A DNA stretch of 64,000 bases from an uncultured Chromatiales bacterium (GTDB taxonomy: Bacteria; Bacteroidota; Ignavibacteria; SZUA-365): positions 821 to 64,820 of the forward strand of contig CAZWNO010000004.1 of assembly GCA_964635845.1 (NCBI GenBank). The letters run 5' to 3'. The position numbers and the translations under genes were made by a program. How positions within the stretch are numbered: the first letter of the stretch is position 1; every line of letters begins with the position of its first letter. Positions 1 to 64,000 of this stretch are shown piece by piece. Under the pieces are notes generated by a model that worked only from the letters and a program-made list of their open reading frames with translations, searched no databases and had not been told where the DNA came from.

Positions 1-704
1 GTGGCGCCGATACCGCGGCGCACGCGTCCCGTCGTGCGCATCATCCTGCGCAGGATCTGCGCGACGTCCGCCACCTCGAAAGGCGTGCGCATGTCGGGAC
101 CCGTCACAAGCTCGATCAGCGGCATGCCGAGACGGTCGGTGTTGTAGATGCGGTTGTGTCCGCTGTCGCTGATCTCGCGGCACGAGTCCTCCTCGATGCC
201 GAGCTGTATCATCGAGATCTTCCGGTCGCCGTAGGGAATCGCGCCGTGCACGCCGCAGATCGCCGTGCGCTGGAAGCCCGTCGGAATGCTGCCGTCGAGA
301 TACTGCTTCCGCGCGATATGCACCTCGTCGACCAGCGTCAGGCCGGCGAGCATCGAAATCTCCAGCGCGATGTCGAGCGCCTCGTCGTCGAGCATGAACG
401 GCGGCGTGTCGTCCATCTCGTAGGTGCAGACGGTTTCCCTGTGGACGCGGTAGATGATGTTCTTTTTTGTCTTGAACTCCATCAGCGCGGTGCCGTCGTA
501 CTCGCCGAGTTCGGACAGGGTGGGACGCATGTGCCGGAGGATCTCGGCGTGGTACTCGTGCGAGTAGCGGCCGGCCGGACAGCGGCAGAACAGCTTGCTC
601 TTCGTCAGCAGCTGCTGATGCACTTCGAGACCGGATTTGAATCCGACGGTCGCGTAATCCTCGGACGTCATTTCCTCGAAGGGTTTGAATTCGAAATCGT
701 ACAT
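1..704 (-). CDS. Asp/Glu-tRNA amidotransferase subunit, GatB/GatE family (N-terminal ~234 aa; C-terminus runs off the window start)
   Basis: Reverse-strand translation from ATG 704..702 reads MYDFEF..GFKSGLEVHQQLLTKSKLFCRC..DDTPPF..IELVTGPDMRTPFEVADVAQILRRMMRTTGRVRRGIGA. The HQQL and R/KRGIG motifs look more like archaeal-type GatE than GatB. The listed + ORF 156..818 is its antisense shadow. Confidence 0.6.
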   Translation of the reverse strand, partial: MYDFEFKPFEEMTSEDYATVGFKSGLEVHQQLLTKSKLFCRCPAGRYSHEYHAEILRHMRPTLSELGEYDGTALMEFKTKKNIIYRVHRETVCTYEMDDTPPFMLDDEALDIALEISMLAGLTLVDEVHIARKQYLDGSIPTGFQRTAICGVHGAIPYGDRKISMIQLGIEEDSCREISDSGHNRIYNTDRLGMPLIELVTGPDMRTPFEVADVAQILRRMMRTTGRVRRGIGA

Positions 705-816
705 GGGGGTTGTCGGGATGAATGTCGAAAAAAGGTATGTCCTGACAAAATTAAGACAATGGGGTGCGGGAAACAAACAGCCGTCCTGGCGGATTCGCCG
801 CATGACGGATCGGGAT

Positions 817-868
817 GATGGAACGATGGAACGATGGAATGATGGAACGATGGAAGGATGGAAAGATG
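817..868. repeat. Tandem repeat, 8-bp unit gatggaaN, about 6.5 copies, upstream of the pirin gene
   Basis: Direct reading. Confidence 0.85.
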
Positions 869-970
869 TTTTTATGTGTGCTTCCGTTATCTTTCCTTAC
901 AATTTCCCGAGCCAACGCTTTACGTGGCCGCGGACTTTCCCGAATCCGTGCATGTCTGAAAGGAATCCCC

Positions 971-1987
971 ATGAGCGACAGAGATGTCATCAATCTTGCC
1001 CCCCTCGGCTTCCAGTGGCCGACACTCGATCCGTTTCTCTTCTGCGTGCATCATGCGGACCGCTATCCGAAGGCGAATGCGGAAATGGGACCCGCCGCGT
1101 CGCTGGCCGGCCGCGACATGGGACAGGATTTCACACCGAAGGATGGGTGGCGCATGTACCACGGCCTGCGCGTGCCGGGCTTTCCCGCGCATCCGCATCG
1201 CGGTTTCGAGACCGTGACCGTGGTGCTCGAGGGGTTCGTCGACCATTCGGACTCGCATGGCGCGGCGGGACGCTACGGCGAAGGAGATGTGCAGTGGATG
1301 ACCGCCGGGAGCGGACTCCAGCATGCGGAGATGTTCCCGCTGCTGAAAGAGGATGCGGATAATCCCCTCGAACTGTTCCAGATCTGGCTCAATCTTCCAA
1401 AGCGGAGCAAGTTCGTCGATCCGCATTACAGGATGCTCTGGTCCGAAGATATTCCCGTCCCCGAAGAGCGCGACGCGCAGGGGAGGGCGGCGCGCGTGCG
1501 CGTCATCGCCGGACGGTTCGGCGGTGTCGAAGCGCCGCCGCCCGCGCCCGACTCCTGGGCCGTCGATGAGGCGAACGCCGTCGCGATCTGGATCATCAGC
1601 CTCGATGCCGGCGCGGAGTGGACGCTGCCCGCCTCGTCCCCGGCGCTGCGCCGCATGCTCTACTTTTTCGAGGGAGAGGATCTGCAGGTCGCCGATACCG
1701 GCCTGCCGCGATATCATGCCGCGGAGGTCGCGGCTGACCGCGAAATACCTCTGCGCAACGGCTCGACTCCGTCGCGCATCCTGCTCCTACAGGGACGTCC
1801 CATCGACGAATCCGTCGCGCAATATGGTCCGTTCGTCATGAACACGCAGGGTGAAATAAGGGATGCATTCGTCGATTTCCAGAAAACACAGTTCGGCGGA
1901 TGGCCGTGGGACCGTCCCGATCCGGTTCATCCGCCCGCGAGCGGACGTTTTGCCCGCTATGCGGACGGCAGCGAGGAACACAGATAA
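971..1987 (+). CDS. Pirin family cupin protein
   Basis: HPHRGFETVTVVLEGFVDHSDSHG and the two-cupin layout are typical of pirin. The longer ORF from 815 starts inside an 8-bp tandem repeat, so the start at 971 is preferred. Confidence 0.75.
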   Translation: MSDRDVINLAPLGFQWPTLDPFLFCVHHADRYPKANAEMGPAASLAGRDMGQDFTPKDGWRMYHGLRVPGFPAHPHRGFETVTVVLEGFVDHSDSHGAAGRYGEGDVQWMTAGSGLQHAEMFPLLKEDADNPLELFQIWLNLPKRSKFVDPHYRMLWSEDIPVPEERDAQGRAARVRVIAGRFGGVEAPPPAPDSWAVDEANAVAIWIISLDAGAEWTLPASSPALRRMLYFFEGEDLQVADTGLPRYHAAEVAADREIPLRNGSTPSRILLLQGRPIDESVAQYGPFVMNTQGEIRDAFVDFQKTQFGGWPWDRPDPVHPPASGRFARYADGSEEHR

Positions 1988-1992
1988 ACAGG

Positions 1993-4509
1993 ATGCATGG
2001 CGGAGCCATGCCACGTCGCGGGCACCCGGAATACCGTATGACAGGATCGAAACACATCACGGTGAAAGAACTGGAATTCCCGAAGGGGAAGAGACGGTCG
2101 CTCATCGGCATCGTGTGCGTCGTGCTGTGCGTCATCATCGCCGCGACATACTATTACTACCTGAAGGAGAAGCAGGGACTGCTGCAGCAGGCCTCGAATG
2201 AACTCATGTCGGTGACGAGGCTGAAATCCTCCCAGCTGTCGGGTTGGTACGCGGATGAATTGCACGATATCGAGCTGTTGGCGTCGAACGAAATCGTCCT
2301 GTCGCTGTTCGAGCGGTGGAGAGCGAGCGGTGCATCGTCGGATCGCAACGCGCTGACGCATCTGCTCCGCGCACTCGGCGATGAACACGGATACACGGAT
2401 CTCTTTCTCTGTACGAGCGAGGGCTACCGCTATTACGCGGATTCCGATTCCATCCAATCCTGCAATCCGGCGCTCCTCGCGCTCGTGCCGGTCGCGCTGC
2501 GGACAACGGGGGCGGTCTCGACAGACATATACATCTGCCCGCATCACGGAGACTACCATCTCGACTTCCTGGCATCGCTGGAGATGCGAAAGCGCGACGC
2601 CGGTGTCGTGCTCGTCGGGCGTTTCGATCCGGTCCGGACGGTGTTTCCGGTCGTGGAAGAATGGCCGACGGCCAGCCCTTCGACGGAAACGCTCATCGTA
2701 CGGCGCGAGGGAGATTCGCTCCGGATCCTCAGCAATCTGCGTCACCGGTCCATCGCCCCGCTGCGCAAGACCGTCTCGATCAACGATACGGCGACGGCGA
2801 TCGTCCAGGCGGTGAACGGCCGCTTTGGATTGCGCGAGGCCGTGGACTACCGCGGCGTGAAAGTGATCGCCTACATCAGTCCGATCCCGCGGACGCCGTG
2901 GATCATGGTGTCGAAAATCGATCGCACCGAAGTGTTCGATGCTCTCTATTTCGAGATGAGTCTGATCCTGGCCCTGATGCTCGCCTGTGTCCTCGCCGTC
3001 GTCGGAGGCATGTCCTACTTCTTCAGCCAGAGGCAGAGCGATATGTATCGCGCAATGTTCGAGGAACACGGCGCGGTGAAACTGCTTCTGGATCCCGGGA
3101 CGGGAGACATCGTCGACGCGAACCATGCGGCAGCGGTCTTCTACGGGTGGAGCAGGGAAGAACTGCGGCGTATGCGCGTCCAGGACATCAACCTCCTCCC
3201 GCCTGCACGGGTTGCCGGGATACTGCGTCAGACCATCGACGAGGAACGCCTGCACAACGAATTCCGTCATCGGCGCGCCGATGGATCCGTGCGCGACGTG
3301 GAAGTCTTCGCCGGAGCGCTGCGCATCCGGGGAATGGATCTGATCTATGCGATCATTCACGATGTGACCGAGAAGAAGGAAGGAGAACGCTCGATCAAAC
3401 TGCTCGGTCGCTCCGTCGAGCAGAGCCCCGTGGCGATCATGATAACCAATCCCGAAGGCGTGATCGAATACGTGAATCCCGAGTTCACGAAGGTGACCGG
3501 CTATGCCTCCGAGGAAGCCGTCGGCCGCAGGCCGAATATTCTCAACTCGGGGTACCACCCGCGCGAGTTCTACGCGGAGTTGTGGGGGACGATCATCGCG
3601 GGCGGGGAATGGATCGGGGAATTCTGCAATAAAAGGAAGGATGGAACGCTGTTCTGGGAACGCGCCGTCATCGCCCCGGTTCTCGACGACGACGGCGTCA
3701 TCACGCATGTGATCGGTATCAAGACCGACATCACGGCGGAGAAGCAGCTCCTGTCCGAACTCGTCACCGCGAAGGAGCGGGCGGAGGAGAGCGACAGGCT
3801 CAAATCCGCGTTCCTCGCCAACATGAGTCACGAGATCCGCACGCCGATGAACACCATCGTCGGATTCGCGGACTTTCTCATCGATCCCGATCTGTCGCCC
3901 GAGGACAGGAGTGAATTCACCGCGATCATCCGCCAGCGGTCCTACGATCTCCTGACGATCATCAATGACATTCTCGACATCTCGCGCATCGAAGCCGGCG
4001 TGGTGAAGATCGTCGAGGAGGACTGCGACATCGACGGACTCCTGCAGGAACTGTATGTTTCCTTCCAGCATCTGTCGAACGGCGATGGCAGGCCTCGGGT
4101 CCGCCTGCTTTGCCACAGCGAACTGAACGCGGGGGAGAACCGCTGTGTCGTCGATGCATCCCGCCTGCGTCAGGTCATGACCAATCTTCTCTCGAATGCG
4201 TTCAAGTTCACGCATGAGGGAACGATCACCTTCGGCTGCCGCGCATGGAACAACGCGGAGTTGCTGTTCTATGTCGAGGACACCGGAATCGGCATCGAAC
4301 CGGATGCCTGCGCGTTCATCTTCGACCGTTTCCGGCAGGCCGACGATTCCCCGACGCGGCGCTACGGCGGGACGGGTCTTGGCCTCGCGATCTCGCAGGG
4401 CATCGTGACCCTGCTGGGCGGAAAGATCTGGGTGGAATCCGAAGCCGGCAGCGGCAGCACATTTCAATTCACCATCCCGAGAAAAACGCCGCCGGTCGGC
4501 ACGAATTGA
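1993..4509 (+). CDS. Membrane sensor histidine kinase with an extracytoplasmic sensor domain, two PAS domains, HisKA and HATPase_c
   Basis: A TM segment IGIVCVVLCVIIAATYYYYL is followed by PAS-like blocks, an H-box SHEIRTPMN, and G-boxes DTGIGI and GGTGLGL. The start is ambiguous among ATGs at 1993, 2011 and 2038. Confidence 0.8.
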   Translation: MHGGAMPRRGHPEYRMTGSKHITVKELEFPKGKRRSLIGIVCVVLCVIIAATYYYYLKEKQGLLQQASNELMSVTRLKSSQLSGWYADELHDIELLASNEIVLSLFERWRASGASSDRNALTHLLRALGDEHGYTDLFLCTSEGYRYYADSDSIQSCNPALLALVPVALRTTGAVSTDIYICPHHGDYHLDFLASLEMRKRDAGVVLVGRFDPVRTVFPVVEEWPTASPSTETLIVRREGDSLRILSNLRHRSIAPLRKTVSINDTATAIVQAVNGRFGLREAVDYRGVKVIAYISPIPRTPWIMVSKIDRTEVFDALYFEMSLILALMLACVLAVVGGMSYFFSQRQSDMYRAMFEEHGAVKLLLDPGTGDIVDANHAAAVFYGWSREELRRMRVQDINLLPPARVAGILRQTIDEERLHNEFRHRRADGSVRDVEVFAGALRIRGMDLIYAIIHDVTEKKEGERSIKLLGRSVEQSPVAIMITNPEGVIEYVNPEFTKVTGYASEEAVGRRPNILNSGYHPREFYAELWGTIIAGGEWIGEFCNKRKDGTLFWERAVIAPVLDDDGVITHVIGIKTDITAEKQLLSELVTAKERAEESDRLKSAFLANMSHEIRTPMNTIVGFADFLIDPDLSPEDRSEFTAIIRQRSYDLLTIINDILDISRIEAGVVKIVEEDCDIDGLLQELYVSFQHLSNGDGRPRVRLLCHSELNAGENRCVVDASRLRQVMTNLLSNAFKFTHEGTITFGCRAWNNAELLFYVEDTGIGIEPDACAFIFDRFRQADDSPTRRYGGTGLGLAISQGIVTLLGGKIWVESEAGSGSTFQFTIPRKTPPVGTN

Positions 4510-4540
4510 AAAAGGCGCCCCTCGCGGGACGCCCTTCTCA
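4510..4540 (-). terminator. Rho-independent terminator for the minus-strand gene at 4563..5873
   Basis: Imperfect GC hairpin ggcgcccctcgcgggacgcc. On the minus strand it is followed by a T-run (aaaaa on the plus strand). Confidence 0.45.
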
Positions 4541-4562
4541 CGGGAGAGCAGACAGCCGGCCC

Positions 4563-5873
4563 TTACTTCATCAGCATCATTTTCTTCGTCGCCATGCCCA
4601 GCGCGGATTCAAGGCGATAGAAATAGATTCCGGAAGGGAAATCTCCGGCGTCGAATGTCACCGCATGCGTCCCGGCCGCGGCAGTGCCTTCAGCGAGTAC
4701 ACGGACCTCGCGTCCGAGATGATCGAGGACGCTCAGACGCAATTCGGTCTCTTCCATCAGGCTGTAACGGATCTCGGTCGAGGGATTGAAGGGATTGGGG
4801 AAATTCTGCTCCAGTGTGAAACCGCTCGGCACCGATGGAGCGAATGCAATTTTGGGCGCGGCGCCGCAGGAACCGCTCACCAGGTATCCCGCCGCGACGC
4901 CGTCGTCGACGGACAGCTGTTCGATGCTGTGCCGCACGGCGATCTTGCATGCCACCGTCGTGCTGTTGCCGGAGGCATCCTCGGCGCGGATGAACACGGT
5001 GTAGACGCGTCCGTTCGCTTCGCCCTGACGCTCGCTGCGCAGCTGGACGGACTGGCAATCCGGAGCGATGACGATGTCATCCCAGGTGTCGCCGTCACCG
5101 AGATCGACCGCGTTCTCGACTTCGTCGCTCCCTGCCGATCTGATGAACACCGTGGGTGCATTGTCACAATCGTCACTCAGCGATGCGATCATCTGTGAAA
5201 GCGTAAAGGTGTGGTAGATGTGATTCGGCGTCCACATCTCGAGTCCGCTGACGGTCGTGATCACCGGGGCGGTCTCGTCAATTTTCATGAATGAAATATC
5301 GTCCATCCCGAAATCATTCCCGCCAGGTGCGAGATTCAGATCGACGATCTCGATCGTCGCCGTGGCGTTCGCTCCGGAATTCCACACGCCGGTGTACTGC
5401 GCCCAGTTGAACGTCGTGGCGGGTGCGAAATAGTTGGCGCCGACCTGCACGCCGTTCACGCGGAAGCTCAGCACCGCGCGATTGATCGCTCCGCAATGAG
5501 AATTGACCCAGGCCGACAGACGGTAGTTGGTCCCGGCGAGAACGGGAACCGTCTGCGACCACAGGACGCGATTCACCGCGACCGAGCCGTTCACCACCAT
5601 GAGCTTCCCCGCACCGCTCGTGTGATCCACGCCGCCGTAGCAATAATGGGAGACCGTCGGCGTGCTGGTGACGTCGTAGGTCCCTTCGTTCAGGATATCG
5701 TTGGGCGAATAAAAGTACTGGGAGAGGAATGCACTGTTTCCCTGTTCGAAATCGCCGTTCGTGACAAGTTCGCCGCACTGGCCGAAGGCGGGACGGGCGA
5801 GGACCAGCAGCGCCGCGGCCGCGACGAGCGCTGCCGGAATGCGGATGTGAAGACCGTTCTGTATCTGTATCAT
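4563..5873 (-). CDS. Secreted protein with a CBM4/9-like (NGDFE jelly-roll) domain and a T9SS (Por) C-terminal sorting domain
   Basis: Signal peptide MIQIQNGLHIRIPAALVAAAALLVLARPAFGQ. QCGELVTNGDFEQG motif. C-terminal FPNPFNPSTEIRYSL..GIYFYRLE..KKMMLMK has the T9SS tail pattern. Confidence 0.7.
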   Translation of the reverse strand: MIQIQNGLHIRIPAALVAAAALLVLARPAFGQCGELVTNGDFEQGNSAFLSQYFYSPNDILNEGTYDVTSTPTVSHYCYGGVDHTSGAGKLMVVNGSVAVNRVLWSQTVPVLAGTNYRLSAWVNSHCGAINRAVLSFRVNGVQVGANYFAPATTFNWAQYTGVWNSGANATATIEIVDLNLAPGGNDFGMDDISFMKIDETAPVITTVSGLEMWTPNHIYHTFTLSQMIASLSDDCDNAPTVFIRSAGSDEVENAVDLGDGDTWDDIVIAPDCQSVQLRSERQGEANGRVYTVFIRAEDASGNSTTVACKIAVRHSIEQLSVDDGVAAGYLVSGSCGAAPKIAFAPSVPSGFTLEQNFPNPFNPSTEIRYSLMEETELRLSVLDHLGREVRVLAEGTAAAGTHAVTFDAGDFPSGIYFYRLESALGMATKKMMLMK

Positions 5874-6078
5874 ACGGGGCTCCGTTGATGGGAGTATGGT
5901 TGCTCTCGTCCCGGGTATCGGGGGAAAGCCTGTTGTCGTGTGAAGGGACGGTGGATAATATACGACACGTTATATCCGAATACAACATATCCGACGGTCA
6001 GCCGCGCGTGGACGCGGCGCGCGACCGTTCCGCCTAAGCTCCGCTTTGCGGAGCGAAGGCGGATGGCTATCTTTCCGC

Positions 6079-6807
6079 ATGATTGAAATACGGAACCTGC
6101 GAAAATCCTTCAACGGCAACGACGTCCTGCGCGGTGTGGACCTGACGATTCCCACCGGCGAGACCATCGCCGTCATCGGTCAGAGCGGCTGCGGGAAGAG
6201 CGTACTGCTCAAGCATATCATCGGACTGCTCACGCCGGACGAGGGGGAGATTCTCGTCGACGGACAGAATGTGCACAGGCTGCCGTCGAAAGAACTGTAT
6301 CTCCTGCGGGGCCGCTTCGGTTTTCTGTTCCAGGGCGCGGCGCTCTTCGATTCGATGACCGTGCTCGAGAACGTGTCGCTGGGACTCGTCGAGAATTCCC
6401 CGATGACGGAAAAAGAGATCCGCGGCATCGTCGCGGAGAAGCTCGCCCTTGTCGGCCTGCCCGGGATCGAGGACAAGAAGCCGGCCGAGCTTTCCGGCGG
6501 CATGCGCAAGCGTGTCGGCCTTGCGCGCGCGCTCGCGACGAATCCCGATTACATCCTCTACGACGAACCGACGACAGGGCTCGACCCCGTCATGTCCAAC
6601 CAGATCGACGCACTCATCGCCGAAATCACGGGCAAGCTCAGCGCCACCTCGATCGTCGTCACCCACGACATGTTCAGCGTCTACAACATCGTCGACCGCG
6701 TGGCGCTGATGCACGAGGGACGCATCTATTTTTCCGGGACGCCTGCGGAGTTCCAGTCTGCGGATGACCCGGTGATTCGCGATTTTATTGAGCGGTTTGG
6801 AAAATAG
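6079..6807 (+). CDS. ABC transporter ATP-binding protein, MlaF/Ttg2A-like (copy 1)
   Basis: Walker A GQSGCGKS, signature LSGGMRKRVGLARA, Walker B ILYDEPTTGLD, H-loop VTHDM. Identical to copy 2 except for the last ~25 codons. Confidence 0.85.
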   Translation: MIEIRNLRKSFNGNDVLRGVDLTIPTGETIAVIGQSGCGKSVLLKHIIGLLTPDEGEILVDGQNVHRLPSKELYLLRGRFGFLFQGAALFDSMTVLENVSLGLVENSPMTEKEIRGIVAEKLALVGLPGIEDKKPAELSGGMRKRVGLARALATNPDYILYDEPTTGLDPVMSNQIDALIAEITGKLSATSIVVTHDMFSVYNIVDRVALMHEGRIYFSGTPAEFQSADDPVIRDFIERFGK

Positions 6808-6809
6808 GC

Positions 6810-7025
6810 TGTAGGCTTTAAGCTGTAAGCGGAAGGCAAGAAGGCAGAAGTGTAGCTTCGTTATGCCGATTGGACGCCCTGGGAGCGGCGCGCACCAGCG
6901 CGCGGTAGCCAGGTACCGCGGTGTTGATGGTGAAGGCTGGACGCAGAAGTGTCGCTTCGTCATGCCGAGTGGTCGCCCTGAGTCCGCCTGAGGCGGACGA
7001 AGGGTGACCGTATCGAGGCACGGCA
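6810..7025. repeat. Cluster of degenerate intergenic repeats (GTCATGCCG family plus an inverted copy of the 29.1 kb hexamer repeat)
   Basis: gaagtgtagcttcgttatgccgattggacgccctg and gaagtgtcgcttcgtcatgccgagtggtcgccctg are two related copies. gaccgtatcgaggcacggcag at 7005..7025 matches the 3' half of the 40-bp repeat at 10724 and 12099. Confidence 0.6.
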
Positions 7026-7083
7026 GAACTTGAGATTCCCCACGCACTCTCATCACTTCCGGCGAGTCCCGCTACCGTATCCG

Positions 7084-9672
7084 CTACCGCGCCACGGGAA
7101 GGCGCAGCAGCGACTGTCCTTCCGGGGTGATCAGCAGGACGATGTAAAGACCCGATGGCACGGGGGGAATCGTGATCGCGAGTTGATGGACTCCGGAGTC
7201 CATTGTCCCGAATTCAGTCCTGCCGAGTTCCCGACCGAGCATGTCGAACAGGACTGCGCGCAGCGGCATGCGGTGTGCGAGTTCGACGGCCAATGTCGCC
7301 GATGTCGCTGCGGGAACGGGATACACCGCATGGATGCGCAGCGCCGTCGGGAGCGGAGCGGCAGACACGATGCCGGTCGGCAGTTTTCCCGATCCGTACA
7401 GGTAAATCTTCAATTCCGGATGCATCGGGTCGTTTGTCGCGAAGAGCAGGTAGGTATGGAAATATCCGGTGGATCGCGGAGAAAACCGGATCCAGAGGGG
7501 CTGCGGTTCGAATGGTTTGATCTCCTTTGGGAACGGTTCCTCGATCGCGAAGTGCACGCTGTCCGCGCCGTCGAAGCGCGGCGATCCGAGCCGCATGATT
7601 GTCCCGCCCGCATTGATGGGAAAGTACCCCCGCACCTGGGAGTCCCCGACGGCGACCGCGTCGAACGGCAGTGATCCGTATGCCGGCTGGAGCACCGGCC
7701 ACGGCGGCCAGCCGACGGACGCGCGCAATGCGGTGCGTGTTGGCGTAACGCTGACGGCATCATGGTCGATCAGCATCGTGGCGGAAAGACCTGCCGTGCT
7801 TGAAAACACGCATCGCAAGGTGAGTGAATCCATCCCGTGCGCCGGAAGCTCGGCGGCCGGTGCGCGAAGAAGCTGGAACAGCTCCGCATCGGGTCCTTCG
7901 ATTGTCACGGACCGGATGCGCAGCGGCGCGGCGTTCGGATTCTCTATCAGGAGTGTCGTATCCGATATTATTTCCGCACCGATGTATCCGAAATCCACGA
8001 GCCCGGGAATCCGCGGCGGCAGATCTTCATCCGCCGGCGCGGTGAAGCAGCGCACGCTCACTTCGCGGATGTACCCTGACGGCGGTGCGGTCGACTCGAT
8101 GAGCAGCCGTCCGAATTGCGTCCCCGCCTGTTGTCCGCCCTGTTCCAGAAGGAGCACGGCATTGCTCCGCGCGGGGATCAGCCGGGGGATCGGGGGAACG
8201 ATGCGCAGCACATCGGTGTCGAAATCGGGGAGTTCGATCGAGTGAATATCCAGCGGTCTCCCGCCGGTGTTGCGCAGCACGACCGCATGCGTTGTCGGAG
8301 TTCCCTCCCGCGTGTCGCACATGACCGCATCCTGCACGCTCAGTTCAGGCTGCAGCTGGCGGGTGTTCCGGATCGCGCCCGAGGCGATGATCGCATGCAG
8401 GCAGCCGTCTGTGAATACCGCATTCGTCAGCCGCGCATCGCAGCTGTCGTTCAGGCTGAGGTTCCACGCGTCGAAGAGGAGCAGCCCGACAGTATCGGTT
8501 GTCAGAAATGCGGGCGCGAGACTCGTCCACTGGAGTGAGGTCTGTCCGGGGATGAAAGTCATCGGCGCGTCCGGGCGAAGCGCCGCGGACGAGGTAGTGT
8601 CCAGACCGATGAAGCGGATGGTGCCGTTCCCGAACTCGATCGAGCAGGTGAACGGGGGCAGCGAATCCCGCGGGAAGGCGCGGTCGGTCAGCAGCGGCAG
8701 GCGCGCCCGCCCGTCCTCGCCGACCTCCGCCACGCCGAGCGCGAAGCGCACCGGGGTGAGCTGCGTCGAATCGTAGCGGGACCGATAGGTCCTCGCCACG
8801 GAAAGGGTGTCGTTGCAGACATCGGAGAACAGCAGCCGTGATGTCCGCAGCAAGCCCCTGGGACATGGTTCCGGCATCGCGTACACGGCGGAACACTCGT
8901 TGAACCGCTCCGTCGCGAGGCGGAGCGCTTCCTCCATGATCGAGGTCAGCTGAGTGGGATAAATGGTCTGGAAGTATTTTCCGCCCGTGAGCATGGCGAG
9001 CATTTCCATATCCGAATTCGGAGTGGAACTCCCCAGCGAGATGGCGACGATGCGGATGTGTTCCTTCTGTGCGAGCGCGATGATCTCGGCGACGGTTCTC
9101 GAGGAACTTCCATCCATTCCGTCTGTGAGGCACACGAGCGTGCGGGCGTTGCCGGACGCCGAGCTGGCGATCTCGATCAGCGCCGTGTAGATGCCGTCGT
9201 AGAGGGACGTGAAGCCGCTCGGTTCCAAGGCATCGACGGCGGCGTGCAGCTTCGCGGCTTCGTTCGTCAGCTTCTGGGCCACCGTCACGTCGGTCGAGAA
9301 CCAGACCACCGCCGCCTCGTCCGTCGTCCATACCATCCGATCGATGAGCGCATGCATCGCCTCCCGCAGACCCCGTATCCCGTAGCCGGTCATGCTGCCG
9401 CTGTGGTCGAGCGCGAAGCCCATCGTGACCGGGTAACGCAGTCCGGGCTCGGGACAGAACAGGTCGAACCGCGCGACATCGACGGAATCGTTTTCGATGA
9501 TGCGAAGCCGGTCTTTCGTAACTCCGACGATGCTGCCGTCACAGGCGAGTGACCAGTAATATTCCACGTCCGGGTGGAGGTACGCGATGCGCGCCGATCG
9601 CAACTCGGGCTGCGCGGCCGCCGGATAGGCGAGGATGGTCAAAAGGATGAAGGTAAAAAGCCGCGCGATCAT
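7084..9672 (-). CDS. Large secreted von Willebrand factor A (vWA, MIDAS DxSxS) domain protein with a T9SS C-terminal sorting domain
   Basis: Signal peptide MIARLFTFILLTILAYPAAAQ (the ORF could extend to 9735). MIDAS motif FALDHSGSM. C-terminal GLYIVLLITPEGQSLLRLPVAR has the T9SS tail pattern. Confidence 0.7.
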   Translation of the reverse strand: MIARLFTFILLTILAYPAAAQPELRSARIAYLHPDVEYYWSLACDGSIVGVTKDRLRIIENDSVDVARFDLFCPEPGLRYPVTMGFALDHSGSMTGYGIRGLREAMHALIDRMVWTTDEAAVVWFSTDVTVAQKLTNEAAKLHAAVDALEPSGFTSLYDGIYTALIEIASSASGNARTLVCLTDGMDGSSSRTVAEIIALAQKEHIRIVAISLGSSTPNSDMEMLAMLTGGKYFQTIYPTQLTSIMEEALRLATERFNECSAVYAMPEPCPRGLLRTSRLLFSDVCNDTLSVARTYRSRYDSTQLTPVRFALGVAEVGEDGRARLPLLTDRAFPRDSLPPFTCSIEFGNGTIRFIGLDTTSSAALRPDAPMTFIPGQTSLQWTSLAPAFLTTDTVGLLLFDAWNLSLNDSCDARLTNAVFTDGCLHAIIASGAIRNTRQLQPELSVQDAVMCDTREGTPTTHAVVLRNTGGRPLDIHSIELPDFDTDVLRIVPPIPRLIPARSNAVLLLEQGGQQAGTQFGRLLIESTAPPSGYIREVSVRCFTAPADEDLPPRIPGLVDFGYIGAEIISDTTLLIENPNAAPLRIRSVTIEGPDAELFQLLRAPAAELPAHGMDSLTLRCVFSSTAGLSATMLIDHDAVSVTPTRTALRASVGWPPWPVLQPAYGSLPFDAVAVGDSQVRGYFPINAGGTIMRLGSPRFDGADSVHFAIEEPFPKEIKPFEPQPLWIRFSPRSTGYFHTYLLFATNDPMHPELKIYLYGSGKLPTGIVSAAPLPTALRIHAVYPVPAATSATLAVELAHRMPLRAVLFDMLGRELGRTEFGTMDSGVHQLAITIPPVPSGLYIVLLITPEGQSLLRLPVAR

Positions 9673-9900
9673 GACATTCGAATCGGATGCCAGGTGCTGC
9701 ATGTTCCGCAAGCGGGGACAATCCTGTTTTTTCACGGTGGAGTCTCTGGAGAGTGACGGTAAAGGATCAAACTCTCCGGATTAACCCGAATGACGAGGGA
9801 AAGTTACATTCGAGACGGCATGCAGGCGGGGCCTCCGTGCCGGGAGTGCGTCCGCCCGGGTTCCGCTTTGCGGAGCGAAGGCGGATGGCTATCTTTCCGC

Positions 9901-10629
9901 ATGATTGAAATACGGAACCTGCGAAAATCCTTCAACGGCAACGACGTCCTGCGCGGTGTGGACCTGACGATTCCCACCGGCGAGACCATCGCCGTCATCG
10001 GTCAGAGCGGCTGCGGGAAGAGCGTACTGCTCAAGCATATCATCGGACTGCTCACGCCGGACGAGGGGGAGATTCTCGTCGACGGACAGAATGTGCACAG
10101 GCTGCCGTCGAAAGAACTGTATCTCCTGCGGGGCCGCTTCGGTTTTCTGTTCCAGGGCGCGGCGCTCTTCGATTCGATGACCGTGCTCGAGAACGTGTCG
10201 CTGGGACTCGTCGAGAATTCCCCGATGACGGAAAAAGAGATCCGCGGCATCGTCGCGGAGAAGCTCGCCCTTGTCGGCCTGCCCGGGATCGAGGACAAGA
10301 AGCCGGCCGAGCTTTCCGGCGGCATGCGCAAGCGTGTCGGCCTTGCGCGCGCGCTCGCGACGAATCCCGATTACATCCTCTACGACGAACCGACGACAGG
10401 GCTCGACCCCGTCATGTCCAACCAGATCGACGCACTCATCGCCGAAATCACGGGCAAGCTCAGCGCCACCTCGATCGTCGTCACCCACGACATGTTCAGC
10501 GTCTACAACATCGTCGACCGCGTGGCGCTGATGCACGAGGGACGCATCTATTATTCCGGTACGCCCGCCGAATTCCAGTCCGCCGACGATCCGGTGATCC
10601 GCGATTTCATCGCGCGGTTCGGAAAATAG
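9901..10629 (+). CDS. ABC transporter ATP-binding protein, MlaF/Ttg2A-like (copy 2)
   Basis: Nucleotide-identical to copy 1 from about 9864 to about 10548. It then diverges almost only at synonymous sites, with F to Y and E to A replacements. Confidence 0.85.
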   Translation: MIEIRNLRKSFNGNDVLRGVDLTIPTGETIAVIGQSGCGKSVLLKHIIGLLTPDEGEILVDGQNVHRLPSKELYLLRGRFGFLFQGAALFDSMTVLENVSLGLVENSPMTEKEIRGIVAEKLALVGLPGIEDKKPAELSGGMRKRVGLARALATNPDYILYDEPTTGLDPVMSNQIDALIAEITGKLSATSIVVTHDMFSVYNIVDRVALMHEGRIYYSGTPAEFQSADDPVIRDFIARFGK

Positions 10630-10722
10630 GCGATAGGCGATAGGCGGTTGGCGGCAGGCAGTGGGCAGCAGGCGGCAGGCAGTGGGCAGCAGGCGGCAGG
10701 CAGTGGGCAGCAGGCGGCAGGC
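10628..10722. repeat. Tandem repeat, 21-bp unit ggcagcaggcggcaggcagtg, about 3.5 copies, preceded by gcgatagg x2
   Basis: Direct reading of the sequence. Confidence 0.8.
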
Positions 10723-10723
10723 C

Positions 10724-10763
10724 GTCATGCCGGGCAGGTCGCGAAGCGACCGTATCGAGGCAC
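10724..10763. repeat. 40-bp repeat gtcatgccgggcaggtcgcgaagcgaccgtatcgaggcac (copy a), abutting the ATG of the next gene
   Basis: Identical copy at 12099..12138 and a partial copy at 7005..7025. Contains a small hairpin gtcgc-gaa-gcgac. Confidence 0.8.
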
Positions 10764-12050
10764 ATGAAACAAGGTACCATTGAAATGAAGAAAATACAGA
10801 TAGATAATTCGAATTTCGAACTCTTCGACATGCCGACACGCGAAGATACGAAGGATGGAAACGGAAGTCCCGCTCGCGGCAGCCACAGCCTGGTCATTCA
10901 TCCCCGGTCCGGCAGCGTGCTGTCGAAGGAGGAAAAACAGTTCAACCGCCTCACCAGGGAGATCGCGGATCTCCAGCGACGGATCGGGGAGAGGACGGTC
11001 GAACTGGACAAAATACTCGACCTCTACCATGCGCGGTTGTATCCGCTGCGGAAGGAGGGCGCGGAACTGGATATCGAATTCGCCCGCCTCATCGCCACTG
11101 CGGCGCGGACGATGCGCTTCGGGAAGAACCAGGTGGAACGCGTCCGATACTTCATCCGGGATCTGTTCGAGAACGCGTTCGTCCTCGTCGAGCCCGATCC
11201 CGATACAATCGCCCTGTACGACGCGTGGGCGGAGGTCCTCGACGAGGAGGAGAAGAAGGAAACCCTCAATGCAATGAAAATCAGCATCGAGGAGTATGCG
11301 AGAGAAATGTTCGGTATGGACCTCGACATTTCGGAGAAGGAGCTTTCGGAACTCGACGGGAGTCCCGAATCCTACGCCCGCTTCCTGAGCCGTCTCATCG
11401 AACAGATGAGCGGGAAATCCTGGGAGGATATGCCTCCGGAACGCCCGCGCCGGAAAACGGCGAAACAGCTCGCCGCGGAAGAACGGAAACGAACGGAAGC
11501 CCTGGCAGAGGCGCGTAACACCCGCGCGATCTATCTTTCGCTCGCCAAGGCGCTGCATCCCGACCTCGCTGTCGACAACGACGATCGCACGCGGCGCGAG
11601 CAGCTCATGCGGCAGGTGACCGCGGCGTACCAGGCAGGCGATATGACGGCGCTGCTCCGACTCGAAATGGAATGGGTCGCCCGGGAAGACGGCGGACTGC
11701 ACCGCATGCCCGAGGAAACACTGCGCTCCATGATCTCCGCGCTCAAGACGCAGGCGGCCGTGCTTCGTGACGAACTACGCGGACTCCCGTACCATCCCCG
11801 TTACGAGCTGCTCGAACGATACGCGGAGATGTCCACCCAGAGAGCGATAAACGCGATCGAACGCGATATGCGAGCATACGATGATCAGATCGACAACAAT
11901 CGCGCGCTGCTGGAATCGATCGGACCGAAACCGACGAAGAAGACGATCATGGAACTGGTGGACGCCGCGGAAGAAGCGGCATCCCAGGACTATTTCTTCG
12001 AGGACATCATCCGGGAGTATGCATCAGGCTTGAAGAAGCGTCACCGGTGA
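10764..12050 (+). CDS. Hypothetical coiled-coil protein with an internal J-domain-like segment (HPD motif)
   Basis: RAIYLSLAKALHPDLAVDNDDRTRREQLMRQVTAAYQAGD resembles J-domain helices II-III with the HPD tripeptide. GC3 supports this frame over the antisense ORF 10725..11702. Confidence 0.45.
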   Translation: MKQGTIEMKKIQIDNSNFELFDMPTREDTKDGNGSPARGSHSLVIHPRSGSVLSKEEKQFNRLTREIADLQRRIGERTVELDKILDLYHARLYPLRKEGAELDIEFARLIATAARTMRFGKNQVERVRYFIRDLFENAFVLVEPDPDTIALYDAWAEVLDEEEKKETLNAMKISIEEYAREMFGMDLDISEKELSELDGSPESYARFLSRLIEQMSGKSWEDMPPERPRRKTAKQLAAEERKRTEALAEARNTRAIYLSLAKALHPDLAVDNDDRTRREQLMRQVTAAYQAGDMTALLRLEMEWVAREDGGLHRMPEETLRSMISALKTQAAVLRDELRGLPYHPRYELLERYAEMSTQRAINAIERDMRAYDDQIDNNRALLESIGPKPTKKTIMELVDAAEEAASQDYFFEDIIREYASGLKKRHR

Positions 12051-12098
12051 CCAGCGATGCATGGCCGTTTCTCGAAGCGGCGCATGGACAGGCAGACC

Positions 12099-12152
12099 GT
12101 CATGCCGGGCAGGTCGCGAAGCGACCGTATCGAGGCACGGTCCCTCGATACG
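12099..12152. repeat. 40-bp repeat copy b, extended by an inverted repeat cgtatcgagg/cctcgatacg that forms a hairpin
   Basis: Identical to 10724..10763. It lies just after the stop of the J-domain gene and is a direct repeat with copy a. Confidence 0.8.
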
Positions 12153-12316
12153 CCGTCCGCCTGCGGCGTCCGGCTACTCGGGATGACAGAAGGAAAATGG
12201 AGATTGTCCAATACAGTTGTATATTTGTCTAATGTCCGAGGAGTGGGAAGTGCTGAGTGCCCAGGCTCGGACATTGGAGGCGACGATCGCGAGAACGCTG
12301 CGGAGGTTTTTCAGGC

Positions 12317-12730
12317 GTGAAAACGGAACTCATTCAGACATTGACCGCGACCTTCGAGGGACACGCCCAACTCACAGAGAACGGTGTGGAATACTGGCTG
12401 GCACGGGATCTTCAGCATCTGCTGGGATATGCAGAGTGGCGGAATTTTCACAACACGGCGATTTCCAAGGCAAGAACGGCCTGTGAGGTCTCCGGGCATT
12501 CGGCATCGGATCATTTTGTTGACGTCAACAAAACGATACAGATGCCGAAAGGTGCGGAAAAGGAACATGTCGCGAACAACGAGGTCGTGCGCAACACTTT
12601 GCTGGAACGCGGCATCCATCCAGAATCGCTCCCCGCTGACGAGGATGTGAAAAAAGTCGAACGGCGGCTTGCTTCCGAAGAAAAGAAATCGCTGAAGAAT
12701 CCGGAAGCTCTGCGAACAGAGGATGCATGA
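12317..12730 (+). CDS. dinD: DNA-damage-inducible protein D-like (DinD / Bro-N domain), short form
   Basis: EYWLARDLQHLLGYAEWRNFHNTAISKARTACEVSGHSASDHFVDVNKTI closely parallels E. coli DinD (WRNFQKV..ATQACEASGHAASDHFVE). A GTG start at 12317 has a GGAGG RBS 9 nt upstream. The ORF as listed begins at 12257. Confidence 0.6.
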   Translation: MKTELIQTLTATFEGHAQLTENGVEYWLARDLQHLLGYAEWRNFHNTAISKARTACEVSGHSASDHFVDVNKTIQMPKGAEKEHVANNEVVRNTLLERGIHPESLPADEDVKKVERRLASEEKKSLKNPEALRTEDA

Positions 12731-14727
12731 AAAAAATCACCCTCAGTAAAGCACCGCTCAGCCTGCTCACGTCGGATGAGTCGCGTTACCGCATCCGCTA
12801 CCGTGACGAGCTCAACGAGGCGCAGTACGAGGCCGCGACGCAGATTGACGGTCCCGTGCTCGTCGTGGCGGGCGCGGGTACGGGCAAGACGCGCACGCTG
12901 ACCTACCGCGTCGCGCGGCTGATCGAGTCGGGCGTGCTTCCCGAGGCCGTGCTGCTGCTGACCTTCACGCGGAAGGCCGCGCGCGAGATGCTGCGCCGCG
13001 CGGCCATGCTGCTCGACGAGCGCACCGAACGCGTCTCCGGCGGCACCTTCCATTCCTTCGCCAACATGGTGCTGCGGCAGCACGCCGCGGAGGTCGGCTA
13101 CGCATCGAATTTCACCATCCTCGACCAGGGCGATTCGGAGGACGTGATCAACGTGCTGCGCTCGCGCCTGGGACTCGCCGCGAAGGAAAAGCGTTTCCCG
13201 CGGAAGCAGACGCTGCAGCGGATGTACAGCGCGACGGTGAACACGCTGACGCCGCTGGAGATCGTCGTGGCGAAGGATTACCCGCAATTCGCCGGACAGA
13301 TCGACGACATCGAGGCGCTCGCGCGCGCGTACGTCGCCTACAAGCGCGCGAATAACATCATGGACTACGACGACCTGCTCGTCAACCTCGTCACCCTGCT
13401 CGAACAGCGCGAGCAGGTCCGCCTCCGCATGGGCGAGCGCTACCGCTACATCATGGTCGACGAGTACCAGGACACCAACAAGCTGCAGGCCCGCATCGTC
13501 CGGCAGCTCGCGGCGACGCACGACAACGTGATGGCCGTGGGCGACGACGCGCAGAGCATCTACTCCTTCCGCGGCGCGAATTTCCGCAACATCATGGATT
13601 TCCCGAAGGACTTCCCGGGCTGCCGCGTCATCACCCTCGAGGAGAATTACCGCAGCACACAGCCGGTGCTGGATTTCACGAACGAAATCATCCGGATGGC
13701 CGCGGAGAAATACAGCAAGACCCTGTACACGACGCGGCGGGAGGGGATGACGCCCGCGCTGATTTCGATGGAAGGCGAAAACACCCAGTCGCGCTTCATC
13801 GCGCAGCAGGTGCTCGAACTCCGCGAGGAGGGCGTGCCTCTCAAGGAAATCTCAGTACTCTTCCGCGCCGGCTACCACAGCTTCGATCTGGAAATCGAAC
13901 TCGCGCGGTACAACATTCCGTACGTGAAATTCGGCGGACTCAAGCTCATGGAGACCGCGCATATCAAGGACATGCTGGCCTACCTGCGCATCGTCGAGAA
14001 TCCGAAGGATGTGATCTCGTGGACCCGGGTCCTGCTGCTGCTCGACGGCATCGGTCCCGTTTCCGCCGAGCGCGTCACCGACGAGATCACGCGCGGGCTC
14101 AATCCTCTCGCCGAGTCCGCGACCGGGCGCCTGATGCAGCTCGTGCGCGGCGCGGAACTCCCGGTGCTTCTCGACGTGCTGCGCGAGGTAGCGCCCGAGC
14201 GCATCGCGCCGGGGGACAAAACCGAGCGCCTGCTCCGATATTACACACCGATTCTCAAGGCGCGGTACGACGACCATCCCAAGCGGCTCAAGGACCTCGA
14301 GATGTTCCAGACCATCGCCGAGCGTTACGGCCAACTCGCGATCATGCTCACCGACATGGCGCTCGAGCCGCCCAACGAGAGCGTCGAGGACCTCCTGCCC
14401 GAGGGACACGAGGATGAATTCCTCACCCTCTCGACCATTCATTCCGCCAAGGGGCTCGAGTGGAACACCGTCTTCGTGATGTATCTCGTCGACGGCCGTT
14501 TCCCCGTCACCGCCGCGGCCGACAGCTTCGAATCTATGGAAGAGGAGCGCCGGCTCTTCTACGTCGCCTGCACCCGCGCCAAGCAGCGCCTCTACCTCAC
14601 CTATCCCACCAACATCTTCGACCGCGCCACCGGCACCATCCTCGGCAAACCCTCCCGCTTCCTCGACGGCATCCCCGACCAGCTCGTCGACGGCTATGTG
14701 GTGGAGAGGGAAGACCGGCAGGATTGA
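12727..14727 (+). CDS. UvrD/PcrA/Rep-family ATP-dependent DNA helicase
   Basis: Motif I VVAGAGTGKTRTLTYR, motif II DEYQDTN, motif IV/V. C-terminal LYVACTRAKQRLYLTY. Confidence 0.85.
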   Translation: MKKITLSKAPLSLLTSDESRYRIRYRDELNEAQYEAATQIDGPVLVVAGAGTGKTRTLTYRVARLIESGVLPEAVLLLTFTRKAAREMLRRAAMLLDERTERVSGGTFHSFANMVLRQHAAEVGYASNFTILDQGDSEDVINVLRSRLGLAAKEKRFPRKQTLQRMYSATVNTLTPLEIVVAKDYPQFAGQIDDIEALARAYVAYKRANNIMDYDDLLVNLVTLLEQREQVRLRMGERYRYIMVDEYQDTNKLQARIVRQLAATHDNVMAVGDDAQSIYSFRGANFRNIMDFPKDFPGCRVITLEENYRSTQPVLDFTNEIIRMAAEKYSKTLYTTRREGMTPALISMEGENTQSRFIAQQVLELREEGVPLKEISVLFRAGYHSFDLEIELARYNIPYVKFGGLKLMETAHIKDMLAYLRIVENPKDVISWTRVLLLLDGIGPVSAERVTDEITRGLNPLAESATGRLMQLVRGAELPVLLDVLREVAPERIAPGDKTERLLRYYTPILKARYDDHPKRLKDLEMFQTIAERYGQLAIMLTDMALEPPNESVEDLLPEGHEDEFLTLSTIHSAKGLEWNTVFVMYLVDGRFPVTAAADSFESMEEERRLFYVACTRAKQRLYLTYPTNIFDRATGTILGKPSRFLDGIPDQLVDGYVVEREDRQD

Positions 14728-14732
14728 ACACC

Positions 14733-15200
14733 ATGTCGCTGCTGATCCAGGAAGTTCCTGCAACTGATGCTCCATTGGAGCTGTTGCTCCTCGCCGATCC
14801 CTCGGAAGACAACATTCGCTCCTATCTTCCAGGATCGAAGTGTTTCGTTATTGCATGTGATGCGGTCGTGGTTGGTGCATGCGTCGTACAGCCACGCGGC
14901 GCGGACACATATGAACTCATGAGCATCGCGGTGGATCCCGCACGGCAGAAATCCGGATACGGCACCGCGCTGTTGAAATGGGTTATCGATTACTACCGCA
15001 ACGCCGGCGCACGGTGGCTCGAGGTGGGGACCGGCACGTTCGGCTATCAGCTCGCCTTCTACCAGCGTCAGGGTTTCCGGGTGACGAGCATCGACCGTGA
15101 CTTCTTCGTCAGGAACTACCCCGAGCCGATCTTCGAGGATGGCATTCAGCTCATCGACATGCTGCGACTGACGCTGTGGTATCCGGGGACTGTTGACTGA
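14733..15200 (+). CDS. GNAT family N-acetyltransferase
   Basis: VDPARQKSGYGTALL matches the GNAT motif A (Q/RxxGxG/A). About 155 aa. Confidence 0.6.
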   Translation: MSLLIQEVPATDAPLELLLLADPSEDNIRSYLPGSKCFVIACDAVVVGACVVQPRGADTYELMSIAVDPARQKSGYGTALLKWVIDYYRNAGARWLEVGTGTFGYQLAFYQRQGFRVTSIDRDFFVRNYPEPIFEDGIQLIDMLRLTLWYPGTVD

Positions 15201-15214
15201 CCGCGAATTCTCGC

Positions 15215-16165
15215 ATGTTATATTCACATGGAAGATTACTCATGCAGAGCCTTCGAAGTCTAATTGTTATCTGGCTGATTAGAAACAGACACCTGTTCAG
15301 GATGAAGCTGAGACCTGAAGTGGTGGATGCCGGTTTTTCCGTGGAAAAATTCAGAGAAGACGTGATCAAAGCTGCAGCAAAAATGAAGATGCAGAAAGGC
15401 ATCACCACGAAGAAACAAACCATAAATACAATCGAAGCCGAATGGATTATTCCAGAGAAACCTGCTGAAGGTAAGGTGCTGCTATACATACATGGTGGCG
15501 GATTTATTTCAGGTTCATGTAGTACGCACCGTAGGCATGTCGCAAAATTTGCGTGTGGCTGTCAATTGAAATCATTGGTATTTGATAACAGGCTTGCCCC
15601 GGAACATCCTTTTCCTGCTGCACTTGATGATTGTGTCACAGTATATAAATGGCTTCTGGAGGATGGCTGCAAATCCGATGACATCATTGTCGGTGGCGAA
15701 TCATCCGGTGGCACGTTGACGCTTGCTTTGCTTTTGGCATTGAAGGAACAAGGGATCGACATGCCAAAGGCCGCATTTTCGGTTTCACCAGTAACGGACC
15801 TCAGATGTCTGGCTGATTCTTTTCATTATAATGCCAGGAATGATATAGCTCCTCTGGACTCCTGGAACGTATGGACAAAACTCTACATTGGCGATAATGA
15901 TCCGACACTGCCGCTCTTGTCCCCTCAGATGGGGAATTATTCAGGTCTGCCCCCACTCCACGTATGTGTCGGAACGTATGAAATTCATTTGGATGATTGC
16001 GAGAATGTGGCAAGAAAGGCCAAAGAACAGGGAGTGGATGTAACGTTGAGTAAATGGCCTCGAATGGTTCACGCATTTCCAATCCTCTCCCCGCTATTTC
16101 CGGAAGCAAAAAATGCTATGACGGAGATCTGCGAATTTGTAAAAAGTCATATAACAGCAGCATGA
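15215..16165 (+). CDS. Alpha/beta hydrolase, family IV (HSL-like) esterase/lipase
   Basis: HGGGF oxyanion motif. GESSGG nucleophile elbow. Conserved acidic and His positions. The gene lies in a local low-GC patch. Confidence 0.8.
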   Translation: MLYSHGRLLMQSLRSLIVIWLIRNRHLFRMKLRPEVVDAGFSVEKFREDVIKAAAKMKMQKGITTKKQTINTIEAEWIIPEKPAEGKVLLYIHGGGFISGSCSTHRRHVAKFACGCQLKSLVFDNRLAPEHPFPAALDDCVTVYKWLLEDGCKSDDIIVGGESSGGTLTLALLLALKEQGIDMPKAAFSVSPVTDLRCLADSFHYNARNDIAPLDSWNVWTKLYIGDNDPTLPLLSPQMGNYSGLPPLHVCVGTYEIHLDDCENVARKAKEQGVDVTLSKWPRMVHAFPILSPLFPEAKNAMTEICEFVKSHITAA

Positions 16166-16313
16166 ACGAAAACTGGCGATTCTGCTGCGCTCCATTGCCG
16201 GCCGGTCATGCACGGCGTTCGCCAGAGGAGATAGACGAAAATGCGCCGCGCACTTGAAGCAATCACACTTCAAATGATTTTTCGACAACTATCTTGAAAA
16301 CCATCGACCGCAT

Positions 16314-16898
16314 ATGTCAAAGCGCATCGCCCCTCGTACGCCTGTCTTCTTCCCAACGCCTGAGGCATTTCGCAGGTGGCTGTCTCGTCACGCCTCCTCA
16401 GCCTCCGAACTCCTCGTCGGCTTCTACAAGGTTGACTCTGGCCGGCCCAGCCTCACCTGGTCTGAGTCCGTCGATGAAGCAATCTGCTTCGGCTGGATCG
16501 ACGGGATTCGAAAGAGCATCGACGACGTGTCCTACCAGATTCGGTTCACACCGCGCAGACCAGGCTCGAACTGGAGCGCCATCAACATCGCGAAGGCGGA
16601 AGTCCTGATCTCCCAAGGGCGCATGCAGCCTCCCGGCATGCTCGCCTACACACATTGCGCGGATCACGGATCGAACGCCTCCTCCTCCGGGCAAGAGGCT
16701 CCTCCAGCCTTCACTGCGGAGGAACAGGCGCTCTTCGCGCAGTCACCCGCCGCGTGGCAATTCTTCAACGGCACACCACCGAGCTATCAGCGAGCCGTCA
16801 TCCGTTGGATCGCAAGTTCCAGGCATTCAACCACTCGGGCACGTCGTCTCGCGCACCTCATCGAATCATGCGCAGCCGGCAAGCGCTTGCAGTCCTAG
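16314..16898 (+). CDS. YdeI/OmdA-family (DUF1801-like) protein
   Basis: FYKVDSG..SLTWSESVDEAICFGWIDGIRKSIDDVSYQIRFTPRRPGSNWS matches the YdeI/OmpD-associated family pattern. Confidence 0.55.
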   Translation: MSKRIAPRTPVFFPTPEAFRRWLSRHASSASELLVGFYKVDSGRPSLTWSESVDEAICFGWIDGIRKSIDDVSYQIRFTPRRPGSNWSAINIAKAEVLISQGRMQPPGMLAYTHCADHGSNASSSGQEAPPAFTAEEQALFAQSPAAWQFFNGTPPSYQRAVIRWIASSRHSTTRARRLAHLIESCAAGKRLQS

Positions 16899-16934
16899 CG
16901 TACCGGCTGCGAACTCAACACGTGAGGCATCGGC

Positions 16935-17015
16935 GTGAGGGAAAATGTGATTGAGGGAATATTCTCCGCACTGGACGCCGTCAAGCCCACTGGGCTGGGG
17001 ATGGCGGGGTAACTC
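16935..17015. repeat. ~80-bp dispersed repeat, copy A (agggaaaatgtgattgagggaatattc..gacgccgtcaagccc..tgggctggggatggcggggt)
   Basis: About 90% identical to 19575..19655. Both copies lie just after a + strand gene. Confidence 0.75.
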
Positions 17016-17137
17016 CTGCCCCTCGATACATTCGTCTTCGCTTCGCGACTCCGCCTTACTCGGCGTGATGGTACCATGAGGCGTCTGTGATGATGTATCA
17101 AGACGCACGTACGAGAAATAGGGAATACAATCCCTTC

Positions 17138-17166
17138 TTGACAAAGGTATCTGGAATCTGTATAAT
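17138..17166 (+). promoter_or_regulatory. Consensus sigma70-type promoter (TTGACA, 17-bp spacer, TATAAT)
   Basis: ttgaca at 17138..17143, spacer aaggtatctggaatctg, tataat at 17161..17166. About 100 nt upstream of the ATG at 17274. The leader contains hairpins gaacc-gcaaga-ggttc and ggctc-gtgat-gagcc. Confidence 0.6.
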
Positions 17167-17273
17167 GGGCGCAAGCAGTCATTACAGTTCGACCCAGGAG
17201 GAACCGCAAGAGGTTCGGAGCTTCTGTTGATAGCAATCAAGGCTCGTGATGAGCCTGGGAGTAAAAGACTGAA

Positions 17274-18428
17274 ATGAAAATGAAGCGGTATCCGGCTGGA
17301 CCGGTCGCTCTCTTCGCGATCGCGGCGATGGTTGCCCTCGTGGCATGCTCGAATTCCAGCGAGCCCCCGCTCCCGCCCGATCCCGGAATCGTCGACACCA
17401 CGACGCATGACTACAGTTGGGAGTACCATTTCATCGATGCCCCGCGGGGTGAAATCAATTTCCTGCGCGACATCCAGATCGTGGACGAGGACGATATCTG
17501 GTTTGTCGGGGAGATCTATACCGACACGCTGAATTACAGTATCCCGCATCGCAAAACCATCAGATTCCTTAACACAATCCATTGGAATGGAGCAACTCTT
17601 TCAGGTTATTCGTATGAATCGATCGTAGCAAGCGGGGAGGTGGAGAGGGCTAATTTCTATGCCTTGGCCAATCGGCGACGCACAAAGTATTTAATCTCGG
17701 GTCTTGGCATTACCGAATTGAACGACGATACGATTGTGTTTCACGACATGCGGATTTTGAATGGGAAGTGGTACGGATTTGAAATGGCGAGTACCGAAGC
17801 CAGTGGGAAGATGTTCATTTACGGACTCCCCGGATTCCTGGCAGAACTGGTGCAGGCGGGGCCGCTCCAACCTATCGGGATTCGGCAGATTCCGCTCCCC
17901 ACTCAAGCTCCGGTGCGTGCATTCGTCGAAGTAAACGAGCAGGAATACTTCATCGGCGTGTATTCCGACGAGACGGGGGAACATCACTGGTATCACTCCA
18001 AGGATGGAATGCTGCTCGAGTATTCGTTCTCCGCGGTCGGCGTTTACAGCCGCGATTATTGTACTGCGCTGTGGGCGAGCGATGACAAGTTGTTCGCGAC
18101 CAGTACGCCCTTCCTGTTCGTCCAGTCGCTCGCGGATACATCGGACAGGGTGTTCGTCAATTTTCTGGACGATCTCGGACGGTCATCGGTAGGACGCATC
18201 GAGAAGATGACGGGGCGCGCGAACAATGACATTTTTTTCGTCGGCCAAGTGTCGACGGTAATGCATTACAACGGAAAGACTTTCCACGTTTATGACGAAA
18301 TAGCCGAAAGGGCATCGATGAGCCGTTTCTGGGATGTCACAATCGCAGGTGACAAGGTGTACATCGTCGGTGTCCGGGAATTTGGAGGACAATATCAAGC
18401 TGTACTTATAATCGGTACGAAACAATAG
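17274..18428 (+). CDS. Hypothetical lipoprotein
   Basis: Signal peptide and lipobox AMVALVAC|SNS. No recognisable catalytic motif. Confidence 0.55.
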   Translation: MKMKRYPAGPVALFAIAAMVALVACSNSSEPPLPPDPGIVDTTTHDYSWEYHFIDAPRGEINFLRDIQIVDEDDIWFVGEIYTDTLNYSIPHRKTIRFLNTIHWNGATLSGYSYESIVASGEVERANFYALANRRRTKYLISGLGITELNDDTIVFHDMRILNGKWYGFEMASTEASGKMFIYGLPGFLAELVQAGPLQPIGIRQIPLPTQAPVRAFVEVNEQEYFIGVYSDETGEHHWYHSKDGMLLEYSFSAVGVYSRDYCTALWASDDKLFATSTPFLFVQSLADTSDRVFVNFLDDLGRSSVGRIEKMTGRANNDIFFVGQVSTVMHYNGKTFHVYDEIAERASMSRFWDVTIAGDKVYIVGVREFGGQYQAVLIIGTKQ

Positions 18429-18440
18429 ACGCTTCTCAGT

Positions 18441-19508
18441 TTGAGCCCTAGAACGAACGTCATATTGCTTGCGGCATTGGTACTGATACTCCCGACGGCC
18501 TGCGAGGACGAGCACGGACTCGCTCCACCTGACGCTCCTTGCGCTTCGTGCGATACCTGCAACAACCTGAAACTGCCGCCCACAGGTCCTTGGTACCAGG
18601 ATGGCGAAATCGTTCCCGCCGTGCAGGACACGTATCGGGGGAAAATGTCGCCGGACGGAAGGTATCTCGCGTTTCTCGGGGGCAATTCGGATTACAGGAA
18701 CGACGAAAGGACCTATCCGATCAGCGGACTGGTGGTGCAGGATGTGGCTACGAAGCGCGTGCTGCACTTCTTTCTGGGATTTTACAGCTGGTTTTCCTGG
18801 CATCCCGATGCGAAGCATCTGTATTATGTAGAGAGTTCGATACTTCGCAGATTGAATGTACAAACAGGCGAAAACGTTCGCTACGACAGCCTTGGGCATT
18901 GGGAAGGGGTGGAGGTGACTGGTTCCGGTAGGTTCATCTATTTATCAGGCTATAGAGACGGAAATGCCAGGAATGGTATCTGGCGATGCAAGGAAGACGG
19001 ATCCGAAATTTTCTTCGTAACGGATGATGCAGTGTTCAAATGGAACTACGTGACGGCCGATGATTCGCTGCTGTGCGCATTGAATCTCGGAAAAACTGCT
19101 CATCCCGAAGGCGTATACTTTCTGAACGTCTTGACCGGATCCATGCGGTTCATAGGGATTCCCTCTCTCCATGAACAATTTTACGCATCAAGTCACCGGG
19201 GATTGTTATCGAGAGATGGAAAGTTGATCCTGTTCCAACCATATGTGGAGGACAAGAAACTCAACGACGGATATGCCGATGCGGGAGTCTGGCTACTCGA
19301 TCTCGAAAGCCTGCGTTTGCGGCAGGTGTTGCCGAAGCACCTCCATTACCGGTTCCGCTTTCGGAATCCACAATGGTGCACGGACCGAACCTTCATCGCC
19401 GATTGGCTGTGTGTGAAGGACTCAACGGTATCCTTGTATGAATACTCGCTGGACGGCCGTCCGCTGAGAAGATTGACGGACAGGAATCTCCGATTCTGGG
19501 AGAAATAA
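18441..19508 (+). CDS. Hypothetical lipoprotein with TolB-like beta-propeller repeats
   Basis: Lipobox LILPTAC. Repeated SPDGRYLAF and DGKLILF blades. Confidence 0.5.
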   Translation: MSPRTNVILLAALVLILPTACEDEHGLAPPDAPCASCDTCNNLKLPPTGPWYQDGEIVPAVQDTYRGKMSPDGRYLAFLGGNSDYRNDERTYPISGLVVQDVATKRVLHFFLGFYSWFSWHPDAKHLYYVESSILRRLNVQTGENVRYDSLGHWEGVEVTGSGRFIYLSGYRDGNARNGIWRCKEDGSEIFFVTDDAVFKWNYVTADDSLLCALNLGKTAHPEGVYFLNVLTGSMRFIGIPSLHEQFYASSHRGLLSRDGKLILFQPYVEDKKLNDGYADAGVWLLDLESLRLRQVLPKHLHYRFRFRNPQWCTDRTFIADWLCVKDSTVSLYEYSLDGRPLRRLTDRNLRFWEK

Positions 19509-19574
19509 TCCGGAAGCGGAAATCAATCTACCAAGTCTCGTGATGAGTCTGTCCGGGGGTCCCGACGAACTCTT

Positions 19575-19655
19575 CGCCGGCAGGGAAAATGTGATTGAGG
19601 GAATATTCATCGCGCTCGACGCCGTCAAGCCCCATGGGCTGGGGATGGCGGGGTG
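19575..19655. repeat. ~80-bp dispersed repeat, copy B
   Basis: See copy A at 16935..17015. Confidence 0.75.
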
Positions 19656-19863
19656 AACGTGCATGTTGCCGGCGCGCCATGGATCATCCGCGATTATGCT
19701 TGTTTTGAGTGTGCGGCTTTTAATAAAATCGGGTATCTTGATCGGAATGCAAACGGTACGTCGAGGCGCGTCGCCCGGCAGGCGGTGAAGCCCGAAATTC
19801 TCGGTAAACACAAGTGCAGCGTCACGCAAAAGCTCTTACACGCGCTGGAGGTATCCTGACCTC

Positions 19864-20142
19864 ATGAATGACATGATTCTTTACACCACCGAAGACGGCC
19901 GAAGCCAGATCAAACTGCGGGCGGCTCGGCAGACGGTATGGCTTACCCAGCGAGAAATATCGGAGTTGTTTGATGTGAGCGTGGACAACATCGGCCTGCA
20001 TCTCAAGAACATTTATGAAGATGGAGAATTGGTTCGCGAGGCAACTGCCGAGGAATCCTCGGTAATTCAAATCGAGGGCAACCGTAAGGTGCGCCGCTCC
20101 TCGATACAGACGTCGCGTCGGCTACTCAGGATGAAGGTTTGA
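19864..20142 (+). pseudogene. RhuM-family protein, N-terminal fragment only (92 codons; full-length members are ~340 aa)
   Basis: ILYTTEDGRSQIKLRAARQTVWLTQREISELFDVSVDNIGLHLKNIYEDGEL matches the conserved RhuM N-terminus. The reading frame ends before the core domain. Confidence 0.55.
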
Positions 20143-20151
20143 TTCCATCTG

Positions 20152-20820
20152 TCATTTGTCATCTGTCATATTTCCGTTCTCGGTATGACGGGTGATGACG
20201 GCTTTCCTCTCGGTGAATGTATTCAGTTCCTCGTGGATCCTCGCGCGGAGGGAGCGGCGGACGCGAATGGTGTAGCGCGTGTCGTCGAGATAGGCGCGGT
20301 CGAGCACCTCGACGCCGTGCAGTTCGAGGACGTGATGTACCTGGCTGGTGACGTCGTAGGGGAAGGTGATGAGGAAGGTTTCGGTGAGATGGCGGCGTTC
20401 GATCACGCAGCGGGAGAGCACGGCGTCGGCGGCGTCGGTGTAGGCGCGGGCGAGTCCACCCACGCCGAGCTTCGTGCCGCCGAAGTAGCGCACGACCACG
20501 ATGCCGACGTCGGTCAGTCCGAGACGGTCGATGGCGCCGAGAATGCGCCTGCCCGCGGTGCCGCTCGGCTCGCCGTCGTCGCTGTAGCGGAATTCCATAC
20601 CTTCATATCCGATGCGCCAGGCGAAGCAGTGATGCGTCGCGTTGTAATGCTCCCGGCGCAGGGCATCGAGCGCGGTGGTGAACGTCCCCGCGTCGCCGCA
20701 GGGGATCGCGTAGGAAAGGAAGCGCGATCCGACTATCTTTATTTCCGTATCCTCGCGTCCGGCGACGGTCAGGAAGGAATCATCCGGGGAACTGTGGTGT
20801 TGCTGGTCTGGAGGCGGCAC
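20152..20820 (-). CDS. yigZ: IMPACT/YigZ family protein (UPF0029)
   Basis: GSRFLSYAIP..HHCFAWRIG..DDGEPSGTAGRRIL..VVVVRYFGGTKLGVGGLARAY. Confidence 0.8.
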   Translation of the reverse strand: MPPPDQQHHSSPDDSFLTVAGREDTEIKIVGSRFLSYAIPCGDAGTFTTALDALRREHYNATHHCFAWRIGYEGMEFRYSDDGEPSGTAGRRILGAIDRLGLTDVGIVVVRYFGGTKLGVGGLARAYTDAADAVLSRCVIERRHLTETFLITFPYDVTSQVHHVLELHGVEVLDRAYLDDTRYTIRVRRSLRARIHEELNTFTERKAVITRHTENGNMTDDK

Positions 20821-20890
20821 TTTTGTTCTTGCGGCTGTCTCGTTGCGATGCTTCGACTAAGGTACTGAATCCACGGGAGGTCTTCCAACC

Positions 20891-22012
20891 ATGAAAATCG
20901 GCATTACCTGTTATCCCACCTACGGCGGCAGCGGCGTCGTCGCGACGGAACTGGGCCTCGCGCTCGCGGACCGTGGCCACGAGGTGCACTTCATCACCTA
21001 TGACCGGCCGTTCCGCCTCGATCATTTCCATGACCGCGTGTACTTCCACGGCGTCGAGATCAGCGCGTACCCGCTGATCGAATTCGACCTGTACACGCTC
21101 GCGCTGACGAGCAAGCTCGTCGAGGTCGTGCGGTTCGAAAAGCTCGACATCCTCCACATGCACTACGCGATCCCGCACGCGGTCAGCGCCTACCTCGCCC
21201 GGCAGATCCTGGGTGTCGACAACATCAAGACCGTCACCACGCTGCACGGGACGGATTCGACGCTCGTGGGACTCGAACCATCCTTTCTCCCGCTCATGCG
21301 CTTCGCGCTGCAGCATAGCGACGGCGTCACGGCGGTGTCGCGCTTCCTCCGCGACAAGACGCTGAGCACCTATCAGCTCGACGTGGATATCGAGGCCATC
21401 CCGAACTTCATAGACACGGAAGTCTACGCGCCGCGCGAGTCCTGCCGCTACCGTGAACTCTTCGCTCCGGACGGCCAAAAGGTGATCGTCCATACGTCGA
21501 ATTTCCGCCCGGTCAAGCGCGTGCAGGATGTGATCCGCACGTTCGCGAAAGTCCGCGAGCAGATTCCCGCCAGGCTTCTCCTGATCGGCGACGGTCCCGA
21601 TCGAACGGATTGCGAGGTGCTGTCGCGCGAACTGCATGTGCAGGACGACGTCCGTTTCCTCGGCAAGCAGGACGCGCTCGTCGACATCCTCACCGCCTCC
21701 GATCTGTTCATGCTGCCGAGCCAGTCCGAGAGTTTCGGACTGTCCGCCCTCGAAGCCATGAGCTGTGGACTGCCCGTCATTTCCACCAGCATCGGCGGCA
21801 TTCCGGAAGTGAATCTCCACGCGGAAACCGGCTATATCGCCGAGATCGGAGACGTCGACCGCATGGCCCGCTACGCCGTCGAACTGCTCTCGAACGAGGC
21901 GCGGTACGCCATGTTCTCGAAGGCCGCGCGCCGCCGCGCGGTGGAGGTCTTCGACAAGCACATCATCGTCCCCCGGTACGAAGCATACTACGAGCGTATC
22001 CTCGGGCGGTAA
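20891..22012 (+). CDS. bshA: N-acetyl-alpha-D-glucosaminyl L-malate synthase (bacillithiol biosynthesis glycosyltransferase), GT4
   Basis: MKIGITCYPTYGGSGVVATELGLALADRGHEVHFIT..HYAIPHA..TTLHGTD..GKQD..ESFGL..EAM is collinear with B. subtilis BshA. Confidence 0.8.
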   Translation: MKIGITCYPTYGGSGVVATELGLALADRGHEVHFITYDRPFRLDHFHDRVYFHGVEISAYPLIEFDLYTLALTSKLVEVVRFEKLDILHMHYAIPHAVSAYLARQILGVDNIKTVTTLHGTDSTLVGLEPSFLPLMRFALQHSDGVTAVSRFLRDKTLSTYQLDVDIEAIPNFIDTEVYAPRESCRYRELFAPDGQKVIVHTSNFRPVKRVQDVIRTFAKVREQIPARLLLIGDGPDRTDCEVLSRELHVQDDVRFLGKQDALVDILTASDLFMLPSQSESFGLSALEAMSCGLPVISTSIGGIPEVNLHAETGYIAEIGDVDRMARYAVELLSNEARYAMFSKAARRRAVEVFDKHIIVPRYEAYYERILGR

Positions 22013-22542
22013 GCCATCTGGAGTCAGGAACAAGGACTTTCCGCACCTTCACACTGTTGCCGAAGAAGTGATGGATCGGGTGGTGATTACTTTCGGTGAC
22101 GGTCTGGTCCGGGGCCAGGGAGCGGCCGAATGACCCCAAGGTAGAGCGTGAGATTATTGCCATGAGCCGGAGCCCGGGAAAGACGACCACAGGGATAATC
22201 CCGGCTGCGGCACATAATGGATTCCGTTTGTCGCAATTAGAACAGATGCGAATCATAAAAAGATAAAATTATTTATTTAAAGGTAAACAGCAGGGAAACG
22301 ATACGCATCGCCGTATGTATGTCCATGGAATTGCACGACTTAGAGAGCAAGAATGTCCGGGTGGGCGAGAACACTTTATCAGACGAACAAGTAGGGAATT
22401 GATTTCAGGTATTGACAAAGTCTGGGCAGGCTGATTATCATTACACCAATAAGATCCGTAACACCCCTTCTCGGAGGACAGGTCGAGTGCCCGGAGAATC
22501 CCCCGGAAACAGACTGAGCTTTTGCGGTTCACCGTACGCCTG

Positions 22543-22730
22543 AACCGTCGAGCCGCGAGAACCGTCGAGCCGTGAGAACTGTCGAGCCGCGAGAACTGTC
22601 GAGGCATGAGAACCGTCGAGCTGCGAGAACTGTCGAGCCGCGAGAACTGTCGAGGCATAAGAACCGTCGAGCTGCGAGAACTGTCGAGCCGCGAGAACTG
22701 TCGAGCCGCGAGAACTGTCGAGCCGCGTGA
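22543..22730. repeat. Tandem repeat, 17-bp unit gagaacYgtcgagcYgc, about 11 copies, in the 5' leader of the gene at 22754
   Basis: Direct reading. Unit length is not a multiple of 3. The ORFs 22269..22802, 22441..22782 and 22529..22786 are repeat artefacts. Confidence 0.85.
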
Positions 22731-22753
22731 TCCAATGCAAAGGAAAAACAAGT

Positions 22754-24862
22754 ATGCAGCACAAAATATCGACGAAGCGCAACCACGTAATAATTTTAAC
22801 AACGCTGTTGATGCTTATTCTGGTAGTTGGTGCGCCGCGTCTAAATGCTCAATGGAATGCAGTTGAGCTTGCGTATGGCGGCAGTGTTCTGGATGCGATT
22901 CAGAGTACCGATAAAGGCATGTATATATTGACCGAAAGGGGCGGTATTTATACGCTTGATAAAGAAGGAACTACATGGATATATTTATGTAAATACGATA
23001 TTACAGATCCTATTGCTCTGCATTTATTCTCGGCGAATCCGAGGGCTATATACTGTTTTAGGGAAAGCATATATATATACGATCGAAAGCTGGGTATCTG
23101 GAGCGACCTGGAAACGAATAAGGTAAGCGCACTACCGGTAAAATCTGCATCAGTACTTTCAGATAGCATCATTATTTTTACGGATGGCCAGGAGGTCTTC
23201 AAGTCAACGAACTCTGGCGCATCCTGGGAAGTTGTTTTACACCATGCGCCTCTCGGATTAGACTGGATTTCGGCAATTACAGTGAACGCGAACAATACTG
23301 TCTACCTTACAGCGGAAGACACGACGTATATTTCGAACGATGGAGCTGCGAGTTGGAAAAAAATATATAATAATATGAAATTATACATTAACATCGCATA
23401 TAGGGTAAGTCGCACGATATTCCCTGTCGGAACGACGTCAATATGCAAGATTACGGAAAATGGAATTTTATTGTACTCCGATATAGACGAGGAGTGGGCC
23501 GGTGTATTTAATACTGCGGGTATGAATGCCAGACCTACGATCTTCGCAATAGACAGTTCGATATTCTGTTTTCAACGAATTTCCGACGAATTCATGATTT
23601 ATCGCAGCACTGATTGGGGTAGATCCTGGGATTCAACAGCTATCGCGTCCTTCGCTTTCGCTTTTCCGTACATCTTCGGTAGCAACGAGAGAAATCTGTA
23701 TGTAACGGATTATAGAAATTGTGTGGTAAGCATAAATGATGGGAATGGCAGTATGGCATATATGATGACTGGAATATCGGAACTTTCTACAAGATTAATC
23801 GCCGCGGAGAACCGAAGAGTACACACAAGGAGCAGCACTTTGGATGTTCATAGGGGATCTTCTGATAGCGCATTTCTTTATAATATCACAGGGCCGTGGC
23901 CTGCACGGGATATATACCTCACAACAGAAGGAGACGTTATCAGATTGGAGACGTCTATCATAGAGAAAACTACAGACGGGGGAGAAAAATGGATTGATGT
24001 GGGTGAGATTCAAAACTGGGACGCATATTTTGAAAAAACGGAAAGCGCGATTTATCTGGCAGGCAGGTATGGGGTATATTCGCTCAATACTAGAAATAAA
24101 AATATAAGAGATCTGTCGGATTCGGCGACATATCGTGTTGCCGTGAATTCACAGAAGGTTGTTACTGCAGTCACATACAGCTCGTATATTTTGATCATTC
24201 GTGAAGCGGAGGAGATATATAAAATTGATGCCAGGAATATCAATGAGTTGGTTGACGACATTTTGATATTTGACGATAATACACTGCTTTTGGCGGCTGG
24301 TGAAGAGTTGTACAGAGGTTATGGCGAAATGGGGACTTGTGTACGATTGGAGGAAGAAACATTTGATGCAACAGAAAAAATGTTGTTGCATGAGTCAGGA
24401 ATGATTTTTTCGTTGTCAAAGCAAGGCGGAGTGCAATATTCATCAGACACCGGGCGCAGCTGGATTGCAATTGACATTTCGAGTCTGGGAGCGGAAGTGA
24501 GAGATCTGGCCATTGATGATATGTTTTTATATGTATGCACCAGGGGCGCAGGGGTACATATGATGAATATTTCCAGCCTCATATTAGATGTTGATGAAGA
24601 CGCATATGATAAGAGGACGGAAAATATATTGGTATATCCTAACCCGGCGTCGACGCAGTTGACAATCCTCGGTATCAATGATTGCGATTCGCGGATAACC
24701 ATTACTTTATCAGATATAATGGGTCGTAAATTATATGTTAGGAATACCGGTAATTGTTCACCAGGTACAATCAACGTTGACAGCATGATCCCTGGTATAT
24801 ACATCATAACGATAGAGAAGAATAATTATCCCGTTGGCTCGCAGTTGGTAATAATTGAATAA
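22754..24862 (+). CDS. Secreted BNR/Asp-box repeat tandem beta-propeller protein (GH74/sortilin-like fold) with a T9SS C-terminal domain
   Basis: Signal peptide MQHKISTKRNHVIILTTLLMLILVVGAPRLNAQ. Repeated SxDxGxxW blocks (STNSGASWEV, SNDGAASWKK, STDWGRSWDS, TTDGGEKW). C-terminal YPNPASTQLTIL..PGIYIITIE. GC is about 40%. Confidence 0.65.
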   Translation: MQHKISTKRNHVIILTTLLMLILVVGAPRLNAQWNAVELAYGGSVLDAIQSTDKGMYILTERGGIYTLDKEGTTWIYLCKYDITDPIALHLFSANPRAIYCFRESIYIYDRKLGIWSDLETNKVSALPVKSASVLSDSIIIFTDGQEVFKSTNSGASWEVVLHHAPLGLDWISAITVNANNTVYLTAEDTTYISNDGAASWKKIYNNMKLYINIAYRVSRTIFPVGTTSICKITENGILLYSDIDEEWAGVFNTAGMNARPTIFAIDSSIFCFQRISDEFMIYRSTDWGRSWDSTAIASFAFAFPYIFGSNERNLYVTDYRNCVVSINDGNGSMAYMMTGISELSTRLIAAENRRVHTRSSTLDVHRGSSDSAFLYNITGPWPARDIYLTTEGDVIRLETSIIEKTTDGGEKWIDVGEIQNWDAYFEKTESAIYLAGRYGVYSLNTRNKNIRDLSDSATYRVAVNSQKVVTAVTYSSYILIIREAEEIYKIDARNINELVDDILIFDDNTLLLAAGEELYRGYGEMGTCVRLEEETFDATEKMLLHESGMIFSLSKQGGVQYSSDTGRSWIAIDISSLGAEVRDLAIDDMFLYVCTRGAGVHMMNISSLILDVDEDAYDKRTENILVYPNPASTQLTILGINDCDSRITITLSDIMGRKLYVRNTGNCSPGTINVDSMIPGIYIITIEKNNYPVGSQLVIIE

Positions 24863-24945
24863 TCGAGCGCAATATCGTTTGTGTCACAGCCTCGAAATCA
24901 GTATTACGGATCAAATATGAGCACGCCATGGCTCGAATAGAACAA

Positions 24946-25407
24946 TTCGTTGGCAAACATCACGCGCTGATTCTTCACGTCCGCCACGACACTGACGTAG
25001 CGATGAACCCGGCTACGCGACATCTCATCGATCGCGATCGCCGTCACATCGTCAAAATCCTCGCGCTCCCGCGTACGTCCAACGTGGTGGTCAAGTATGC
25101 ACTACAGACGCGTGTCACTTTCCCGCACCTGTCGCGCGATGGCAGCGACCGGCATCTGCGGCTCCATGCTCATGACCAGGGCTTCGAAGAGCAATGTGAA
25201 ACCACTGCTCGTCCGCGCCCAAGGGACATGGACATGCAAGACGCCACATCGTTCGCAAATAAATCGGGGAACGCGGGCATGGAGGTAGCAGACATGTTGG
25301 AAGAAGTCAATATGATGCCATTGTTTCTCGACCGTGTCATGCTGCGGAAGGTCCGCAGCAGCACAGATCGGACAGATGAACAGGCGGTCCACCGGGAAGT
25401 CCAGCAA
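24946..25407 (-). pseudogene. ISL3-family transposase remnant A (N-terminal ~150 codons including the zinc finger; C-terminal DDE part absent)
   Basis: MLDFPVDRLFICPICAAADLPQHDTVEKQWHHIDFFQ..RCGVLHVHVPWARTSSGFTLLFEALVMSM matches the ISL3 Tnp N-terminus. About 85% identical to 28505..28900. Interrupted by a stop. Confidence 0.7.
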
Positions 25408-25651
25408 AAGATCGAGACAAGACTTATCAGCAGGGAATTCACTGTGCTTGCAGAACCAGGATGGTGTCAGTCCAAGAGCATCGGCGAAGAGCGTTTTGGT
25501 AGGAGAAAGTATGGGTTGATTCGCGCTGTGAAAGATGCCCGAAACCTGCGCAAATCAGGCCATTCACGCTATGCTATCCACGCGAAACAGAGAGGAGCCA
25601 GCGCTGTCCTAGACAGCGCCGTAGTCAGGCAATATTATTACATAACACAAT

Positions 25652-27757
25652 ATGCTATATAGAATGAATACGAAAATGCTATTATTAGGAAGTATTTTAC
25701 TAATGCTGATTGTAAGCGGCCAGCGTAGCTTTTCACAAGAGAATTGGAAATGGGTAAATCCGGAACTCACCGGACGTGCATTATTTGATGTATGCAGTGC
25801 CAGTGACAGCGTTATTATAATAGTAGGTCAGGACGGCGAAATACTTCGCTCCAGAGATGGTGGAAGGACATGGCAGAATATTGAAACGGCTGCAATTGAA
25901 GACATCACATCGGTATCGTTTTGCGATAATATGCATGGGATCCTTGTTGGTAAGCAAGGACTGGTTATGTCGACCGAGGATGGAGGTCTTACCTGGAACA
26001 TGAGAGAGTCTATGGTCACTTGGGATTTACAGGCTGTCGCCACTCGAAATGCGAATGTTATTGCTGCTGGTGTTAATGGTACCATTACAAGATCGACAAA
26101 TTACGGAATGGACTGGGTTAATATCTCTTTGATGACAATAGATGATATAACAGGAATCGATTTCATTGATGATACAACTATAATAATGGTAGGTTTATCT
26201 GGATTAATCAAGCTATCAACGGATTTCGGAAAAGGATGGGTAGCCATCCAGCCCCCAGTCGAAAGGGATTTTTTTTCTGTCGCATTTTCTGATGAAAAGA
26301 CAGGAATTATCGGCGGCTCATATGGATTACTCGGTACGACTGATGGAGGCATATCCTGGTTCATAATAGAAGACGAAGTATTAAAAAGAATAAATAGTGT
26401 TTCCGATGCAGGTGACGGCAATTTCATAGCTGTTGGAGTTGTTGGTGCTATAAAAATGGGTAATATGAGTATTTCGAGTTGGCGAGAGATTAGTGAATGG
26501 GATGATGTCGATCTAACTGGAGTTAAGTACGTAAATGATAGTATTATTGTATGCGTCGGATTCTATGGTGAGATACTTGTTTCGCGTAATGGAGGTGAGA
26601 GTTGGGCAAGAGGAAATAAAGGAGTCAGATCGAGACTAAGAGACATTACTTTGTTCGAGTCTTACTCGGGTTGCATCGTTGGTAATGACGGTACCGTGAT
26701 CATAACCGATGATGATGGCGAGACATGGGTTCCCATTGATGCAGGTATTGCATGGAATTTGAAGGCGGTAGAGTATGTTGGAAATGATGGATTATTTGCC
26801 TCTGGAACGCAAGGCATTATCAGGTCGAATGATGCGGGGTTAACCTGGAGCGATGTTCTTTTGGGCTCGGAAGAAAGTATTAATAGTATATTTTTTACCG
26901 ATATGGAGGCAGGCTATGCGGTGGGGGACAATGGTGCTATGATACGGACGATCGATGGCGGATTGTCGTGGGTTAGGATGGGTACGAATTTAAACCAAAG
27001 TCTACATGATATATACTTTAAAAGTAAGGATACTGGTGTACTTGTGGGTAATTATGGAATTATCGAGATCACGTATAATGGTGGTGACACTTGGAACAGC
27101 ATTGGAGATGAGCTCGAAGATATTCACTTGACGTCTGCGGTAATAAGTGAGGAGGGAATTGTGGTAGCAGTTGGACGGGATTCGCGAGTATGTATATCTC
27201 ATGATTATGGTGCAAGTTGGGACTTTCAAGATATACGTGGTGTATCTGTGATGCAAAAAGTTATCATTCTCGCGGATAATAGCTATGCAATATGTACCAC
27301 ATTAGGAAAAGTATTCCGTTCAATTAATTTAGATGGCGAATGGCAAGACATGAAGACGGGAATACGAAATACATTACATTCGCTTGCGTGTAATTCGTCT
27401 GGTTATTTGTACGCTGTCGGAGAAGGTGGTACGATTGTCAGAACAAATACAAAGATATTGGAAATAGAGGACATCCCAGGAGATGACTTTTCAGGAGCAG
27501 TTACTGCTGAGGTGTATCCATTCCCAATAGTAGCTGACAAAGTCCGGATCCGACTACCGAAAATCGTAGTGAATGGAATAGCAACAATATTTATACATGA
27601 CCTTGCCGGCCGACTGATTTGGCGATGTGTGGCAACTTTCGATGGATATGGCGGGCTGGAAGCGGAAATAAACATCCCGAATTTGAAACCAGGGATATAT
27701 TATTCAAGAATATATGTTGATAATAAAAACTATTTTGCAAAAATGATTGTCGAATGA
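25652..27757 (+). CDS. Secreted BNR/Asp-box repeat tandem beta-propeller protein (Ycf48/GH74-like) with a T9SS C-terminal domain, paralogue of 22754..24862
   Basis: At least 11 S/TxDGGxTW blades (SRDGGRTWQNIE, STEDGGLTWNM, TTDGGISWFII, SRNGGESWARG, TIDGGLSWVRMG and others). Signal peptide. C-terminal KPGIYYSRIYVDNKNYFAKMIVE. Confidence 0.65.
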   Translation: MLYRMNTKMLLLGSILLMLIVSGQRSFSQENWKWVNPELTGRALFDVCSASDSVIIIVGQDGEILRSRDGGRTWQNIETAAIEDITSVSFCDNMHGILVGKQGLVMSTEDGGLTWNMRESMVTWDLQAVATRNANVIAAGVNGTITRSTNYGMDWVNISLMTIDDITGIDFIDDTTIIMVGLSGLIKLSTDFGKGWVAIQPPVERDFFSVAFSDEKTGIIGGSYGLLGTTDGGISWFIIEDEVLKRINSVSDAGDGNFIAVGVVGAIKMGNMSISSWREISEWDDVDLTGVKYVNDSIIVCVGFYGEILVSRNGGESWARGNKGVRSRLRDITLFESYSGCIVGNDGTVIITDDDGETWVPIDAGIAWNLKAVEYVGNDGLFASGTQGIIRSNDAGLTWSDVLLGSEESINSIFFTDMEAGYAVGDNGAMIRTIDGGLSWVRMGTNLNQSLHDIYFKSKDTGVLVGNYGIIEITYNGGDTWNSIGDELEDIHLTSAVISEEGIVVAVGRDSRVCISHDYGASWDFQDIRGVSVMQKVIILADNSYAICTTLGKVFRSINLDGEWQDMKTGIRNTLHSLACNSSGYLYAVGEGGTIVRTNTKILEIEDIPGDDFSGAVTAEVYPFPIVADKVRIRLPKIVVNGIATIFIHDLAGRLIWRCVATFDGYGGLEAEINIPNLKPGIYYSRIYVDNKNYFAKMIVE

Positions 27758-28155
27758 GCGCTCATAGCTCTGACATGATGTGTTGAATTGAGCGTCGTCG
27801 ATTTAGGATGTAATATCGATGCAGTTTTGCTGCAAAATAGCGATTAACACGCAAAATATCGATCAGAGCCTTGCCGCGCCCCTCTCTGTCAGGATAGTTG
27901 ACCTTGCGCTGTGAAGTCAGAACTACATCAGTAGCGACGTCAAGTTGCACCTGTGATAAGGTTGGGCCCCTTGATATCGCCGATCAAACAGAGGTATTAA
28001 ACAGGTCTTAGCTGCATCTTTCAAGAGCAGGTGTGTTGAGCGTCAGGAGAAAAGTCGGAAGGCGTATTCGGTCAGGTACGAACGGTTAAGACGAACGTAA
28101 GTCAACCATCGAAGAAGTATCGAGAGCAGCATTCGCCGTCGAAACCGGGATTTAG

Positions 28156-28900
28156 TCATTGTCCCGGGACAAGATGGGAGGGAGCCTGAGTTCTTTTCCA
28201 TTGACACGCGGCATGAAAGTGGCGTGAGAATCGTTCAGGCGCTGGTACGGAACATGGGAATCTGCATACCGATGTCAAGTCAGCCATCCAAGCGGCAATC
28301 CTGTGAGGATCTGAAAATAAAAAGAGGTATGCAGAGGGGGACCGGTCGAAGGTGATTTCCGCATCCGGCAGAGACTCCGCCACTCCAGCGACGAAGGCCG
28401 GCGACATGTCCATGCTGACATGCTTGATCGTGTGAGCCGTGCCGCCATGCGCCTCGAAGTCCGCGGCAAACCGCTCGATGACGTTCTGTCCTTTCCTTTC
28501 GGTGGCAAACAACATGCGCCGCTTCTTCACGTCCGCCACGACACTGACATAGCGATGGCCCAGGCGACGCGACGTTTCATCGATCGCGATCGCCGTCACG
28601 CCGGCAAAATCCTCGCGCTCCCGCGCACGTCCAACATGGTGGTCAAGGATGCGGCACGGACGCGTGTCACTTTCCCGCACCTGTCGCGCGATGGCAGCGA
28701 CCGGCATCTGCGGCTCCATGCTCATGACCAGGGCTTCGAAGAGCAATGTGAAACCACTGCTCGTCCGCGCCCAAGGGACATGGACATGCAAGACGCCACT
28801 GTGCTCGCTACGAATTAAGGGAACGCCGGCATGGGGGTAGCAGACATGTTGGAATAAGTTCATATGACGCGATTATTTCTCGACCGTGTCATGCAGGGAA
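28156..28900 (-). pseudogene. ISL3-family transposase remnant B (internal ~215 codons; frameshifted at the 5' end, truncated at the 3' end)
   Basis: GVLHVHVPWARTSSGFTLLFEALVMSMEPQMPVAAIARQV..TAIAIDETSRRLGHRYVSVVAD..RRMLFATERKG matches the ISL3 Tnp, including the start of the DDE domain. Same orientation as remnant A. Confidence 0.7.
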
Positions 28901-29059
28901 TATCAGCAATGGTCGAAGGCGGTCGGAAGTCGAGACATGCCGGCGTATCGAGCCACATTCCGTGCCTTTCACAGCCCTTCGATACGGTCGCCGAGGCGAC
29001 CTATTCGGGCAGACGCACTGCTGCCAACAGCCCGCTACGTCGGGTCTGCGACAAACGGC

Positions 29060-29210
29060 CAACAACCATAAGCTTAAGGCTTAAAGCTTAAAGCCTACAG
29101 CCTACAGCTTACAGCTTACAGCCTACAGCCTACAGCTTACAGCCTACAGCCAAAAGCCCAAAGCCAACGGCCAACTGCCAACTGCCAACTGCCAAAAGCC
29201 AACTGCCATC
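29060..29210. repeat. Simple-sequence region of hexamer tandem repeats (gcttaa / agccta / cagctt / ccaact variants)
   Basis: Direct reading. An inverted short copy lies at 6810..6830. Confidence 0.8.
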
Positions 29211-29326
29211 CTCCCCCTACCTTGTAAGGGGACGGCGAATACGGTATTTTGCCGTGACTTGCTTTATTCGGCGTCCCGCGCCTAACTTGAATATTGGTGC
29301 ATCGTTAACGCAGAACTGAACGTTTC

Positions 29327-31846
29327 GTGAATCCACGCCCATTCATCACGCTTCCGCTCCTCCTGACGGCCGTACTCCTCCTGCAGGGCTGCGCGGTCTG
29401 GGAATTCGTCGACACGCGCTGGCAGAATGCGACAGGGTACTTCAACACGTATTACAACGCCGCGAAGCTCTACGACGAAGCGGAGGCGGAGATCGAGAAG
29501 AATCAGGCCAGCCGGACCATCGATCCGAACCAGGGATCGGTGGAAATGGAGCCCGCGATGGCGGATGGAGTCCCGGGCGAGGAATCGGACGTGCCCAAGG
29601 AAAAGATGCATCGCCAGATCGCGATGATGGAAACCGGCGCGCCTTCGACCGCGATCATGAAACTGGACAAGGTGATCGAAAAGGGATCCCGCATCCTTGT
29701 CAACTATCCGAAAAGCAAGTGGGTCGACAACGCCCTGCTGCTCATCGGGAAGAGCTACTATCACAAGTCAGAGGCCCTGCGCGCGGAGCGGAAATTCCAG
29801 GAATTGCTCGACAGGTACCCCGAGAGCAGCCTCGTTCCCGAAGCCATCCTCTGGCTGGGGAAAACCTACGTGCGGCTGGAAAAATACGAGACCGCGGAAG
29901 GCCTGCTCGACCGCGCGATCGAGGAAGCGGTGCGCGAAGGCGAACCCGATATCGCGGCCGCAGCCTATTTCGAACTCGGGAAAATGTACCTGCTTCAGGA
30001 CAACCGCGCCGAAGCGGTGAAGAAATACGAGCAGGCCGTCGACTTCGCGAGCGACGAGGACCGGCGGATGCAGATCCAGCTCGCCCTCGCGCGCGAATAC
30101 GAACGGCTCGGCGAAAAGGAGAAGGCGGCGAAAGCCTACCGGGACATCTTCAGGCTGGATCCGAGCACCGAGCTGGCATTCATCGCGGAACTGAATTACG
30201 CGAAACTCTCGCGTGAACTCGGGGATCTCGACGAGGCCAGCAACACGCTGATCAACATGCTCGACAATCCCCTCTATCTCGACTACGACGGGCAGATCCA
30301 GCTCGAGATCGGCAACCTGTACTACGCCTACCACAAGCGCTATGCGCTGGCCGGCGATACGCTGGCACGCGATGCGTTCGCGGCCGCCATGGACCAGTAC
30401 AGCTTCGTCGACACGACCTTCAAGGGAAAGGAAGAAGCGGCGGATGCATCCTTCGCGAAGGGACGGATTTACGAAGAGGACATCAAGGATTACGACAACG
30501 CGTTCCAGAACTACAACAACGCCAAGCTGGCGTTTCCGGGTGCGGCGTCCGCGCGGCTTTCCACCCATAAGGCGAAGGTCTTCGGAGAATACCGCAAACT
30601 GCGGAACCAGATCAGCATGAAGGACACGACGCTGTTCTTCGTGCTCAATCCCGACACGCTGCGGCTGCGCGATTCGCTTCGCGTCATCTCCGATTCGCTC
30701 GACCGCGAACGCCGCAAGGCCGAAGGACTCGATGAGAAGCTGATGACGGAGGAGCAGCGGATGGCCGAGCGCTTCCGCCGCCGCCGGCCGCACGGACGCA
30801 ACACGGGCCGTATCAATCCATGGCTGCGGGAAACCGAGAAACAGCAGGTGGCGATGGCGGCCGGCCTGAAGGCCACCGAACAGGCCGTCGCGGTCTCGGG
30901 TCCGGAATACCGGCGCATCAATCTCCGCCAGACGGATCCCGACTCGCTGCGTACCGTGCTCGCCGAACTCTATATGGAAATGGGATGGCAGATGTACGAC
31001 CAGATAGGGAACATCGACTCCGCCCGCCACTACTATCAGAAGGCGCTCGACAACAGGCTCTCCGATTCGCTGCGTCCCCAGGCCGTCTATACGATGGCCG
31101 CCATCGAGCGGAAGGCAGGCAACGAGAGCGAAGCCGTCGCGCTGGAGGACCGCCTGATCCGTGATTATCCCTTCAGCCGCTATGCGCATGGGATCATGCA
31201 GCTGCGCGGCATCCCTCTCCCCAAGGATTCGACCTCTCTCGCGATCGAAGCGTACGAGCAGGCGGCGCGTGTACTCGAACGGGGCGACCGCGAAACCGGT
31301 GTCACACTGATGCGGGCGGTGATGCAGGATTTCCCCGATAGTGATCAGGCGCTGCGGGCGAAACTTGCCATCGCGATGCTCTACGAAGAATATCGCGGCG
31401 ACGAAGCCCTCGCCATGTACAAGGAGATGGTGGCGGAGCATCCCGATTCCCGTTACAGCAAGCGGGGGAAAGAGATCCTCGCGGCGATCGAGAATTTCGA
31501 GAAGGATGCCGTTCGGCGGCAGAAGGAAGCGGAAGCGAAGGCGGAAGCGAATCGTATCGCGGAGGAGGAGCGGAAGCGCAAGGAGGCGCGCTTCCAAAAT
31601 CCGCTTCTGGACGAAGAACTGAAAGTCATGCGCGACTCCGTCCGCTCGCGGGAGCCGAAGATCGATCCCTCGCGCGACAAGGATTTCCCTCTCCGCCTGC
31701 CGGGCGAGGATCCCGTGCGCGACACCACGGAGGCGAAGCCGCTCTTCGTTCCGGACAGGAATCCCGGGAGCATCCGTCAGCCGGGAACGATTCCCGGAGG
31801 CGACACGCTCCGGCGACTCCCCCCACCCCAAAAGCTCGAGAAATGA
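29327..31846 (+). CDS. Tetratricopeptide-repeat lipoprotein with a Lys/Glu-rich C-terminal region
   Basis: Lipobox LLLQGC. Multiple TPR-like 34-aa helical repeats (YFNTYYNAAKLYDEAE..). C-terminal charged low-complexity segment. Confidence 0.6.
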   Translation: MNPRPFITLPLLLTAVLLLQGCAVWEFVDTRWQNATGYFNTYYNAAKLYDEAEAEIEKNQASRTIDPNQGSVEMEPAMADGVPGEESDVPKEKMHRQIAMMETGAPSTAIMKLDKVIEKGSRILVNYPKSKWVDNALLLIGKSYYHKSEALRAERKFQELLDRYPESSLVPEAILWLGKTYVRLEKYETAEGLLDRAIEEAVREGEPDIAAAAYFELGKMYLLQDNRAEAVKKYEQAVDFASDEDRRMQIQLALAREYERLGEKEKAAKAYRDIFRLDPSTELAFIAELNYAKLSRELGDLDEASNTLINMLDNPLYLDYDGQIQLEIGNLYYAYHKRYALAGDTLARDAFAAAMDQYSFVDTTFKGKEEAADASFAKGRIYEEDIKDYDNAFQNYNNAKLAFPGAASARLSTHKAKVFGEYRKLRNQISMKDTTLFFVLNPDTLRLRDSLRVISDSLDRERRKAEGLDEKLMTEEQRMAERFRRRRPHGRNTGRINPWLRETEKQQVAMAAGLKATEQAVAVSGPEYRRINLRQTDPDSLRTVLAELYMEMGWQMYDQIGNIDSARHYYQKALDNRLSDSLRPQAVYTMAAIERKAGNESEAVALEDRLIRDYPFSRYAHGIMQLRGIPLPKDSTSLAIEAYEQAARVLERGDRETGVTLMRAVMQDFPDSDQALRAKLAIAMLYEEYRGDEALAMYKEMVAEHPDSRYSKRGKEILAAIENFEKDAVRRQKEAEAKAEANRIAEEERKRKEARFQNPLLDEELKVMRDSVRSREPKIDPSRDKDFPLRLPGEDPVRDTTEAKPLFVPDRNPGSIRQPGTIPGGDTLRRLPPPQKLEK

Positions 31847-31850
31847 CCAC

Positions 31851-32702
31851 ATGCCAGTGACCAACGCAGATCCGCCGGAGATCAGCGCCGACCCGCCGGC
31901 AGTCAACGCCGATCCGCCGGCAGTCAACGCCGACCTGCGGGTGACGGCGATTGAAGCGATCGCGGAAGACACCTGGGCGCTGCGTTTCCGCAGTCCGGAA
32001 CTCGCGGCGCGGCTGCGGCCGGGACAGTTTCTCAACATCCGCACCAGCGATCAGCTCGATCCTCTGCTGCGCCGTCCGTACAGCATTTCCGATGTGATCG
32101 GGGACGAATGCGAGATCCTGTTCTCCCTCGTGGGGAAGGGCACGCACGCCCTCTCGCACAAACAGCCCGGTGATCATATCGGAGTCCTGGGTCCGCTGGG
32201 CAACACCTTCGGTTACGCGAAGTCCTTCGGCACGGCCCTGATCGTGGCGGGCGGCATCGGCGTCGCGCCGTTTCCCTTTCTGACGAAAGAACTGCGCAAG
32301 CGCGAAATTCCGTTCATCACCTTTCTCGGAGCGCGCAGTGCGGCACGCGTGGTCTCGCGCGGACTCGCCAGTCGGCACATCGCAACCGACGATGGCAGCA
32401 TGGGATTCCACGGGACGGTGGTCGCCGCGCTCGGGGAATACCTCGATGCGCATCCGGTCGATGGTCCGATGATCTTCGCCTGCGGTCCGAATCCCATGCT
32501 GCGGGCAGTCCAGCAGTTCGCCCATGAACGCGGGATCGCGTGCGAGCTTTCGCTCGAATCGGAAATGGCCTGCGGCATCGGCATCTGCCAGGGCTGTCCG
32601 GTCGAACGCCATCAGGGCAAGCGCAAATATGCGCTGGTCTGCACCGAGGGACCCTGCTTCGATTCGCACGACATCATCTTTCACGGGCATCACCACGCAT
32701 GA
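31851..32702 (+). CDS. pyrK: Dihydroorotate dehydrogenase electron-transfer subunit
   Basis: LRRPYSISD (FAD site), GPLGNTF, ALIVAGGIGVAPF, FACGPNPML. C-terminal CGIGICQGCPV..C is the 2Fe-2S cluster motif. An alternative in-frame GTG start at 31941 would put the 21-bp x3 repeat (ADPPAVN x3) in the leader. Confidence 0.8.
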   Translation: MPVTNADPPEISADPPAVNADPPAVNADLRVTAIEAIAEDTWALRFRSPELAARLRPGQFLNIRTSDQLDPLLRRPYSISDVIGDECEILFSLVGKGTHALSHKQPGDHIGVLGPLGNTFGYAKSFGTALIVAGGIGVAPFPFLTKELRKREIPFITFLGARSAARVVSRGLASRHIATDDGSMGFHGTVVAALGEYLDAHPVDGPMIFACGPNPMLRAVQQFAHERGIACELSLESEMACGIGICQGCPVERHQGKRKYALVCTEGPCFDSHDIIFHGHHHA

Positions 32703-33646
32703 ACACGACGTTCGCACTCGGGACCATGCATCTGAAGAACCGGGTACTCGTGGCATCCGGCACCTTCGGCTACGGCAACGAGGCCGCGCCGTACACGGAT
32801 CTCTCGCGCCTCGGAGGCATCGTCACGAAGTCGGTGAGCATGCTCCCGCGTCAGGGCAATGCGCCGACGCGCATCGCCGAGACTCCCGCGGGCATGCTCA
32901 ATTCCATCGGACTCGCGAACGTCGGCATCGATGCGTTCATCGCGGAGAAGCTCCCCTTCCTTCGGAATATCGACACGTCCATCATCGTCAATATCGCGGC
33001 GAGCAGCGTCGACGAGTACATTGCCGTGCTTGAACGGCTCGAGGACGAACAGGGGATAGAGGCGTATGAAATCAATGTCAGCTGTCCCAACGTGAAGGAA
33101 GGCGGACTCAACTTCGGCACGCGCAGCGAGATGACCGCGACCATCACGCGCGAGCTGCGCCGCAGGACGAAACGCACGCTGATGATCAAGCTGACACCGA
33201 ACGTGACGCATATCGTGGACTTCGCGAAGGTGTGCGAGGCCGAGGGCGCGGATGCCGTGTCGCTCATCAACACGCTCGTGGGCATGGCCGTCAATATCCA
33301 CACGCGCCGGCCCGTGCTCTCCACGATCACCGGCGGACTCAGCGGTCCGGCCATCAAACCCGTCGCTCTCGCGAAGGTGTTCGAGGTCTCCAAGGCCGTC
33401 TCCATTCCCGTCATCGGCATCGGCGGGATCACGACCTGGGAGGACGCGATCGAATTCCTGCTCGTCGGCGCCTCGGCGATCCAGGTCGGCACCGCCAGTT
33501 TCCGCGACCCGGATGCGGCGGTGAAAATCGCGGCCGGAATGCAAGAGTACTGTTCCGCTCAGGGGATCGACGACATGCAGGAACTGGTCGGCGGTCTGCG
33601 CATCGACGCCGGCGTCGCCGCGCCCGGATTTGTCAAGACACAGTGA
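32699..33646 (+). CDS. pyrD: Dihydroorotate dehydrogenase catalytic subunit (class 1B)
   Basis: ASGTFGYG, NSIGLANVG, NVSCPN (catalytic Cys), GGLSGPAIKP, IGIGGI. ATGA overlap with the pyrK stop. Confidence 0.85.
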   Translation: MNTTFALGTMHLKNRVLVASGTFGYGNEAAPYTDLSRLGGIVTKSVSMLPRQGNAPTRIAETPAGMLNSIGLANVGIDAFIAEKLPFLRNIDTSIIVNIAASSVDEYIAVLERLEDEQGIEAYEINVSCPNVKEGGLNFGTRSEMTATITRELRRRTKRTLMIKLTPNVTHIVDFAKVCEAEGADAVSLINTLVGMAVNIHTRRPVLSTITGGLSGPAIKPVALAKVFEVSKAVSIPVIGIGGITTWEDAIEFLLVGASAIQVGTASFRDPDAAVKIAAGMQEYCSAQGIDDMQELVGGLRIDAGVAAPGFVKTQ

Positions 33647-33656
33647 AAGGAATCGG

Positions 33657-34637
33657 ATGTTGCCAGGCATGGCGGATACATTCACCGATATTCGGACCGA
33701 AATGAAGGCGACCATCGCGGGCGCCTTTCTTTGCATTGAGAGCGGCCGCGGAGTGCTGCGCATGAACGGTCGCGATGCGCGCGACCTCCTGCACCGGCTG
33801 TCGAGCGCCCGCATCGACGATCTGCGGGAGGGTGCGCTGCGCGAAACCCTGCTGACGAGCGAGAAAGGCCGCGTGATCGACGCCCTGCTCGCAATGCGGA
33901 CCGCGGACACCCTGAAGCTCCTGACTTCGCCGGGGAGAAGCGCCGAGGTGATTTCCTGGCTCGAGAAATTCACGATCATGGAGGATTGCACCTACGCGGA
34001 CGTGAGCTCCGACTACGCGCAGTTCTCCGTCTACAATCTGGCCCCCGGATGGGAATCGTTTTTCGCCGACATCGCGCTTCCGGCTCCCGGTGCGTTCGAT
34101 TCCGTTTCACTCTCCGGAGTCGAGGCGGAGCTGCTGCATCACCACAGCGTCACCGGCGCGGGCCTGCGCATTCTCTGCCGCGCGGAAGAGGTCGGGCGGC
34201 TCTGGATGCAGCTGACACAGCTGCGCGGACTGCCCGCCGTCGGCAAACAGGGATTCGCGCTGTGGCGGATCAGGAATCTCATTCCGGCGATGGGGCATGA
34301 GCTGGGCGACCGCACGAATCCGCTCGAGGCGGGTGCGGAAGCCGCCGTGGATTTCCGCAAGGGCTGCTTCATCGGACAGGAGGTGATCGCGCGGCTCGAC
34401 AGCTACGACAAGGTGCAGCGCCATCCGCGCCGGCTGCTGTTCGGCCACGACAGCGCGACGGAGATCCCGGTGAACACGCCGCTCGAGCACGAGGGCACCG
34501 ATGCCGGCTTCGTCACCACCGCGGCCTTCGATCCGGAACGGGGACGCATGGTCGGCATCGGCCTGGTACGGCAGTCCTTCGAAGCCGCGGGCACGCGGCT
34601 GCGCTGCGGCGGCATGGAAGCGGAGGTCCTCGCCTGA
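33657..34637 (+). CDS. ygfZ: YgfZ/CAF17 folate-binding protein (GcvT-like)
   Basis: KGCFIGQEVIARLDSYDKVQRH matches the YgfZ KGC[Y/F]xGQE signature. Start chosen for the AAAGG RBS; an alternative is 33630. Confidence 0.65.
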   Translation: MLPGMADTFTDIRTEMKATIAGAFLCIESGRGVLRMNGRDARDLLHRLSSARIDDLREGALRETLLTSEKGRVIDALLAMRTADTLKLLTSPGRSAEVISWLEKFTIMEDCTYADVSSDYAQFSVYNLAPGWESFFADIALPAPGAFDSVSLSGVEAELLHHHSVTGAGLRILCRAEEVGRLWMQLTQLRGLPAVGKQGFALWRIRNLIPAMGHELGDRTNPLEAGAEAAVDFRKGCFIGQEVIARLDSYDKVQRHPRRLLFGHDSATEIPVNTPLEHEGTDAGFVTTAAFDPERGRMVGIGLVRQSFEAAGTRLRCGGMEAEVLA

Positions 34638-34701
34638 CGATCGGGATCCGACGCGGCGAACGGGCTTCCGATGAGTTCGCGACTGCACGCAGAATTGCAG
34701 C

Positions 34702-34762
34702 GCGGGAATGCAGGAATAACCAATCGGGAATGCAGGAATAACCGATCGGGAATGCAGGAATA
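34702..34762. repeat. Tandem repeat, 22-bp unit cgggaatgcaggaataaccaat, about 3 copies, just upstream of the SDR gene
   Basis: Direct reading. Confidence 0.8.
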
Positions 34763-34773
34763 GCGGAGCGGGT

Positions 34774-35496
34774 ATGACAGTTTCCAGACGTGTTTTCATC
34801 ACCGGTTCAGGCCGACGTCTCGGCCGGCAGCTCGCGCTCGCATTCGCGGAGCGGGGCTACGACGTCGTCCTGCATGCCTTCGGGAGCGCCGACGGTTTGC
34901 CGGAAACAGAGCAGCGTATCCGCGGACTCGGCCGCGACGTGTTTTCCGTGCGGGGGGACCTTCGCCGCGTCGCGGACATCCGGCGCATGGCGGAGGAAAT
35001 CGCGCGGCGCTGTGCGCGGCTCGACGTCCTCGTGAACAATGCGGGCGTCTTTCCCACCGCGGCGTTCGAGGATGTCAGCGAGGAACTGTGGGACGATACC
35101 CTCGCCGTCAATGCGAAGAGCCAGTTTTTCATGACCCAGGCGCTCCTGCCGCTGCTGCGCGCGGCGAAGGGATGCGTTGTGAATCTCGCCAGCGCCGGAG
35201 CGTTCGAGCCCTGGCGCGATCACCTTCCCTACAATGTCTCGAAGGCTGCGGTCGTGATGCTGACGCGCGCCATGGCGAAGGCGCTCGCGCCCGACGTGCG
35301 GGTCAACGCCGTGGCGCCGGGAATCATCATCGTGCCGGGCGAGGAGTCCATCGATCACATCCCGGCGTCGCGCTTCCCCATGCAGCGCTACGGCACGCCC
35401 GAAGACCTCGCGGCCGCGGTACTGTTCCTTGCCGAGGGTACTTCCTACGTCACCGGCCACATCCTTCCCGTCACGGGCGGCGCGGCCGCGATGTAA
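34774..35496 (+). CDS. SDR family oxidoreductase
   Basis: N-terminal TGSGRRLG Rossmann motif, NNAG, and the YNVSKAA catalytic tyrosine-lysine. Confidence 0.75.
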   Translation: MTVSRRVFITGSGRRLGRQLALAFAERGYDVVLHAFGSADGLPETEQRIRGLGRDVFSVRGDLRRVADIRRMAEEIARRCARLDVLVNNAGVFPTAAFEDVSEELWDDTLAVNAKSQFFMTQALLPLLRAAKGCVVNLASAGAFEPWRDHLPYNVSKAAVVMLTRAMAKALAPDVRVNAVAPGIIIVPGEESIDHIPASRFPMQRYGTPEDLAAAVLFLAEGTSYVTGHILPVTGGAAAM

Positions 35497-35525
35497 TCAA
35501 TTCGACAACCATCAGGACACTCCTC

Positions 35526-36353
35526 ATGTCAGCTTCCAATCCGACCAAGGCCTACAAGGATCTCGAATTTCTCAACAGTCCCGATGCGCGGACGATCCGT
35601 CTCCTGGCGGAATATCTCGAGCCCCTGCGGCGCTTCAGGCAGCAGAGGATAAAGGACACGGTGGTGTTTTTTGGATCGGCGCGGCTGAAGTCGCGGCAGG
35701 ACGCGCTGCAGGAAAAACAGGACGTCCTCGACTCCATTCAGCGTTCGAGCAAGGTGAAGACGCCGAAGACCCTGCTCGACCGGCTCCGCCAGGCCGAGAC
35801 GATGCTGGACATGTCGCGGTATTACGACGATGCCGTCGAGCTGGCCCGCCTGATGTCCGAGTGGTCGCTGACGCTCGGGAAGCAGCGCTTCGTCGTCTGT
35901 TCGGGCGGGGGACCGGGCATCATGGAAGCGGCGAACCGGGGTGCGCACTTGGCCGGCGCGAAATCGATCGGCCTGAACATCAGCCTGCCATTCGAGCAGT
36001 TCGCGAATGCATACATCCCTCCCGAGCTGAATTTCGAATTCCATTACTTCTTCATGCGCAAGTTCTGGTTCGTCTACCCCGCCAAGGCGCTCGTCGTGTT
36101 CCCCGGCGGCTTCGGAACCATGGATGAGCTGATGGAGATCCTCACCCTGGTGCAGACGGAAAAATTGCGCAAGGAAGTGTTCATCGTACTTTATGGCGGG
36201 GATTTCTGGAATGGGATCATTAATTTTGATGGACTGGTGAAACACGGCGTCGTCAGTCCCGACGATCTCCGGCTTTTCCAGATTTGTAATACTCCGAAAG
36301 AAGCTTTTAATTATCTTAAGAGGAAGTTGACCGACAGGTATTTGAACGAATGA
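35526..36353 (+). CDS. LOG family protein (nucleotide 5'-monophosphate nucleosidase / PpnN-type)
   Basis: SGGGPGIMEAANRGA and VFPGGFGTMDELMEILTLVQT match the LOG/TIGR00730 motifs. Confidence 0.7.
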   Translation: MSASNPTKAYKDLEFLNSPDARTIRLLAEYLEPLRRFRQQRIKDTVVFFGSARLKSRQDALQEKQDVLDSIQRSSKVKTPKTLLDRLRQAETMLDMSRYYDDAVELARLMSEWSLTLGKQRFVVCSGGGPGIMEAANRGAHLAGAKSIGLNISLPFEQFANAYIPPELNFEFHYFFMRKFWFVYPAKALVVFPGGFGTMDELMEILTLVQTEKLRKEVFIVLYGGDFWNGIINFDGLVKHGVVSPDDLRLFQICNTPKEAFNYLKRKLTDRYLNE

Positions 36354-37249
36354 GCACGACACGCGAACTGTACGCGCTGTACTCGTTGCTCGACGACCCT
36401 CAGGCAAGCGTTCAGAAGGCGGTCCGCGACCGAATTCTCGCACTCGGTGAAGACGCGGTGGCCGGCCTGAGAGAGCTGACGGAAGTACATGGCGATCTCC
36501 ACCACGACGTCGTACGCGAAATGGTGAATGAGATCCGCCGCGGCGCTGCGCTTCGCCGTCTCGGGAGGGAGTTCGACGGGCCGGAGGAACCGATCGACCT
36601 CGAGGAAGGGGCCTTCATCCTCAGCAAGTACGGTTTTCCCGAGATCAACATCGCGACGTATCAGCGGCGGCTCGACGACATGGCCGCGGATATCCGCGTC
36701 CTGGCGGGCAGCAGGGCCGCGCCGCTCGACTTGTTCATGAAGCTCCGCAGTTACCTCTTCAGCGACCTGGGCTTCATCGGAAACCGGGAAGACTATTACA
36801 ATCCCAACAACAGCTATATCAACAAGGTGATCGATTACCGCAAGGGCATCCCGATCACGCTGTCCGTCCTCATGCTCATTCTCGGCAAGCGTCTCGGTCT
36901 GACCCTGAACGGCATCGGCATGCCGATGCATTTCCTCGTGCAATACGACGACGGTTCCCGCATGTTCTTCGTCGACGCCTTCAACAGCGGCATCATCATC
37001 ACCCGCGACCAGTGCCGGCTCATGCTCTCGTCGAGCGGGATCCGCCTCACTCCGGAAATGCTGGCCCCCGTCACCACGCGCGACATCGTCGAGCGCATGT
37101 GGCGGAATCTCTACCTGGCCTATCAGCAGCAGGGCGACGAGGAGGAGACCGCGCGCGTCGCCGAAATCCTCGCTTTCATCAATCCCGACTTCAAGGTCAA
37201 CAACACGATGGACGACGAGCCCGACGACGAGGAGGACGAGGACTTCTGA
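36350..37249 (+). CDS. Transglutaminase-like (SirB1/Transglut_core2-type) protein with an acidic C-terminus
   Basis: IDYRKGIPITLSVLMLILGKRLGL..GIGMPMHFLVQY matches the transglutaminase-core2 pattern. Ends DDEPDDEEDEDF. Confidence 0.45.
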   Translation: MSTTRELYALYSLLDDPQASVQKAVRDRILALGEDAVAGLRELTEVHGDLHHDVVREMVNEIRRGAALRRLGREFDGPEEPIDLEEGAFILSKYGFPEINIATYQRRLDDMAADIRVLAGSRAAPLDLFMKLRSYLFSDLGFIGNREDYYNPNNSYINKVIDYRKGIPITLSVLMLILGKRLGLTLNGIGMPMHFLVQYDDGSRMFFVDAFNSGIIITRDQCRLMLSSSGIRLTPEMLAPVTTRDIVERMWRNLYLAYQQQGDEEETARVAEILAFINPDFKVNNTMDDEPDDEEDEDF

Positions 37250-37287
37250 ACTCGTCATCCCGCCGCCTCATCCTTCACGGAGGTCGA

Positions 37288-38265
37288 ATGACACGCAGCC
37301 TCGGTATCGCACTTCTGTTTTTCCTTCCCGTCTCACTGTTTTCCCAGAGCATCCTCTTCGAAGAGCGCTTCACCGGCGGCCAGCTGCAGAACGAATGGCG
37401 TCCCGGTTTCAACGGCAACTCCATGGATGTCGAGAGTCTGCTGAACAATCCGAGCGGCGACGGCTGGGTCGGCAAGCTGGGGAATCATTTTTCCGGCGGG
37501 AACGTGGGCGCGACGCATTCCTCCGTGCACTTCACCGATTTCTACTATGAAGCCCAGGTGTACATTCCGGTCGACGAGGGCGTGTACTACGGCCTCGAGT
37601 TCCGGGTCGACACGACGGGACTCTCTTCCGGCTACCAGTTCATCGCCCGCTTCCTGCCCGGCGGCATGGTGACACCGCGTCTGCGCTTCCGCCTGCGTCC
37701 CTCCGACAACCCCGGCACTCCGACGGTCCTGCGCGACTGGGAGGAGGCGGAAATCCCCGGCGGCATTCCCGTGCTGAGCGGCTGGCACAAGCTCGCGGTC
37801 AAGGCGGAAGGCCACCGGTTCTGGTTTTACTATGACGGCCAGATGCTGCCCGGGTCGCCGATCATGGACTTCACCTCCCTGGGCGGCACGATCGGCGCCT
37901 ATGTGTGGGACAGCTCGTCGCCGATGCTGAACCTCTACATCGACGACATCATGGTGTATTCGGATATTCCCACGGGGATATCCGATCCGGCCGCCGAAGT
38001 CCCGGCCGCCGTGCTGCTGCAGCCCTACCCCAATCCCGTGCGCGAAGGAGCAACGATCGTCTTCGAACTCCCGAAGCCGGAGCATGTCACCATCAACGTC
38101 TACGATTTCTGCGGGCGGGAGCGCGTCCGCATCGCGGATGCGGTATACGACGCCGGACGGCACAGCGCAGCCTGGAACGGCGCCGGCCTGCCAGAAGGCA
38201 GTTACCTGCTCCGGCTCGCGACACCGTCGTCCGTTCAATCGCGGGTGATGACGGTCCTGCACTGA
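37288..38265 (+). CDS. Secreted concanavalin/LamG-like (DUF1080-like jelly-roll) protein with a T9SS C-terminal domain
   Basis: Signal peptide MTRSLGIALLFFLPVSLFSQ. WHKLAVKAEGHRFWFYYDG motif. C-terminal LQPYPNPVREGATIVFELP..GSYLLRL has the T9SS tail pattern. Confidence 0.55.
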   Translation: MTRSLGIALLFFLPVSLFSQSILFEERFTGGQLQNEWRPGFNGNSMDVESLLNNPSGDGWVGKLGNHFSGGNVGATHSSVHFTDFYYEAQVYIPVDEGVYYGLEFRVDTTGLSSGYQFIARFLPGGMVTPRLRFRLRPSDNPGTPTVLRDWEEAEIPGGIPVLSGWHKLAVKAEGHRFWFYYDGQMLPGSPIMDFTSLGGTIGAYVWDSSSPMLNLYIDDIMVYSDIPTGISDPAAEVPAAVLLQPYPNPVREGATIVFELPKPEHVTINVYDFCGRERVRIADAVYDAGRHSAAWNGAGLPEGSYLLRLATPSSVQSRVMTVLH

Positions 38266-38346
38266 GATGGCTCCCCTCCCGGGCTGATTTTTCCGGAGGC
38301 TTGAAACCGCTTCCACTTCCACCCGTATACTTCCCGAAATTACTGC

Positions 38347-39783
38347 GTGAGCATGATGTTTCGAGAAGAATACATGACGGGAATCCCCATCACTACCACC
38401 GCGGTGCGACCGGATACAGCGCATCCGAATACAGCGCGACCGGATACAGCGCGACCGGATACAGCGCCTCCGGATACGGTGCATCCGAATACGGCGCATC
38501 CGAATTCGGTGCGACCGGATTCAGCGCATACGGATACGGTGCGGACACAGCGCCCTGCGTCCACCGCCCTTGCACCGGACGCCGAGAGCCAACGCGACGG
38601 CGGGCGCGCTGTGTCGGAAGAACCGCTGCCGGTGACCTATTCGCTGCGGGCGGGGGCAGCGGATTCCGACGCGTATTACAGGGACATTTCCCGGCTCGCC
38701 GACACCGTGCTGCTCTCCTGGAACCGTGAAACCGGCACGCTGCGCGAGCGCTACATGGCCTGGCTGCGCGAAAGCCGTTACGAGCCGCTGCGGGACGAGC
38801 GGGAATACACGTTCGACATTCTCACGCTCGGAGTGATGTGGCGCACGTACGGCGCCCGTGTACGCCGCACACCCGCGGCTGCCGCGCTGGTCTGTTCCGC
38901 GCTGCATGCGCTCCATCGCCGTTTCCCGCGTCTCAAGCCCTCGGTCGATCCCCTGCGTGGCAAGCTGGCGTCGCGCTTCCTGGCGGGGAATGGAATGCCG
39001 GACGAGACCCTCGACATGCCGTCGCAGCGCGACCTCGAGCAGCTCCTGCGCTGGATGAACGCCACCGGCGAGTACCGGGAAGAGACGGCGCGGCTGCGGG
39101 GGCTCGTCATGTTCCTCCGCTTCTGCGATCCTGACGAGCGCGGCTGGCATCTCGGCCATGTCCTGGGCATCAGCGGAGAATTCGAATCGCTTGCGGAAAC
39201 GCGGCTCGCGCGCTACACCGAAGGCGTCGCGCGTTTCCACCGGGAAAAGCTTCCAGACTACCGGGGCAGGGAGGACGCGCTGCTCGCCGGACGCAAGCGC
39301 ATCGAATATCACCTTTCCATGCTCGGTGCCGAGCTGATGAACCGGGCGTTCCGCGATGAGTACGAGAAAACCCAAACGCGCGCCGTGCTGCTCCCGGCCT
39401 GCATGCGCGGCAGCGCCGCCGGCGGCTGCCGGGCGAGGAAGAACGACCTCGATCTCGACTGCACGCAGTGCACGCGCGACTGCCGCGTCGGTCAGCTCAC
39501 CCGCGAGTACGCGGCGCAGGGGATCGGCACGCACATCATCCCGCATTCGTCCGACTTCACGCGCTGGCTCCGTGACTGGGCTGCAGGACGCGACATCGGC
39601 GTGATCGGCGTCGCCTGTGTGCTGCATCTGATCACCGGGGGATTGGAACTTCGCGCGCTCGGCATTCCCGCGCAGTGCGTGCTTCTCGACTTCTGCGGCT
39701 GCAGCGGTCACTGGGATCCCGCCGGCAGGCAGACCGAACTCAATCAGGAACAGCTGCGCGCCTCGGCCCGGCTGCACAGCTAG
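38347..39783 (+). CDS. Cys-rich hypothetical protein, possibly DUF116-like, with N-terminal PDTAx pentapeptide tandem repeats
   Basis: LLPACMRG..GGC..DCTQCTRDC..IIPHS..GVIGVACVLHLITGG..LDFCGCSGHW cysteine pattern. 15-bp coding tandem repeat 38400..38540. Family assignment is from memory only. Confidence 0.4.
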   Translation: MSMMFREEYMTGIPITTTAVRPDTAHPNTARPDTARPDTAPPDTVHPNTAHPNSVRPDSAHTDTVRTQRPASTALAPDAESQRDGGRAVSEEPLPVTYSLRAGAADSDAYYRDISRLADTVLLSWNRETGTLRERYMAWLRESRYEPLRDEREYTFDILTLGVMWRTYGARVRRTPAAAALVCSALHALHRRFPRLKPSVDPLRGKLASRFLAGNGMPDETLDMPSQRDLEQLLRWMNATGEYREETARLRGLVMFLRFCDPDERGWHLGHVLGISGEFESLAETRLARYTEGVARFHREKLPDYRGREDALLAGRKRIEYHLSMLGAELMNRAFRDEYEKTQTRAVLLPACMRGSAAGGCRARKNDLDLDCTQCTRDCRVGQLTREYAAQGIGTHIIPHSSDFTRWLRDWAAGRDIGVIGVACVLHLITGGLELRALGIPAQCVLLDFCGCSGHWDPAGRQTELNQEQLRASARLHS

Positions 39784-39832
39784 GCCAAGCAGCGCGGCCG
39801 GGCAGCGCGGCCGGGCAGCGCGGCCGAGCATA
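39784..39832. repeat. Tandem repeat, 15-bp unit cagcgcggccgggca, about 3 copies, directly after the stop codon
   Basis: Direct reading. Confidence 0.8.
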
Positions 39833-40141
39833 GCGGCTGAGCAGCGCTGTTCCAACCGATCCGGACCTCCGCAAACGACGCCGCCAAATCCCGTAACCGC
39901 CACCTCCGGACCTCCGCAACCGACGCCTCCGGACCCGCCTCCCCGGGACAAACCGGAATTGCGCGGGGTATTGATTTCTCTGTTTCTATTCAGTATGTTT
40001 GATATCGACCCGCCATGCAAGATTTGCCAACGGGCAATTTCCAAGCGGTTGCACGAGCAACCCATCGATTCTTGATACTGTGCCACTATCTGGAATTTGA
40101 TGATTTTCAATTGATTTGGCACTCAGTATCAGGAGTTCGGA

Positions 40142-40438
40142 ATGAACATCTACGTAGGCAACCTCGCTTATGGTATCCGCGAAGAAGAGCTGCGCTCGGT
40201 CTTCGAAAACCATGGCGCAGTCGATTCCGTCAAGGTCATCATGGATCGCGACACCGGTCGCTCCAAGGGTTTCGCGTTCGTCGAAATGCCGAATGATGCG
40301 GAAGCGAAAGCGGCCATCGAGCAGCTCAATGGCGTGGAACTGCAGGATCGCAGTATCACGGTCAATGAAGCGAAGCCGCGCGAAACGCGTTCGAACCATG
40401 GTGGCGGCGGTGGTGGCTACCGTGGAAATCGCTGGTAA
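40142..40438 (+). CDS. Glycine-rich RNA-binding protein with one RRM
   Basis: RNP-2 IYVGNL and RNP-1 KGFAFVEM. Gly-rich tail GGGGGGYRGNRW. A long ~180-nt upstream leader. Confidence 0.85.
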   Translation: MNIYVGNLAYGIREEELRSVFENHGAVDSVKVIMDRDTGRSKGFAFVEMPNDAEAKAAIEQLNGVELQDRSITVNEAKPRETRSNHGGGGGGYRGNRW

Positions 40439-40463
40439 GAGAAATCTGCACCACATGAATATG

Positions 40464-40497
40464 AAAAGGCGTCCCGGTTAACGGGACGCCTTTTTCA
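40464..40497 (+). terminator. Rho-independent terminator
   Basis: Perfect hairpin ggcgtcccg-gttaa-cgggacgcc followed by ttttt. Confidence 0.8.
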
Positions 40498-40589
40498 CAT
40501 GCTCGCTGCATCGTTCCCGCGAAGGGGTGGAGGATGCGCGATCCTGCTCGGGGGTTCTTCCCGTCCCGGCAATCCTCAGCGGGCTGCGA

Positions 40590-40660
40590 TTGAAAAAAAA
40601 TATTTCTCCTTGATTGCATATATCGGATATAACCAATTATATTTATCCGATATACGATCC
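40590..40660 (+). promoter_or_regulatory. AT-rich promoter/operator region of the arg operon with two palindromic TATCSGATA sites
   Basis: tatcggata at 40621..40629 and tatccgata at 40645..40653 (mutual reverse complements, 24 bp apart). ttgatt -35-like at 40610. A GC trough in an otherwise 65% GC genome. Confidence 0.4.
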
Positions 40661-40895
40661 ACATACCTGACCGCAATGACTCATTTCCGTTTCCACGGAC
40701 AACGCTGCATTCCTGCCCGCCTCCGCAGCCGCGCGTTCCAGCGACGATACGGCGACCACGCCTGCGCCATCATGCGACGATGCGTCATTTCTGATCCCCT
40801 GAAAAAATCGGAATCACATCCTCCGCCGGCGCGTGCGATACGTGCCGGCGGCATTTGATACTCACGTTTCCCGTGAATTGTGCAAAGGACACAGC

Positions 40896-41627
40896 ATGCT
40901 GGTGAGTTTCTCCGTAGAAATCGGTTGTGCGGCCCATGCGGAATGGGCCGGAACCATCTGTCGGTCCATCGAGGAGGCGGCGCGCGCGCGCGGAACGGGC
41001 ATCGCGCGGCGCAGTCCGGAGTACATCGTCGAAAAGCTGAGGGAGGGGAAAGCCGTCATCGCGTTCGCGCGGGTCGACGAATCCTCCGCTCCGGATTTCG
41101 CAGGATTCTGCTATATCGAATCCTGGGGAGGGAAGAAGTATGTCGCCAATTCGGGACTGATCGTGCGTCCCGAGTACCGGCACAGCGGGCTCGCCCGCGA
41201 CATCAAGCGCCGCGCTTTTGAACTCTCGCGCGAGAAGTATCCGGCGGCCAAGCTGTTCGGCATCACGACCAGCCATGCGGTGATGAAGATCAACACGGAC
41301 CTCGGCTATGTTCCCGTTCCGTTCAGCGAGCTGACCGACGACGAGGAGTTCTGGGCCGGCTGTCGGAGTTGTCCCAATCACGATATCCTCCTGCGCACGC
41401 AGCACAGGATGTGCCTCTGCACCGGCATGCTCTGCGATCCGGAGGATCCCCGCACGCGCATGCGGGAAGCGATCCACCGTCACCTCGTCACCATCTCGCT
41501 CCCCGAGAATGGAGCGGAAGAACGGCACCCGCCACGCATCGGCGAAGGGCATATCACGGCTGAAGTGGAACACGTCACAACTGAAGTGGAACACAGCACG
41601 TTTGAAAACGAGGTGATCGATGCCTGA
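40896..41627 (+). CDS. GNAT family acetyltransferase, first gene of the arg operon (candidate N-acyl-glutamate synthase)
   Basis: RPEYRHSGLARDIKRRAFEL is a GNAT motif A-like segment. Sits immediately upstream of argG. An alternative start is 40833. Confidence 0.5.
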   Translation: MLVSFSVEIGCAAHAEWAGTICRSIEEAARARGTGIARRSPEYIVEKLREGKAVIAFARVDESSAPDFAGFCYIESWGGKKYVANSGLIVRPEYRHSGLARDIKRRAFELSREKYPAAKLFGITTSHAVMKINTDLGYVPVPFSELTDDEEFWAGCRSCPNHDILLRTQHRMCLCTGMLCDPEDPRTRMREAIHRHLVTISLPENGAEERHPPRIGEGHITAEVEHVTTEVEHSTFENEVIDA

Positions 41628-42820
41628 AAGGAAAATCGCGGTGCTCGCCTTCAGCGGCGGACTCGACACGACTTACTGCGCGCTGCATCTGGCGAAGGAT
41701 CTGGGGTACGAGGTGCACGCGGTCACCGTGAACACGGGCGGCTTCGACGATGCGGCGCTGCGGGAGATCGAATCCCGCGCACGCGCGCTCGGCGCCGCGC
41801 GGCATGTCACGCTCAACCGGACGCAGGATTTTTACGATCGCTGCGTGCGCTTTCTCGTGTATGGCAATGTCCTGCGCGGCAATGTCTATCCGCTTTCGGT
41901 GAGCGCCGAACGGGTATTCCAGGCCGAGGCCATCGCGCGGTACGCCCGGGAAAGCAATGCCGACGCAGTCGCGCACGGATCGACCGGCGCGGGGAACGAT
42001 CAGGTGCGTTTCGACACGGTGTTCAACATCCTCCTGCCCGGCGTCCGGATCATCACACCGATCCGTGATCATGCGCTGTCGCGGGAGGAAGAGATCGCGC
42101 GGCTCCGGGAGCACGGCGTGGAGATGGACTGGAGCAGGGCCGCATACTCGATCAACAGGGGACTCTGGGGTACGTCTGTCGGCGGTCGCGAAACGCTGAC
42201 ATCGGGACAGCCGCTCCCCGAGGGGGCCTGGCCCACTCCCTGCACGAAGACGGACAGCGAGGAGATCGAACTGCAGTTCATCCGCGGTGAATTGAAAGGT
42301 GTGAACGGCGAACCGTACGCATCACCGATCGATGCGATCCGCGCGGTGGAGCGAATCGCTTCCGCCTACGCCGTGGGACGAGGGATGCATGTCGGCGACA
42401 CGATCATCGGATTGAAAGGACGCGTCGGCTTCGAAGCGGCGGCTCCCCATCTCATCATCGCCGCGCATCGCCTGCTGGAGAAGCACACGCTGACGAGGCA
42501 GCAGCAGCTGCTCAAGGACCAGCTGGCCCTGACCTACGGATCGCTCGTGCACGAGTCGCAGTTTCTCGATCCCGCGGCGCGCGACATCGAACGGTTTTTC
42601 GAAAGCACGCAGACGACGGTCAACGGAGTGGTGCGCGTACTGCTGGCGCCGTACCGCTTCGAACTGCTTGGCCTGCGGTCGGAGAACGATCTGATGGCAG
42701 GACGCTTCGGCGCCTACGGCGAAATGAGCACACTGTGGTCCGGTGAGGACGTGCGCGGATTCTCGCGCATCTATTCCAACAACCTGATGATGTACTTCGC
42801 CGTGAACGGGGAGGGGCAGG

Positions 42821-42828
<8 letters not shown>
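41620..42828 (+). CDS. argG: Argininosuccinate synthase
   Basis: AFSGGLDTTYC (PP-loop), AHGSTGAGNDQVRF. Confidence 0.9.
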
Positions 42829-43795
<967 letters not shown>

Positions 43796-43804
43796 GGAAA
43801 GACC

Positions 43805-44980
43805 ATGGTGCTTTTCGACGTGTATCCGCGGTATGACATCGAACTCGTTCGCGGCGAGGACGTCTGGGTGTGGGACGCCGCGGGCACGCGGTATCTCGAC
43901 GCGTACGGAGGCCATGCGGTGATATCCATCGGACACGCGCATCCGCATTTCACCGGGCGCGTCGCGGAACAGCTGCGCCTGCTGCCGTTTTACAGCAACG
44001 CGTTCCGGAACACACTGCAGGAGGAATACGCGCGGCAGCTGGGGACGTCCTGCGGATATCCGGAATACCAGCTCTTTTTATGCAATTCAGGGGCCGAGGC
44101 CAACGAGAATGCGCTCAAGCTGGCGTCGTTTCACACCGGGCGCGGAGCCGTGCTCGCATTTCGCGGCGCGTTCCACGGACGCACGTCCGGCGCCGTCGCG
44201 GTCACGGATAATTCCTCGATCCGCGCGCGCTTCAACGAGAGTCATGCGGTCGTGTTCGCGCCGCTCAACGACATCGGCGCGCTGCGGGAAGCATTCGCGC
44301 ATCACCAATTCGCCGCCGCGATCATCGAAGGCATCCAGGGCGTCGCCGGCATCAGGGAAGCGGAGGATCACTTCCTCCGCGAGCTGCGCGCGTTGTGCAC
44401 CGCGCAGGGCAGCGTGCTGATCCTGGACGAGGTGCAGTCGGGATTCGGACGCAGCGGACGGTTTTTCGCCCATCAGCAATCCGGCGTCGCGGCAGACATC
44501 GTCACGATGGCGAAGGGCATGGGCAACGGGTTCCCCGTTGCGGGACTGCTGATCGCACCGGAGCTGCGCCCGAAGCACGGTCTGCTCGGGACGACCTTCG
44601 GCGGCGGACATCTGGCGTGCGCGGCGGCGCTGGCCGTCGTCGAAGTGCTGCGGCGGCAATCCCTGCAGCAGAATGCGGCGGAAACCGGCGCATGGCTGCG
44701 GCAGCGGCTCGCCGCAATCGAAGGCATCGCCGAAGTGCGCGGCCGTGGATTGATGCTGGGCTTCGATACCGATACTCCCGCGAAGGAACTGCGCCTGCGG
44801 CTGCTGCATGATCACGGGGTGCTTGCGGGCGGCGGTGGCGGTCCGTCCACGGTGCGGCTGCTGCCCCCGCTGACGCTCGACATCGAACGGGCTGCAATGA
44901 TTGCCGATGCGGTGGAAGCGGCGCTGCAAGGCCTGCATGAACGTCCGGTCACAACGCACACACAAGGAAACGCGGCATGA
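43805..44980 (+). CDS. argD: Acetyl(succinyl)ornithine aminotransferase, class III PLP aminotransferase
   Basis: LILDEVQSGFGRSGRFFA. TMAKGMGNGFPV carries the PLP lysine. Confidence 0.85.
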   Translation: MVLFDVYPRYDIELVRGEDVWVWDAAGTRYLDAYGGHAVISIGHAHPHFTGRVAEQLRLLPFYSNAFRNTLQEEYARQLGTSCGYPEYQLFLCNSGAEANENALKLASFHTGRGAVLAFRGAFHGRTSGAVAVTDNSSIRARFNESHAVVFAPLNDIGALREAFAHHQFAAAIIEGIQGVAGIREAEDHFLRELRALCTAQGSVLILDEVQSGFGRSGRFFAHQQSGVAADIVTMAKGMGNGFPVAGLLIAPELRPKHGLLGTTFGGGHLACAAALAVVEVLRRQSLQQNAAETGAWLRQRLAAIEGIAEVRGRGLMLGFDTDTPAKELRLRLLHDHGVLAGGGGGPSTVRLLPPLTLDIERAAMIADAVEAALQGLHERPVTTHTQGNAA

Positions 44981-45924
44981 AAAAGTTTTTATCCGTTCAC
45001 GACGCAGGGGATCTCGCGGGGCTGATCGCCGAGGCGCGGGCGCACAAGGCCGATCCCTTTGCATGCGAGCAGCTCGGGCGCCGGCGCACGCTCGGACTGG
45101 TCTTCTTCAACGCCAGCCTGCGCACGCGGCTCAGCACGCAGCGTGCGGCGCAGAATCTCGGCATGAACGTGATTGTGCTCAACACGGGCCAGGATGCCTG
45201 GCAGCTCGAGTTCGCCGACAGCACGATGATGGACGGCGGCAGTGCCGAACACATCCGCGAAGCGGCGGGCGTGCTGGGCGAGTACTGTGACATCATCGGC
45301 GTGCGCGCGTTTCCCGCGCTGAAGGATCGCGAAGCCGACGAACGCGAAGAGGTGATCTCGGCCTTCGTCCGGTTCAGCGGCAGGCCGGTGCTGAGCCTCG
45401 AATCCACCACGCGCCATCCCCTGCAGTCCCTCGCGGATTGTGTCACGGTGGACGAACTGTGTCCCGTCGCTCGCCCGAAAGTGGTGCTCACCTGGGCGCC
45501 GCACCCGCGCGCGCTTCCGCAGGCCGTGCCGAATTCCTTCGTCGAATGGATGCGCGCGATGGACGTGAACCTCGTCGTGTCGCACCCGCTGGGGTACGAG
45601 CTGTCGCCGGCATTCATGAAGGACACGGTGGTGGAGTACGACCAGTCCGCGGCCTTCGAAGGCGCGCATTTCATCTATGCGAAAAACTGGTCCAGCTATC
45701 GCGAGTATGGACAGATCCTCCGGAACGACGCGGAGTGGATGGTCACTGCGGGCAAAATGGCGGCCACGGCGGATGCGAAATTCATGCACTGCCTGCCGGT
45801 GCGGCGGAATATCGTCGTGGAGGATGCCGTGCTCGACGGTCCCTCCTCGGTCGTGCTGCGGCAGGCGGGTAACCGCATCTGGTCCGCGCAGGCGGTGCTG
45901 CGGCGCATGCTGGAGGCGCTGTAG
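44977..45924 (+). CDS. argF': N-acyl-L-ornithine carbamoyltransferase (AOTCase/SOTCase type ArgF'), not a classical OTCase
   Basis: The carbamoyl-phosphate motif is SLRTR (FNASLRTRLS) rather than STRTR. HCLP motif FMHCLPVRR. Collinear with Bacteroides/Xanthomonas ArgF'. Confidence 0.75.
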   Translation: MKKFLSVHDAGDLAGLIAEARAHKADPFACEQLGRRRTLGLVFFNASLRTRLSTQRAAQNLGMNVIVLNTGQDAWQLEFADSTMMDGGSAEHIREAAGVLGEYCDIIGVRAFPALKDREADEREEVISAFVRFSGRPVLSLESTTRHPLQSLADCVTVDELCPVARPKVVLTWAPHPRALPQAVPNSFVEWMRAMDVNLVVSHPLGYELSPAFMKDTVVEYDQSAAFEGAHFIYAKNWSSYREYGQILRNDAEWMVTAGKMAATADAKFMHCLPVRRNIVVEDAVLDGPSSVVLRQAGNRIWSAQAVLRRMLEAL

Positions 45925-45927
45925 CGT

Positions 45928-46713
45928 ATGAGCGCGCACACCGCGACCGTCGTCAAGTTCGGCGGACGCCTGCTCGAGGATGCGGGCCGCCGTCGCACGG
46001 CACTCGAAGGGTTTTCCTGCCTGTCCGGTCCGCGCGTGCTCGTGCACGGCGGGGGACAGGCCGCGAGCGCGCTTGGCGAACGGCTCGGTGTCGCGCCGCG
46101 CATCGTCGATGGAAGAAGAATAACGGACCGGGAAACCCTTGATATCGTCACCATGGTGTACGGCGGACTGGTGAACCGGTCGATCGTGGCGGAACTGCAG
46201 GCGCTTCGCTGCAACGCCTGCGGCGTCGCGGGAGCCGATTACGACATGCTGCGCGCCGGGCGGCGGCCCGTGCGCGAGATCGATTACGGCCATGTCGGAG
46301 ACATCACGCGCGTCAACGCGGATGTGTTGCAGAGGCTGCTGGAGCAGGGGATCGTTCCGGTGATCGCTCCCCTGACGCACGACGGAGCCGGCGGACTGCT
46401 GAACACCAATGCCGATACCATCGCCGCGGCCGTGGCCGCGACGCTCTCCGCATCGCTGGCGGTCACGCTCGTGTACTGCTTCGATCGCCCGGGCGTGAGC
46501 GGAGAGGGAGGCAGGACGCTCGATCGGATCACCCCGGATACGGCAGGGGAACTGCGGGCGCGCGGAGTTATCTCGTCCGGCATGCTGCCGAAGCTGGAAT
46601 CCGCTTTCTCGGCGAAGCGCGCCGGTGCCGCGCGTGTCATGCTCTGCGGCATCGGGCAGCTCGTGCCGGCCGCGGAGGGACATAAGGATGCAGGAACGGA
46701 GGTCTGCCTGTGA
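45928..46713 (+). CDS. argB: Acetylglutamate kinase
   Basis: VVKFGGRLL, LVHGGG, and amino acid kinase family blocks. Confidence 0.85.
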   Translation: MSAHTATVVKFGGRLLEDAGRRRTALEGFSCLSGPRVLVHGGGQAASALGERLGVAPRIVDGRRITDRETLDIVTMVYGGLVNRSIVAELQALRCNACGVAGADYDMLRAGRRPVREIDYGHVGDITRVNADVLQRLLEQGIVPVIAPLTHDGAGGLLNTNADTIAAAVAATLSASLAVTLVYCFDRPGVSGEGGRTLDRITPDTAGELRARGVISSGMLPKLESAFSAKRAGAARVMLCGIGQLVPAAEGHKDAGTEVCL

Positions 46714-47774
46714 GCACGCTCTCCGAGGCGATCGCGCTGCTGGCCGATCTGATCCGCACGCCCTCGTTCAGCCGCGAGGAACAGGCGACCGCGGATCTGC
46801 TGGCGCAGTGGCTTCAGGCGCGCGGCGCGACCGTGCATCGGAAGGGGAACAATCTCTGGACATTCGGAAAGGCATTCGACGCGGAGGCGCCGACCGTCAT
46901 GCTCTGTTCGCATCATGACACGGTACGTCCCGTGGCGTCGTGGCAGCGCGATCCCTTCGATCCGCTCATCGTGGACGGACGAATCGTCGGACTGGGCAGC
47001 AATGATGCGGGCGGCTGCGTTGCAGCGCTCTGCGGCACGTTCCTCTCACTGCATGAACGCCGGGATCTTCCTTTCAACCTGCTGCTCGTACTCAGCGCCG
47101 AGGAGGAAATCGCGGGCGATGGCGGCGTGGCGAGCGTGATGGACGAGGTCGGTCCTGTCGAACTCGCGATCATCGGCGAACCGACGGAGATGCAGCTGGC
47201 TGTCGCGGAGAAAGGCCTGCTCGTTCTGGACTGCGTCGCGCACGGCATCGCCGGACATGCGGCGCGTTCGACCGGCGTCAACGCCATCAGTGTCGCGATG
47301 CGCGACATCGACTGGATCGAACGGTATTCCTTTCCGCTGCAATCGGCGCGGCTGGGCCAGGTGAAGATGACCGTCACCCAGATCGAAGCGGGGACGCAGC
47401 ACAATGTCGTTCCGGACCGCTGCCGCTTCGTGGTCGATGTGCGCGTCACCGAGCGCTACACGCACGAGGAAATCCTCGCGACGCTGCGGGAGCATCTGCA
47501 CTCGGATGTACAGCCACGCTCCATGCGGCTGCGTCCTTCCGCGATACCTGACAATCATCCCATCGTGCAGGCGGCCGCGGGGATGGGACTCGCGTGCTTC
47601 GGTTCGCCGACCATGTCGGATCAGGCGCTGCTCAGTGTCCCCTCGGTGAAAATCGGACCCGGGCGCTCGGAGCGCTCGCACACCGCCGGGGAATTCATCA
47701 CCCTCGAGGAACTCGAACACGGACTGCGGATCTATCACGAACTCATTCAACGATATGCGGAGCTGCGGAGATGA
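46710..47774 (+). CDS. argE: M20-family deacylase (ArgE/DapE-like: acetyl- or succinyl-ornithine deacylase)
   Basis: CSHHDTV..GSNDAGG metal-binding motifs. ATGA-type overlaps with its neighbours. Confidence 0.7.
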   Translation: MSTLSEAIALLADLIRTPSFSREEQATADLLAQWLQARGATVHRKGNNLWTFGKAFDAEAPTVMLCSHHDTVRPVASWQRDPFDPLIVDGRIVGLGSNDAGGCVAALCGTFLSLHERRDLPFNLLLVLSAEEEIAGDGGVASVMDEVGPVELAIIGEPTEMQLAVAEKGLLVLDCVAHGIAGHAARSTGVNAISVAMRDIDWIERYSFPLQSARLGQVKMTVTQIEAGTQHNVVPDRCRFVVDVRVTERYTHEEILATLREHLHSDVQPRSMRLRPSAIPDNHPIVQAAAGMGLACFGSPTMSDQALLSVPSVKIGPGRSERSHTAGEFITLEELEHGLRIYHELIQRYAELRR

Positions 47775-49114
47775 AACTCTGGGATAAGGGCGGCAAGACC
47801 GACGAAAGGATCCATCGCTTCACCGTGGGCCGCGATCCTGCATTCGATCTGCAGCTCGCCGAATACGACGTGCTCGGTTCCCTGGCCCACGCACGCATGC
47901 TTCAGGAGTGCGGAATACTGAGCGGCGAAGTGTGGCGCGCCGTCGAAGCCGGGCTGCAGTCCATCTACCGCGCGATCGCGGACGGGACCTTCGTCATCGA
48001 GGACGGGATCGAGGATGTGCATTCGCAGATCGAGCTGCTGCTCACGCGCGGCGCGGGCGAGGCGGGGAAGAGCATCCATGCCGCGCGCTCGCGCAACGAT
48101 CAGGTGCTGCTCGACCTGAAGCTGTATCTCCGCGATCGCATACGCGACATCGTCGGCGAGGTCGCCCTGCTGGCCGGCGAGCTGCTCGACCGCAGCGACC
48201 GCCACGCGGCGGTCATGCTGCCCGGGTACACGCACGGACAGGCGGCGATGCCGTCGTCGTTCGGCCTGTGGTTCGCCGCGCATGCCGAGAGTCTCGCGGA
48301 GGACCTCATCCCGCTCCATGCGGCGTACCGTATCGCCGACCGCAATCCTCTCGGATCCGCGGCGGGATATGGATCCTCGTTCCCGATCGACCGCGACCGC
48401 ACGACCGCGCTGCTCGGCTTCGAGGCGATGCATGTGAATGCGATCGATGCGCAGCTGAGCCGCGGAAAGACCGAGCGCATCGCGGCGCAGGGCTTATCCT
48501 CCGTGGCGGCATCGCTCGCGCGCTTCGCCGCCGATGTGTGCATGTATGTCTCGGGAAACCATGGATTTCTCCGTCTCCGCGAGGAAATCACGACGGGATC
48601 GAGCATCATGCCGCACAAGCGCAATCCCGACGTCTTCGAACTGATCCGCGCGCGCTGCAACCGCATACAGGCCGTGCCGGGCGACATCGCGATGAGCATG
48701 ATCAATCTCCCATCGGGATACCATCGCGACCTGCAGATCATCAAGGAACTGCTGTTCCCCGCCATTGAGGAACTGCGCGACTGCCTGCGCATCGCGCGCC
48801 ACGCCCTCGCGTTCCTCGAAGTGACGGAGGGATTGCTCGACGATCCGCGCTATCGGGACATCTTCAGCGTCGACGCCATCCAGCAGTGCATGGCCGGCGG
48901 AATGACATTCCGCGATGCGTACCGCGAAGTCGCGGCGAGTCTGCAGGATGGAAGCTTCACGATTCCGGAGTCGCCGGGGTCCACCCATCAGGGCAGTCCG
49001 GGCTATCTCTGCAACGACCGCATCCGCGCGATGCTTTCGGATGAGGTCGCCCGATTCCCCTTCGCACGCCGCGACGAGGCCTTCCGTACGCTGCTGACGC
49101 CAGCCACCTGCTGA
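47771..49114 (+). CDS. argH: Argininosuccinate lyase
   Basis: GSSIMPHKRNPD fumarase/lyase signature. Start at MKLWDKGGK overlaps the argE stop. Confidence 0.9.
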   Translation: MKLWDKGGKTDERIHRFTVGRDPAFDLQLAEYDVLGSLAHARMLQECGILSGEVWRAVEAGLQSIYRAIADGTFVIEDGIEDVHSQIELLLTRGAGEAGKSIHAARSRNDQVLLDLKLYLRDRIRDIVGEVALLAGELLDRSDRHAAVMLPGYTHGQAAMPSSFGLWFAAHAESLAEDLIPLHAAYRIADRNPLGSAAGYGSSFPIDRDRTTALLGFEAMHVNAIDAQLSRGKTERIAAQGLSSVAASLARFAADVCMYVSGNHGFLRLREEITTGSSIMPHKRNPDVFELIRARCNRIQAVPGDIAMSMINLPSGYHRDLQIIKELLFPAIEELRDCLRIARHALAFLEVTEGLLDDPRYRDIFSVDAIQQCMAGGMTFRDAYREVAASLQDGSFTIPESPGSTHQGSPGYLCNDRIRAMLSDEVARFPFARRDEAFRTLLTPATC

Positions 49115-49180
49115 TGCCTCGCACCTGCCGATGCCTCGCACCTGCTGATGCCTGGCGTCTGCTGATGTCTGGCGCCTGGA
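49100..49180. repeat. Tandem repeat, ~17-bp unit cacctgcYgatgcctcg, about 4.5 copies, overlapping and following the argH stop
   Basis: Direct reading. Confidence 0.8.
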
Positions 49181-49348
49181 TGGTCGCGAGTCATGTGCCG
49201 CCATAGCCTGCGCGGTGACAGGGAACCCGACCTCGCCCATCGAGAGCGGATATTTGGGAAAATTCGGATATTGCGTCGGAACAACGGCAATCACTTCAGG
49301 TATACCGATGCTGGGCTGTTGCTTTCGCATTTCACTTTCGAGGATTGC

Positions 49349-49837
49349 ATGCGGCGATTCATTCACACACTGACCCTGCTGTTCTTCATCGCTTCGACCG
49401 GGTGGAGCCAGACATACAGCGGCATCATCACCGGCGAGTATGTCCGCCGCCACTTCAAGCTCAAGGCTGGCGAGGTGGTGAAATTCGAGGAGTTCAAGAC
49501 GAAGACTTTTCCGACCGCCACCGTGGTCTGGGGAAAACCCGACAGGGGCGACGAGATGCGCATCAAGGCCGGGGTGGCGCCGGCGGGCAGCAAGTTGATG
49601 GTGGTCTTCACCGAGATCAAGTCGGAAAAGGAATTCGACCGCGTGCTCGGAACCTACAAGGACGGAGAGCCGGTCAAGGGAGTCGGCCGCAAAGCCGTCT
49701 GGTCGGAGAAGTGGAAGCAGCTGACCGTGCTGCTCTCGCCCAGACTCCTGATTCATGTGCATCTCGATAACCCCGGCACGACGAACCTGAAAGCTTCGCT
49801 CGTCGCCGTGGCGAGGGACATCGACAGGAAGCTCTGA
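49349..49837 (+). CDS. Small secreted hypothetical protein
   Basis: Signal peptide MRRFIHTLTLLFFIASTGWSQ. No recognised motifs. Confidence 0.5.
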   Translation: MRRFIHTLTLLFFIASTGWSQTYSGIITGEYVRRHFKLKAGEVVKFEEFKTKTFPTATVVWGKPDRGDEMRIKAGVAPAGSKLMVVFTEIKSEKEFDRVLGTYKDGEPVKGVGRKAVWSEKWKQLTVLLSPRLLIHVHLDNPGTTNLKASLVAVARDIDRKL

Positions 49838-50216
49838 TCCCGGCTTCTCGCCGGCGGACAGGTCCGGAGCCGGCGCATGATTCTCCTCGATTGACGGGTC
49901 CAAACTCTTGATATTCTGAAACTTTGCATGTAGTTTTCACGCGCACCCATCGGACGACCTCCAAATGGAAAATAAGATCGTCCGCCCCATCCTCGCCTGA
50001 ATCAACACGCACCTTCGCCGCCTCGCTTCCGGGGCCGATACGCACATCCGGAACAGATCCATTTCTCGAGGATCGCTTCCCTCGGTGTCCATTCGCCATG
50101 GACTGAGCAGCATGTACCGGGCAGATCCGCTGCCCGCCGTATCCGTGATCCACACCCGCCATTTCCGGAGTAATTTTATGGACAATATCCTCAATCCGCC
50201 GTATCGCAGTGAAGCG

Positions 50217-50930
50217 ATGCGGTTCCAGACCGCCCGAACGCCGCGGCGCGGAGGTCTTGCGATCCTGATGTCCCTGCTTCTGCTGATCTCGACGAATGCG
50301 GGCGCGCAGACGGTGTCCCATCCGGCGGCCGAGATCACGACGGCGGCGAAGCATTACACCTATGTGCACATGCTCTCCGCGACAGAGAAAAAGGATATCG
50401 AATACATCATTGTCCGCGCCTCGGACGGTGAGATCAAGACGGTCTTCAACGCCTGCGACGTCTGCTACCTTGCGGACAAAGGGTATTCGCAAAGCGGCAG
50501 CGATCTCCGCTGCAACAATTGCGGCAACCGGTTCGCCATCGACACGCTCGGCGGGAAGAACACGGCCGGCACCTGCCACCCCGGCTACCTGCCGCACCGC
50601 ATCGAGGGCGATCAGGTCGTGATCGACGTCGCCGACCTCATTGTCGGCGCCTATTATTTCAAGACGCAGACCGTGACCGGCATCGGTGTGCGGGAGGAGG
50701 CTCCGGCCGCATTTTCCATCCTGCAGAATCGGCAGGAACTGACGGTAATCCTGCCCGGCAGCGGGCACCGCGAGTTCCGCATCTTTTCGATCAACGGACA
50801 GCTCCGCAGATCCTTCACCGACGCATCCCGCGTCGTGAGGATTCCCCTGCAGGGCATGATCCCGGGTGCGTATGTGCTCGCCGTCGTCGATGCGGCGACG
50901 ATGAATTCGAAAGTGTTTCTGGTCCATTGA
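50217..50930 (+). CDS. Secreted Cys-rich protein resembling the FtrD/DUF2318 metal-binding domain, with a T9SS C-terminal domain
   Basis: Signal peptide. NACDVCYLADKGYSQSGSDLRCNNCGNRFAIDTLGGKNTAGTCHPGYLP is a CxxC..CxxC..C pattern. C-terminal FRIFSINGQL..GAYVLAVVD..KVFLVH has the T9SS tail pattern. Confidence 0.5.
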   Translation: MRFQTARTPRRGGLAILMSLLLLISTNAGAQTVSHPAAEITTAAKHYTYVHMLSATEKKDIEYIIVRASDGEIKTVFNACDVCYLADKGYSQSGSDLRCNNCGNRFAIDTLGGKNTAGTCHPGYLPHRIEGDQVVIDVADLIVGAYYFKTQTVTGIGVREEAPAAFSILQNRQELTVILPGSGHREFRIFSINGQLRRSFTDASRVVRIPLQGMIPGAYVLAVVDAATMNSKVFLVH

Positions 50931-50965
50931 CACATTCACCGCAGTCCCCATTCACGCGAGGCAAT

Positions 50966-51601
50966 ATGAAATCGCAATTGCTCCTCCTTTCCTCTTTATT
51001 TCTAATCCTTCTCGGCTGCTCCGAGGAAAGCACGAATCCGAATACCGACGCCGAGACGAGTGTCCCGGAAATCCGGAGCCTGACTGCGGAGAAGACGCAG
51101 ATCCTCTATGGCGGACAGGACCCGGCGGTCATCACCTGCGATGCGACAGGCGGCAACCTGACCTATGTATGGGAAGTCGATCTCGGCGACATCATCCCGA
51201 TGAATGCCTCCCGCTCGAAAGTGAGCTTCAACGGCAGCGCCTGCTGTGTGGGGGAGAAAGTGATCACCTGCACTGTGTCGAATGCGAAGGGCAGCGCGTC
51301 CAGGTCCATCGTCATCACCATTCTCGAGGTCGTCAATCCGCCCGAGATCATCGCACTCGAGGCCGACAGGACGGAAATCCATGAAGGGGAGGCCGCTTCC
51401 CTCGTCTGCTACGCGATCGGGGGGAACCTGAAGTACGCGTGGGCGAGCGACTGCGGCGCGCTGACCATCGATGCGAACGACAACTCGAAGGCGACGATGG
51501 CCGCCACGGCGGAATGCAGGGGAACGCGCACGGTCACCTGCACCGTCTCCAATGAAAAGGGGACGGACGTGAAGACGATGCAGATCTCGATTGCGGATTG
51601 A
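50966..51601 (+). CDS. Lipoprotein with two Ig-like ~70-aa repeats
   Basis: Lipobox LILLGC|SEE. Internal duplication ..GGNLTYVWEVD..CTVSNAKGSASRSIVITI / ..GGNLKYAWASD..CTVSNEKGTDVKTMQISI. Confidence 0.55.
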   Translation: MKSQLLLLSSLFLILLGCSEESTNPNTDAETSVPEIRSLTAEKTQILYGGQDPAVITCDATGGNLTYVWEVDLGDIIPMNASRSKVSFNGSACCVGEKVITCTVSNAKGSASRSIVITILEVVNPPEIIALEADRTEIHEGEAASLVCYAIGGNLKYAWASDCGALTIDANDNSKATMAATAECRGTRTVTCTVSNEKGTDVKTMQISIAD

Positions 51602-51623
51602 TCGAATAAAGGAGCGCCCTATC

Positions 51624-52961
51624 ATGAAACTGCCGGTACTGCTCCTGGGCATGCTCGTGCTCAACGGGCTCCGCTGCGAGACGCACGCACAGTGCTGCAC
51701 GGCGGGGAATCCCGTGAACACGAACTGCACGCTGACCACGGACGGTGCGCATCTGCTCAACGTCTCCTGGTCGTATATGTACTCCCAGTCCAACGCCTAC
51801 TACCGCGGCACGCAGCGGCTCGACAGGGAGTACGCCGAGAGCCGCTACGACTACGCCTCGCTGGCGCTCTCCTATGCGGTCTCGGACAGGCTGAGACTCA
51901 CAGCGGATCTCGGGTACTATTTCGACAAGTCGCAGCGGTTCGTCCAGAGTGATTACACGCGATATGCACAGGGGATTTCGGATGCGACCTTCGGCATCGG
52001 GTATGGTACCTATTCCACCGATGACGGGCTTTTCGAACTCGTGCAGACCGCGCGCGTGACCATTCCCGTCGGAAAATTCGATCAGGAGTATGACGGCGTC
52101 GTGCTGCCCATCGATTTTCAGCCGTCCTCGGGCAATTACCGGTATAGCCTCGGACTGATTCTGAGCAAGCGATTCGAGGACAGCGATTTCGCGCTCATGT
52201 CCTTCAACTCCGTCGAGTTCTCGCAGGCGATCGAGACACGGAATACCTATCATAAATACGGCAACCTCTATCTCGCGTCCGTCATGGGGACATATCGCAT
52301 CACGCCTACGCTCCTTGCATTGCTTCAGCTGCGCTGGGAAATGCGCGACAGGGCGCTGAACGGAACGACCGGTATCGGAGCAGCGTCGACGAATCAATAC
52401 TCCTTCCTGAACTCCTCCGGAGGGGTCATCGCCTATGTCGCCCCGCAGGCGGCGGTCAATCTCTTCAATGACTGGCAGTTCTCCATCCAGTACAACTATC
52501 CGATCTACAGGAATATCTACGGCGAGGAACAGCTGACCAACCGGCATTCCGTGACACTCGGCCTCTCGCGCGTCATCGATCTCGGAGGGAGCGGCGGCGC
52601 TGGTGAGATGGAAGGCACGGGTGCGATGGAAAGCGCGGGTGCGATGGAAGGCACGGGTGCGATGGAAGGCACGGGTGCGATGGAAGGCGCGGGCGGCGCG
52701 CTGCACTCCGCCACCGTCCATGTCCGCGGGAACTGCGATATGTGCAAGGATCGGATCGAATCCGTCGCCGGAGCGCAGGCGTATGTCCACACGGCGAAGT
52801 GGGAGTCCGCCACCGAGACGCTCACGCTGTACTACGAGGAACACCTCCCCGACATCGACGGGATAGAAAAGGCGCTCGCCGAATCGGGTCATGACACTGA
52901 TTCCCATACGGCTCCCGACGATGTATATAATCATCTCCCGGAGTGCTGCCAGTACCGCTGA
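51624..52961 (+). CDS. Outer-membrane beta-barrel protein fused to a Met-rich hexapeptide repeat and a C-terminal HMA-like (CxxC) metal-binding domain
   Basis: Signal peptide. Alternating amphipathic strands ending ..VTLGLSRVI. (AMEGTG)x5 repeat. TVHVRGNCDMCKDRIE..GHD has the HMA betaalphabetabetaalphabeta layout with a CDMC motif. GGAG RBS. Confidence 0.55.
   Translation: MKLPVLLLGMLVLNGLRCETHAQCCTAGNPVNTNCTLTTDGAHLLNVSWSYMYSQSNAYYRGTQRLDREYAESRYDYASLALSYAVSDRLRLTADLGYYFDKSQRFVQSDYTRYAQGISDATFGIGYGTYSTDDGLFELVQTARVTIPVGKFDQEYDGVVLPIDFQPSSGNYRYSLGLILSKRFEDSDFALMSFNSVEFSQAIETRNTYHKYGNLYLASVMGTYRITPTLLALLQLRWEMRDRALNGTTGIGAASTNQYSFLNSSGGVIAYVAPQAAVNLFNDWQFSIQYNYPIYRNIYGEEQLTNRHSVTLGLSRVIDLGGSGGAGEMEGTGAMESAGAMEGTGAMEGTGAMEGAGGALHSATVHVRGNCDMCKDRIESVAGAQAYVHTAKWESATETLTLYYEEHLPDIDGIEKALAESGHDTDSHTAPDDVYNHLPECCQYR
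52603..52700. repeat. Coding tandem repeat, 18-bp unit ggtgcgatggaaggcacg, about 5 copies (Met-rich AMEGTG)
   Basis: Direct reading. Lies inside CDS 51624..52961. Confidence 0.85.
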
Positions 52962-53156
52962 TCCCATCCACCTCCGGATTTCCCGACCTGCTATTCACCT
53001 ACCTGATGTGATTGTAAACACATATCGCGCGGTCGGAGAGAGCCGCAAATATCATGCGGACCTGTTGTAAAAAAAGCGCGATCTGCATATACTATATCAT
53101 CAACTATCCCGCATCAGACGGGTGACCGTCGTTCACATACATGAAAGGATCAATCC

Positions 53157-53909
53157 ATGTACAGATTCCCCGTGCTTCTTGTCGGAGCACTGTTCGCGCT
53201 GTTTGTCATCACCGCCTGCGACGAGGACGATCCCGCCCAGCCCGCACAGCCAGTCACGCACGACGGACAGAGTGTCGCACTGGGACAGGGTCAGGTCACG
53301 GCCTACGAACGTGTCGCAGCGGACGGTACGCTGCTCGCCGTCGGCGTCCGTTTCAGTGAAGGCGCATTGAACGAACTGCCGGATACCGATACCCCGGTGT
53401 CCCTCACGCTCCCGAAGAAGGCGGCGAATTCGCCGTATCAGAGCGCCAGTTTCGACTGGAATCCTCACGGGCATTTTCCCACGCCGATCTACGGACTGGC
53501 GCATTTCGACGTCCATTTCTACGTGGTCGATGAACAGGCGCGCGCCGCGGTCGTACCCGGACCGGATCTTGTTCCGCCCGCAGCCCAGTACATGCCGCAG
53601 GACTACATGTCCGCCGTCGATGCCGTCCCGAACATGGGCACGCATTACATAGACAGCACCGCGGCGGAACTTCACGGCGCCGCGTTCGACAAGACCTTCA
53701 TCTACGGTTTCTATCAAGGAGACCTGTATTTCTTCGAACCGATGATCACGAAGGCGTTCTTCGAAACGAAGCCGAATGTCACCGTCGATATCAAGCAGCC
53801 CGCCGCGTTCAAGGTCACGGGCAAGGCATATCCGAAAAAATACACGGTGAGTTATGACTCCGCGCGCAAGGAATACTCCGTCGAACTGACGGACATGCAG
53901 CTGCGCTGA
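53157..53909 (+). CDS. Hypothetical lipoprotein
   Basis: Lipobox FVITAC|DEDD. His-containing segment NPHGHFP..HFDVHFY. Probable sigma70 promoter ttgtaa-17-tatact at about 53065..53095. Confidence 0.5.
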   Translation: MYRFPVLLVGALFALFVITACDEDDPAQPAQPVTHDGQSVALGQGQVTAYERVAADGTLLAVGVRFSEGALNELPDTDTPVSLTLPKKAANSPYQSASFDWNPHGHFPTPIYGLAHFDVHFYVVDEQARAAVVPGPDLVPPAAQYMPQDYMSAVDAVPNMGTHYIDSTAAELHGAAFDKTFIYGFYQGDLYFFEPMITKAFFETKPNVTVDIKQPAAFKVTGKAYPKKYTVSYDSARKEYSVELTDMQLR

Positions 53910-54065
53910 GCCGCAAAATCATCGACAACCTTCGGGCGGAGGCGTGCGTTGTGCGCGCCTCTGCCCGTTACGTATTGCATTCCGCCGATGCGTCGTGTGC
54001 GGCGGTCATCGACGTGGACTTGAATCACACGCACTTTCTGCCGAGATTGGACACATACGCATCAC

Positions 54066-55826
54066 ATGCGCGGAGCTGGCGTGGAGATTCCGGCGTTGAC
54101 AGAGAAGCTGGCGGTCCGGATATTCAAGGGATTCGAGACCTACCTCGTGCGTTTCCGCGCCGTGACGAGGAGGGCCAGGAAGCGTTTCGAGACGATGGAC
54201 TGGCGGCGCGGTCGGCAGGACGCGATCGATCGGCTGGGGATTTACGATGATTGCATCGCGGAAGCAACACGAGCCCTCCATGTCATGCTCGACGGGATTC
54301 CTGATCCTGAAGCCGACTGGCCGCTGGTGAAGCAGGCGTATTCCGATCGCGTGGGGGACCGCTGTGACAGGGATATCGCGGAGACCTTCTTCAATTCCGT
54401 GACGCGCAAGGTCTTCAATACCACGGGTATCGACCGGACGACGGAGTTCATCCGCCTCGATCCCCCGGAGCAGCTGACGGCATTCTGTACCGACCTGTTC
54501 ACGAAATATGAAGGGCAGACCGACGCGACGATACTGATCTGGCTGGTCCTGTCACAGCATGCGTTCCGCATCCCCTACGCCAATCTCGCGCGCGACATCA
54601 CGCGGGTGGCGAACGAGATCAACCTGTTTCTCTGGCCTCTGACGAGAAAGCATGCGGAGTACACGGCGGAAATCCTCAACCACGTGTTCTTCAGGAACAA
54701 GGTCGCCTATATCATCGGACGCATGCAGATCGATGCACATACCGTACCGCTCATCCTTCCGATGTACAACAGCGAGGATGGCATCTATATCGACGCGGTG
54801 CTGCTGACGCGCGCCGACGTCAATAATATCTTCGGTTTCGCGTATTCGTATTTCCATGTCGAGACGGACGCGCCGAACGATCTGGTGCATTTCCTGCAGT
54901 CGATGCTTCCCGGGAAACCGATTTCCGAGATATACAACTCCATCGGATACAACAAGCACGGGAAGACCGAATTCTACAGGGATCTGCACCGCCACGTGCA
55001 CATCGAAAACGAGAAATTCGTGCTCGCACCCGGACTGGAAGGCGCGGTGATGATCGTGTACACGCAGCCCCATTATCCGTACGTGTTCAAGGTGATCAAG
55101 GACAGGCCGTGCTTCCTCCGCTCGACGCGGCTCACGAACAAATCGATCACCGCCGATCAGGTGAAGGCTCGGTACCGTTTCGTCAGCAGCCGCGACCGCG
55201 TCGGCCGCCTCGTGGACACGCAGGAGTTCGAGAGCATCCGCTTCCGGCTGGAGCGGTACGACGACGAAGTCGTGAACGAATTCGCGCTGGCCGCCCGTGA
55301 AACGGTACGGGTGGTGGACGGGTACCTCATCATCGACCACTGCTACATCCAGAGGAAAGTCGTCCCCCTGCCGATCTTCCTGGAAACGGAGACTTCGCCG
55401 GAACATATACGCCAGATACTGCTGGATTTCGGGTATTTCATCAAGGACCTCGCCGGGACGGGACTCTTTCCGGTGGACCTGTTCAACAAATGGAATTACG
55501 GTGTCGGCGAACGGAGCAGGGTGGTGCTCTACGACTATGACGACATCATGCCGCTCGAGAGCGTCAGTTTCCATGTCAAGCCGAAGCCGCGCGACGAGTA
55601 TGAGGAATACCAGTCCGATGAGGATCGCATCACCGCTGATGAAAATGATTTTTTCATGGACGAGATCGAGACCTGGCTCGGGATCCCGACACCGCTCAAG
55701 GGGATCTTCGACGCGGTGCACCGCGACCTGTATACGAAAGAATTCTGGGAGCGTACACAGCGGAGCGTCCGCCGCGGGGAGGTCGTCGATATCTTCCCCT
55801 ACGACCGCGGCAAACGCTTCAGCTGA
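54066..55826 (+). CDS. aceK: Isocitrate dehydrogenase kinase/phosphatase
   Basis: Collinear with E. coli AceK: RFETMDW, DIAETFFNSV, TEFYRD, VFKVIKDR, DRVGRLVDTQEF, YIQRKVVPLPIFLE, VVLYDYDDI, C-terminal GKRFS. Confidence 0.85.
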   Translation: MRGAGVEIPALTEKLAVRIFKGFETYLVRFRAVTRRARKRFETMDWRRGRQDAIDRLGIYDDCIAEATRALHVMLDGIPDPEADWPLVKQAYSDRVGDRCDRDIAETFFNSVTRKVFNTTGIDRTTEFIRLDPPEQLTAFCTDLFTKYEGQTDATILIWLVLSQHAFRIPYANLARDITRVANEINLFLWPLTRKHAEYTAEILNHVFFRNKVAYIIGRMQIDAHTVPLILPMYNSEDGIYIDAVLLTRADVNNIFGFAYSYFHVETDAPNDLVHFLQSMLPGKPISEIYNSIGYNKHGKTEFYRDLHRHVHIENEKFVLAPGLEGAVMIVYTQPHYPYVFKVIKDRPCFLRSTRLTNKSITADQVKARYRFVSSRDRVGRLVDTQEFESIRFRLERYDDEVVNEFALAARETVRVVDGYLIIDHCYIQRKVVPLPIFLETETSPEHIRQILLDFGYFIKDLAGTGLFPVDLFNKWNYGVGERSRVVLYDYDDIMPLESVSFHVKPKPRDEYEEYQSDEDRITADENDFFMDEIETWLGIPTPLKGIFDAVHRDLYTKEFWERTQRSVRRGEVVDIFPYDRGKRFS

Positions 55827-55936
55827 CCGCCGGTCGCGATCACCCGCCATGGGAGGAAATACGATGACGCCCAGATGAAAAACCTCCCTGACGAGTATTA
55901 GGAATCACCCGGAAAATTTCCCGTCCGGCACCACAT

Positions 55937-55964
55937 CCCCGCAATAGCGGGGATATTTTTTTTC
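55937..55964 (+). terminator. Rho-independent terminator after aceK
   Basis: Hairpin ccccgc-aata-gcgggg followed by atatttttttt. Confidence 0.75.
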
Positions 55965-56310
55965 TGGCCCTATTGACTTTTGCATGTCGTATACGGATAT
56001 TTTGGAGCAACAATATCCGTTAGCCTTAAACAGAAGAGTCATGTTACACGTCGCGTGTATCGCGAGACGCTTCTGCTTCTCCGGGTAGTTTCGAGCAGGA
56101 TAGCCGTTCCTGATCATGGTCCCCGAATGCGGGGGAGGACGGCACGTCTCAGATGTCTGCTCAAGAGGTCTGTTTCTATCCGGAATATGAACATCCAATC
56201 AATGCACTTCGGCGCATACGTGAATGCAATGCGTCGTGTGAGGGGCCATGCTGTCATGGCCCCGGAAATGGAACTTCAACTATCCATCCAATCAGAGTCG
56301 AGGACACAGT

Positions 56311-59300
56311 ATGAGACGATGTACGACGCCATGGGGACTGTTGCTGATGCTGATCAGCCTGTCAGTCCCCATTCACGCACAGACCGGCTGGGGCGTGGAC
56401 AGATACGAGGGCTTCAAGGCCGACACGGCCGGCAATGGGACCCTCAGCTATTCATGGTCCACGGGCAATCTCGGCAATACCTGGAACGAGGGGGAGTGGG
56501 TCCCATACATGCTGACGTTGAAGAACGTCAACATCAACAACCCCGCATTCAGCGACATCACGGTCTGCTATGACTTCACCCGTGGCAATCTCGACGCCCG
56601 ATTCATCGATCTTGTGCGCAGCGTCCAGATCGGCACGGTCGTGCGGAGCAACAGCCAGGGCTGGCCGATGGACTCCTCCGGTGCGGCATATCCCATGACC
56701 ACGAGAGCCGAGCTGGAAACCGCCCAGAATTCACAGGGACTCACCCAGTGGGGCACGGAGTACTTCTGGGCAGGATATGAACTTCTTCACCCGGATACAT
56801 CGCGAACAAACAGGTCCACGACGGGAGGGATCGGCGCGCCCGACGATGCGACGCGCTGCTTCACGATCACCCGGCAGGATATCATCGACGCGTATGGCGG
56901 AATCAACAATGTGCCGAACACGAGCACATTCTATATTTATTTCCAGCTGCATGAAGCGCAGACCTTCGTCTGGAACAACACACTTCAGTCGCAGCTGAAC
57001 CAGTTTCCGACCGACCAGTGGGGAGGCTACCTCTATGGAATCGCGCCGTTCAGCACCGACCAGCGACAGGGTTCAGGATTCGTTTCCGGCGCCTCGGGAC
57101 ACACCTACCTGACGCTCGGGAACAAGACAGTCCCCATCCCGATTCCGCCACAGCCCGCGGGACAGCTTTCCGGTCTGAAGTGGCATGACATCAACGGAAA
57201 TCAGGTACAGGATGGCAGTGAAACCGTACTCGACGGCTGGCCGATTTACATCTCGACCATCATCGGCAACCTGCCGATTTCCGACACCGTTCTCACGAAC
57301 GGCGCGGGATCGTGGACGATCACGGGGCTCCCGCAGGCACTCTACCTGGTCAGCGAGGAACTCGGGAACGCACCGACCACGGGAGCCTCGGCGGGGTATA
57401 CGAATGCCGCGCCCGCGTTCGCCCAGAATCCCCCTTCGGAATGGGTACAGACCTATCCCGATGCCAATTCGATAGGTGCGAACATCGATGGAGTTCCTAC
57501 CACCCCGGCGGGAATTCTGCTCGGCCAGGGGCCGTTCTCCTGGGAAGTCGATCTCACGAATTCCGTCACGGCCGGATTGATCGATTTCGGGAATCATGTG
57601 CCGGCTCCAGTCTGCGCCGTGTTTCCCGCGGATACGACCATCTGCGACGAATCGCAGGTGACGCTCACCGCGCAGCGGATCGCACAGGGCACGCCGCCCT
57701 ACAGCTATCTCTGGTCGGGACCCAACAGTTTCAGCGCCACCACACAGAGTATCGTCGTCCCGGCTTCCGCCGCGGGCACATATACTGTCGTGCTCACCGA
57801 TGCCAACGGACTCAGCTCCACCGGATGTTCCGGAACGGTGAACGTCTTCCCGATTCCGGATTTCGAAATCGCGGGAGACAGCGTCGTCTGCGCGCTCACG
57901 TCGTCGCACACATACCGGGCATCGTTCGATCCGAACTCTCCGGTTCCCATCGATTCCATTGTTTCCTGGCAGTGGGCGATCAGCGGAAACGGCACGATTA
58001 CTTCGGGTACGACCGATGATTCGGTGACGGTGAGTTCCACTGGCGCCGGATCCTTCATACTGACCCTGACCGTCGTCGATGTCTACGGCTGCTCGGAGAC
58101 AGTGACACGGACGATCACCGTGCAGGCGAATCCGGTCTGCTCGATCACTCCGGTCGGCGATGTCTGTCCGGGTTCGACCGGCAATGTCTTCAGCGGTCCC
58201 GCCGGAGCGTACACCTATCTCTGGGGTATCAGCGGCAACGGCAGCATCAATGGCAGCATCAATAATCCGACCGTCAGCGTGGATGCCGGCGTCGCCCTCG
58301 GCTCCTTCACCCTCACGCTGACCATCACGGAGACGAGCTTCCCCTTCTGTACCAGCACCTGTTCGCTGCTGGTCGAGGTCCGGGACATCACCCCTCCCGT
58401 CATCAGCTGCGCGGTGGACACGACCATCGAATGTCCCGTCCCGGCGACGCTTCCCTTCACGACGCCCACGGCGACGGACAATTGTGATCCGAATCCGGGA
58501 GTCGTGATCAGCAACACGGTGGTCACTCCCGGTCAGTGTCCAAGCGAGTACAGCGTGAGCCGCACCTGGGTCGCGACCGATGTGTACGGCAACAAGGACA
58601 GCTGCTCGCAGACGATCCACGTCATCGACACCACGGCGCCCACCGTCACTCCCGCATCCGATCTGATCGTCGAATGCGACGGCGCAGGCAACACGGCAGC
58701 CCTCAACGGCTGGCTCGCCAACCATGGCGGCGCCACGGCAGCCGATGCCTGCGGACAGGTGACCTGGAGCGATAACTTCACGGGGCTCTCGGATCTCTGC
58801 GGAGCCACCGGAAGCGCGACCGTGACGTTCTACGCCACGGACGACTGTGGCAACGTGGACTCGACCACGGCCACATTCCGCATTATCGATACGACTCCGC
58901 CCGTGGTGACTGCCGCCTCCGACACGACAGTCGAATGCGACGGCTCGGGCAACACGACGGAACTCAACAATTGGCTCACCAGCCATGGCGGAGCAACGGC
59001 CTCCGACGTGTGCGGATCCGTGACCTGGAGCAACAACTTCACCACGCTTTCGGACCTCTGCGGAGCCACCGGCAGTGCGACGGTGACCTTCTACGCAACC
59101 GACGACTGTGGAAATGTCGATTCGACATCCGCGACGTTCACGATCATCGATACGACTCCGCCCCTGGTGACCGCCGCCTCCGACACGACAGTCGAGTGCG
59201 ACGGCGCAGGCAACACGGCGGCCCTCAACAGCTGGCTCGCGAACCATGGCGGCGCAACCGCCACGGATGCGTGCTCCGGCGTCGTGTGGACCAACAGCTA

Positions 59301-61383
59301 CAATGCGCTCAACTTCGTCCCGACCTGCGGCGGAGCGGGCTTCGTCGATGTGACGTTTTACGCGACCGACGACTGCAACAATGTCGATTCGACCACCGCG
59401 CGCTTCACGATCGAGGACACCACGCCTCCGGATATAACGGTGGCGGCGCAGGACACGACAGTGGAATGCGACGGCGCCGGCAACACGGCTGCGCTCAACA
59501 GCTGGCTTGCCAACCATGGCGGCGCGGTTGCGGACGACGTGTGCTCCGACTTCGACTGGACGCATAATTTCACAGCCCTCAGCGACGGCTGCGGCGCCAC
59601 GGGCAGCGCGGCGGTGACGTTCTACGCCACCGACGACTGCGGCAACGTGGATTCGACCACGGCAACGTTCACGATCATCGATACGACACCACCGTCCATC
59701 TCGGCGGGAGTGATCGACACCTGTTTCTCCAATCAGGCGGATGCAGAGGCGGCCGCCATCGCGGCGACGACATCGAGCGATGTCTGCGGTGGAGTGACGC
59801 TGACGGCAAGCACGATCGGCGACTGTGACGCGATCATCACCGTGAGATCGACCGACGCCTGCGGCAATGCGGACTCGGTTTCCTACAACACGACGATCGA
59901 CGGCACTCCGCCGGTGTTCACCTACGTTCCCGCGGATACGTCCATCGAGTGCACCGAGACTCCGGTGTTCGGTACACCCACGGCCACGGACAACTGCATC
60001 ACCGTCGATGTCGTCCAGGTCGGACAGGATGTGACGACTCCGGGCGGCTGTCCGCAGGAGTACTCGGTCACCCGGACCTGGAAGGCGATCGACGGCTGCG
60101 GCAACCAGTCGCCGAACGTCAGCCAGACCATCTTCGTCGTCGACGACACTCCGCCCATTGTCACGGCGGCGCCTGACGACACGGTGGCATGCAGTCAGCC
60201 GGTCGTGTTCACCGATCCGACATACAGCGACAACTGCGACCCGAATCCGTCGCTGATCGTGGTGCGGGATACCGTGATCTATTCCAGCGGCATCTTCACC
60301 CACATCAAGTCGTGGCAGGCGATCGACGCATGCAATAACATCTCCGATACCGCCACTCAGACCATTTTCGAGATGTGCAACCAGTTCGAGACCCTTACGC
60401 AGGGCTTCTACGGAAACTCCGGCGGATCCTTCTGCGGCAACGGACTGGGCACGGCGGCATTGATCGATTCCCTGCTCGCCGCGAACGGTGACACGATCAT
60501 CGTCGGCGTCGACGGTTCCGGATCCCTCACAATGATCACGGGCGACGCGAACTGCGTGATCCGGTACCTGCCGGGCGGCGGAAAACCGACGGCGCTCAAG
60601 AGCGACTACCATTTCAACCAGAGCAACTGCAACATCATCCCGAACACCATGCCGCTCAACAAGCAGGGCAGGTTCAGCAATATCCTTCTTTCGCAGACCA
60701 TCACGCTGGCCCTGAACCTGAGACTGGACACACTGCTCACGACCTCATTCTACCTGCCGGATCCTTCGACACCGTGGATGAGGACGGAAGGCGCGGACTA
60801 TGTCAACGGCATCTGCGGTGATGGCGACGATCTGCCCGACAGCACGTTCATGAGCTTCTATTTCCCGCCCAGCGTGCTGAGCGCTCTCGGGTCGAATGGA
60901 ACGAACAGGACTGCCGCGGATCTGCTCGCCATGGCGAATCAGGCGCTTGCCGGCACCACCTTCCCGGGTGTGTCGCTCGCCGATATCGTTGCCGCAATCG
61001 ACGCAATCAACAAGGGCTTCGATGAAGCCAGATTCTTCAGCGGATACTACGTCACTCCTCCGCCGAAAGCGGCGAGCGCCGATGTTCTGCCGACTGGATT
61101 CGAACTTCATCAGAACCACCCGAATCCGTTCAACCCCGTGACGACGATCACCTATACCCTGCCGGAGCGCAGCACCGTCTATCTCGCGGTGTACAACTCC
61201 CTCGGTGAGGAAGTCGCCGTCCTCGTGAACGGAGAAATGCCCTCCGGTACCCATGGCGTCACCTGGAATGCCGGCATGGCGCTAGGCAACATCGCGACCG
61301 GCGTGTTCACCTATCGCATCCACGCGACGAGTGAGGACGGCACGGTATTCCACGATCAGCGGAAGATGATGCTGGTCAAATAA
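56311..61383 (+). CDS. Giant (1,691 aa) secreted adhesin-like protein with an SdrD/Cna-B-like domain, at least 6 HYR-like Ig repeats and a T9SS C-terminal domain
   Basis: Signal peptide MRRCTTPWGLLLMLISLSVPIHAQ. Repeated ~90-aa units DTTPPxVTAASDTTVECDG.GNTAALN.WL..HGGATA.D.CG.VTW..NF..L...CGATGSA.VTFYATDDCGNVDS. C-terminal NHPNPFNPVTTITYTLP..GVFTYRI. Preceded by a ~340-nt leader with a perfect hairpin gggccatg-ctgt-catggccc at 56243..56263. Confidence 0.75.
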   Translation: MRRCTTPWGLLLMLISLSVPIHAQTGWGVDRYEGFKADTAGNGTLSYSWSTGNLGNTWNEGEWVPYMLTLKNVNINNPAFSDITVCYDFTRGNLDARFIDLVRSVQIGTVVRSNSQGWPMDSSGAAYPMTTRAELETAQNSQGLTQWGTEYFWAGYELLHPDTSRTNRSTTGGIGAPDDATRCFTITRQDIIDAYGGINNVPNTSTFYIYFQLHEAQTFVWNNTLQSQLNQFPTDQWGGYLYGIAPFSTDQRQGSGFVSGASGHTYLTLGNKTVPIPIPPQPAGQLSGLKWHDINGNQVQDGSETVLDGWPIYISTIIGNLPISDTVLTNGAGSWTITGLPQALYLVSEELGNAPTTGASAGYTNAAPAFAQNPPSEWVQTYPDANSIGANIDGVPTTPAGILLGQGPFSWEVDLTNSVTAGLIDFGNHVPAPVCAVFPADTTICDESQVTLTAQRIAQGTPPYSYLWSGPNSFSATTQSIVVPASAAGTYTVVLTDANGLSSTGCSGTVNVFPIPDFEIAGDSVVCALTSSHTYRASFDPNSPVPIDSIVSWQWAISGNGTITSGTTDDSVTVSSTGAGSFILTLTVVDVYGCSETVTRTITVQANPVCSITPVGDVCPGSTGNVFSGPAGAYTYLWGISGNGSINGSINNPTVSVDAGVALGSFTLTLTITETSFPFCTSTCSLLVEVRDITPPVISCAVDTTIECPVPATLPFTTPTATDNCDPNPGVVISNTVVTPGQCPSEYSVSRTWVATDVYGNKDSCSQTIHVIDTTAPTVTPASDLIVECDGAGNTAALNGWLANHGGATAADACGQVTWSDNFTGLSDLCGATGSATVTFYATDDCGNVDSTTATFRIIDTTPPVVTAASDTTVECDGSGNTTELNNWLTSHGGATASDVCGSVTWSNNFTTLSDLCGATGSATVTFYATDDCGNVDSTSATFTIIDTTPPLVTAASDTTVECDGAGNTAALNSWLANHGGATATDACSGVVWTNSYNALNFVPTCGGAGFVDVTFYATDDCNNVDSTTARFTIEDTTPPDITVAAQDTTVECDGAGNTAALNSWLANHGGAVADDVCSDFDWTHNFTALSDGCGATGSAAVTFYATDDCGNVDSTTATFTIIDTTPPSISAGVIDTCFSNQADAEAAAIAATTSSDVCGGVTLTASTIGDCDAIITVRSTDACGNADSVSYNTTIDGTPPVFTYVPADTSIECTETPVFGTPTATDNCITVDVVQVGQDVTTPGGCPQEYSVTRTWKAIDGCGNQSPNVSQTIFVVDDTPPIVTAAPDDTVACSQPVVFTDPTYSDNCDPNPSLIVVRDTVIYSSGIFTHIKSWQAIDACNNISDTATQTIFEMCNQFETLTQGFYGNSGGSFCGNGLGTAALIDSLLAANGDTIIVGVDGSGSLTMITGDANCVIRYLPGGGKPTALKSDYHFNQSNCNIIPNTMPLNKQGRFSNILLSQTITLALNLRLDTLLTTSFYLPDPSTPWMRTEGADYVNGICGDGDDLPDSTFMSFYFPPSVLSALGSNGTNRTAADLLAMANQALAGTTFPGVSLADIVAAIDAINKGFDEARFFSGYYVTPPPKAASADVLPTGFELHQNHPNPFNPVTTITYTLPERSTVYLAVYNSLGEEVAVLVNGEMPSGTHGVTWNAGMALGNIATGVFTYRIHATSEDGTVFHDQRKMMLVK

Positions 61384-61521
61384 TCGATCGTCCATACGGA
61401 ACGAGAAAGCAGGTCCCCCCGGGGACCTGTTTTCGTTTCCGGCTTCTTGCGCACTCGTCCGGTGCATTGCGTATCCTCGGCGAATTGCACATTTTCTCAA
61501 GACATCAGGAAAGGATCAACG

Positions 61522-62898
61522 ATGATACCCAAGGAATGGCGAACAGAGCGCGACGCCCTCGGCGAAGTGCGGATTCCCGGCGATGTCCTCTGGGGCGCGC
61601 AGACGCAGCGTGCGGTGGAGAATTTCAGGATCAGCGGGCGTGGTTTTCCCCGCGCATTCATCCTGGCGCTCGCGAGAATCAAGCTCAACGCCTGCGAGGC
61701 GAATGCGGAATTGGCCGTACTGGACCGCGACATTGCAGACGCGATCAAATCCGCCGCGTGGGAAGTGATCAATGGCAGGCACGGCGAACAGTTTCCCGTC
61801 GACGTGTACCAGACCGGTTCGGGCACCTCGACGAACATGAACATGAACGAGGTGCTCGCGCACAGGGCCACGCAGCTGCTGCGGGAACAGGGAGAAAACG
61901 CGCGCACGGTGCATCCCAACGATCACGTGAATGCGGGACAGTCGAGCAACGACGTCATTCCTACTGCAATGCATCTCGCCGCGCTCACGAGCATCGACGA
62001 TATGCTGCTGCCCGCGATGGCGAAGCTGTATGCGGCGCTGCTGGAGAAAACCGATGAGTTCGCGGACGTCGTGAAAGTCGGACGCACGCATCTGATGGAC
62101 GCGGCGCCGCTGACGATGGGGCAGGAATTCAGCGGCTACGCCGCTCAGGTCGAGAAGGGGATCCGCCGCATCCGGCAGGCGCGGGAAGCGCTGCTCGAGC
62201 TGCCGCTCGGCGGGACGGCGGTGGGCACGGGATTGAATGCGCATCCGGATTTCGCGAGGCGGGTCATCGCGGCGCTGGCGATACAGACGGGGCTGCCGCT
62301 CCGGGAGGCGGAAAATCACTTCGAGGCGCAGGCCGCGCGCGACGCCGCGGTCGAGGCATCCGCCTCGCTGAAGACCGTCGCGGTGAGCCTGATGAAAATC
62401 GCGAATGACATTCGATGGATGTCCTCGGGACCGCGCGCCGGTCTCGACGAACTCAGCCTGCCCGCGCTGCAGCCCGGTTCCTCGATCATGCCGGGGAAAG
62501 TCAATCCAGTCATCCCCGAAGCTCTCGCCATGGTCTGCGCACGTGTGATGGGGAACGACGTTACCGTGACGATCGCCGGACAGAGCGGCAATTTCGAACT
62601 CAACGTCATGATCCCACTCATCACCGTCACGCTGCTCGAGTCCGTCGAGCTGCTGGCGAATGCCGTCGTCGCCTTCGCGACACGATGTATCGCGGGCATC
62701 GAAGTCCGCCGCGATCAGCTGCGACAGCAGGCTGAACGGAACCTGATGACTGTCACAGCGCTCGTGCCCGCGATCGGTCACGAAGCTGCGGTCGCCATCG
62801 CCCAGGAGGCCGAGCGCAGCGGACGCGATATACTTGACGTGGCGCGGGAACGAAGCGGTCTCGGCGAGGAAGAACTGGACCAGCTTCTGCGAAAATAA
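61522..62898 (+). CDS. fumC: Fumarate hydratase class II
   Basis: GSSIMPGKVNPV signature. QTGSGTSTNMNMNEV and KVGRTHLMDAAPLTMGQEFSGY match FumC rather than aspartase. AGGAAAGGA RBS. Confidence 0.8.
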   Translation: MIPKEWRTERDALGEVRIPGDVLWGAQTQRAVENFRISGRGFPRAFILALARIKLNACEANAELAVLDRDIADAIKSAAWEVINGRHGEQFPVDVYQTGSGTSTNMNMNEVLAHRATQLLREQGENARTVHPNDHVNAGQSSNDVIPTAMHLAALTSIDDMLLPAMAKLYAALLEKTDEFADVVKVGRTHLMDAAPLTMGQEFSGYAAQVEKGIRRIRQAREALLELPLGGTAVGTGLNAHPDFARRVIAALAIQTGLPLREAENHFEAQAARDAAVEASASLKTVAVSLMKIANDIRWMSSGPRAGLDELSLPALQPGSSIMPGKVNPVIPEALAMVCARVMGNDVTVTIAGQSGNFELNVMIPLITVTLLESVELLANAVVAFATRCIAGIEVRRDQLRQQAERNLMTVTALVPAIGHEAAVAIAQEAERSGRDILDVARERSGLGEEELDQLLRK

Positions 62899-63021
62899 CC
62901 GCGCGGAGGCATGCGGCGGGGGAATGATCGCCGTGCTTCGCGTGTCTCCATGATATCGGCATTTCCATGCCTTTCGCTGAGCTCGCCTGGAAGCATGTAT
63001 CTAACGAGAATGGAGGACCGG

Positions 63022-64000
63022 ATGCATTGTCGCTTTCGTCAACTGACTGTCCGCCTCGGTCTTACAGCCTGCCTCGGTTTCACGGCCTGCCTCGTGTGCG
63101 TGACGGGAGGAAGCCTCCGCGCGCAGGGCATGGGATATGCCTGGCTCGATTTCGGAACACGGGATACGATCGTCGTCCGGGCCGGAGATCCGGTCCATTT
63201 CGATGTCGTGATGCGGGATGTCAGAGGTGATACCATCAGGAACTGGGATTCCGTCGGCATGCCCATCGAGCTGCATGTGATCGGATCGGATGCGGAACGC
63301 GATACAAGCACTGCTTCCTGGAGCGCGCGACCGGACGATTACACCTGGCTGCAGATCAACAGCGGCGGTGTGGAGCTGCCGCGCATCGGTCCGCAGGAAT
63401 TCTATCTCGCCGAGTCCGAGTTCAAGGACGGTGTCGCGCACCTGGCGTTCCTCTCGAGCAAGGTGGAAACCGGCACGCGCATCGAGGCCGCTCCGTACAT
63501 CGACTCGTTGATATCACGCTCGCCGCCGATCACGCGCATCCCGCTCGGTGTGGATCATTTCCTCGTCGATTGGACGCCGCAGCAGCAAGGTGAAAACGCG
63601 TCCACGTTTTTTCTCGAACGTCCGATCGAACTGATCGTCACGCCCCGCGACCGCTTCACGAATCCCCTGACGGACTCGCTCGATGTCGCCATCCTCGTGA
63701 ACTTCATGGATGAATTCTCGGCTGTCCCCGGTCATGCCTTTCCGCCGTTCGCCGCGCCCCGGCGCCTGAGCGGGGAGCAGGTGTTCGCGGTTCTCCCCGA
63801 TACCACGAGGCAGCGGGGACAGTCGGCGGGATATGTCGTCACCGCGTATGTATCGAAGAATTACAGCATCGCCGGGAGATGCGATTCCTTCTTCGTCGCA
63901 ATCCACCCACCGTATCCCTTTTCGCTGCTGTCTCCGGACGATGGTACGAAAGTGAGAATCGACCGATGGGATGAAATCATGGGCTTTCGCTGGGGACGGC
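63022..64000 (+). CDS. Secreted hypothetical protein (partial; continues past the window end)
   Basis: GGAGG RBS. Signal peptide MHCRFRQLTVRLGLTACLGFTACLVCVTGGSLRAQG. Open frame with high GC3 to position 64000. No recognised motifs. Confidence 0.5.
   Translation, partial: MHCRFRQLTVRLGLTACLGFTACLVCVTGGSLRAQGMGYAWLDFGTRDTIVVRAGDPVHFDVVMRDVRGDTIRNWDSVGMPIELHVIGSDAERDTSTASWSARPDDYTWLQINSGGVELPRIGPQEFYLAESEFKDGVAHLAFLSSKVETGTRIEAAPYIDSLISRSPPITRIPLGVDHFLVDWTPQQQGENASTFFLERPIELIVTPRDRFTNPLTDSLDVAILVNFMDEFSAVPGHAFPPFAAPRRLSGEQVFAVLPDTTRQRGQSAGYVVTAYVSKNYSIAGRCDSFFVAIHPPYPFSLLSPDDGTKVRIDRWDEIMGFRWGR

Follow-up and report, generated by a model that had tools for sequence, protein, structure and literature searches.

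We find two copies of an ABC ATPase gene in direct orientation on either side of a gene for a vWA-domain protein, identical to one another over 691 nt and then abruptly divergent over their last 25 codons. The pattern is probably the outcome of a duplication long ago, after which both copies remained under purifying selection and were recently homogenised by gene conversion across the probable core promoter and 217 codons. The window referred to below is the whole 64,000-nt stretch of DNA analysed, which derives from an uncultured Ignavibacteria-like lineage, and the principal features of the locus within it are as follows.

4563..5873, minus strand: gene for a T9SS-tailed 436-aa protein (Por_Secre_tail above cutoff), a neighbour of vWA in the relative L004
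6029..6039, plus strand: short diverged left edge, 7/11 identical to 9851..9861
6040..6730, plus strand: tract R, copy 1, a 39-nt leader (probable core promoter) and ATPase codons 1-217, exact 691-nt match
6079..6807, plus strand: ABC ATPase gene copy 1, 242 aa, C-terminus ...IYFSGTPAEFQSADDPVIRDFIERFGK, PF00005 E=2e-35
6731..6807, plus strand: tail 1, 25 codons and stop, 14/77 mismatches to tail 2, rare T-ending codons abundant
6808..7021, plus strand: downstream region D1, with 7-nt repeats, a half element, the segment 6876..6976 and a long REP-like hairpin
7084..9735, minus strand: gene for the vWA-domain protein, 883-aa ORF (872 aa in the public collection), PF00092 E=1e-13, between the ATPase copies
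9775..9808, no strand assigned: conserved intergenic motif CTCCGGATTAACCC..GGAAAGTTACA, upstream of vWA, invariant in the window, L001 and L004
9862..10552, plus strand: tract R, copy 2, exact 691-nt match to copy 1
9901..10629, plus strand: ABC ATPase gene copy 2, 242 aa, C-terminus ...IYYSGTPAEFQSADDPVIRDFIARFGK, divergent from vWA, as in L001
10553..10629, plus strand: tail 2, host-typical codons, two replacements (Y, A)
10630..10763, plus strand: downstream region D2, with a 7/21-nt tandem repeat (10642..10722) and a REP-like 40-mer (10724..10763)

In the sequence of events that we favour, the duplicated unit would have comprised the ATPase gene, its leader of ~40 nt and the downstream hairpin region, yielding direct copies either side of vWA that were both subsequently held under purifying selection. 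A recent non-reciprocal recombination of RecA type would then have replaced 691 nt of one paralogue with the sequence of the other, along a tract that begins at approximately the left edge of the common homology and ends 77 nt before the stop codon. As a result, the two genes now have the same probable core promoter and agree in 217 codons. That the transfer occurred by conversion, the direction that it took, and the expression of both copies are points that we infer.

The identical tract and its junctions

Self-comparison of the window yields an exact match of 6040..6730 to 9862..10552, with an offset of 3822, each copy containing 39 nt 5' of the ATG (6079 and 9901) followed by 217 codons. 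A preliminary description of this DNA had recognised the identity, but placed its limits at 6040..6728 and 9864..10548, which are corrected here together with the offset of 3824 implied by those starts. The right edge of the tract is sharp, with 0/691 mismatches within it against 14/77 in the tails (Fisher test, p=3e-15). The figure of 100% identity is read from short-read-type assemblies, and since these pop small bubbles a few true SNPs between the copies may be hidden. Diverged homology reaches beyond the tract (6029..7021 and 9851..10763): to the left it amounts to 11 nt with 7 matches, which may be chance (p about 0.015, an estimate), while to the right the tails are 82% identical and D1 and D2 are recognisably related. 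The encoded ATPases differ at two C-terminal residues. The protein of copy 1 is present in the public collection as P0002, and exact-protein look-ups with both ATPase copies (242 aa), with P0001 and with a 428-aa ORF downstream of copy 2 returned no match.

Logan contigs are built so that their 31-mers are distinct (PMC12424806). Three that were assembled independently are 100% identical to the window, and each breaks off precisely 30 nt (k-1) into R (k=31; L003, 6701..9891; L090, 601..6069; L091, 3823..6069; runs SRR8925735 and SRR14117730). These contigs reproduce 3/4 junctions of the repeat. In an independent assembly the segment between the R copies (X) leads into R at either end and has no further exits, X being recorded in two samples, and the junction of R with the sequence 5' of its first copy (U1) is found in two named runs; the R-to-tail 2 junction was not seen in any independent contig. 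Given these connections of X, any linear genome that carries the vWA gene has R on both sides, and U1-R-X-R-D2 is the only linear path that uses each edge once. It is consequently not obvious that the repeat is an invention of assembly: this alternative, raised in the preliminary description as an assembly collapse, is weakened by the reproduction of the repeat graph at its predicted break points, and we retain it only as one of the rival explanations weighed below. An exact repeat of 691 nt is also a practical hazard here, since binning, read mapping and variant calling can be misled by it.

Divergence and codon usage of the tails

The 14 tail mismatches consist of 12 synonymous third positions, one TTT/TAT difference (F/Y) and one GAG/GCG difference (E/A), in agreement with the mostly synonymous divergence, with only F/Y and E/A replacements, described previously. 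Between the tails, pS is 0.68 and dN/dS is about 0.02, indicating that both were constrained as coding sequence throughout, and this pS exceeds the value of 0.29 obtained between the window and its orthologue in the closest relative (L001). Tail 1 has 9/25 codons ending in T, compared to 12% in the window's genes, and among 25-codon windows its codon typicality falls at the 3rd percentile, whereas tail 2 lies at the 67th, bearing out the earlier contention that tail 1 is atypical and tail 2 host-like.

The unusual codons of tail 1 are nonetheless partly ancestral. A TCT and two TTT codons are held in common with L001, and those remaining are five copy-1-specific C-to-T third-position changes, such that a foreign origin of tail 1 is not needed; given that tail 1 also keeps the family consensus F and E, both amino-acid replacements being in tail 2, we have set a foreign origin aside. 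The two tails are about equally far from L001 (third-position differences at 7 and 8 of 25), a distance that favours neither as its orthologue, and about half of the differences between them are copy-2-specific. A likeness of tail 1 to L005 (ATT..GAT TTT ATT GAG CGG) proved to be local, with the tail as a whole differing at 20/72 positions.

Age and origin of the duplication

The preliminary description had pointed to related loci as an informative comparison, and these place a relic at the position of copy 1 in the closest relative and a single ATPase in more distant ones. In L001, a decayed ATPase relic abuts the 3' end of vWA, retaining the leader, the first 57 nt (MIEIRNLRKAFNGKDVLRG) and fragments encoding RFGF and LSGGMRKR at about 77% identity, and an intact ATPase lies on the opposite side of vWA from it. 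A relic in this position implies that a second copy was already present in the common ancestor, and, taken together with the intact gene, that the copy-vWA-copy arrangement is older than the split. Each copy in the window differs from the L001 orthologue at 65/651 coding sites (10%; pS 0.29, dS 0.36, the latter equal to the dS of the neighbouring vWA gene), yet the two copies differ from one another at 0/651, as expected under concerted evolution. Thus, survival of the relic in a sister lineage allows the duplication to be dated to before the species split, while the identity tract is very young, and the tails, more diverged from one another than are the orthologues, likewise indicate a duplication older than the tract. 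The preliminary description had proposed recent conversion or recombination between the paralogues, and the identity of copies that are both 10% removed from their orthologue, the tail divergence and the relic all support that proposal.

In relatives at 83-86% identity the ATPase occurs once, with a histidine kinase gene (HK)/CYTH or Pirin on one side and UvrD on the other, and the ATPase-to-UvrD order of copy 2 matches that in L002, L088 and L085. In the window, copy 1 and D1 lie between the 436-aa T9SS protein gene and the vWA gene, and in L004 the vWA and T9SS protein genes are adjacent. The single ATPase of the relatives and this adjacency in L004 suggest that copy 1 was inserted, and by synteny it would be the derived, extra copy. 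Neither genome contigs nor metagenome contigs yielded relatives when searched with the vWA protein or its alignment, so the history of the vWA locus is informed by L001 and L004 only. The vWA orthologue in L001 is 79% identical. The vWA domain of the protein was correctly identified in the preliminary description, but its designation there as a T9SS protein finds a weaker basis, with the last 110 aa matching Por_Secre_tail (PF18962/TIGR04183) at E=0.0089 and 16.7 bits against a cutoff of 27; paralogues in L004 and P0126 do carry a Por_Secre_tail domain.

Alternative explanations

Several alternative hypotheses may explain a tract of identity that ends so abruptly. One is that copy 2 acquired a new 3' end (tail 2 and D2) from the DNA of a related lineage by homologous recombination, with a left crossover at 10552, in which case the right edge would not be the end point of a conversion, although the identity tract would still be recent. 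The region downstream of copy 2 lends this some weight. UvrD follows the ATPase directly in L002 and L088, and follows an intervening T9SS gene in L085, whereas the window has two extra ORFs between copy 2 and UvrD, the first (428 aa, J-domain-like, resembling a cassette) flanked by a 48-nt direct repeat (47/48) of the REP-like element described below and the next with a weak Bro-N match; both would have been brought by the same event. Moreover, the sequence 3' of the intact ATPase of L001 resembles D1 (85% identity over 100 nt, at 6876..6976) and not D2, which counts against our main reading and fits more simply if the 3' end of copy 1 is native and that of copy 2 was replaced, and it is tail 2 that carries both amino-acid changes. 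However, the codons of tail 2 are typical of the host and it is no further from L001 than is tail 1, no donor sequence was found, and, since the relic indicates that two copies have long been present, a homogenising event would still be required to leave 0/691 differences. We therefore regard replacement of the copy 2 end as unlikely. We consider even less likely a very recent fresh duplication, either by new copying of the leader and codons 1-217 onto an older remnant, or by duplication of the entire unit followed by rapid mutation of tail 1: the five C-to-T changes of tail 1 do suggest a biased mutational process there, but uniform mutation cannot give 14 changes in 77 nt and 0/691 (p about 1e-14), about half of the differences are specific to copy 2, and copying onto an older remnant is operationally gene conversion. 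Its probability is very small.

An artefact of assembly would require that a single chromosomal ATPase exists (U1-R-tail 2), the remainder (R-tail 1-D1-vWA) being a separate 3.8-kb circle, a co-assembled strain, or an array of uncertain copy number threaded once by the assembler. The window is indeed from a metagenome-assembled contig (82,481 nt), its exact repeat is longer than any short-read k, graph topology alone cannot tell U1-R-X-R-D2 from U1-R-D2 together with a circle of R and X, and the one junction lacking from the independent contigs is that of R with tail 2. Nonetheless, the junctions of X and of U1 with R recur independently, L001 has its relic, vWA and ATPase on one unbranched contig, and the putative circle would encode just an ABC ATPase and a secreted vWA protein, with no gene for replication or mobility, leaving an artefact quite improbable. 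A related scenario, to which we attach a similarly low probability, is that the 691-nt direct repeats form a recombinational 'accordion' with the vWA gene inside it and are kept identical by repeated cycles as opposed to a single conversion. RecA-dependent pop-out could yield a 3.8-kb circle and one hybrid ATPase, unequal exchange could yield (R-vWA)n arrays, and the graph topology in the two runs is compatible with such mixtures. If true, populations would be heterogeneous in the dosage or presence of the secreted vWA protein.

Comparison with known systems

Under the conversion reading, the locus most likely represents a known phenomenon in a new genome, namely ordinary concerted evolution of duplicates by gene conversion, and it opens no new biological question; its value is as a clean and well-bounded natural example from an uncultured lineage of Ignavibacteria-like bacteria. 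Prokaryotic paralogues are known more generally to evolve in concert (PMC6053082), and for the tuf genes of Salmonella it is established that conversion between paralogues is limited by how far their homology reaches (PMC5485169). As with tufA and tufB (Salmonella/E. coli, RecA-dependent), the paralogues here are closer to one another than to the orthologue of a close relative, the non-reciprocal tract is apparently limited by homology, and both copies are intact. However, the tuf copies are far apart, while the ATPase copies are direct repeats 3.8 kb apart that enclose one gene; and tuf encodes an essential, highly expressed protein for which conversion was demonstrated experimentally, whereas here it is deduced from the sequence of an uncultured organism.

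Bacterial duplications flanked by direct repeats are readily lost or amplified through RecA. The present locus resembles them in having two long direct repeats around a 3.1-kb segment, which might thus be expected to pop out or amplify, but differs from a simple tandem duplication in that no second vWA follows the second repeat and the repeats themselves end, on the 3' side, in old sequence that has diverged.

Affinities of the ATPase

Both copies match ABC_tran (PF00005) at 122.7 bits against a cutoff of 25, and, of the motifs looked for in such a domain (Walker A, Q-loop, signature, Walker B, H-loop), their translations show GQSGCGKS, LSGGMRKR, ILYDEPTTGLD and VTHD. The NCBIfam MlaF equivalog model (NF008809) scores 190.9 and 190.3 bits, below its cutoff of 441, and ranks second after PhnT2, which is also far under its own cutoff. 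The best matches among solved structures are nevertheless MlaF (MlaFEDB; PDB 6xbd, 7d06, 7ch8) and MceG/Mkl (mycobacterial Mce1, PDB 8fed): 8fed_G at E=2e-56, 7d06_B at 1.5e-54 and 6xbd_I at 1.4e-48, with the top four (8fed, 7d06, 6z5u, 7ch8) all of MceG/MlaF type and 6ic4 and 6xbd within the top eleven. Homologues are annotated by JGI as 'phospholipid/cholesterol/gamma-HCH transport system ATP-binding protein', and those at 46-60% identity (Omnitrophota, Chlamydiota, Verrucomicrobiota, Proteobacteria) lie between mlaE and mlaD, mlaE being immediately 5' of the ATPase in about 30 non-Ignavibacteria loci. Taken together, these affinities indicate that the ATPase is Mla/Mce-like. At 242 aa, compared to 269 aa for E. 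coli MlaF, it lacks the MlaF C-terminal extension.

No Pfam match to MlaE (PF02405) or MlaD/MCE (PF02470) was found in about 40 ORFs of the window, verified MlaE and MlaD sequences of L047, used as queries in a six-frame tblastn of the window, gave nothing with E below 1, and mlaE and mlaD are absent within 6-10 kb of the ATPase in every Ignavibacteria-like relative examined. The two genes are thus orphan ATPases, as had been proposed, and this condition is clade-wide, not peculiar to the duplication; their partners may be encoded in another part of the genome. The unlinking of an Mla/Mce-type ATPase gene from its permease and MCE partners in this clade matters wherever 'MlaF' is assigned from genomic context.

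Leader sequences and flanking repeats

Scans for sigma-70 promoters and terminators at both copies yielded nothing informative, and the region matches no Rfam family and contains no tRNA. In both copies TCCGCC (6029-6034 in copy 1) pairs with GGCGGA (6058-6063) as an outer hairpin stem; this upstream hairpin is not kept in more distant relatives, and for that reason we claim no RNA element. The conserved motif at 9775..9808, which had no exact match in metagenome contigs, is probably the vWA promoter region. Repeats after each ATPase copy, mentioned in the preliminary description, are confirmed as a GTCATGCCG...GACCGTATCGAGGCAC hairpin element (6959..7021 and 10724..10763). We considered an integron-like attC identity for this REP-like element and dropped it, the element being a simple imperfect palindrome with no GTTRRRY-type core by eye. 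The D1 hairpin has a predicted folding energy of -50.3 kcal/mol (z=-5.6), and a third copy of the element lies at 12099..12138.

Two ATPase copies with an identical tract and diverged ends

Between the PAS histidine kinase gene and UvrD, the window carries two copies of an ABC ATPase gene that enclose a gene for a vWA-domain protein, in the following order:

Upstream of copy 1, minus strand: T9SS-436, a 436-aa protein with a clear T9SS sorting tail
6079..6807, plus strand: ATPase copy 1, followed by its downstream region D1
7084..9735, minus strand: vWA-domain protein
9901..10629, plus strand: ATPase copy 2, followed by its downstream region D2
10764..12050: ORF of 428 aa; contains an HPD motif and matches DnaJ weakly (E=0.011)
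12257..12730: ORF of 157 aa, with a weak Bro-N match (E=3e-4)

A base-by-base comparison at an offset of 3822 finds 6040..6730 and 9862..10552 to be identical over 691 nt (tract R: a 39-nt upstream leader and the first 217 codons), which bears out the identity noted in the preliminary description and corrects its offset and end points, which were wrong by a few bases. Both genes encode a 242-aa protein beginning MIEIRNL, with start codons (6079 and 9901) placed from ORFs and the start sites of homologues. From 6731 and 10553 to the stop codons, 14 of 77 nt differ (against 0/691 in R, p=3e-15); 12 of these are synonymous third positions, and F/Y and E/A are, as previously described, the only amino-acid replacements. 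Recognisable homology between the copies spans 6029..6838 and 9851..10660 in a self-BLAST, which detected no third ATPase copy in the window, and a terminal motif common to both, GACCGTATCGAGGCAC, at 7006..7021 and 10748..10763, marks where the duplicated segment ends.

The 3' end of copy 1 (tail 1) had been regarded as atypical in codon usage and that of copy 2 (tail 2) as host-like, and this holds: 9 of 25 codons in tail 1 end in T, compared with 12% for genes across the window, and among 25-codon windows the tails fall at the 3rd and 67th percentiles of typicality, respectively. When the 14 differences are polarised with the closest relative (L001), L002 and L088 as references, tail 2 carries both amino-acid replacements, and its changes are mostly towards C. 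A foreign origin of tail 1 is unnecessary, given that its amino acids are those of the consensus, that five C-to-T third-position changes are private to it, and that three of its rare codons (TCT and two TTT) also occur in L001.

Identity and context of the ATPase

Both copies encode ABC nucleotide-binding proteins (PF00005, 122.7 bits each), in whose sequences the Walker A, signature, Walker B and H-loop motifs can be recognised. The top matches among solved structures are mycobacterial MceG (8fed), then MlaF of Acinetobacter, Pseudomonas and E. coli, and homologues are given a K02065-type name by JGI. While MlaF is the most similar group, neither the NCBIfam equivalog score (190 bits, far short of the cutoff of 441) nor operon context supports that name, and in contrast to E. 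coli MlaF (269 aa) the protein lacks the ~25 C-terminal residues. The protein encoded between the copies, earlier termed a vWA T9SS protein, does possess a vWA domain, but its T9SS sorting tail is only weakly detectable (E=0.009).

The ATPases had also been described as orphans, and indeed neither MlaE nor MlaD was found among the ~40 ORFs across 64 kb by Pfam scans, or in the window by six-frame tblastn with verified MlaE (PF02405) and MlaD (PF02470) queries from the Omnitrophota locus L047, where both genes flank a homologous ATPase. The same queries found no match in any Ignavibacteria-like locus, and consequently the unlinked ATPase is a clade-wide trait as opposed to an effect of the duplication. 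At ~30 loci from Omnitrophota, Chlamydiota, Verrucomicrobiota and Proteobacteria, mlaE lies directly upstream of the ATPase, and in L039-L078, from these same groups, the orthologue sits in mlaE-ATPase-mlaD operons; it is unlinked from mlaE/mlaD in every Ignavibacteria/Bacteroidota-like MAG locus fetched (L001-L038, L085-L089).

Age of the duplication and probable concerted evolution

Relatives at 83-86% protein identity (L002, L088, L085-87) have gene order in common with the window (GatB, Pirin, PAS histidine kinase, (CYTH) ATPase, UvrD, Impact, GT4, TPR, and on), and each possesses a single ATPase. L004, with a 45% identical vWA protein, has the order vWA-like, vWA, T9SS-443, kinase and no ATPase separating vWA from the T9SS gene, which makes copy 1 together with D1 the inserted copy. 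In L001 (ATPase 91% and vWA 79% identical, dS 0.36 for both) an intact ATPase is divergent from vWA, as is copy 2, and a decayed ATPase relic abuts the 3' end of the vWA gene; its leader, its initial 57 nt (coding for MIEIRNLRKAFNGKDVLRG) and the fragments RFGF and LSGGMRKR survive at ~77% identity. This order (relic-vWA-ATPase) implies that the copy-vWA-copy arrangement is older than the divergence of the window's lineage from that of L001.

Directly upstream of the relic, L001 also holds a multicopper-oxidase pseudogene (35-560), which keeps a signal peptide piece and a C-terminal copper-site piece, 83% identical to the L004 gene; the intact L004 counterpart is divergent and lies upstream of the vWA cluster. 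This second relic may point to an original duplicated unit that extended beyond the ATPase.

Over the 651-nt coding part of R, the window and L001 differ at 65 positions (pS 0.29) and copies 1 and 2 at none, whereas the tails differ from one another with a pS of 0.68 and a dN/dS of about 0.02. Given the orthologue pS, the tails parted no later than the window's lineage and that of L001 did. Both evolved as functional coding sequence, and R was homogenised very recently, a signature of concerted evolution (PMC6053082, PMC5485169). Together with the L001 ATPase relic, these values uphold the gene-conversion or recombination reading proposed at the outset.

Under this reading, an old duplication would have added a second unit (leader, ATPase and hairpin region) beyond vWA, with retention of both copies, and a recent RecA-type non-reciprocal exchange would have copied 691 nt from one onto the other, its left end lying at the homology edge and its right end 77 nt before the stop. 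To the left of R, diverged homology extends for 11 nt only, and these bases form the same hairpin stem in both copies. The locus adds a new example to a familiar phenomenon in bacteria, conversion between paralogous genes as known from tufA/tufB, here in an Mla/Mce-type ATPase. That the vWA gene undergoes pop-out or amplification within the population, driven by the perfect direct repeats, is the least ordinary reading and, in our view, very unlikely.

R also contains TTTG, a 19-nt spacer and TATCTTTC at 6045..6075 (9867-9897 in copy 2), an arrangement that relatives preserve ahead of the ATG. We take this to resemble the Bacteroidetes -33/-7 promoter, as a putative assignment whose consensus may not suit this phylum, and both copies probably have the same promoter. 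Immediately before the ATPase start codon, CTATnTT...CATGAT is conserved in L001, L002, L088, L005, L007 and L010, with TTTG ~19-20 nt further upstream in several relatives; this may be a promoter with a very short or absent leader.

Alternative explanations for the tract

The window derives from an NCBI MAG contig (82,481 nt), and the question of an assembly artefact therefore matters. Logan contigs, in which all 31-mers are distinct (PMC12424806), are per-run k=31 assemblies independent of the MAG contig. One of them, L003 (SRR8925735; a second sample is also recorded), matches 6701..9891 at 100%, and comprises X, the unique segment between the R copies (6731..9861), extended at either end by exactly 30 nt of R; L090 (SRR8925735; 601..6069) and L091 (SRR14117730; 3823..6069) each end exactly 30 nt into R. 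These contigs match the repeat graph precisely, their break points indicating that X adjoins R at each end and has no further exits, and that U1, the unique region upstream, also enters R. U1-R-X-R-D2, as in the window, is the sole linear path using each edge once, but the graph topology is also compatible with a 3.8-kb circle R-X alongside a chromosome U1-R-D2, or with an array (R-X)n, and no independent contig was recovered for the R-to-D2 junction. Moreover, the 100% identity of R may conceal a few SNP bubbles popped in assembly.

Alternatively, the right edge of R could be the crossover of a later replacement of the copy-2 3' end, arriving with a cassette, instead of a conversion end. Downstream of its ATPase, the L001 sequence resembles D1 (85% over 100 nt) as opposed to D2, a 48-nt direct repeat of a REP-like element flanks the 428-aa ORF on both sides, and both this and the 157-aa ORF are missing from relatives, so that the edge could be such a crossover point. 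Tails 1 and 2 are equally distant from L001, and the data are consequently compatible with conversion end or replacement crossover; either view requires recent homogenising recombination between two old copies.

Other repeats and motifs in the window

The 48-nt repeat (47/48; 10716-10763 and 12091-12138) is a REP-like hairpin element, and the region of the 428-aa and 157-aa ORFs looks like a cassette-type insertion. In relatives the ATPase is followed directly by UvrD, with a T9SS gene between them in L085.

Short tandem repeats, with periods of 7-26 nt and 2-17 copies each, are unusually many, and by eye are apparently placed between called ORFs, often right after gene ends:

Tandem repeats in the window
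815-868
10642-10722
22542-22727
29070-29208
31862-31935
34702-34776
38410-38542
39769-39935
49105-49178
52602-52693

The repeats reported downstream of each ATPase copy are present after both as a 7-mer family (GGCTGTA/GGCAGCA), which recurs inverted at 29070-29208. ISL3-type transposase fragments at 24946-25357 and 28498-28908 form a direct repeat (89% identical) around a low-GC BNR/T9SS-tailed gene (25652..27757; GC3 0.35), and a group II intron D1-D4 fragment (27958-28077; RF01999, 54.5 bits) is next to the second of them. Two ORFs with no Pfam match (17274..18428 and 18441..19508) are enclosed by an 81-nt direct repeat (89%; 16930-17010 and 19574-19654), in a lower-GC stretch that separates UvrD from the Impact-family gene; these genes are adjacent in L002 and L088, and one 528-aa ORF lies between them in L085-87.

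Upstream of vWA, the motif CTCCGGATTAACCC..GGAAAGTTACA occurs in the window (9775-9808), L001 (3257-3290) and L004 (about 1788-1832), and is invariant even in L004, although the vWA protein there is just 45% identical. Its reverse complement contains TAACTTTC, like the Bacteroidetes -7 box.

What the first reader, a model, noticed from the sequence alone, without database searches (positions are those of the whole stretch)
10724..12152. J-domain-like coiled-coil gene exactly bracketed by 40-bp direct repeats, followed by DinD(Bro-N)-UvrD-GNAT
The 40-mer gtcatgccgggcaggtcgcgaagcgaccgtatcgaggcac ends at the base before the ATG of 10764..12050 and recurs 49 bp after its stop. The second copy completes a 10-bp inverted repeat cgtatcgagg/cctcgatacg. 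Direct repeats flanking a single gene suggest a cassette-like or recombination-prone unit, or a repeated 5'/3' regulatory RNA element. The gene itself is unusual: a long coiled-coil N-terminus and a J-domain helix II-III segment with HPD in the middle of the protein. The next genes are a short DinD/Bro-N homologue (a GGAGG-GTG start with a 9-bp inverted repeat atgtccgag/ctcggacat spanning it) and a UvrD-family helicase, pointing to a DNA-damage-related neighbourhood.
Basis: partly seen in the sequence, partly recalled or inferred. Interest (0 to 1): 0.5.

Follow-up and report, generated by a model that had tools for sequence, protein, structure and literature searches.

The report
REP-like hairpin repeats flanking a resident gene
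The 40-bp repeat on both sides of this gene is not a cassette boundary but two copies of a small hairpin repeat scattered through this Bacteroidota genome and many other bacteria. Elsewhere that repeat family clusters tightly around a small GIY-YIG nuclease gene, which may be its unrecognised partner enzyme.

Summary
**Observation.** It holds. The 40-mer occurs exactly twice (10724-10763 and 12099-12138). The identity really runs 48 nt with one mismatch.

**What the repeat is.** It is not specific to this gene. Each copy is one unit of a modular hairpin element: 5' box TCATCCCGAGTA, a variable stem-loop, then 3' box GTATCGAGGG.
- The window holds seven units in 64 kb, on both strands.
- The downstream copy pairs with an inverted unit to form a head-to-head dimer (12098-12190).
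- 103 unrelated hairpin inserts keep their pairing, and the two boxes covary with each other.
- No Rfam family matches.

**The bracketed gene.** It is a resident chromosomal gene. The order ABC ATPase, this gene, UvrD-family helicase is kept in two relatives at 67-69% identity. Its family has about 4,700 cluster representatives. HPD is invariant and J domains are the best PDB hits, but every score is below threshold.

**Side lead.** Small GIY-YIG nuclease genes sit inside clusters of these units in 4 of 4 independently fetched loci, and in two cultured Alphaproteobacteria. This resembles the REP/RAYT arrangement with a different enzyme. No paper in the searched library describes it.

**Verdict.** The locus is ordinary. 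The repeat family is worth a follow-up.

The parts
9790..10629 (+). ABC-transporter ATPase gene upstream of the repeat. It is a 97% paralogue of 6040-6838.
   Evidence: Pfam ABC_tran E = 3e-35. Self-BLAST aligns 6040-6838 with 9862-10660 at 97.1% over 799 nt.
10626..10722 (+). Tandem array of heptamers (21-nt period GGCGGCAGGCAGTGGGCAGCA, 3.5 copies, preceded by ATAGGCG x3). It lies directly 5' of unit 1.
   Evidence: Tandem Repeats Finder. Similar heptamer arrays lie 5' of three other units in the window.
10716..10763 (+). Copy 1 of the 48-nt direct repeat; the finding's 40-mer is 10724-10763. It contains unit 1: 5' box TCATGCCGGGCA 10725-10736, hairpin GGTCGC-GAA-GCGACC 10737-10751, 3' box GTATCGAGGC 10752-10761.
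   Evidence: Unit anatomy follows the consensus.
10785..12050 (+). Gene for a 421-aa all-helical protein with an N-terminal long helix and a central J-domain-like segment (HPD at residues 258-260 of the 421-aa form). The alternative start at 10764 gives 428 aa.
   Evidence: The NCBI protein P0001 is the 421-aa form. Alignments. AF2 model has pLDDT 74.5. The family has 4,709 representatives at E <= 1e-3.
12091..12138 (+). Copy 2 of the 48-nt direct repeat. It contains unit 2: 5' box 12100-12111, hairpin 12112-12126, 3' box 12127-12136.
12142..12186 (-). Unit 3, in inverted orientation, with consensus boxes (TCATCCCGAGTA and GTATCGAGGG on the minus strand) and a different hairpin (GCCGGACGCCG-CAG-GCGGACGGC). 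With unit 2 it forms a head-to-head dimer spanning 12098-12190, which folds as a three-hairpin junction.
   Evidence: Fold of 12085-12200 on the minus strand: -55.9 kcal/mol, z = -3.95. Plus strand: z = -2.7.
12217..12233 (+). Conserved motif TTGTATATTTGTCTAAT, containing TAtaTTTG, which matches the Bacteroidota -7 promoter consensus TAnnTTTG. It is the likely promoter of the downstream gene(s).
   Evidence: The same motif lies upstream of uvrD in L001 and L002. A sigma-70-like match is at 12198-12225. The promoter assignment is inference from the known Bacteroidota consensus.
12317..12730 (+). Short DinD/Bro-N-like gene (the ORF is open from GTG 12257; the likely start is GTG 12317 after GGAGG). 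It is absent from the syntenic relatives.
   Evidence: NCBIfam PRK11525 scores 141 bits against a cut-off of 242 and covers model positions 2-82 of 288. Pfam Bro-N scores 21.8 bits against a cut-off of 25.6. L001 and L002 go straight from the promoter motif to uvrD.
12727..14727 (+). UvrD/PcrA-family helicase. Its start overlaps the stop of the DinD-like gene (ATGA).
   Evidence: Pfam UvrD-helicase E = 1.4e-75 and UvrD_C E = 5.5e-54. It scores below every NCBIfam equivalog cut-off. Members of its 90%-identity cluster are named Bacteroidota bacterium.
6960..7019 (+). Paralogous unit behind the other ABC ATPase copy. It has the same atypical boxes (TCATGCCGAGTG ... GTATCGAGGC) and a second small unit nested in its hairpin (CCTGAG-TCCGCCtgagGCGGA-CGAAGG). 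A degenerate unit lies at about 6855-6930.
17020..17068 (-). Another unit of the family.
20098..20134 (-). Another unit. It overlaps the 3' end of a truncated RhuM-like ORF (19865-20142) and has a short heptamer array on its 5' side (20146-20169).
   Evidence: The RhuM assignment rests on my own reading of the translation and was not tested with a profile.
28976..29009 (-). Another unit (GGTCGC-CTCG-GCGACC hairpin). A long heptamer array (29070-29208) lies on its 5' side.

Best explanation
**The repeat (shown).** The 40-mer is one unit of a dispersed, REP-like hairpin element.
- A unit has three parts: a 5' box (consensus CC-S-N-TCATCCCGAGTA), a G...C-closed stem-loop of almost any sequence and 11-40 nt, and a 3' box (GTATCGAGGG-AC).
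- The two boxes pair with each other: three Watson-Crick pairs, a tandem G.A/A.G, then one G-C pair. The whole unit is therefore one long irregular hairpin.
- In this window one unit sits in the spacer between the ABC ATPase gene and the J-like gene. A head-to-head dimer of two units sits in the next spacer.

**The gene (shown).** The bracketed gene is an ordinary, vertically inherited chromosomal gene, not a cassette.

**Near-identity of the two flanking copies (inferred).** I attribute the 47/48 identity to recent local copying or gene conversion between neighbouring units 1.4 kb apart.
- The units at 6960, 10725 and 12100 share a private compensatory flip in the box helix (G:C where the consensus has C:G). 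This marks them as one local lineage.
- That lineage probably spread first with the ABC-gene duplication and then across the J-like gene.

**How the family spreads or is maintained (inferred).** I propose a small GIY-YIG nuclease that recognises the folded unit, by analogy with REPs and their RAYT transposase. Genes of one GIY-YIG family are embedded in dense clusters of these units wherever I looked. Nuclease-induced breaks repaired from a neighbouring unit would also explain why neighbours are homogenised.

**Local effects (inferred from what is known of REPs).** The units would act as stable hairpins at operon junctions, serving as a 3'-end barrier or attenuator, and as short homologies for recombination.
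For: **Repeat and its extent.**

**Other units in the window.** Seven units are present. Matches to the 5' box (up to 2 substitutions) number 14, against 4.7 in mononucleotide shuffles of the window; matches to the 3' box (up to 1 substitution) number 12, against 4.6.

**Dimer fold.** z = -3.95 on the minus strand.

**Occurrence outside the window.**
- A scan that fixed only the hairpin and the 3' box hit 12 genome contigs. Eight of them also carried the 5' box, which the pattern did not specify.
- Those eight come from Ignavibacteria, Bacteroidetes, Alpha- and Gammaproteobacteria and three actinobacterial genera.

**Structure.**
- The 103 distinct inserts pair at closing positions 2-5 in 86-91% of cases and at position 6 in 74%, against 40-60% in shuffles.
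- On a 22-sequence alignment 96.4% of cells are paired against 78% in shuffles (0 of 500 shuffles reach it). 8 of 10 pairs carry compensatory changes. Slid controls give 35-54%.
- The box-box pair at -6:+8 is T:A in 34 units, C:G in 34 and anything else in 6, among 74 units not constrained by the metagenome pattern.

**No known RNA family or tRNA.**

**Orientation.** No bias relative to flanking ORFs: 25 sense and 29 antisense; 28 between convergent genes and 12 between divergent genes. The gene calls were crude.

**Resident gene.**
- Synteny in L001 and L002.
- A unit lies upstream of the orthologue in both relatives.
- The protein family has 4,709 representatives.

**GIY-YIG link.**
- Four loci in the unit-seeded sample carry the gene next to units.
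- 4 of 4 loci fetched by protein identity alone do too. They hold 40 box matches within 350 nt of the gene and none in the remaining 16 kb.
- Variant units flank the gene in Sphingomonas parapaucimobilis and Methylobacterium bullatum replicons.

**Literature background.** REP dimers, and their preference for unidirectional and convergent spacers, are described in PMC3733652.
Against: **Copy number.** Only 64 kb of the source genome is available, so genome-wide copy number is an extrapolation from about one unit per 9 kb.

**Exact 40-mer.** It was not found in any GTDB species-representative genome. What is dispersed is the family, not this exact sequence.

**GIY-YIG partner.**
- No GIY-YIG gene of the associated family lies in the window, L001 or L002.
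- The association is genomic only. The gene could instead be a homing-type gene that targets the units.
- It could also be a housekeeping gene near which units accumulate. In Sphingomonas, Listeria and Bacillus the homologue sits next to an RNA methyltransferase.
- One Sphingomonas paeninsulae homologue (47% identity) has no units nearby.

**RAYT.** RAYT genes were not searched for systematically.

**Sampling limits.**
- The metagenome sample was selected for perfect boxes, so it says nothing about box variability.
- The ORF calls behind the orientation count are crude: 93 of 217 units fell inside called ORFs.
Confidence: 0.8

Rival explanations
1. The gene is a mobile cassette. The two 40-48-nt direct repeats are recombination sites (att- or attC-like) or a long target duplication left by insertion of the gene.
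For: - Exact direct repeats flank a single gene.
- The right end of copy 1 is a sharp junction at 10763. Other units continue ...GGCACGG.
- The orthologue in L002 is also flanked by an exact 24-nt repeat.
Against: - The gene keeps the same neighbours (ABC ATPase upstream, UvrD-family helicase downstream) in L001 and L002 at 67-69% protein identity.
- A unit already lies upstream of the gene in both relatives.
- The same element flanks unrelated genes, in both orientations.
- No integrase or transposase lies next to it.
- The repeat lacks attC core sites, as read from the sequence.
Confidence: 0.03
2. The repeat is a gene-specific cis-regulatory RNA. The same structured element in the 5' and 3' UTR of the J-like mRNA would bind one regulator, or let the two ends of the mRNA pair through the inverted unit.
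For: - A unit lies upstream of the orthologue in all three related genomes. The window and L001 share almost the same hairpin: GGTCGCGAAGCGACC against GGTCGCGAGGCGACC.
- The flanking copies are homogenised in two lineages.
- The 5' unit is complementary to the inverted 3' unit over 13 nt (pair I11).
- The structure is strongly conserved.
Against: - Identical boxes occur next to unrelated genes in at least four phyla, with no orientation bias relative to transcription.
- Distant homologues of the gene have no such element.
- G-U pairs are rare in the hairpins, about 3-4% of pairs. This fits a structure that must form on both strands.
- No Rfam family matches.
Confidence: 0.1
3. The units are classical GTAG-tagged REPs or REPINs mobilised by a RAYT (Y1/HUH) transposase. 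The GIY-YIG association would then be incidental.
For: - The consensus reads GTA followed by G in 87% of units, which gives a GTAG directly at the foot of the hairpin.
- Units form head-to-head and tail-to-tail dimers and favour convergent and unidirectional spacers, as described for REPs (PMC3733652).
Against: - The G of this GTAG is paired, and the conserved boxes extend well beyond a 4-nt tag.
- Hairpin sequences are highly variable while the boxes stay constant. In REP families the reverse holds.
- Across about 1 Mb of unit-containing loci, the one gene family found repeatedly embedded in unit clusters is GIY-YIG.
- No RAYT was noticed among ORFs bracketed by units. RAYT was not searched with a profile.
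Confidence: 0.12
4. The bracket is an assembly artefact: a chimeric join at a short repeat in a metagenome-assembled genome.
For: - The source appears to be a MAG.
- Contigs of relatives often break at these repeats: L002 starts inside a unit, and most GIY-YIG contigs are very short.
Against: - The gene order across both repeat copies is reproduced independently in L001 and L002.
- The coding sequence is intact and full length relative to its homologues.
Confidence: 0.02

Closest known systems
REP / BIME / REPIN elements (repetitive extragenic palindromes) with their RAYT transposase
   Same: - Short GC-rich intergenic hairpins.
- Many copies, on both strands.
- Frequent inverted dimers (head-to-head and tail-to-tail).
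- Preference for spacers between convergent or co-directional genes.
- A GTAG-like motif at the foot of the stem.
- A single enzyme gene embedded in clusters of the repeats.
   Different: - The constant part is the pair of boxes (about 12 and 10 nt), which pair through a tandem G.A motif. The hairpin sequence is free. In REP families the hairpin itself is the conserved repeat.
- The boxes are nearly identical across phyla, whereas REP families are mostly lineage-specific.
- The associated gene is a roughly 105-aa GIY-YIG nuclease, not a Y1/HUH transposase.
CGTC-tagged REP superfamily (Di Nocera et al. 2013, PMC3733652)
   Same: - Reported in Bacteroidetes, Chlorobi and Alphaproteobacteria.
- Mostly head-to-head dimers.
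- Said to lack a dedicated transposase.
- The Bacteroidota copies here begin CGTCAT, and the 8-mer TCATCCCG would also be encoded by the CGTC-3 peptides VIPGLDPGI listed in that paper's Additional file 3.
   Different: - CGTC REPs are described as simple 8-9-bp stems with 4-5-nt loops and a CCA tail.
- In the metagenome sample the base before TCAT is not usually G.
- The family consensus figures are not held in the library, so identity with any CGTC family could not be checked.
Integron attC sites / gene cassettes
   Same: - Conserved boxes at both ends of a variable, structure-conserved imperfect palindrome.
- Here the repeats flank a single gene.
   Different: - No RYYYAAC/GTTRRRY core sites and no integrase.
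- Units occur in both orientations and are dispersed, not arrayed.
- The bracketed gene is syntenic in relatives.
J-domain proteins (DnaJ/Hsp40 co-chaperones, Pfam PF00226)
   Same: - The central segment aligns with helix II, the HPD loop and helix III of J domains.
- HPD is invariant in the family.
- The AF2 model places HPD in the loop between two antiparallel helices.
   Different: - All scores are below threshold.
- Helix I and the usual N-terminal position are missing.
- The rest of the roughly 400-aa protein (a long N-terminal helix and C-terminal helical bundles) matches nothing known.

Membership tests
REP / BIME (repetitive extragenic palindromes) | Short imperfect palindrome able to form a stem-loop | tested here: met
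   Hairpin with covariation: 96.4% of cells paired against 78% in shuffles, and 8 of 10 pairs with compensatory changes. 103 different inserts pair.
REP / BIME (repetitive extragenic palindromes) | High copy number, dispersed in intergenic regions of one genome | tested here: inconclusive
   Seven units in the 64-kb window, next to unrelated genes. The rest of the genome is not available.
REP / BIME (repetitive extragenic palindromes) | Conserved unpaired tetranucleotide tag (GTAG or CGTC) at one end | tested here: inconclusive
   GTA+G is present in 87% of units, but the G is paired. The two bracket copies read GCAG. CGTCAT is seen only in some copies.
REP / BIME (repetitive extragenic palindromes) | Units commonly arranged as inverted dimers | tested here: met
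   Head-to-head dimer at 12100-12186. Tail-to-tail dimers in L005, L010 and L140.
REP / BIME (repetitive extragenic palindromes) | Cognate RAYT (Y1/HUH) transposase gene flanked by the repeats | tested here: inconclusive
   No RAYT was seen among ORFs bracketed by units. A GIY-YIG gene is the one flanked by units. No profile search for Y1_Tnp was run.
Integron gene cassette / attC | attC with R''/R' core sites (RYYYAAC ... GTTRRRY), cassettes in one orientation next to intI | tested here: not met
   The sequence of the unit has no such cores. Units lie on both strands. No integrase is nearby. The gene is syntenic in relatives.
MITE | Terminal inverted repeats plus short target-site duplication | tested here: not met
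   Flanks outside the boxes show no conserved duplication or pairing. Only the dimer has TIR-like ends, because it is two inverted units.
Rfam RNA families / tRNA | Score at or above the family threshold | tested here: not met
   Nothing at the gathering threshold in this region. The best E-value in 12060-12260 is 0.48. ARAGORN finds nothing.
J domain (Pfam PF00226 DnaJ) | Profile score at or above Pfam's gathering cut-off (27.8 bits) | tested here: not met
   16.2 bits, E = 0.011 for the window protein. All 13 members hit, with best E = 5e-4, but all below the cut-off.
J domain (Pfam PF00226 DnaJ) | Invariant HPD tripeptide in the loop between helices II and III | tested here: met
   H258, P259 and D260 are invariant in 13 and in 59 family members. 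The AF2 model has helices 226-256 and 265-283 on either side.
J domain (Pfam PF00226 DnaJ) | Four-helix J fold; stimulation of Hsp70 ATPase | tested here: inconclusive
- hhalign probability is 53-55%.
- Activity cannot be tested with these tools.
DinD (NCBIfam PRK11525, DNA damage-inducible protein D) | Full-length equivalog score (cut-off 242 bits) | tested here: not met
   140.9 bits, covering model positions 2-82 of 288. Only the N-terminal Bro-N-like part is present.

The most novel reading that the evidence does not exclude
**The claim.** The CCCGAGTA-hairpin-GTATCGAGGG units, together with shorter relatives of the form CCYGAG-loop-CGARGG, form a very widespread repeat class found across phyla. 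Its partner enzyme would be a small stand-alone GIY-YIG nuclease rather than a RAYT. This would be a second, independent 'REP plus domesticated nuclease' system.

**How it would work.** The nuclease would recognise the folded unit with its tandem G.A motif and drive copying or gene conversion of units.

**What it would answer.** It could explain who mobilises REP-type repeats that have no RAYT, a question left open for the CGTC REPs in PMC3733652.
Probability: 0.4. Interest if true: 0.75.

Novelty: new variant of a known kind. Interest (0 to 1): 0.5.

Why it matters
**For this locus.** The result removes a false lead. The gene is not a cassette, and the repeat says nothing specific about it.

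**For the repeat family.**
- A short structured element with near-identical boxes occurs in Bacteroidota, Ignavibacteria, Proteobacteria and Actinobacteria. Its stem is free to vary, which is not how ordinary REP families behave.
- It is absent from Rfam.
- If a GIY-YIG nuclease is its partner, this would be a new repeat-plus-enzyme pairing. It can be tested directly with one small protein and a 40-nt oligonucleotide.
- It would also explain many spurious short ORFs and contig breaks in metagenome assemblies.

**For the protein.** The J-like protein belongs to a large uncharacterised family of about 4,700 cluster representatives with an invariant HPD. These are candidate Hsp70 co-chaperones of unknown client.

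Tried and rejected
**Searches that found nothing**
- Exact 40-mer in 185,579 representative genomes: no hit.
- Exact-protein contig look-ups for the 428-aa and 421-aa forms: not on record. The source contig could not be fetched.
- Rfam at gathering and at E <= 10: nothing.
- tRNA or tmRNA: none.
- Intrinsic terminators: none at the units.
- Foldseek of the full-length AF2 model against the PDB: no hit at E <= 0.001 (best E 0.33).
- Literature search by sequence strings returned only primers and unrelated papers.
- Searches for GIY-YIG together with REP, REPIN or RAYT, and for YhbQ, UPF0213 or COG2827, returned nothing relevant.

**Structural motifs considered by eye and rejected.** The sequence does not fit a hammerhead core, a K-turn or a sarcin-ricin/loop-E motif. 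Only a plain tandem G.A flanked by Watson-Crick pairs fits the covariation.

**Left open.** Assignment to a named GTAG or CGTC family of Di Nocera et al. could not be made, because the consensus figures are not held in the library.

**Minor result.** A viral-contig scan gave only 22 hits among 2.9 million contigs, so the element is not notably phage-borne.
Full report
**1. The observation**

- The 40-mer is present exactly twice, at 10724-10763 and 12099-12138. None is expected by chance, and no further copy appears with up to three mismatches.
- The identity extends to 48 nt with one mismatch, 10716-10763 against 12091-12138.
- Copy 1 ends at the base before an ATG (10764). The protein on record at NCBI (P0001, 421 aa, 100% identical) starts at the next ATG, 10785. 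The N-termini of the two closest homologues align with that start. 'Exactly bracketed' therefore depends on a start codon that is probably wrong.
- Copy 2 begins 49 nt after the stop and completes a 13-nt inverted repeat.

**2. What the repeat is**

*In the window*
- Copy 2 is the 5' half of a roughly 93-nt element (12098-12190). It folds into a closing stem plus three hairpins: z = -3.95 on the minus strand and -2.7 on the plus strand.
- Reading that element shows two units in inverted orientation. Each unit has a 5' box (TCATCCCGAGTA in its clean form), a stem-loop and a 3' box (GTATCGAGGG).
- Copy 1 is a single such unit.
- The window holds more units, with different hairpins: 6960-7019 (+), 17020-17068 (-), 20098-20134 (-) and 28976-29009 (-).
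- Box matches are about three times more frequent than in shuffled sequence.

*Outside the window*
- A genome scan with a pattern fixing only the hairpin and the 3' box returned 12 contigs. Eight of them also carried the unspecified 5' box.
- Those eight come from Ignavibacteria, Bacteroidetes, Alpha- and Gammaproteobacteria, Microbacterium, Lacisediminihabitans and Janibacter.
- Only 22 of 2.9 million viral contigs carry the pattern.

**3. Structure**

- The 103 distinct sequences found between the boxes are unrelated to one another, yet nearly all are clean hairpins.
- Closing pairs 2-5 are formed in 86-91% of cases and pair 6 in 74%, against 40-60% in shuffles. Five to six pair types occur per position.
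- The boxes pair with each other. Among 74 units not constrained by the metagenome pattern, position -6:+8 is T:A in 34, C:G in 34 and anything else in 6. Position -8:+10 is C:G in 63 and G:C in 5.
- On a gap-free alignment of 22 units, 96.4% of cells are paired against 78% in shuffles (0 of 500 reach it). 8 of 10 pairs carry compensatory changes. Slid controls give 35-54%.
- Between the outer three pairs and the inner G-C pair lies an invariant 5'-GA/5'-GA. I read this as a tandem sheared G.A; that is inference.
- G-U pairs are rare. Units show no orientation bias relative to flanking ORFs: 25 sense against 29 antisense, with crude gene calls. Both observations favour a structure used at the DNA level, or on either strand, over a sense-specific RNA.
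- No Rfam family, tRNA or terminator pattern fits.

**4. The bracketed gene is resident**

- Thirteen word-indexed homologues were found. A full HMM search finds 4,709 cluster representatives, of which 1,620 score at E <= 1e-30. Nearly all of the 150 best-scoring representatives listed are 360-430 aa.
- The two closest (L001 at 69% identity, L002 at 67%) keep the order VWA protein, ABC ATPase, this gene, UvrD-family helicase, GNAT.
- Both relatives have a unit upstream of the gene. L001 has almost the same hairpin as the window.
- L002 also carries an exact 24-nt direct repeat on both sides of the gene, with a different hairpin sequence.
- More distant homologues (L135-L139) sit in unrelated contexts without flanking repeats.
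- The units are therefore old residents of these two spacers in this lineage, and the gene is not a cassette.

**5. Why the two copies are nearly identical (inferred)**

- The units at 6960, 10725 and 12100 share atypical boxes, TCATGCC... and ...GAGGC. This is a compensatory flip of pair -8:+10, which marks a local lineage.
- 6960 and 10725 lie behind the two 97%-identical ABC ATPase paralogues. They most likely separated with that duplication.
- 10716-10763 and 12091-12138 differ at one base, so they were copied or converted recently.
- The same homogenisation in L002 suggests that neighbouring units convert each other.

**6. A partner enzyme? (inferred, from outside the window)**

- I looked for ORFs bracketed by two units in the fetched loci. 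Two of the ten cases were the same small protein, a GIY-YIG nuclease.
- tblastn and an HMM found it in four unit-seeded loci, each time within tens of bases of units.
- As an independent test I searched for homologues of the protein. There were 316 at E <= 1e-10, all listed ones carrying PF01541, and most on very short contigs.
- I then fetched four contexts chosen only for contig length. All four genes sit inside dense alternating arrays of units: 40 box matches within 350 nt of the genes and none in the other 16 kb.
- In finished replicons, the homologue in Sphingomonas parapaucimobilis is flanked by the short form of the unit (CCYGAG-CGAAGT-CGARGG). The one in Methylobacterium bullatum is flanked by a hairpin-bearing variant. 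A more distant one in Sphingomonas paeninsulae has none.
- This is the REP/RAYT arrangement with a different enzyme.
- The window, L001 and L002 contain no such gene, so nothing can be said about the source genome.
- I found no paper in the held library linking GIY-YIG nucleases with REP-type repeats.
- Di Nocera et al. describe GTAG- and CGTC-tagged REP superfamilies, with the same dimer types and spacer preferences. They note that CGTC REPs lack a dedicated transposase (PMC3733652).
- Whether the present family is one of theirs could not be checked.

**7. The protein**

- It is all-helical: AF2 pLDDT 74.5, with a long helix at 48-109.
- H258-P259-D260 are invariant in 59 diverse members.
- Pfam DnaJ is hit by all 13 close members, but below the cut-off.
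- J domains are the best PDB hits for the family profile, at E = 3e-4 to 7e-4.
- hhalign against the E. coli DnaJ J domain (sequence typed from my own knowledge) gives 53-55% probability over helix II, HPD and helix III.
- Verdict: a J-like segment is plausible, and membership is unproven.

**8. Neighbours**

- The DinD-like ORF covers only the N-terminal 82 of 288 positions of the DinD model.
- It lies between a conserved Bacteroidota-type promoter motif (TAtaTTTG, 12220-12227) and uvrD. In the relatives the promoter motif is followed directly by uvrD.
- The helicase is a generic UvrD/PcrA-family member.
- Nothing here ties the J-like gene to the SOS response or to repair.
- The organism is a Bacteroidota MAG, judged from the names in the helicase's 90%-identity cluster.

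**9. Verdict**

The J-domain idea is partly supported. The locus itself is ordinary. The repeat family behind it, and its link to a GIY-YIG nuclease, is the part worth pursuing.

Noticed in passing
Loci L053, L064, L079, L080, L140, L145, L148, L149, L150, L151 (outside the window): A roughly 105-aa GIY-YIG nuclease gene (PF01541) is embedded in dense alternating arrays of the same hairpin units. Four independent loci hold 40 box matches within 350 nt of the gene and none elsewhere. The short CCYGAG-loop-CGARGG form flanks the gene in Sphingomonas parapaucimobilis.
   Followed up: partly
window 10626-10722, 6807-6850, 20146-20169, 29070-29208: Tandem arrays of 7-nt units (roughly GYRGGCN, for example GGCAGCA, GTAGGCT and GTAAGCT when read in the orientation of the unit) lie directly on the 5'-box side of four of the seven units. 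Purine-rich or heptamer arrays also adjoin units in the Bacteroidetes MAG loci L006 and L011.
   Followed up: no
window 6040-6838 and 9862-10660: The ABC-transporter ATPase gene is duplicated at 97% identity 3.8 kb apart. A convergent VWA-domain gene (7084-9735, minus strand) lies between the copies. Each copy is followed by a heptamer array and units.
   Followed up: partly
window 6960-7019: A unit is nested in a unit. The hairpin GGTCGC...GTGACC carries in its loop a second small element, CCTGAG-TCCGCCtgagGCGGA-CGAAGG. Nested and tandem units also occur in metagenome loci, for example L015, L032, L035, L089 and L099.
   Followed up: no
window 19865-20142: A short ORF resembles the N-terminus of RhuM-family proteins (MNDMILYTTEDGRSQIKL...). 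It ends inside unit 20098-20134, so the unit supplies its last codons. This looks like a gene truncated at a unit. The RhuM assignment comes from my own reading and was not profile-tested.
   Followed up: no
window 12217-12233; L001 11292-11308; L002 1492-1508: The motif TTGTATATTTGTCTAA(T/A) is conserved in all three genomes. It contains the Bacteroidota -7 promoter consensus TAnnTTTG. In the window a DinD-like gene sits between it and uvrD. A 13-nt inverted repeat (12228-12240 / 12266-12278) follows it only in the window.
   Followed up: partly
window 16930-17010 and 19574-19654: An 81-nt direct repeat (89-91% identity) lies 2.6 kb apart. It reads like the last 25 or so codons of a protein (...ENVIEGIF.ALDAVKP.GLGMAG*). 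The first copy abuts unit 17020-17068.
   Followed up: no
window 27958-28077; 24946-25349 and 28498-28900: A group II intron D1-D4 RNA is present (Rfam RF01999, 54.5 bits). A 400-nt repeat at 90% identity lies 3.5 kb apart nearby, and may mark two intron or intron-associated copies.
   Followed up: no
window 22542-22727, 38410-38542, 52602-52693, 58572-59693: Several other tandem arrays are present: a 17-nt unit x 11, a 15-nt unit x 8.5, an 18-nt unit x 5, and a 261-nt unit x 2-4. The 261-nt array looks like repeated protein domains.
   Followed up: no
Proteins P0026-P0145: Most contigs carrying the GIY-YIG homologues are only about 0.5-3 kb long. This fits assemblies breaking at the flanking repeat arrays. 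JGI names several of them 'tRNA/rRNA methyltransferase'. In Sphingomonas, Listeria and Bacillus (yazA) the homologue is adjacent to an RNA methyltransferase gene.
   Followed up: no

Follow-up and report, generated by a model that had tools for sequence, protein, structure and literature searches.

In an uncultured, high-GC (~61%) Ignavibacteria/Kapabacteria-like member of Bacteroidota, the interval between bshA and a gene for a TPR protein contains a lineage-specific insertion of foreign, AT-rich DNA. Within the window (the whole 64,000-nt stretch of DNA analysed here) it extends from 22013 to ~28930, ~6.9 kb, and carries two intact genes for predicted surface-exported beta-propeller proteins as well as three mobile-element fragments inactivated by deletions. 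Horizontal acquisition of the region is supported, and we regard it as an ordinary genomic island and not as a new kind of system. Taken as a whole, the reading that we favor, and consider probable, is that of a foreign island with two surface-propeller genes and dead mobile-element fragments, whose proteins would have a non-catalytic binding function and whose parts would have arrived stepwise with the assistance of insertion sequences. The data show the insertion itself, its foreign composition, the domain make-up of the two proteins and the structure of the remnants, whereas secretion in this host, binding and the route of insertion are inferred.

Both flanks are native host genes on the forward strand: on the left bshA, encoding a GT4 glycosyltransferase (20891..22012; Pfam Glyco_transf_4/Glycos_transf_1, JGI cluster members named BshA), and on the right the gene for an 839-aa protein with TPR Pfam matches (29327..31846). 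The left border, 22013, lies directly 3' of the bshA stop codon. For the empty site we used three relatives at graded distances: L003/L004 (94.5–96% nucleotide identity in the bshA region), L005 (BshA 89% identical at the amino acid level) and L006 (BshA 71%). L003 and L004 have simply bshA, 254 bp and the TPR gene, and the adjacency of bshA and the 839-aa TPR gene is also seen, without the island, in L005 and L006. Composition sets the insert apart as well: 2-kb windows outside the island average a GC of 0.609 (sd 0.033; host ~0.61) versus 0.419 for gene 1 and 0.415 for gene 2 (z ~ -5.8 against these windows), and GC3 is 0.431 and 0.355, respectively, versus 0.76–0.88 in flanking host genes (0.845 in bshA). 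An earlier sequence-only reading had proposed a GC drop and an acquired island at 22100-28900, and had held that the same genes at the same locus in relatives would speak against an island; the locus is empty in L003–L006, and both proposals stand with the extent corrected to the borders given above. Its description of the acquisition as old is not supported, since GC3 shows no amelioration and the left flank has a dS of only 0.13 relative to the empty-site relative L003 (bshA, ~96% nucleotide identity).

The left arm of the island (22013..22541, GC 0.50) is non-coding, with short ORFs only, none of them real-looking; it has no counterpart in L003 and contains a sigma-70-like site, TTGACA-18-TATCAT, at 22412-22441. 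Next to it a 17-bp unit (GAACTGTCGAGCCGCGA) is repeated 11 times in tandem (22542..22727, GC 0.63; TRF score 274, 85% matches), and the array ends 27 nt upstream of the gene 1 ATG. Similar short-period arrays are common in the intergenic spacers of the host, and a two-unit (34-nt) stretch of this one found no exact match in JGI metagenomes. On the other side the native bshA-TPR spacer resumes (28970..29326): 28970-29026 aligns to L003 11181-11240 with a score of 55 (shuffles, 26 +/- 4.6), and the window from 29175 onward aligns to L003 from 11235 onward. A heptamer array within this spacer (29057-29208; ~17–20 copies of AGCCTAC/AGCTTAC/AGCCAAC by TRF) has only ~5 copies in L003. Similarity to this nearest relative steps down across the island from ~96% on the left to ~85% on the right, where the TPR gene shows 85.8% nucleotide identity and a dS of 0.65. 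The tandem arrays at both island edges and this step in similarity had been overlooked.

Gene 1 (22754..24862, forward strand) encodes 702 aa, or 711 aa from a GTG at 22727. In its product a signal peptide precedes a divergent tandem beta-propeller, which contains 4 canonical Asp-boxes and matches Sortilin-Vps10 weakly, and the tail is a T9SS type-A CTD (nt 24632-24853; PF18962, 38.3 bits, cut-off 27; TIGR04183, 32.9 bits, cut-off 23). Among 1.84 billion representatives 3651 relatives were found at E <= 1e-3, the best being 29% identical, and none except gene 1 itself scored below 1e-30. The AF2 model is all-beta and of low confidence (pLDDT 62). Gene 2 (25664..27757, forward strand; 697 aa, or 701 aa from an ATG at 25652) encodes a signal peptide, a pair of Ycf48-like Asp-box propellers with 7 blades each, matching PSII_BNR (E = 1.2e-35), Sortilin-Vps10 (4e-21) and BNR, and a T9SS type-A CTD (nt 27512-27751) that scores just at the cut-offs (PF18962, 27.1 bits against 27; TIGR04183, 23.2 bits against 23). 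There are 11 canonical Asp-boxes in its 14 blades, which average ~41 residues, so that the two propellers span ~570 aa. Its AF2 model (pLDDT 89.2, pTM 0.80) starts with a helix at the N terminus, continues with regular short beta-strands that fit 14 blades, and ends in an all-beta domain. The best relatives of the two proteins are only 24–30% identical. Both ORFs are intact, the chance of a stop-free ORF at this composition being ~1e-21 to 1e-22, and the solved T9SS CTDs 8glk_D and 8glj_D were matched. The two ~700-aa ORFs and the T9SS tails of both are thus as first described; at least 10 SxDGGxTW blades had been claimed for each protein, which applies to gene 2 but not to gene 1. Calling the genes paralogous was too strong: BLASTP gives 23% local identity at E = 2e-4, while their profiles align end to end (hhalign E = 1e-80, 14% identity). 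The two are remote homologues with a common superfamily and architecture and not a recent duplication.

The mobile-element fragments comprise two ISL3 remnants and part of a group II intron. ISL3-A (24946..25597, reverse strand; Pfam Zn_ribbon_ISL3 and HTH_Tnp_ISL3) corresponds to IS nt 1 to ~650, running from the left IS terminus through the 5' UTR, Zn-ribbon and HTH into the beginning of the DDE domain. Its 3' half is deleted, and the remaining coding sequence lacks a start codon and is interrupted by one in-frame stop. The fragment is 75% identical in nucleotides to the IS in L088 from the first base of that IS (L088 361 = window 25597), and the L088/L090 comparison gives the same IS boundary. 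ISL3-B (28342..28900, reverse strand; Pfam HTH_Tnp_ISL3 and DDE_Tnp_ISL3 positions 1-83/240) is an internal piece, IS nt ~249-808, aligning to L088 609-1168: it consists of a degenerate Zn-ribbon, the HTH and the first third of the DDE domain, with an in-frame stop and both IS ends missing. In tblastn, full-length transposases cover 25527-24946 and 28896-28342, respectively. Two ISL3 remnants in the same orientation and differently truncated had been recognized before; their identity, put at ~85%, is actually 90% (364/406, including a 141-nt perfectly identical core), and the bounds change, as A extends to 25597 with the IS terminus and B starts at 28342, 28156-28341 not being ISL3. The remnants have a GC of 0.55 and 0.60. 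The terminal sequence CTCTTCGCTGTTTCG... is common to the remnant and its ~1.3-kb relatives in the ISL3 family, from which the two copies differ in being truncated pseudogenes with no active copy known; no intact copy of this element is on record, the best relative being 73% identical in amino acids.

The third fragment, the 5' remnant of a group II intron (RNA domains I to IV; 27955..28341, forward strand), had been overlooked. The full-length D1-D4 model RF01999 (clan CL00102) matches 27958-28077 with 54.5 bits (gathering 36; E = 5e-9), and 27955-28356 aligns at 67% identity with a Salmonella plasmid intron, in the part immediately preceding ltrA, the homology ending before ltrA itself. Unlike bacterial group II introns, this one retains only a 5' RNA part, truncated at the ISL3-B junction: a reverse transcriptase/maturase ORF and domains V/VI are absent, and a search for the catalytic domain V gave no match even at E <= 10. 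Since all three fragments are inactivated by deletions, the island is no longer mobile.

Could the low-GC block be something other than an insertion in this lineage? An insertion and a deletion are inseparable from the empty site alone, and the block might be ancestral and deleted in the relatives; it is, however, absent from all three relatives at graded distances, and a GC3 of 0.36–0.43 versus 0.8 is incompatible with long residence, making this explanation extremely unlikely. Alternatively, low-GC segments of another organism in the metagenome might have been joined to the host contig through repeats during assembly. The sequence is known only from one deposited contig of 82,481 nt and from short Logan contigs, which are 100% identical to it over 12124-22603, 25279-28370 and 29121-36074. 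Only the deposited 82-kb contig spans the junctions 22604-25278 and 28371-29120, intact gene 1 is not on record in Logan assemblies, and these independent short-read contigs break exactly at the 17-mer array, the ISL3 copies and the heptamer array (two of them, L085 and L086, start at 29121, inside the last). Yet L002 continues from bshA through the left arm into the 17-mer array, 100% identical up to 22603. The array copies abutting gene 1 are near-identical to the left-hand ones, so that in a chimera both genomes would have had to carry this high-GC array. L001, 100% identical over 25279-28370, joins gene 2 to both of the higher-GC ISL3 pieces on one contig. Two samples contain the Logan contig with gene 2, and the TPR flank was seen in SRR8925735 and SRR14117730, perhaps the same two. 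On balance we judge a chimera to be very improbable.

How the DNA arrived is conjectural, as there is no target-site duplication (no direct repeat of at least 8 nt at the island borders) and neither an integrase nor a tRNA. Two ISL3 remnants in direct orientation and 90% identical flank gene 2; the retained terminus of ISL3-A is only 54 nt from the start of gene 2, and the end of ISL3-B falls within ~30–70 nt of the right island border. This could suggest a decayed composite transposon, as proposed from the sequence, in which the two copies mobilized gene 2 as a unit and then eroded. However, both outer ends required for transposition and the inner end of ISL3-B are missing, the borders have no such repeat, and the ISL3 bracket leaves out gene 1 and the left arm, which are just as foreign. 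Moreover, a 10% divergence between copies would be unusual for a young composite element, and no intact copy of this IS has been recorded. We therefore consider a composite transposon possible but doubtful. Stepwise, IS-assisted insertion is the most economical reading: the route may have been transposition by ISL3 or a Campbell-type crossover of two ISL3 copies that had diverged, with the 141-nt identical core as a candidate crossover or conversion tract, and deletional decay would have followed insertion.

The family profile of the propeller proteins matches Ycf48 over the whole propeller at E = 1.6e-44, and by sequence the family is Ycf48-like and not GH74. Among solved structures, the closest in sequence is Ycf48/HCF136, the photosystem II assembly factor (PDB 2xbg, 5oj5, 8am5), which consists of one 7-bladed Asp-box propeller and acts by binding, not catalysis; the proteins here have two propellers and a T9SS export tail. 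No photosystem genes occur in the window. Ycf48 is a lumenal lipoprotein of oxygenic phototrophs. GH74-type glycoside hydrolases had been raised earlier as a possibility. A role of both proteins as secreted hydrolases of GH74 or another Asp-box type that break down polysaccharide would agree with several observations: in Foldseek the gene 2 model aligns to many GH74 structures (E ~1e-17, TM ~0.53), there are sub-threshold matches to the NCBIfam 'F510_1955 family glycosylhydrolase', and GH74 xyloglucanases (PDB 2cn2, 5fkq, 6p2n) are likewise tandem 7+7 Asp-box propellers of similar overall size (PMC2716378). But the match to GH74 (C. thermocellum Xgh74A) is partial and, at E = 1e-21, far weaker than that to Ycf48, and in an alignment of 48 sequences (~25% identity) no D/E column besides the Asp-box aspartates is conserved at 70% or more, leaving the family without a conserved acidic pair. 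The Asp-boxes are structural, not catalytic (PMC2716378). The blades here are also shorter and more regular, with canonical Asp-boxes in 11/14 (gene 2) versus 9/14 in GH74 (PMC2716378), and at ~41 residues they leave no room for the long loops from which the GH74 cleft is built. Finally, no carbohydrate-active genes or PUL lie nearby. A hydrolase of this type is thus quite unlikely, and binding propellers delivered to the cell surface, also put forward before, are kept as the best functional reading.

Sec would export each cargo protein to the periplasm, with signal peptidase I cutting before a Gln; the T9SS translocon would recognize the CTD and carry the protein across the outer membrane, and a PorU-type sortase would remove the CTD, leaving the cargo surface-attached or released. 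The compact propellers at the surface may then bind a ligand, a glycan or a protein, without catalytic activity. Secretion of both proteins in this host is likewise predicted from their domains, there being no T9SS machinery genes within the 64-kb window, and the cargo genes come from one or more low-GC donors, which very probably had a T9SS. PorZ of Porphyromonas gingivalis (PDB 5m11; PMC5121618, PMC8545088) likewise combines two beta-propellers with a T9SS CTD that follows them. The gene 1 model has PorZ as its top Foldseek match, and the family profile also matches the PorZ CTD; however, the TM is only 0.24 on a low-confidence model, the propellers lack sequence similarity, and PorZ belongs to the core of the secretion system and is single-copy, as opposed to the foreign accessory genes here. 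The closest known group is that of YCF48-related proteins of Bacteroidota with a T9SS type-A sorting domain (PF14870 and PF18962), for which we found no member with a tested function in the literature. The domain set of gene 2, its ~700 aa and its 14-blade periodicity are common to hundreds of these proteins, and gene 1 aligns with them end to end at the profile level, having lost most Asp-boxes; identities reach at most 30% for gene 2 and 29% for gene 1. A comparable arrangement is found in L092, a genome of 42% GC, where two adjacent ~700-aa T9SS double propellers adjoin a Mu-like prophage.

The two large genes of the island differ sharply from their surroundings in composition. Gene 1 and gene 2 have GC contents of 0.419 and 0.415 (z ~ -5.8 relative to 2-kb windows outside the island) against a host background of 0.609 (sd 0.033, minimum 0.52), and their GC3 values are 0.43 and 0.355, whereas uvrD, bshA, a TPR gene and other neighbours lie at 0.76–0.88. 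Gene 1 runs from 22727 or 22754 to 24862 (711 or 702 aa) and gene 2 from 25652 or 25664 to 27757 (701 or 697 aa). Since about 700 stop-free codons would arise by chance with p ~1e-21 to 1e-22 at the island's base composition, both are real genes. Related contigs supply the empty site: in L003 (84 kb) and L004, bshA (window 20891–22012, + strand) is followed by 254 bp and then by the same 839-aa TPR gene (29327–31846, +). L003 9175–11125 aligns on window 20071–22014 at 94.5% nucleotide identity and L003 11272–13916 on 29222–31866 at 85.8%, and bshA also adjoins the TPR gene in the more distant L005 and L006 (BshA 89% and 71% aa identity). The foreign block starts at 22013, directly after the bshA stop codon, and native spacer homology returns at 28970–29026 (alignment score 55, against 26 +/- 4.6 for shuffled sequence), so the block measures ~6.9 kb. 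No direct repeat of >= 8 nt is common to the two borders, the window holds no tRNA, and within the island there is neither an integrase domain nor an Rfam match beyond a group II intron; the ORFs of the left arm (22013–22541) look spurious. The empty site in L003–L006 and the deviant GC3 establish the region as a genomic island acquired horizontally: an ordinary one, recently acquired and now immobile. A sequence-only reading of this DNA was therefore right about the GC trough and the island, but its proposals of GH74 enzymes and a composite transposon were not supported. Judging from the relatives of BshA, which has cluster mates at >= 90% identity in JGI metagenomes, the host would belong near Ignavibacteria, Melioribacteraceae and Kapaibacterium.

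An abrupt change in composition could also come from misassembly. Logan contigs from independent assembly match window 12124–22603, 25279–28370 and 29121–36074 with 100% identity and stop inside a 17-mer array, the ISL3 copies and a heptamer array; because they break there, the junctions at 22604–25278 and 28371–29120 are carried by the deposited contig alone. For a chimera, two genomes would have to share this high-GC 17-mer array, and we consider it unlikely. The proteins of both island genes are on record only in one 82,481-nt NCBI contig and in Logan contigs of SRR8925735. A literature search on the run accession found no papers.

Gene 2 is the better defined of the two proteins. It matches PSII_BNR (1.2e-35), Sortilin-Vps10, BNR and Por_Secre_tail in Pfam, and carries 11 canonical [ST]x[DN]xGxx[WFY] boxes with a period of ~41 residues, the repeated Asp-box/PSII_BNR pattern of a Ycf48-like 7-bladed propeller; the consensus of its family has 14 blades. 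An AlphaFold2 model built with 48 homologues (pLDDT 89.2, pTM 0.80) shows an N-terminal helix, a regular run of short beta-strands that would fit 14 blades, and an all-beta domain at the C-terminus; the solved T9SS CTDs 8glk_D and 8glj_D were matched. For gene 1 the propeller evidence is a weak Sortilin match and 4 canonical Asp-boxes, so that it qualifies as a Ycf48-like or Asp-box propeller only at the profile level, and its AlphaFold2 model is all-beta but of low confidence (pLDDT 62). A search of 1.84 billion representatives gave 3651 relatives for gene 1 at E <= 1e-3, the best of which, self aside, scores 6e-21, with identities of 21–29%. The two proteins themselves are 23% identical in BLASTP (E = 2e-4), while their family profiles align over 661 columns (probability 100%, E = 1.3e-80). 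They share a superfamily and an architecture without being recent paralogues, and the earlier description of them as paralogous is too strong. The figure of at least 10 SxDGGxTW blades per protein is right for gene 2 but not for gene 1. The top Foldseek match of the gene 1 model is PorZ (5m11), which likewise consists of two propellers and a CTD (PMC5121618). We rejected an identification as PorZ (TM 0.24 with a model of pLDDT 62, propellers without sequence match, and no NCBIfam PorZ match); the model points to a likeness in architecture only.

Both proteins end in a T9SS sorting domain at the extreme C-terminus, as had been proposed. Gene 1 scores 38.3 bits for PF18962 (cut-off 27) and 32.9 bits for TIGR04183 (cut-off 23); gene 2, at 27.1 and 23.2 bits, passes the same cut-offs only just. 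A hydrophobic N-terminal helix is predicted at residues 17–35 of gene 1 (numbering from the GTG start) and 4–25 of gene 2, with predicted cleavage motifs, read by eye, of LNA↓Q and SFS↓Q, respectively. Gln thus follows both predicted cleavage sites, at residues ~33–43 of gene 1 (22825–22855) and ~25–30 of gene 2 (25724–25741). A Gln in this position is known as the Bacteroidetes 'Q-rule', and its presence in both proteins is consistent with a Bacteroidota-type donor. None of the T9SS machinery genes (SprA/PorKLMN/PorU/PorV) lies within the 64-kb window. A native 1711-aa protein (56248–61383) with 261-nt internal tandem repeats (58669–59262), weak PKD/HYR matches and a weak FlgD_ig-like C-terminus, though no match to TIGR04183, could itself be a surface or T9SS-type protein of the host.

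We then compared the evidence for an enzyme with that for a binding protein. In a phmmer search with gene 2 alone, the solved relatives are Ycf48 proteins (6.5e-14) and no GH74 structure appears at E <= 0.01. The family profile matches Ycf48 with 155 bits (1.6e-44) over a whole propeller, and C. thermocellum GH74 (2cn2/2cn3) with 80 bits over part of one propeller, so the closest affinity over both propellers is not to GH74. Foldseek lists GH74 structures (TM ~0.53) together with sensor domains of the BT4663 type and eukaryotic tandem WD proteins. GH74 catalysis relies on a conserved Asp pair in the cleft between the propellers (Asp70 and Asp480 in 2CN3). In a 48-sequence homologue alignment of the gene 2 family the acidic columns conserved at >= 70% are the Asp-box aspartates only, which are structural (Quistgaard and Thirup, PMC2716378). 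The 7+7 blades of GH74 enzymes bear 4+5 Asp-boxes and long loops (PMC2716378), whereas the island proteins build both propellers from ~570 residues. Because of the stronger Ycf48 match, the mixed Foldseek result, the purely structural acidic columns and the compact propellers, we read the island proteins as predicted non-catalytic binding propellers, and the GH74 assignment is not supported. Taken together, the island would encode two predicted T9SS-exported double-propeller surface proteins of a known type, from the Ycf48-related family; a literature search for Ycf48 together with type IX secretion found no papers. We also rejected an origin from a phage or a defence system, since PHROGs gave one match of unknown function, in gene 2 (phrog_8700), and PADLOC gave none.

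Gene 2 is flanked by remnants of an ISL3 element. Related elements on contigs L088 and L090 show that the IS is ~1.32 kb long with the left end CTCTTCGCTGTTTCG..., and the loci of the best full-length transposase relatives (P0152, 73%; P0153, 64%) served solely to locate the IS ends. ISL3-A (24946–25597, - strand) comprises IS nt 1 to ~650; it keeps its left terminus at 25597, which lies 54 nt away from the first gene 2 ATG. Its transposase has no start codon, is interrupted by an in-frame stop and ends at about residue 194. ISL3-B (28342–28900, -) is an internal piece, IS nt ~249–808, with a degenerate Zn-ribbon, an in-frame stop and only DDE positions 1–83 of 240. Neither remnant thus encodes a complete transposase (Zn-ribbon, HTH and full DDE), and of the IS ends and 8-bp target duplication only the ISL3-A left terminus is present, all other ends being deleted. 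The remnants had been described correctly as differently truncated and in the same orientation, but their identity is 90% over a 404-nt overlap rather than ~85%. That overlap includes a perfect 141-nt run, which would have a chance of ~1e-4 under a uniform 10% divergence and so suggests a tract of gene conversion or crossover. Outside the run the fragments (24946–25349 and 28498–28900) differ by ~16%. A search for an intact close copy, with a composite ISL3 protein as query against 5.8 billion proteins, found nothing better than 73%, and an exact 49-mer of the identical core had 0 matches in JGI metagenome contigs.

The stretch from gene 2 to ISL3-B holds a third mobile element, overlooked in the earlier reading. 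The group II intron D1–D4 model of Rfam, RF01999, matches at 27958–28077 with 54.5 bits (gathering score 36), and homology to an ltrA-bearing Salmonella plasmid intron covers 27955–28356. This homology stops ~84 nt before the ltrA start of the reference intron, with ISL3-B following directly. The RNA of 5' domains I–IV is therefore represented, but no D5 match was found at E <= 10 within 27700–29400, domain V/VI is missing and no reverse transcriptase was found in the remnant. All three mobile elements (ISL3-A, ISL3-B and the intron remnant) are dead.

How the DNA arrived can be framed in two ways. A composite ISL3 transposon is a possible carrier, and direct orientation and an identical core fit it; however, the required outer ends are absent, the target duplication is missing (the borders being without a repeat of >= 8 nt), and gene 1 lies outside the ISL3 bracket. 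The composite transposon put forward earlier is accordingly not supported. Alternatively, a circular molecule carrying gene 2, the intron and an ISL3 copy could have entered through one crossover with a diverged ISL3 that was already resident; this would account just as well for the direct orientation and the identical core. By either route at least three deletions would have followed, removing the 3' half of ISL3-A, the 3' portion of the intron along with the right portion of ISL3-B, and the ISL3-B left end.

Similarity to the nearest relative changes across the island. Identity to L003 is 93–99% per 200 nt from 17258 to 22014 (bshA dS 0.13), and on the right 76–93% over 29222–34656 (TPR dS 0.65) and 84.7% over 34782–38374. 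As this is a step from ~96% to ~85%, the island lies on a breakpoint of homologous recombination between lineages.

A comparable arrangement is found on contig L092 (GC 0.42; region 1–17320), where a 688-aa gene 2 homologue, a 714-aa Ycf48-like T9SS protein and a C25-peptidase T9SS cargo follow one another in this order and adjoin Mu-like prophage genes (Portal_Mu, Mu Gp36). Tandem propeller pairs in variable regions thus recur at least once, and genomes of L092-like composition are plausible donors. One could go further and see in ~700-aa T9SS double-propeller pairs an exchangeable, fast-diversifying surface cassette among distant FCB-group bacteria, with the 17-bp array and the ISL3 terminus as expression switches. 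The notion of movement draws on the 20-point GC gap here and on the Mu-like prophage neighbour in L092, and that of very fast diversification on the lack of any gene 1 relative above ~30% identity among the 1.84 billion representatives. Such a pattern, if true, would be in keeping with pressure from phages or predators on surface receptors or adhesins, but we regard it as speculative and improbable. The scientific weight of the locus is small: it is a clean, well-bounded and very recent cross-GC transfer into an Ignavibacteria-like lineage with an empty-site control, and it shows that the export tag of T9SS cargo genes moves along with them. It also corrects the record, with predicted Ycf48-like binding propellers in place of GH74, a composite transposon left unproven, and a group II intron remnant added to the mosaic.

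Some further features surround these genes. The 17-bp array and the retained ISL3 terminus sit just upstream of the starts of gene 1 and gene 2, respectively. A sigma-70-like site at 25610–25638 (TAGACA-17-TATTAT) falls within the 54 nt that separate gene 2 from the ISL3-A terminus, and another at 22412–22441 (TTGACA-18-TATCAT) precedes the 17-mer array, ~310 nt ahead of gene 1; such sites occur in the region at 2x the shuffled expectation, an excess that AT-rich DNA would be expected to show. Another variable segment, with an intermediate GC (~0.53), spans 14700–20150 and contains an acetyltransferase, an alpha/beta hydrolase and two tandem paralogous genes (17274–18428 and 18441–19508) with no Pfam match. 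L005 lacks this segment, and there an Impact_N gene and bshA come straight after uvrD; L003 has three copies of the tandem paralogue, and a type I R-M system replaces the left part of the segment. Short-period tandem arrays (units of 7–26 nt) occur at 815–868, 10642–10722, 22542–22727, 29057–29208, 34702–34776, 38410–38542, 39769–39935, 49105–49178 and 52602–52693, and several of these fill gaps between long ORFs, shortly before a start codon. A 34-nt query made of two units from the 17-mer array had 0 matches in JGI metagenome contigs. The heptamer array before the TPR gene has ~17–20 copies here, compared with ~5 in L003.

Follow-up and report, generated by a model that had tools for sequence, protein, structure and literature searches.

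The window analysed here is a 64-kb stretch of DNA that carries a low-GC insertion of ~6.9 kb (22013 to ~28920) between bshA (TIGR03999, 538 bits), the gene upstream of it, and a gene encoding a TPR protein. The insertion is missing from the relatives L003, L083, and L084, in which bshA is followed after 190–255 bp by a ~839-aa TPR protein corresponding to window positions 29327–31846; nucleotide identity is ~77% for L003 and 85–94% for L083 and L084. BLAST breakpoints fall at 22011/22012 and 29222, and a REP-like hairpin and heptamer array at ~28930–29208 have orthologous counterparts in the spacer of L083. Because this orthologous spacer resumes beyond ~28920, the right end of the insertion was placed there, an approximate edge set at the end of an ISL3 fragment.

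GC content is ~42% in the island against ~61% in the host; a 17-bp tandem array within the island is host-like in GC although the island is AT-rich and absent from three relatives. A 412-bp copy of the ISL3 5′ fragment lies on the reverse strand (24946–25357, 89% identity to 28498–28908), and the two ISL3 copies bracket a second BNR gene (25652–27757, forward strand), whose 701-aa product is identified by profile searches as a clear BNR protein, a BNR/Ycf48-like propeller with a T9SS sorting domain. A group II intron D1–D4 fragment (27958–28077, forward strand; RF01999, 54.5 bits against a gathering score of 36) represents mobile-element debris, and a truncated ISL3 transposase gene (28156–28863), detected by profile searches, forms the right edge of the island together with an IS end (28156–28908 in all, reverse strand). 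Neither profile searches nor PADLOC models detected a regulator, replication-initiator (rep), or defense gene in the island. The original prediction had described a horizontally acquired island; absence from L003, L083, and L084, the GC difference, and the IS fragments all support a genuine insertion that was probably acquired horizontally.

Within the island, the gene here called BNR1 (22754–24862, forward strand) starts at ATG 22754, where it had been predicted to start, and encodes a 702-aa protein with a signal-peptide-like N-terminus (MQHKISTKRNHVIILTTLLMLILVVGAPRLNA/QW). Domain searches detected a C-terminal T9SS sorting domain (PF18962, residues 627–700, 38.3 bits against a cutoff of 27; TIGR04183, 32.9 against 23), which by curated cut-offs identifies the product as a putative T9SS cargo. 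The earlier description of a T9SS-secreted BNR protein therefore stands for the T9SS domain, whereas the BNR assignment is weak here: the Sortilin-Vps10 signal, at 25.2 bits, is under its cutoff of 33. A search of 5.8 billion clustered proteins returned a single 100% match, the protein itself on one NCBI contig; the next matches are at most 25% identical. These remote homologues carry BNR, Sortilin, or PSII_BNR domains, and since they are its sole relatives, we refer to the protein as an orphan. Its gene has a GC3 of 0.43, compared with ~0.78 in host genes. Exact-protein look-ups of the orphan (with either start codon) and of P0001 gave no record, nor did look-ups of this kind reveal a second strain with the island.

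Anatomy of the 17-bp array and searches for related repeats

Upstream of the orphan gene, at 22542–22728, a 17-bp unit with the consensus GAACTGTCGAGCCGCGA is repeated head-to-tail in 11 contiguous units (10.9 copies), with no spacers between them. The array was delimited by unit matching and by Tandem Repeats Finder (TRF), which reports it at 22542–22727 with period 17, 10.9 copies, 85% matches, and a score of 274. This is the top TRF score among short-period arrays of the window, the sole higher score (829) belonging to a 261-bp in-gene repeat at 58669–59262, and the array is also the longest intergenic one in the window. It lies outside every credible ORF and has the structure by which an intergenic VNTR or minisatellite is defined. 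The prediction of ~11 copies upstream of the gene was thus borne out; of the span originally given for the feature, 22411–22753, the repeats lie inside but fill only 22542–22728.

Allowing at most three mismatches, the consensus finds 10 in-register matches, where shuffled sequences would give 0.54; the one remaining unit, at 22644, has four mismatches. Read in register, the sequence just 5′ of the array agrees with the unit at no more than 5/17 positions. From 5′ to 3′, the units run A′ A″, B C D, B C′ D, B B B′, with units 3–5 and units 6–8 constituting a 51-bp three-unit duplication whose halves are one substitution apart. The 3′ terminal units are identical to one another, and runs of identical consecutive units number three or four at most. 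The near-identical halves of the 51-bp duplication and the identical 3′ units indicate that the length of the array has been altered recently, in steps of 17 and 51 bp.

The core GAACYGTCGAG occurs 11 times in register and, apart from Y, is invariant in 11/11 units; substitutions between units fall at position 5 and at positions 12–17, nearly all of them at 12–17. This invariance could reflect constraint (e.g. a binding site) or the mere re-amplification of a few variant units. If constraint were responsible, the units might be operator- or iteron-like sites at which a protein binds the core and acts as a roadblock, a silencer, or a titration sink for the island gene. Besides the invariant core and the clustering of substitutions at 12–17, the length of the unit would suit such a role, as 17 bp falls within iteron and operator unit lengths. 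The surroundings, however, make this very unlikely: the island is devoid of a regulator or replication-initiator gene, DnaA boxes are absent near the array, and the core is found at no other promoter in the window, where three one-mismatch matches, all in genes, compare with 3.8 expected. The unit itself has no dyad symmetry, and a 17-bp period would rotate each site by ~220 degrees around the helix relative to the one before it, a poor arrangement for cooperative binding.

In iteron origins, direct repeats of ~17–22 bp adjoin a rep gene and are accompanied by an AT-rich region and DnaA boxes. An iteron-type replication origin was rejected as a candidate, there being no rep gene, no nearby DnaA box, and no spacers between the contiguous units.

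Searches beyond the locus returned no homologue of the array. Scanning 185,579 species-representative genomes and the JGI metagenome contigs for the exact two-unit pattern GAACYGTCGAGCYGYGAGAACYGTCGAG gave no match, and neither the unit nor its flanks recur elsewhere in the 64-kb window or in 91 loci, save for the same-organism contig L001. A relaxed three-unit pattern recovered seven loci in three families among the metagenome contigs, all of which we regard as chance look-alikes forced by the pattern and not as homologues. Five of these are low-GC contigs with almost no ORFs and many other satellites, probably eukaryote-like DNA; another, with a GC content of 0.61, is unrelated and has an SRPBCC-like ORF on one side of its array and a membrane ORF on the other, and the last, with a GC content of 0.69, was treated as a chance look-alike. 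The dispersed REP-like hairpin element was likewise rejected as kin of the array or of its flank, the similarity score of 17 being no different from the null (17.1 ± 2.2). A literature search on phase variation by 17-bp repeats or on tandem repeats in Ignavibacteria found nothing specific.

These searches bear on whether the array could have been transposed in as a MITE-borne minisatellite with its own promoter, in the manner of BrickBuilt, a minisatellite-MITE of Porphyromonas gingivalis that has 23-nt units and is always intergenic (PMC4596501). The two share a phylum, spacer-less units of ~20 nt (23 against 17), an intergenic position, and an association with a promoter, here a strong promoter-like site 100 nt upstream, and the host-like GC content of the array (61–65%) amid AT-rich flanks (37–48%) would also fit transposition. 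Unlike BrickBuilt, the array has no inverted-repeat ends and no leader or tail modules, the surroundings of array and island gave no relevant inverted repeats, and the array is present as a single copy within the sequence searched, its two-unit pattern being unmatched in the public genome and metagenome scans. We consider an origin by such transposition highly improbable.

The source is apparently a metagenome-derived contig, and mis-assembly of the copy number or of the whole array was therefore weighed. An independent Logan contig (run SRR8925735) agrees at 100% identity from the upstream flank through ~3.6 units and then stops within the array, as is expected of an assembly with k = 31. That break could be taken to point to an artefact, but up to it the contig has the same sequence without exception, and the differences between units make the array resolvable at larger k: the longest exact repeat internal to it is 46 bp, so an assembler with k > 47 can resolve the copy number. 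The chance that the array is an artefact is, in our estimate, minimal.

Promoter candidate and presumptive leader

The promoter candidate for the orphan gene is a sigma-70-like site on the forward strand, TTGACA-18 nt-TATCAT (22412–22441), which matches 11/12 consensus positions and has a predicted TSS near 22448. Its TTGACA occupies 22412–22417, so that the site reported earlier at 22411 does exist but starts one base further on. Sites of this kind matching at least 11/12 positions number two in the 64-kb window against 0.2 expected. The other, at 17138, is a perfect 12/12 match, and its conservation in L083 from the −35 hexamer onward suggests that this lineage uses sigma-70-like promoters. 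As an alternative promoter model, the Bacteroides-type −7 motif TAnnTTTG was dropped, with six found against 7.7 expected and hence no enrichment.

The array starts 100 nt downstream of the −10 element of this candidate, which is the sole promoter-like site near it. The intervening sequence (22442–22541, forward strand) is the non-repetitive 5′ part of the presumptive leader and has no Rfam family; in broader Rfam searches, around the array (E ≤ 1) and over the whole window (gathering threshold), no match at the array was obtained. On its 3′ side, the array is separated from the ATG by a spacer of 25–26 nt (22729–22753, forward strand) with a weak Shine-Dalgarno-like AAGGA at 22740–22744, and no promoter-like site was found in this spacer. 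Nor was a terminator-like site found at 21900–23000, from bshA to the orphan gene.

Since the 26-nt spacer offers no promoter-like site, the mRNA of the orphan gene would have to carry repeat units. We infer that this mRNA starts upstream of, or within, the array, the most likely form of the leader being a ~305-nt 5′-UTR that begins at the 22412–22441 candidate, and that the array is probably transcribed in the 5′ leader. The placement of the repeats in non-coding DNA between a promoter-like site and the ATG, as originally proposed, is in agreement with this arrangement.

The leader RNA is predicted to have little structure. Its fold is no more stable than those of shuffled sequences (z = +1.30) and its centroid structure is almost unpaired, while the array alone folds less stably than all 200 shuffles (z = +2.97).

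Two short ORFs cross the array, one from GTG (22572–22730) and one from ATG (22606–22866) that overlaps the start of the orphan gene. Neither has an acceptable Shine-Dalgarno sequence, GAGG standing 1–2 nt from ATG 22606, and the reading frame upstream of the orphan-gene ATG is interrupted by stop codons. All three minus-strand frames across the array are likewise open, and neither the minus-strand ORFs nor the non-coding sequence at 22013–22545 gave Pfam or NCBIfam matches.

Such ORFs would be the basis of a frame switch, in which changes in unit number shift ORF ends and thereby alter coupling to, or occlusion of, the BNR1 start. The existence of the two ORFs, together with a unit length of 17 that is not a multiple of three, is consistent with this idea, and Streptococcus gallolyticus pil1 provides a precedent, with GCAGA repeats that work as an attenuation switch through a leader peptide and a terminator (PMC3894217). 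The array resembles the pil1 repeats in having a unit not divisible by three in the leader of a surface-structure gene, but unlike them it has no credible leader-peptide start and no downstream terminator stem-loop, and thus neither a terminator nor another stem-loop for a switch to relieve was found. Open frames are, moreover, expected here by chance, most units being stop-free and the minus strand being open too. We accordingly give a frame switch very little credence.

Comparison with known repeat systems

Classical contingency tracts consist of short units (about 1–9 nt) in near-perfect repetition and lie in an ORF or in a −35/−10 spacer, as exemplified by the homopolymer or tetranucleotide tracts of Neisseria, Haemophilus, and Campylobacter. 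The 17-bp array is like these loci in being a potentially hypermutable repeat tract adjoining a surface-protein gene; it differs in its imperfect 17-nt unit and in its position outside the ORF and the −35/−10 spacer, and because of this position no switch of frame or of promoter spacing is possible.

A closer structural parallel can be drawn with Haemophilus influenzae hmw1A and hmw2A, which have heptanucleotide (ATCTTTC)n repeats in their 5′-UTRs; in hmw1A these repeats set the level of the adhesin and act via a long hairpin that is essential and is cleaved by RNase III (PMC12721329). As in hmw1A, the repeats at the locus studied here separate a promoter (a candidate in this case) from the start codon of a gene for a surface protein, would be transcribed in the leader, and can change in copy number while the coding sequence is left intact. 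Unlike in hmw1A, the unit is 17 nt rather than 7, and no complementary region, long hairpin, or evident RNase III target is present.

The hmw1A system, with uspA2, is the type for reading the array as a contingency locus or expression rheostat, in which stochastic change by 17-nt units would tune mRNA stability or translation and make cells of one population differ in a surface or secreted antigen. Pointing in this direction are the strong promoter-like site 5′ of the array, the ATG that follows the array too closely for another promoter to fit in between, the recent unit and three-unit duplications, and the T9SS-sorted product of the next gene. On the other hand, the repeats have no hairpin partner, the z scores being positive for leader and array alike, and the 17-nt unit is repeated at 85% identity. 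Slippage should be slower at imperfect units of 17 nt than at perfect short-unit tracts. Weighing these points along with the genomic context described below, we regard a rheostat as rather unlikely.

Taken as observed, the array lacks the placement and unit size of classical SSR tracts and the structural features of the two documented leader-repeat mechanisms, those of hmw1A and pil1. The original prediction had called the arrangement a classic architecture for phase variation, a description that finds no support in a 17-nt unit outside the ORF and the −35/−10 spacer that is accompanied by no hairpin or terminator and that belongs to a genome in which arrays also stand beside housekeeping genes.

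The array has more in common with bacterial VNTRs, intergenic examples of which include the MLVA loci of Mycobacterium, Yersinia, and Xanthomonas. Shared features are the head-to-tail units of 10–100 bp, the non-coding position, imperfect repetition, and higher-order duplications; orthologous arrays of the same genome, distinct from the 17-bp array itself, also vary in copy number among relatives. Two features depart from this pattern, namely that the island of the 17-bp array has no counterpart in relatives and that the host lineage is unusually dense in arrays. For Mycobacterium tuberculosis, tandem-repeat copy number is reported to be phase-variable (PMC12817950).

Tandem arrays across the window and its relatives

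Counting arrays with a period of at least 6, at least three copies, and a score of at least 50, we found 11 in the 64-kb window (1.72 per 10 kb), whereas the median was 0 in 82 other loci, mostly from related Ignavibacteria-like MAGs; L003, the closest relative, is array-rich too. Eight of the 11 are intergenic, in a fraction that makes up only ~10.5% of the window according to an approximate gene map built from ORFs and GC3 and corrected with Pfam matches and synteny. The base periods of the intergenic arrays are 7, 7, 8, 13, 17, 17, 22, and 23, and those of the three in-gene arrays 15, 18, and 21. Because any period occurs between genes and only 15, 18, and 21 within them, the pattern is as expected from a general tandem-duplication process filtered by reading-frame selection alone.

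The genes adjoining the other arrays are of a housekeeping kind, encoding Pirin, an ABC ATPase, Lyase_1, an SDR, a PyrK-like protein, and DUF116. One pair of arrays (39783–39935) lies between convergent genes, those at 10626 and 49105 begin exactly at a stop codon, and the array at 34702 ends at a start codon. Arrays equivalent to the 17-bp one thus adjoin housekeeping genes and also sit between convergent genes, which counts against the contingency-locus reading. A repeat beside a surface-protein gene is not by itself evidence of phase variation, and this caution weighs more where many housekeeping genes adjoin similar repeats; since such arrays adjoin Pirin, ABC ATPase, lyase, and SDR genes, the adjacency of the 17-bp array to a surface-protein gene is probably incidental.

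Orthologous arrays also differ in length. Relative to L083, the window is longer by 63 nt at 31862, by 64 nt at 34702, and by 219 nt at 38410, and two orthologous heptamer arrays have 3.4 copies in the window against 4.4 in relatives and ~20 against 5. These differences in length and copy number indicate that the arrays of this lineage are labile VNTRs, and their neighbors show no particular tie to surface proteins. Together with the internal 17-bp and 51-bp duplications of the 17-bp array, the differences lend indirect support to a variable copy number at that array.

The explanation we favor, and hold to be probable, is that the array represents a young minisatellite (VNTR) particular to this lineage, situated just upstream of the orphan gene for a T9SS cargo, with an effect on expression that ranges from nil to modest and graded. 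The 11 units would have arisen by replication slippage or unequal recombination in non-coding DNA of the ~6.9-kb insertion, as one case of a genome-wide tendency to accumulate tandem duplications wherever selection allows. In this lineage of uncultured Ignavibacteria-like Bacteroidota, intergenic spacers would tolerate any period and genes only periods divisible by three. Copy number would probably be unstable over evolutionary time and possibly within populations; the mutation rates of 17-bp units are assumed from the general behavior of bacterial VNTRs.

With the array in a presumptive 5′-UTR, adding or removing one unit would leave both reading frame and promoter geometry as they are. All that would vary with the number of units is the length of a leader predicted to be unstructured, for which reason we expect a nil to modest, graded effect on expression and no ON/OFF switch. 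The neutrality of the array is drawn from this context, and the array as it stands is most likely a routine intergenic VNTR.

The array has an invariant core, is the longest intergenic array of the window and the top-scoring one of short period, and directly precedes a gene for a secreted or surface protein, observations that we count against a neutral minisatellite. Genes of this class are those in which contingency loci typically occur.

A more far-reaching possibility, which we judge distinctly unlikely, is that an unstructured, purine-rich 5′-UTR spacer of stochastic length tunes the newly acquired orphan T9SS cargo as a new type of contingency element, and that the gene-boundary arrays of this lineage serve as mutable genome-wide expression "dials" in an environmental bacterium that is not a pathogen. 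To our knowledge, repeat-based contingency regulation is known almost only in host-adapted pathogens with short-unit tracts. If copy number varied in populations and tuned expression, such regulation would be extended in two ways, to an environmental bacterium of the FCB group and to a long-unit leader array. The lineage-wide density of gene-boundary tandem arrays is in itself modestly interesting for the mutational regime. Some tandem expansions of this genome lie in-frame within the N-termini of conserved enzymes.

Mobile-element remains in the island

In the low-GC island, the 5′ portion of an ISL3 element is present in two direct copies (24946–25357 and 28498–28908; 89% identity over 412 bp), one on each side of the second BNR gene, an arrangement suggesting that the island was assembled or rearranged through IS activity. 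Because the 244-aa plus-strand ORF at 24928–25662 overlies an ISL3 fragment, it is probably spurious. Between the truncated ISL3 transposase gene and the second BNR gene, we also identified a plus-strand group II intron D1–D4 fragment (27958–28077), matching RF01999 at 54.5 bits over the full model length. Nearby DNA contains no intron-encoded protein, and the fragment is therefore probably a remnant cut by this IS.

Tandem arrays and a dispersed element in spacers

Intergenic spacers hold heptanucleotide tandem arrays with the units ATAGGCG/GGCAGCA, AGCCTAC/CTGCCAA, and CATCTGT, located in the window at 10626–10722, 29070–29208, 6805–6850, and 20146–20169, and in L083, the locus of a relative lacking the island, at 11237–11271 and 9250–9280. 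Both unit sequence and copy number differ between orthologous arrays of the window and the ∼85–94%-identical relative: the bshA–TPR spacer array has ∼20 copies versus 5 in that relative, and the CATCTGT array 3.4 versus 4.4.

Heptamer arrays adjoin three of the four window copies of a dispersed, intergenic REP-like element (0.13 copies expected), found on the plus strand at 7004–7021, 10746–10763, and 12121–12138 and on the minus strand at 28974–28991. Its sequence, ...CGTCATGCCGGGCAGGTCGCGAAGCGACCGTATCGAGGCACGG.CCCTCGATACGCC..., includes the hairpin GGTCGC-GAAG-CGACC. The element is also present in L083, in 41- and 76-bp tandem arrays (11159–11228, 4896–5094, and 8871–8983).

An intergenic spacer of L003, the closest GTDB relative, contains an inverted pair of tandem octamer arrays, AGAGGCAC in ∼9 copies (892–965) and its reverse complement CCTCTGTG in ∼7.6 copies (1059–1119), which lie face-to-face ∼95 bp apart. 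Arrays of GTCGAGTCACGAGAACT, a unit matching the 17-bp unit of the window at 15 of 17 positions, occur in five JGI metagenome contigs (L085, L087, L088, L090, and L091; GC ∼0.41). This contig family is nearly devoid of ORFs, and the arrays, in 2.6 or 4.5 copies depending on the contig, are surrounded by 11-, 22-, 33-, 36-, and 44-bp satellites. We judged the likeness to be due to chance, the contigs probably being eukaryote-like DNA.

Repeats at gene boundaries and within genes

Two arrays are tandem duplications placed exactly on gene boundaries. A 22-nt array (gcgggaATGcagg..., 3.4 copies; 34702–34776) at the start of an SDR gene includes the start-codon region within its unit, with the real ATG at 34774 closing the array, and another, unrelated array with a 17-nt unit (49105–49178), at the end of a Lyase_1 gene, includes the stop codon within that unit.

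In-frame tandem expansions occur within genes at 31862–31935, 38410–38542, and 52602–52693 (units of 21, 15, and 18 nt, respectively). Two of the three, situated close to the N-terminus of a PyrK-like DHOD subunit and of DUF116, both conserved proteins, are missing in L083 and L003 alike, the window being longer by 63 nt and 219 nt. A 261-bp (87-aa) repeat in 2.3 copies (58669–59262), inside a 1711-aa ORF (56248–61383), is probably a repeated domain of a giant surface protein.

A conserved leader downstream of a consensus promoter

A perfect sigma-70 consensus promoter (TTGACA-17-TATAAT; 17138–17166) is followed by a ∼100-nt leader (17172–17273) that is kept in L083 (5135–5254). The leader had no match in Rfam, and its predicted fold is significantly more stable than those of shuffled sequences (z = −2.96; 0/200 shuffles). 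It is possibly an uncharacterised cis-regulatory RNA. Downstream lie two tandem paralogous orphan genes (17274–18428 and 18441–19508).
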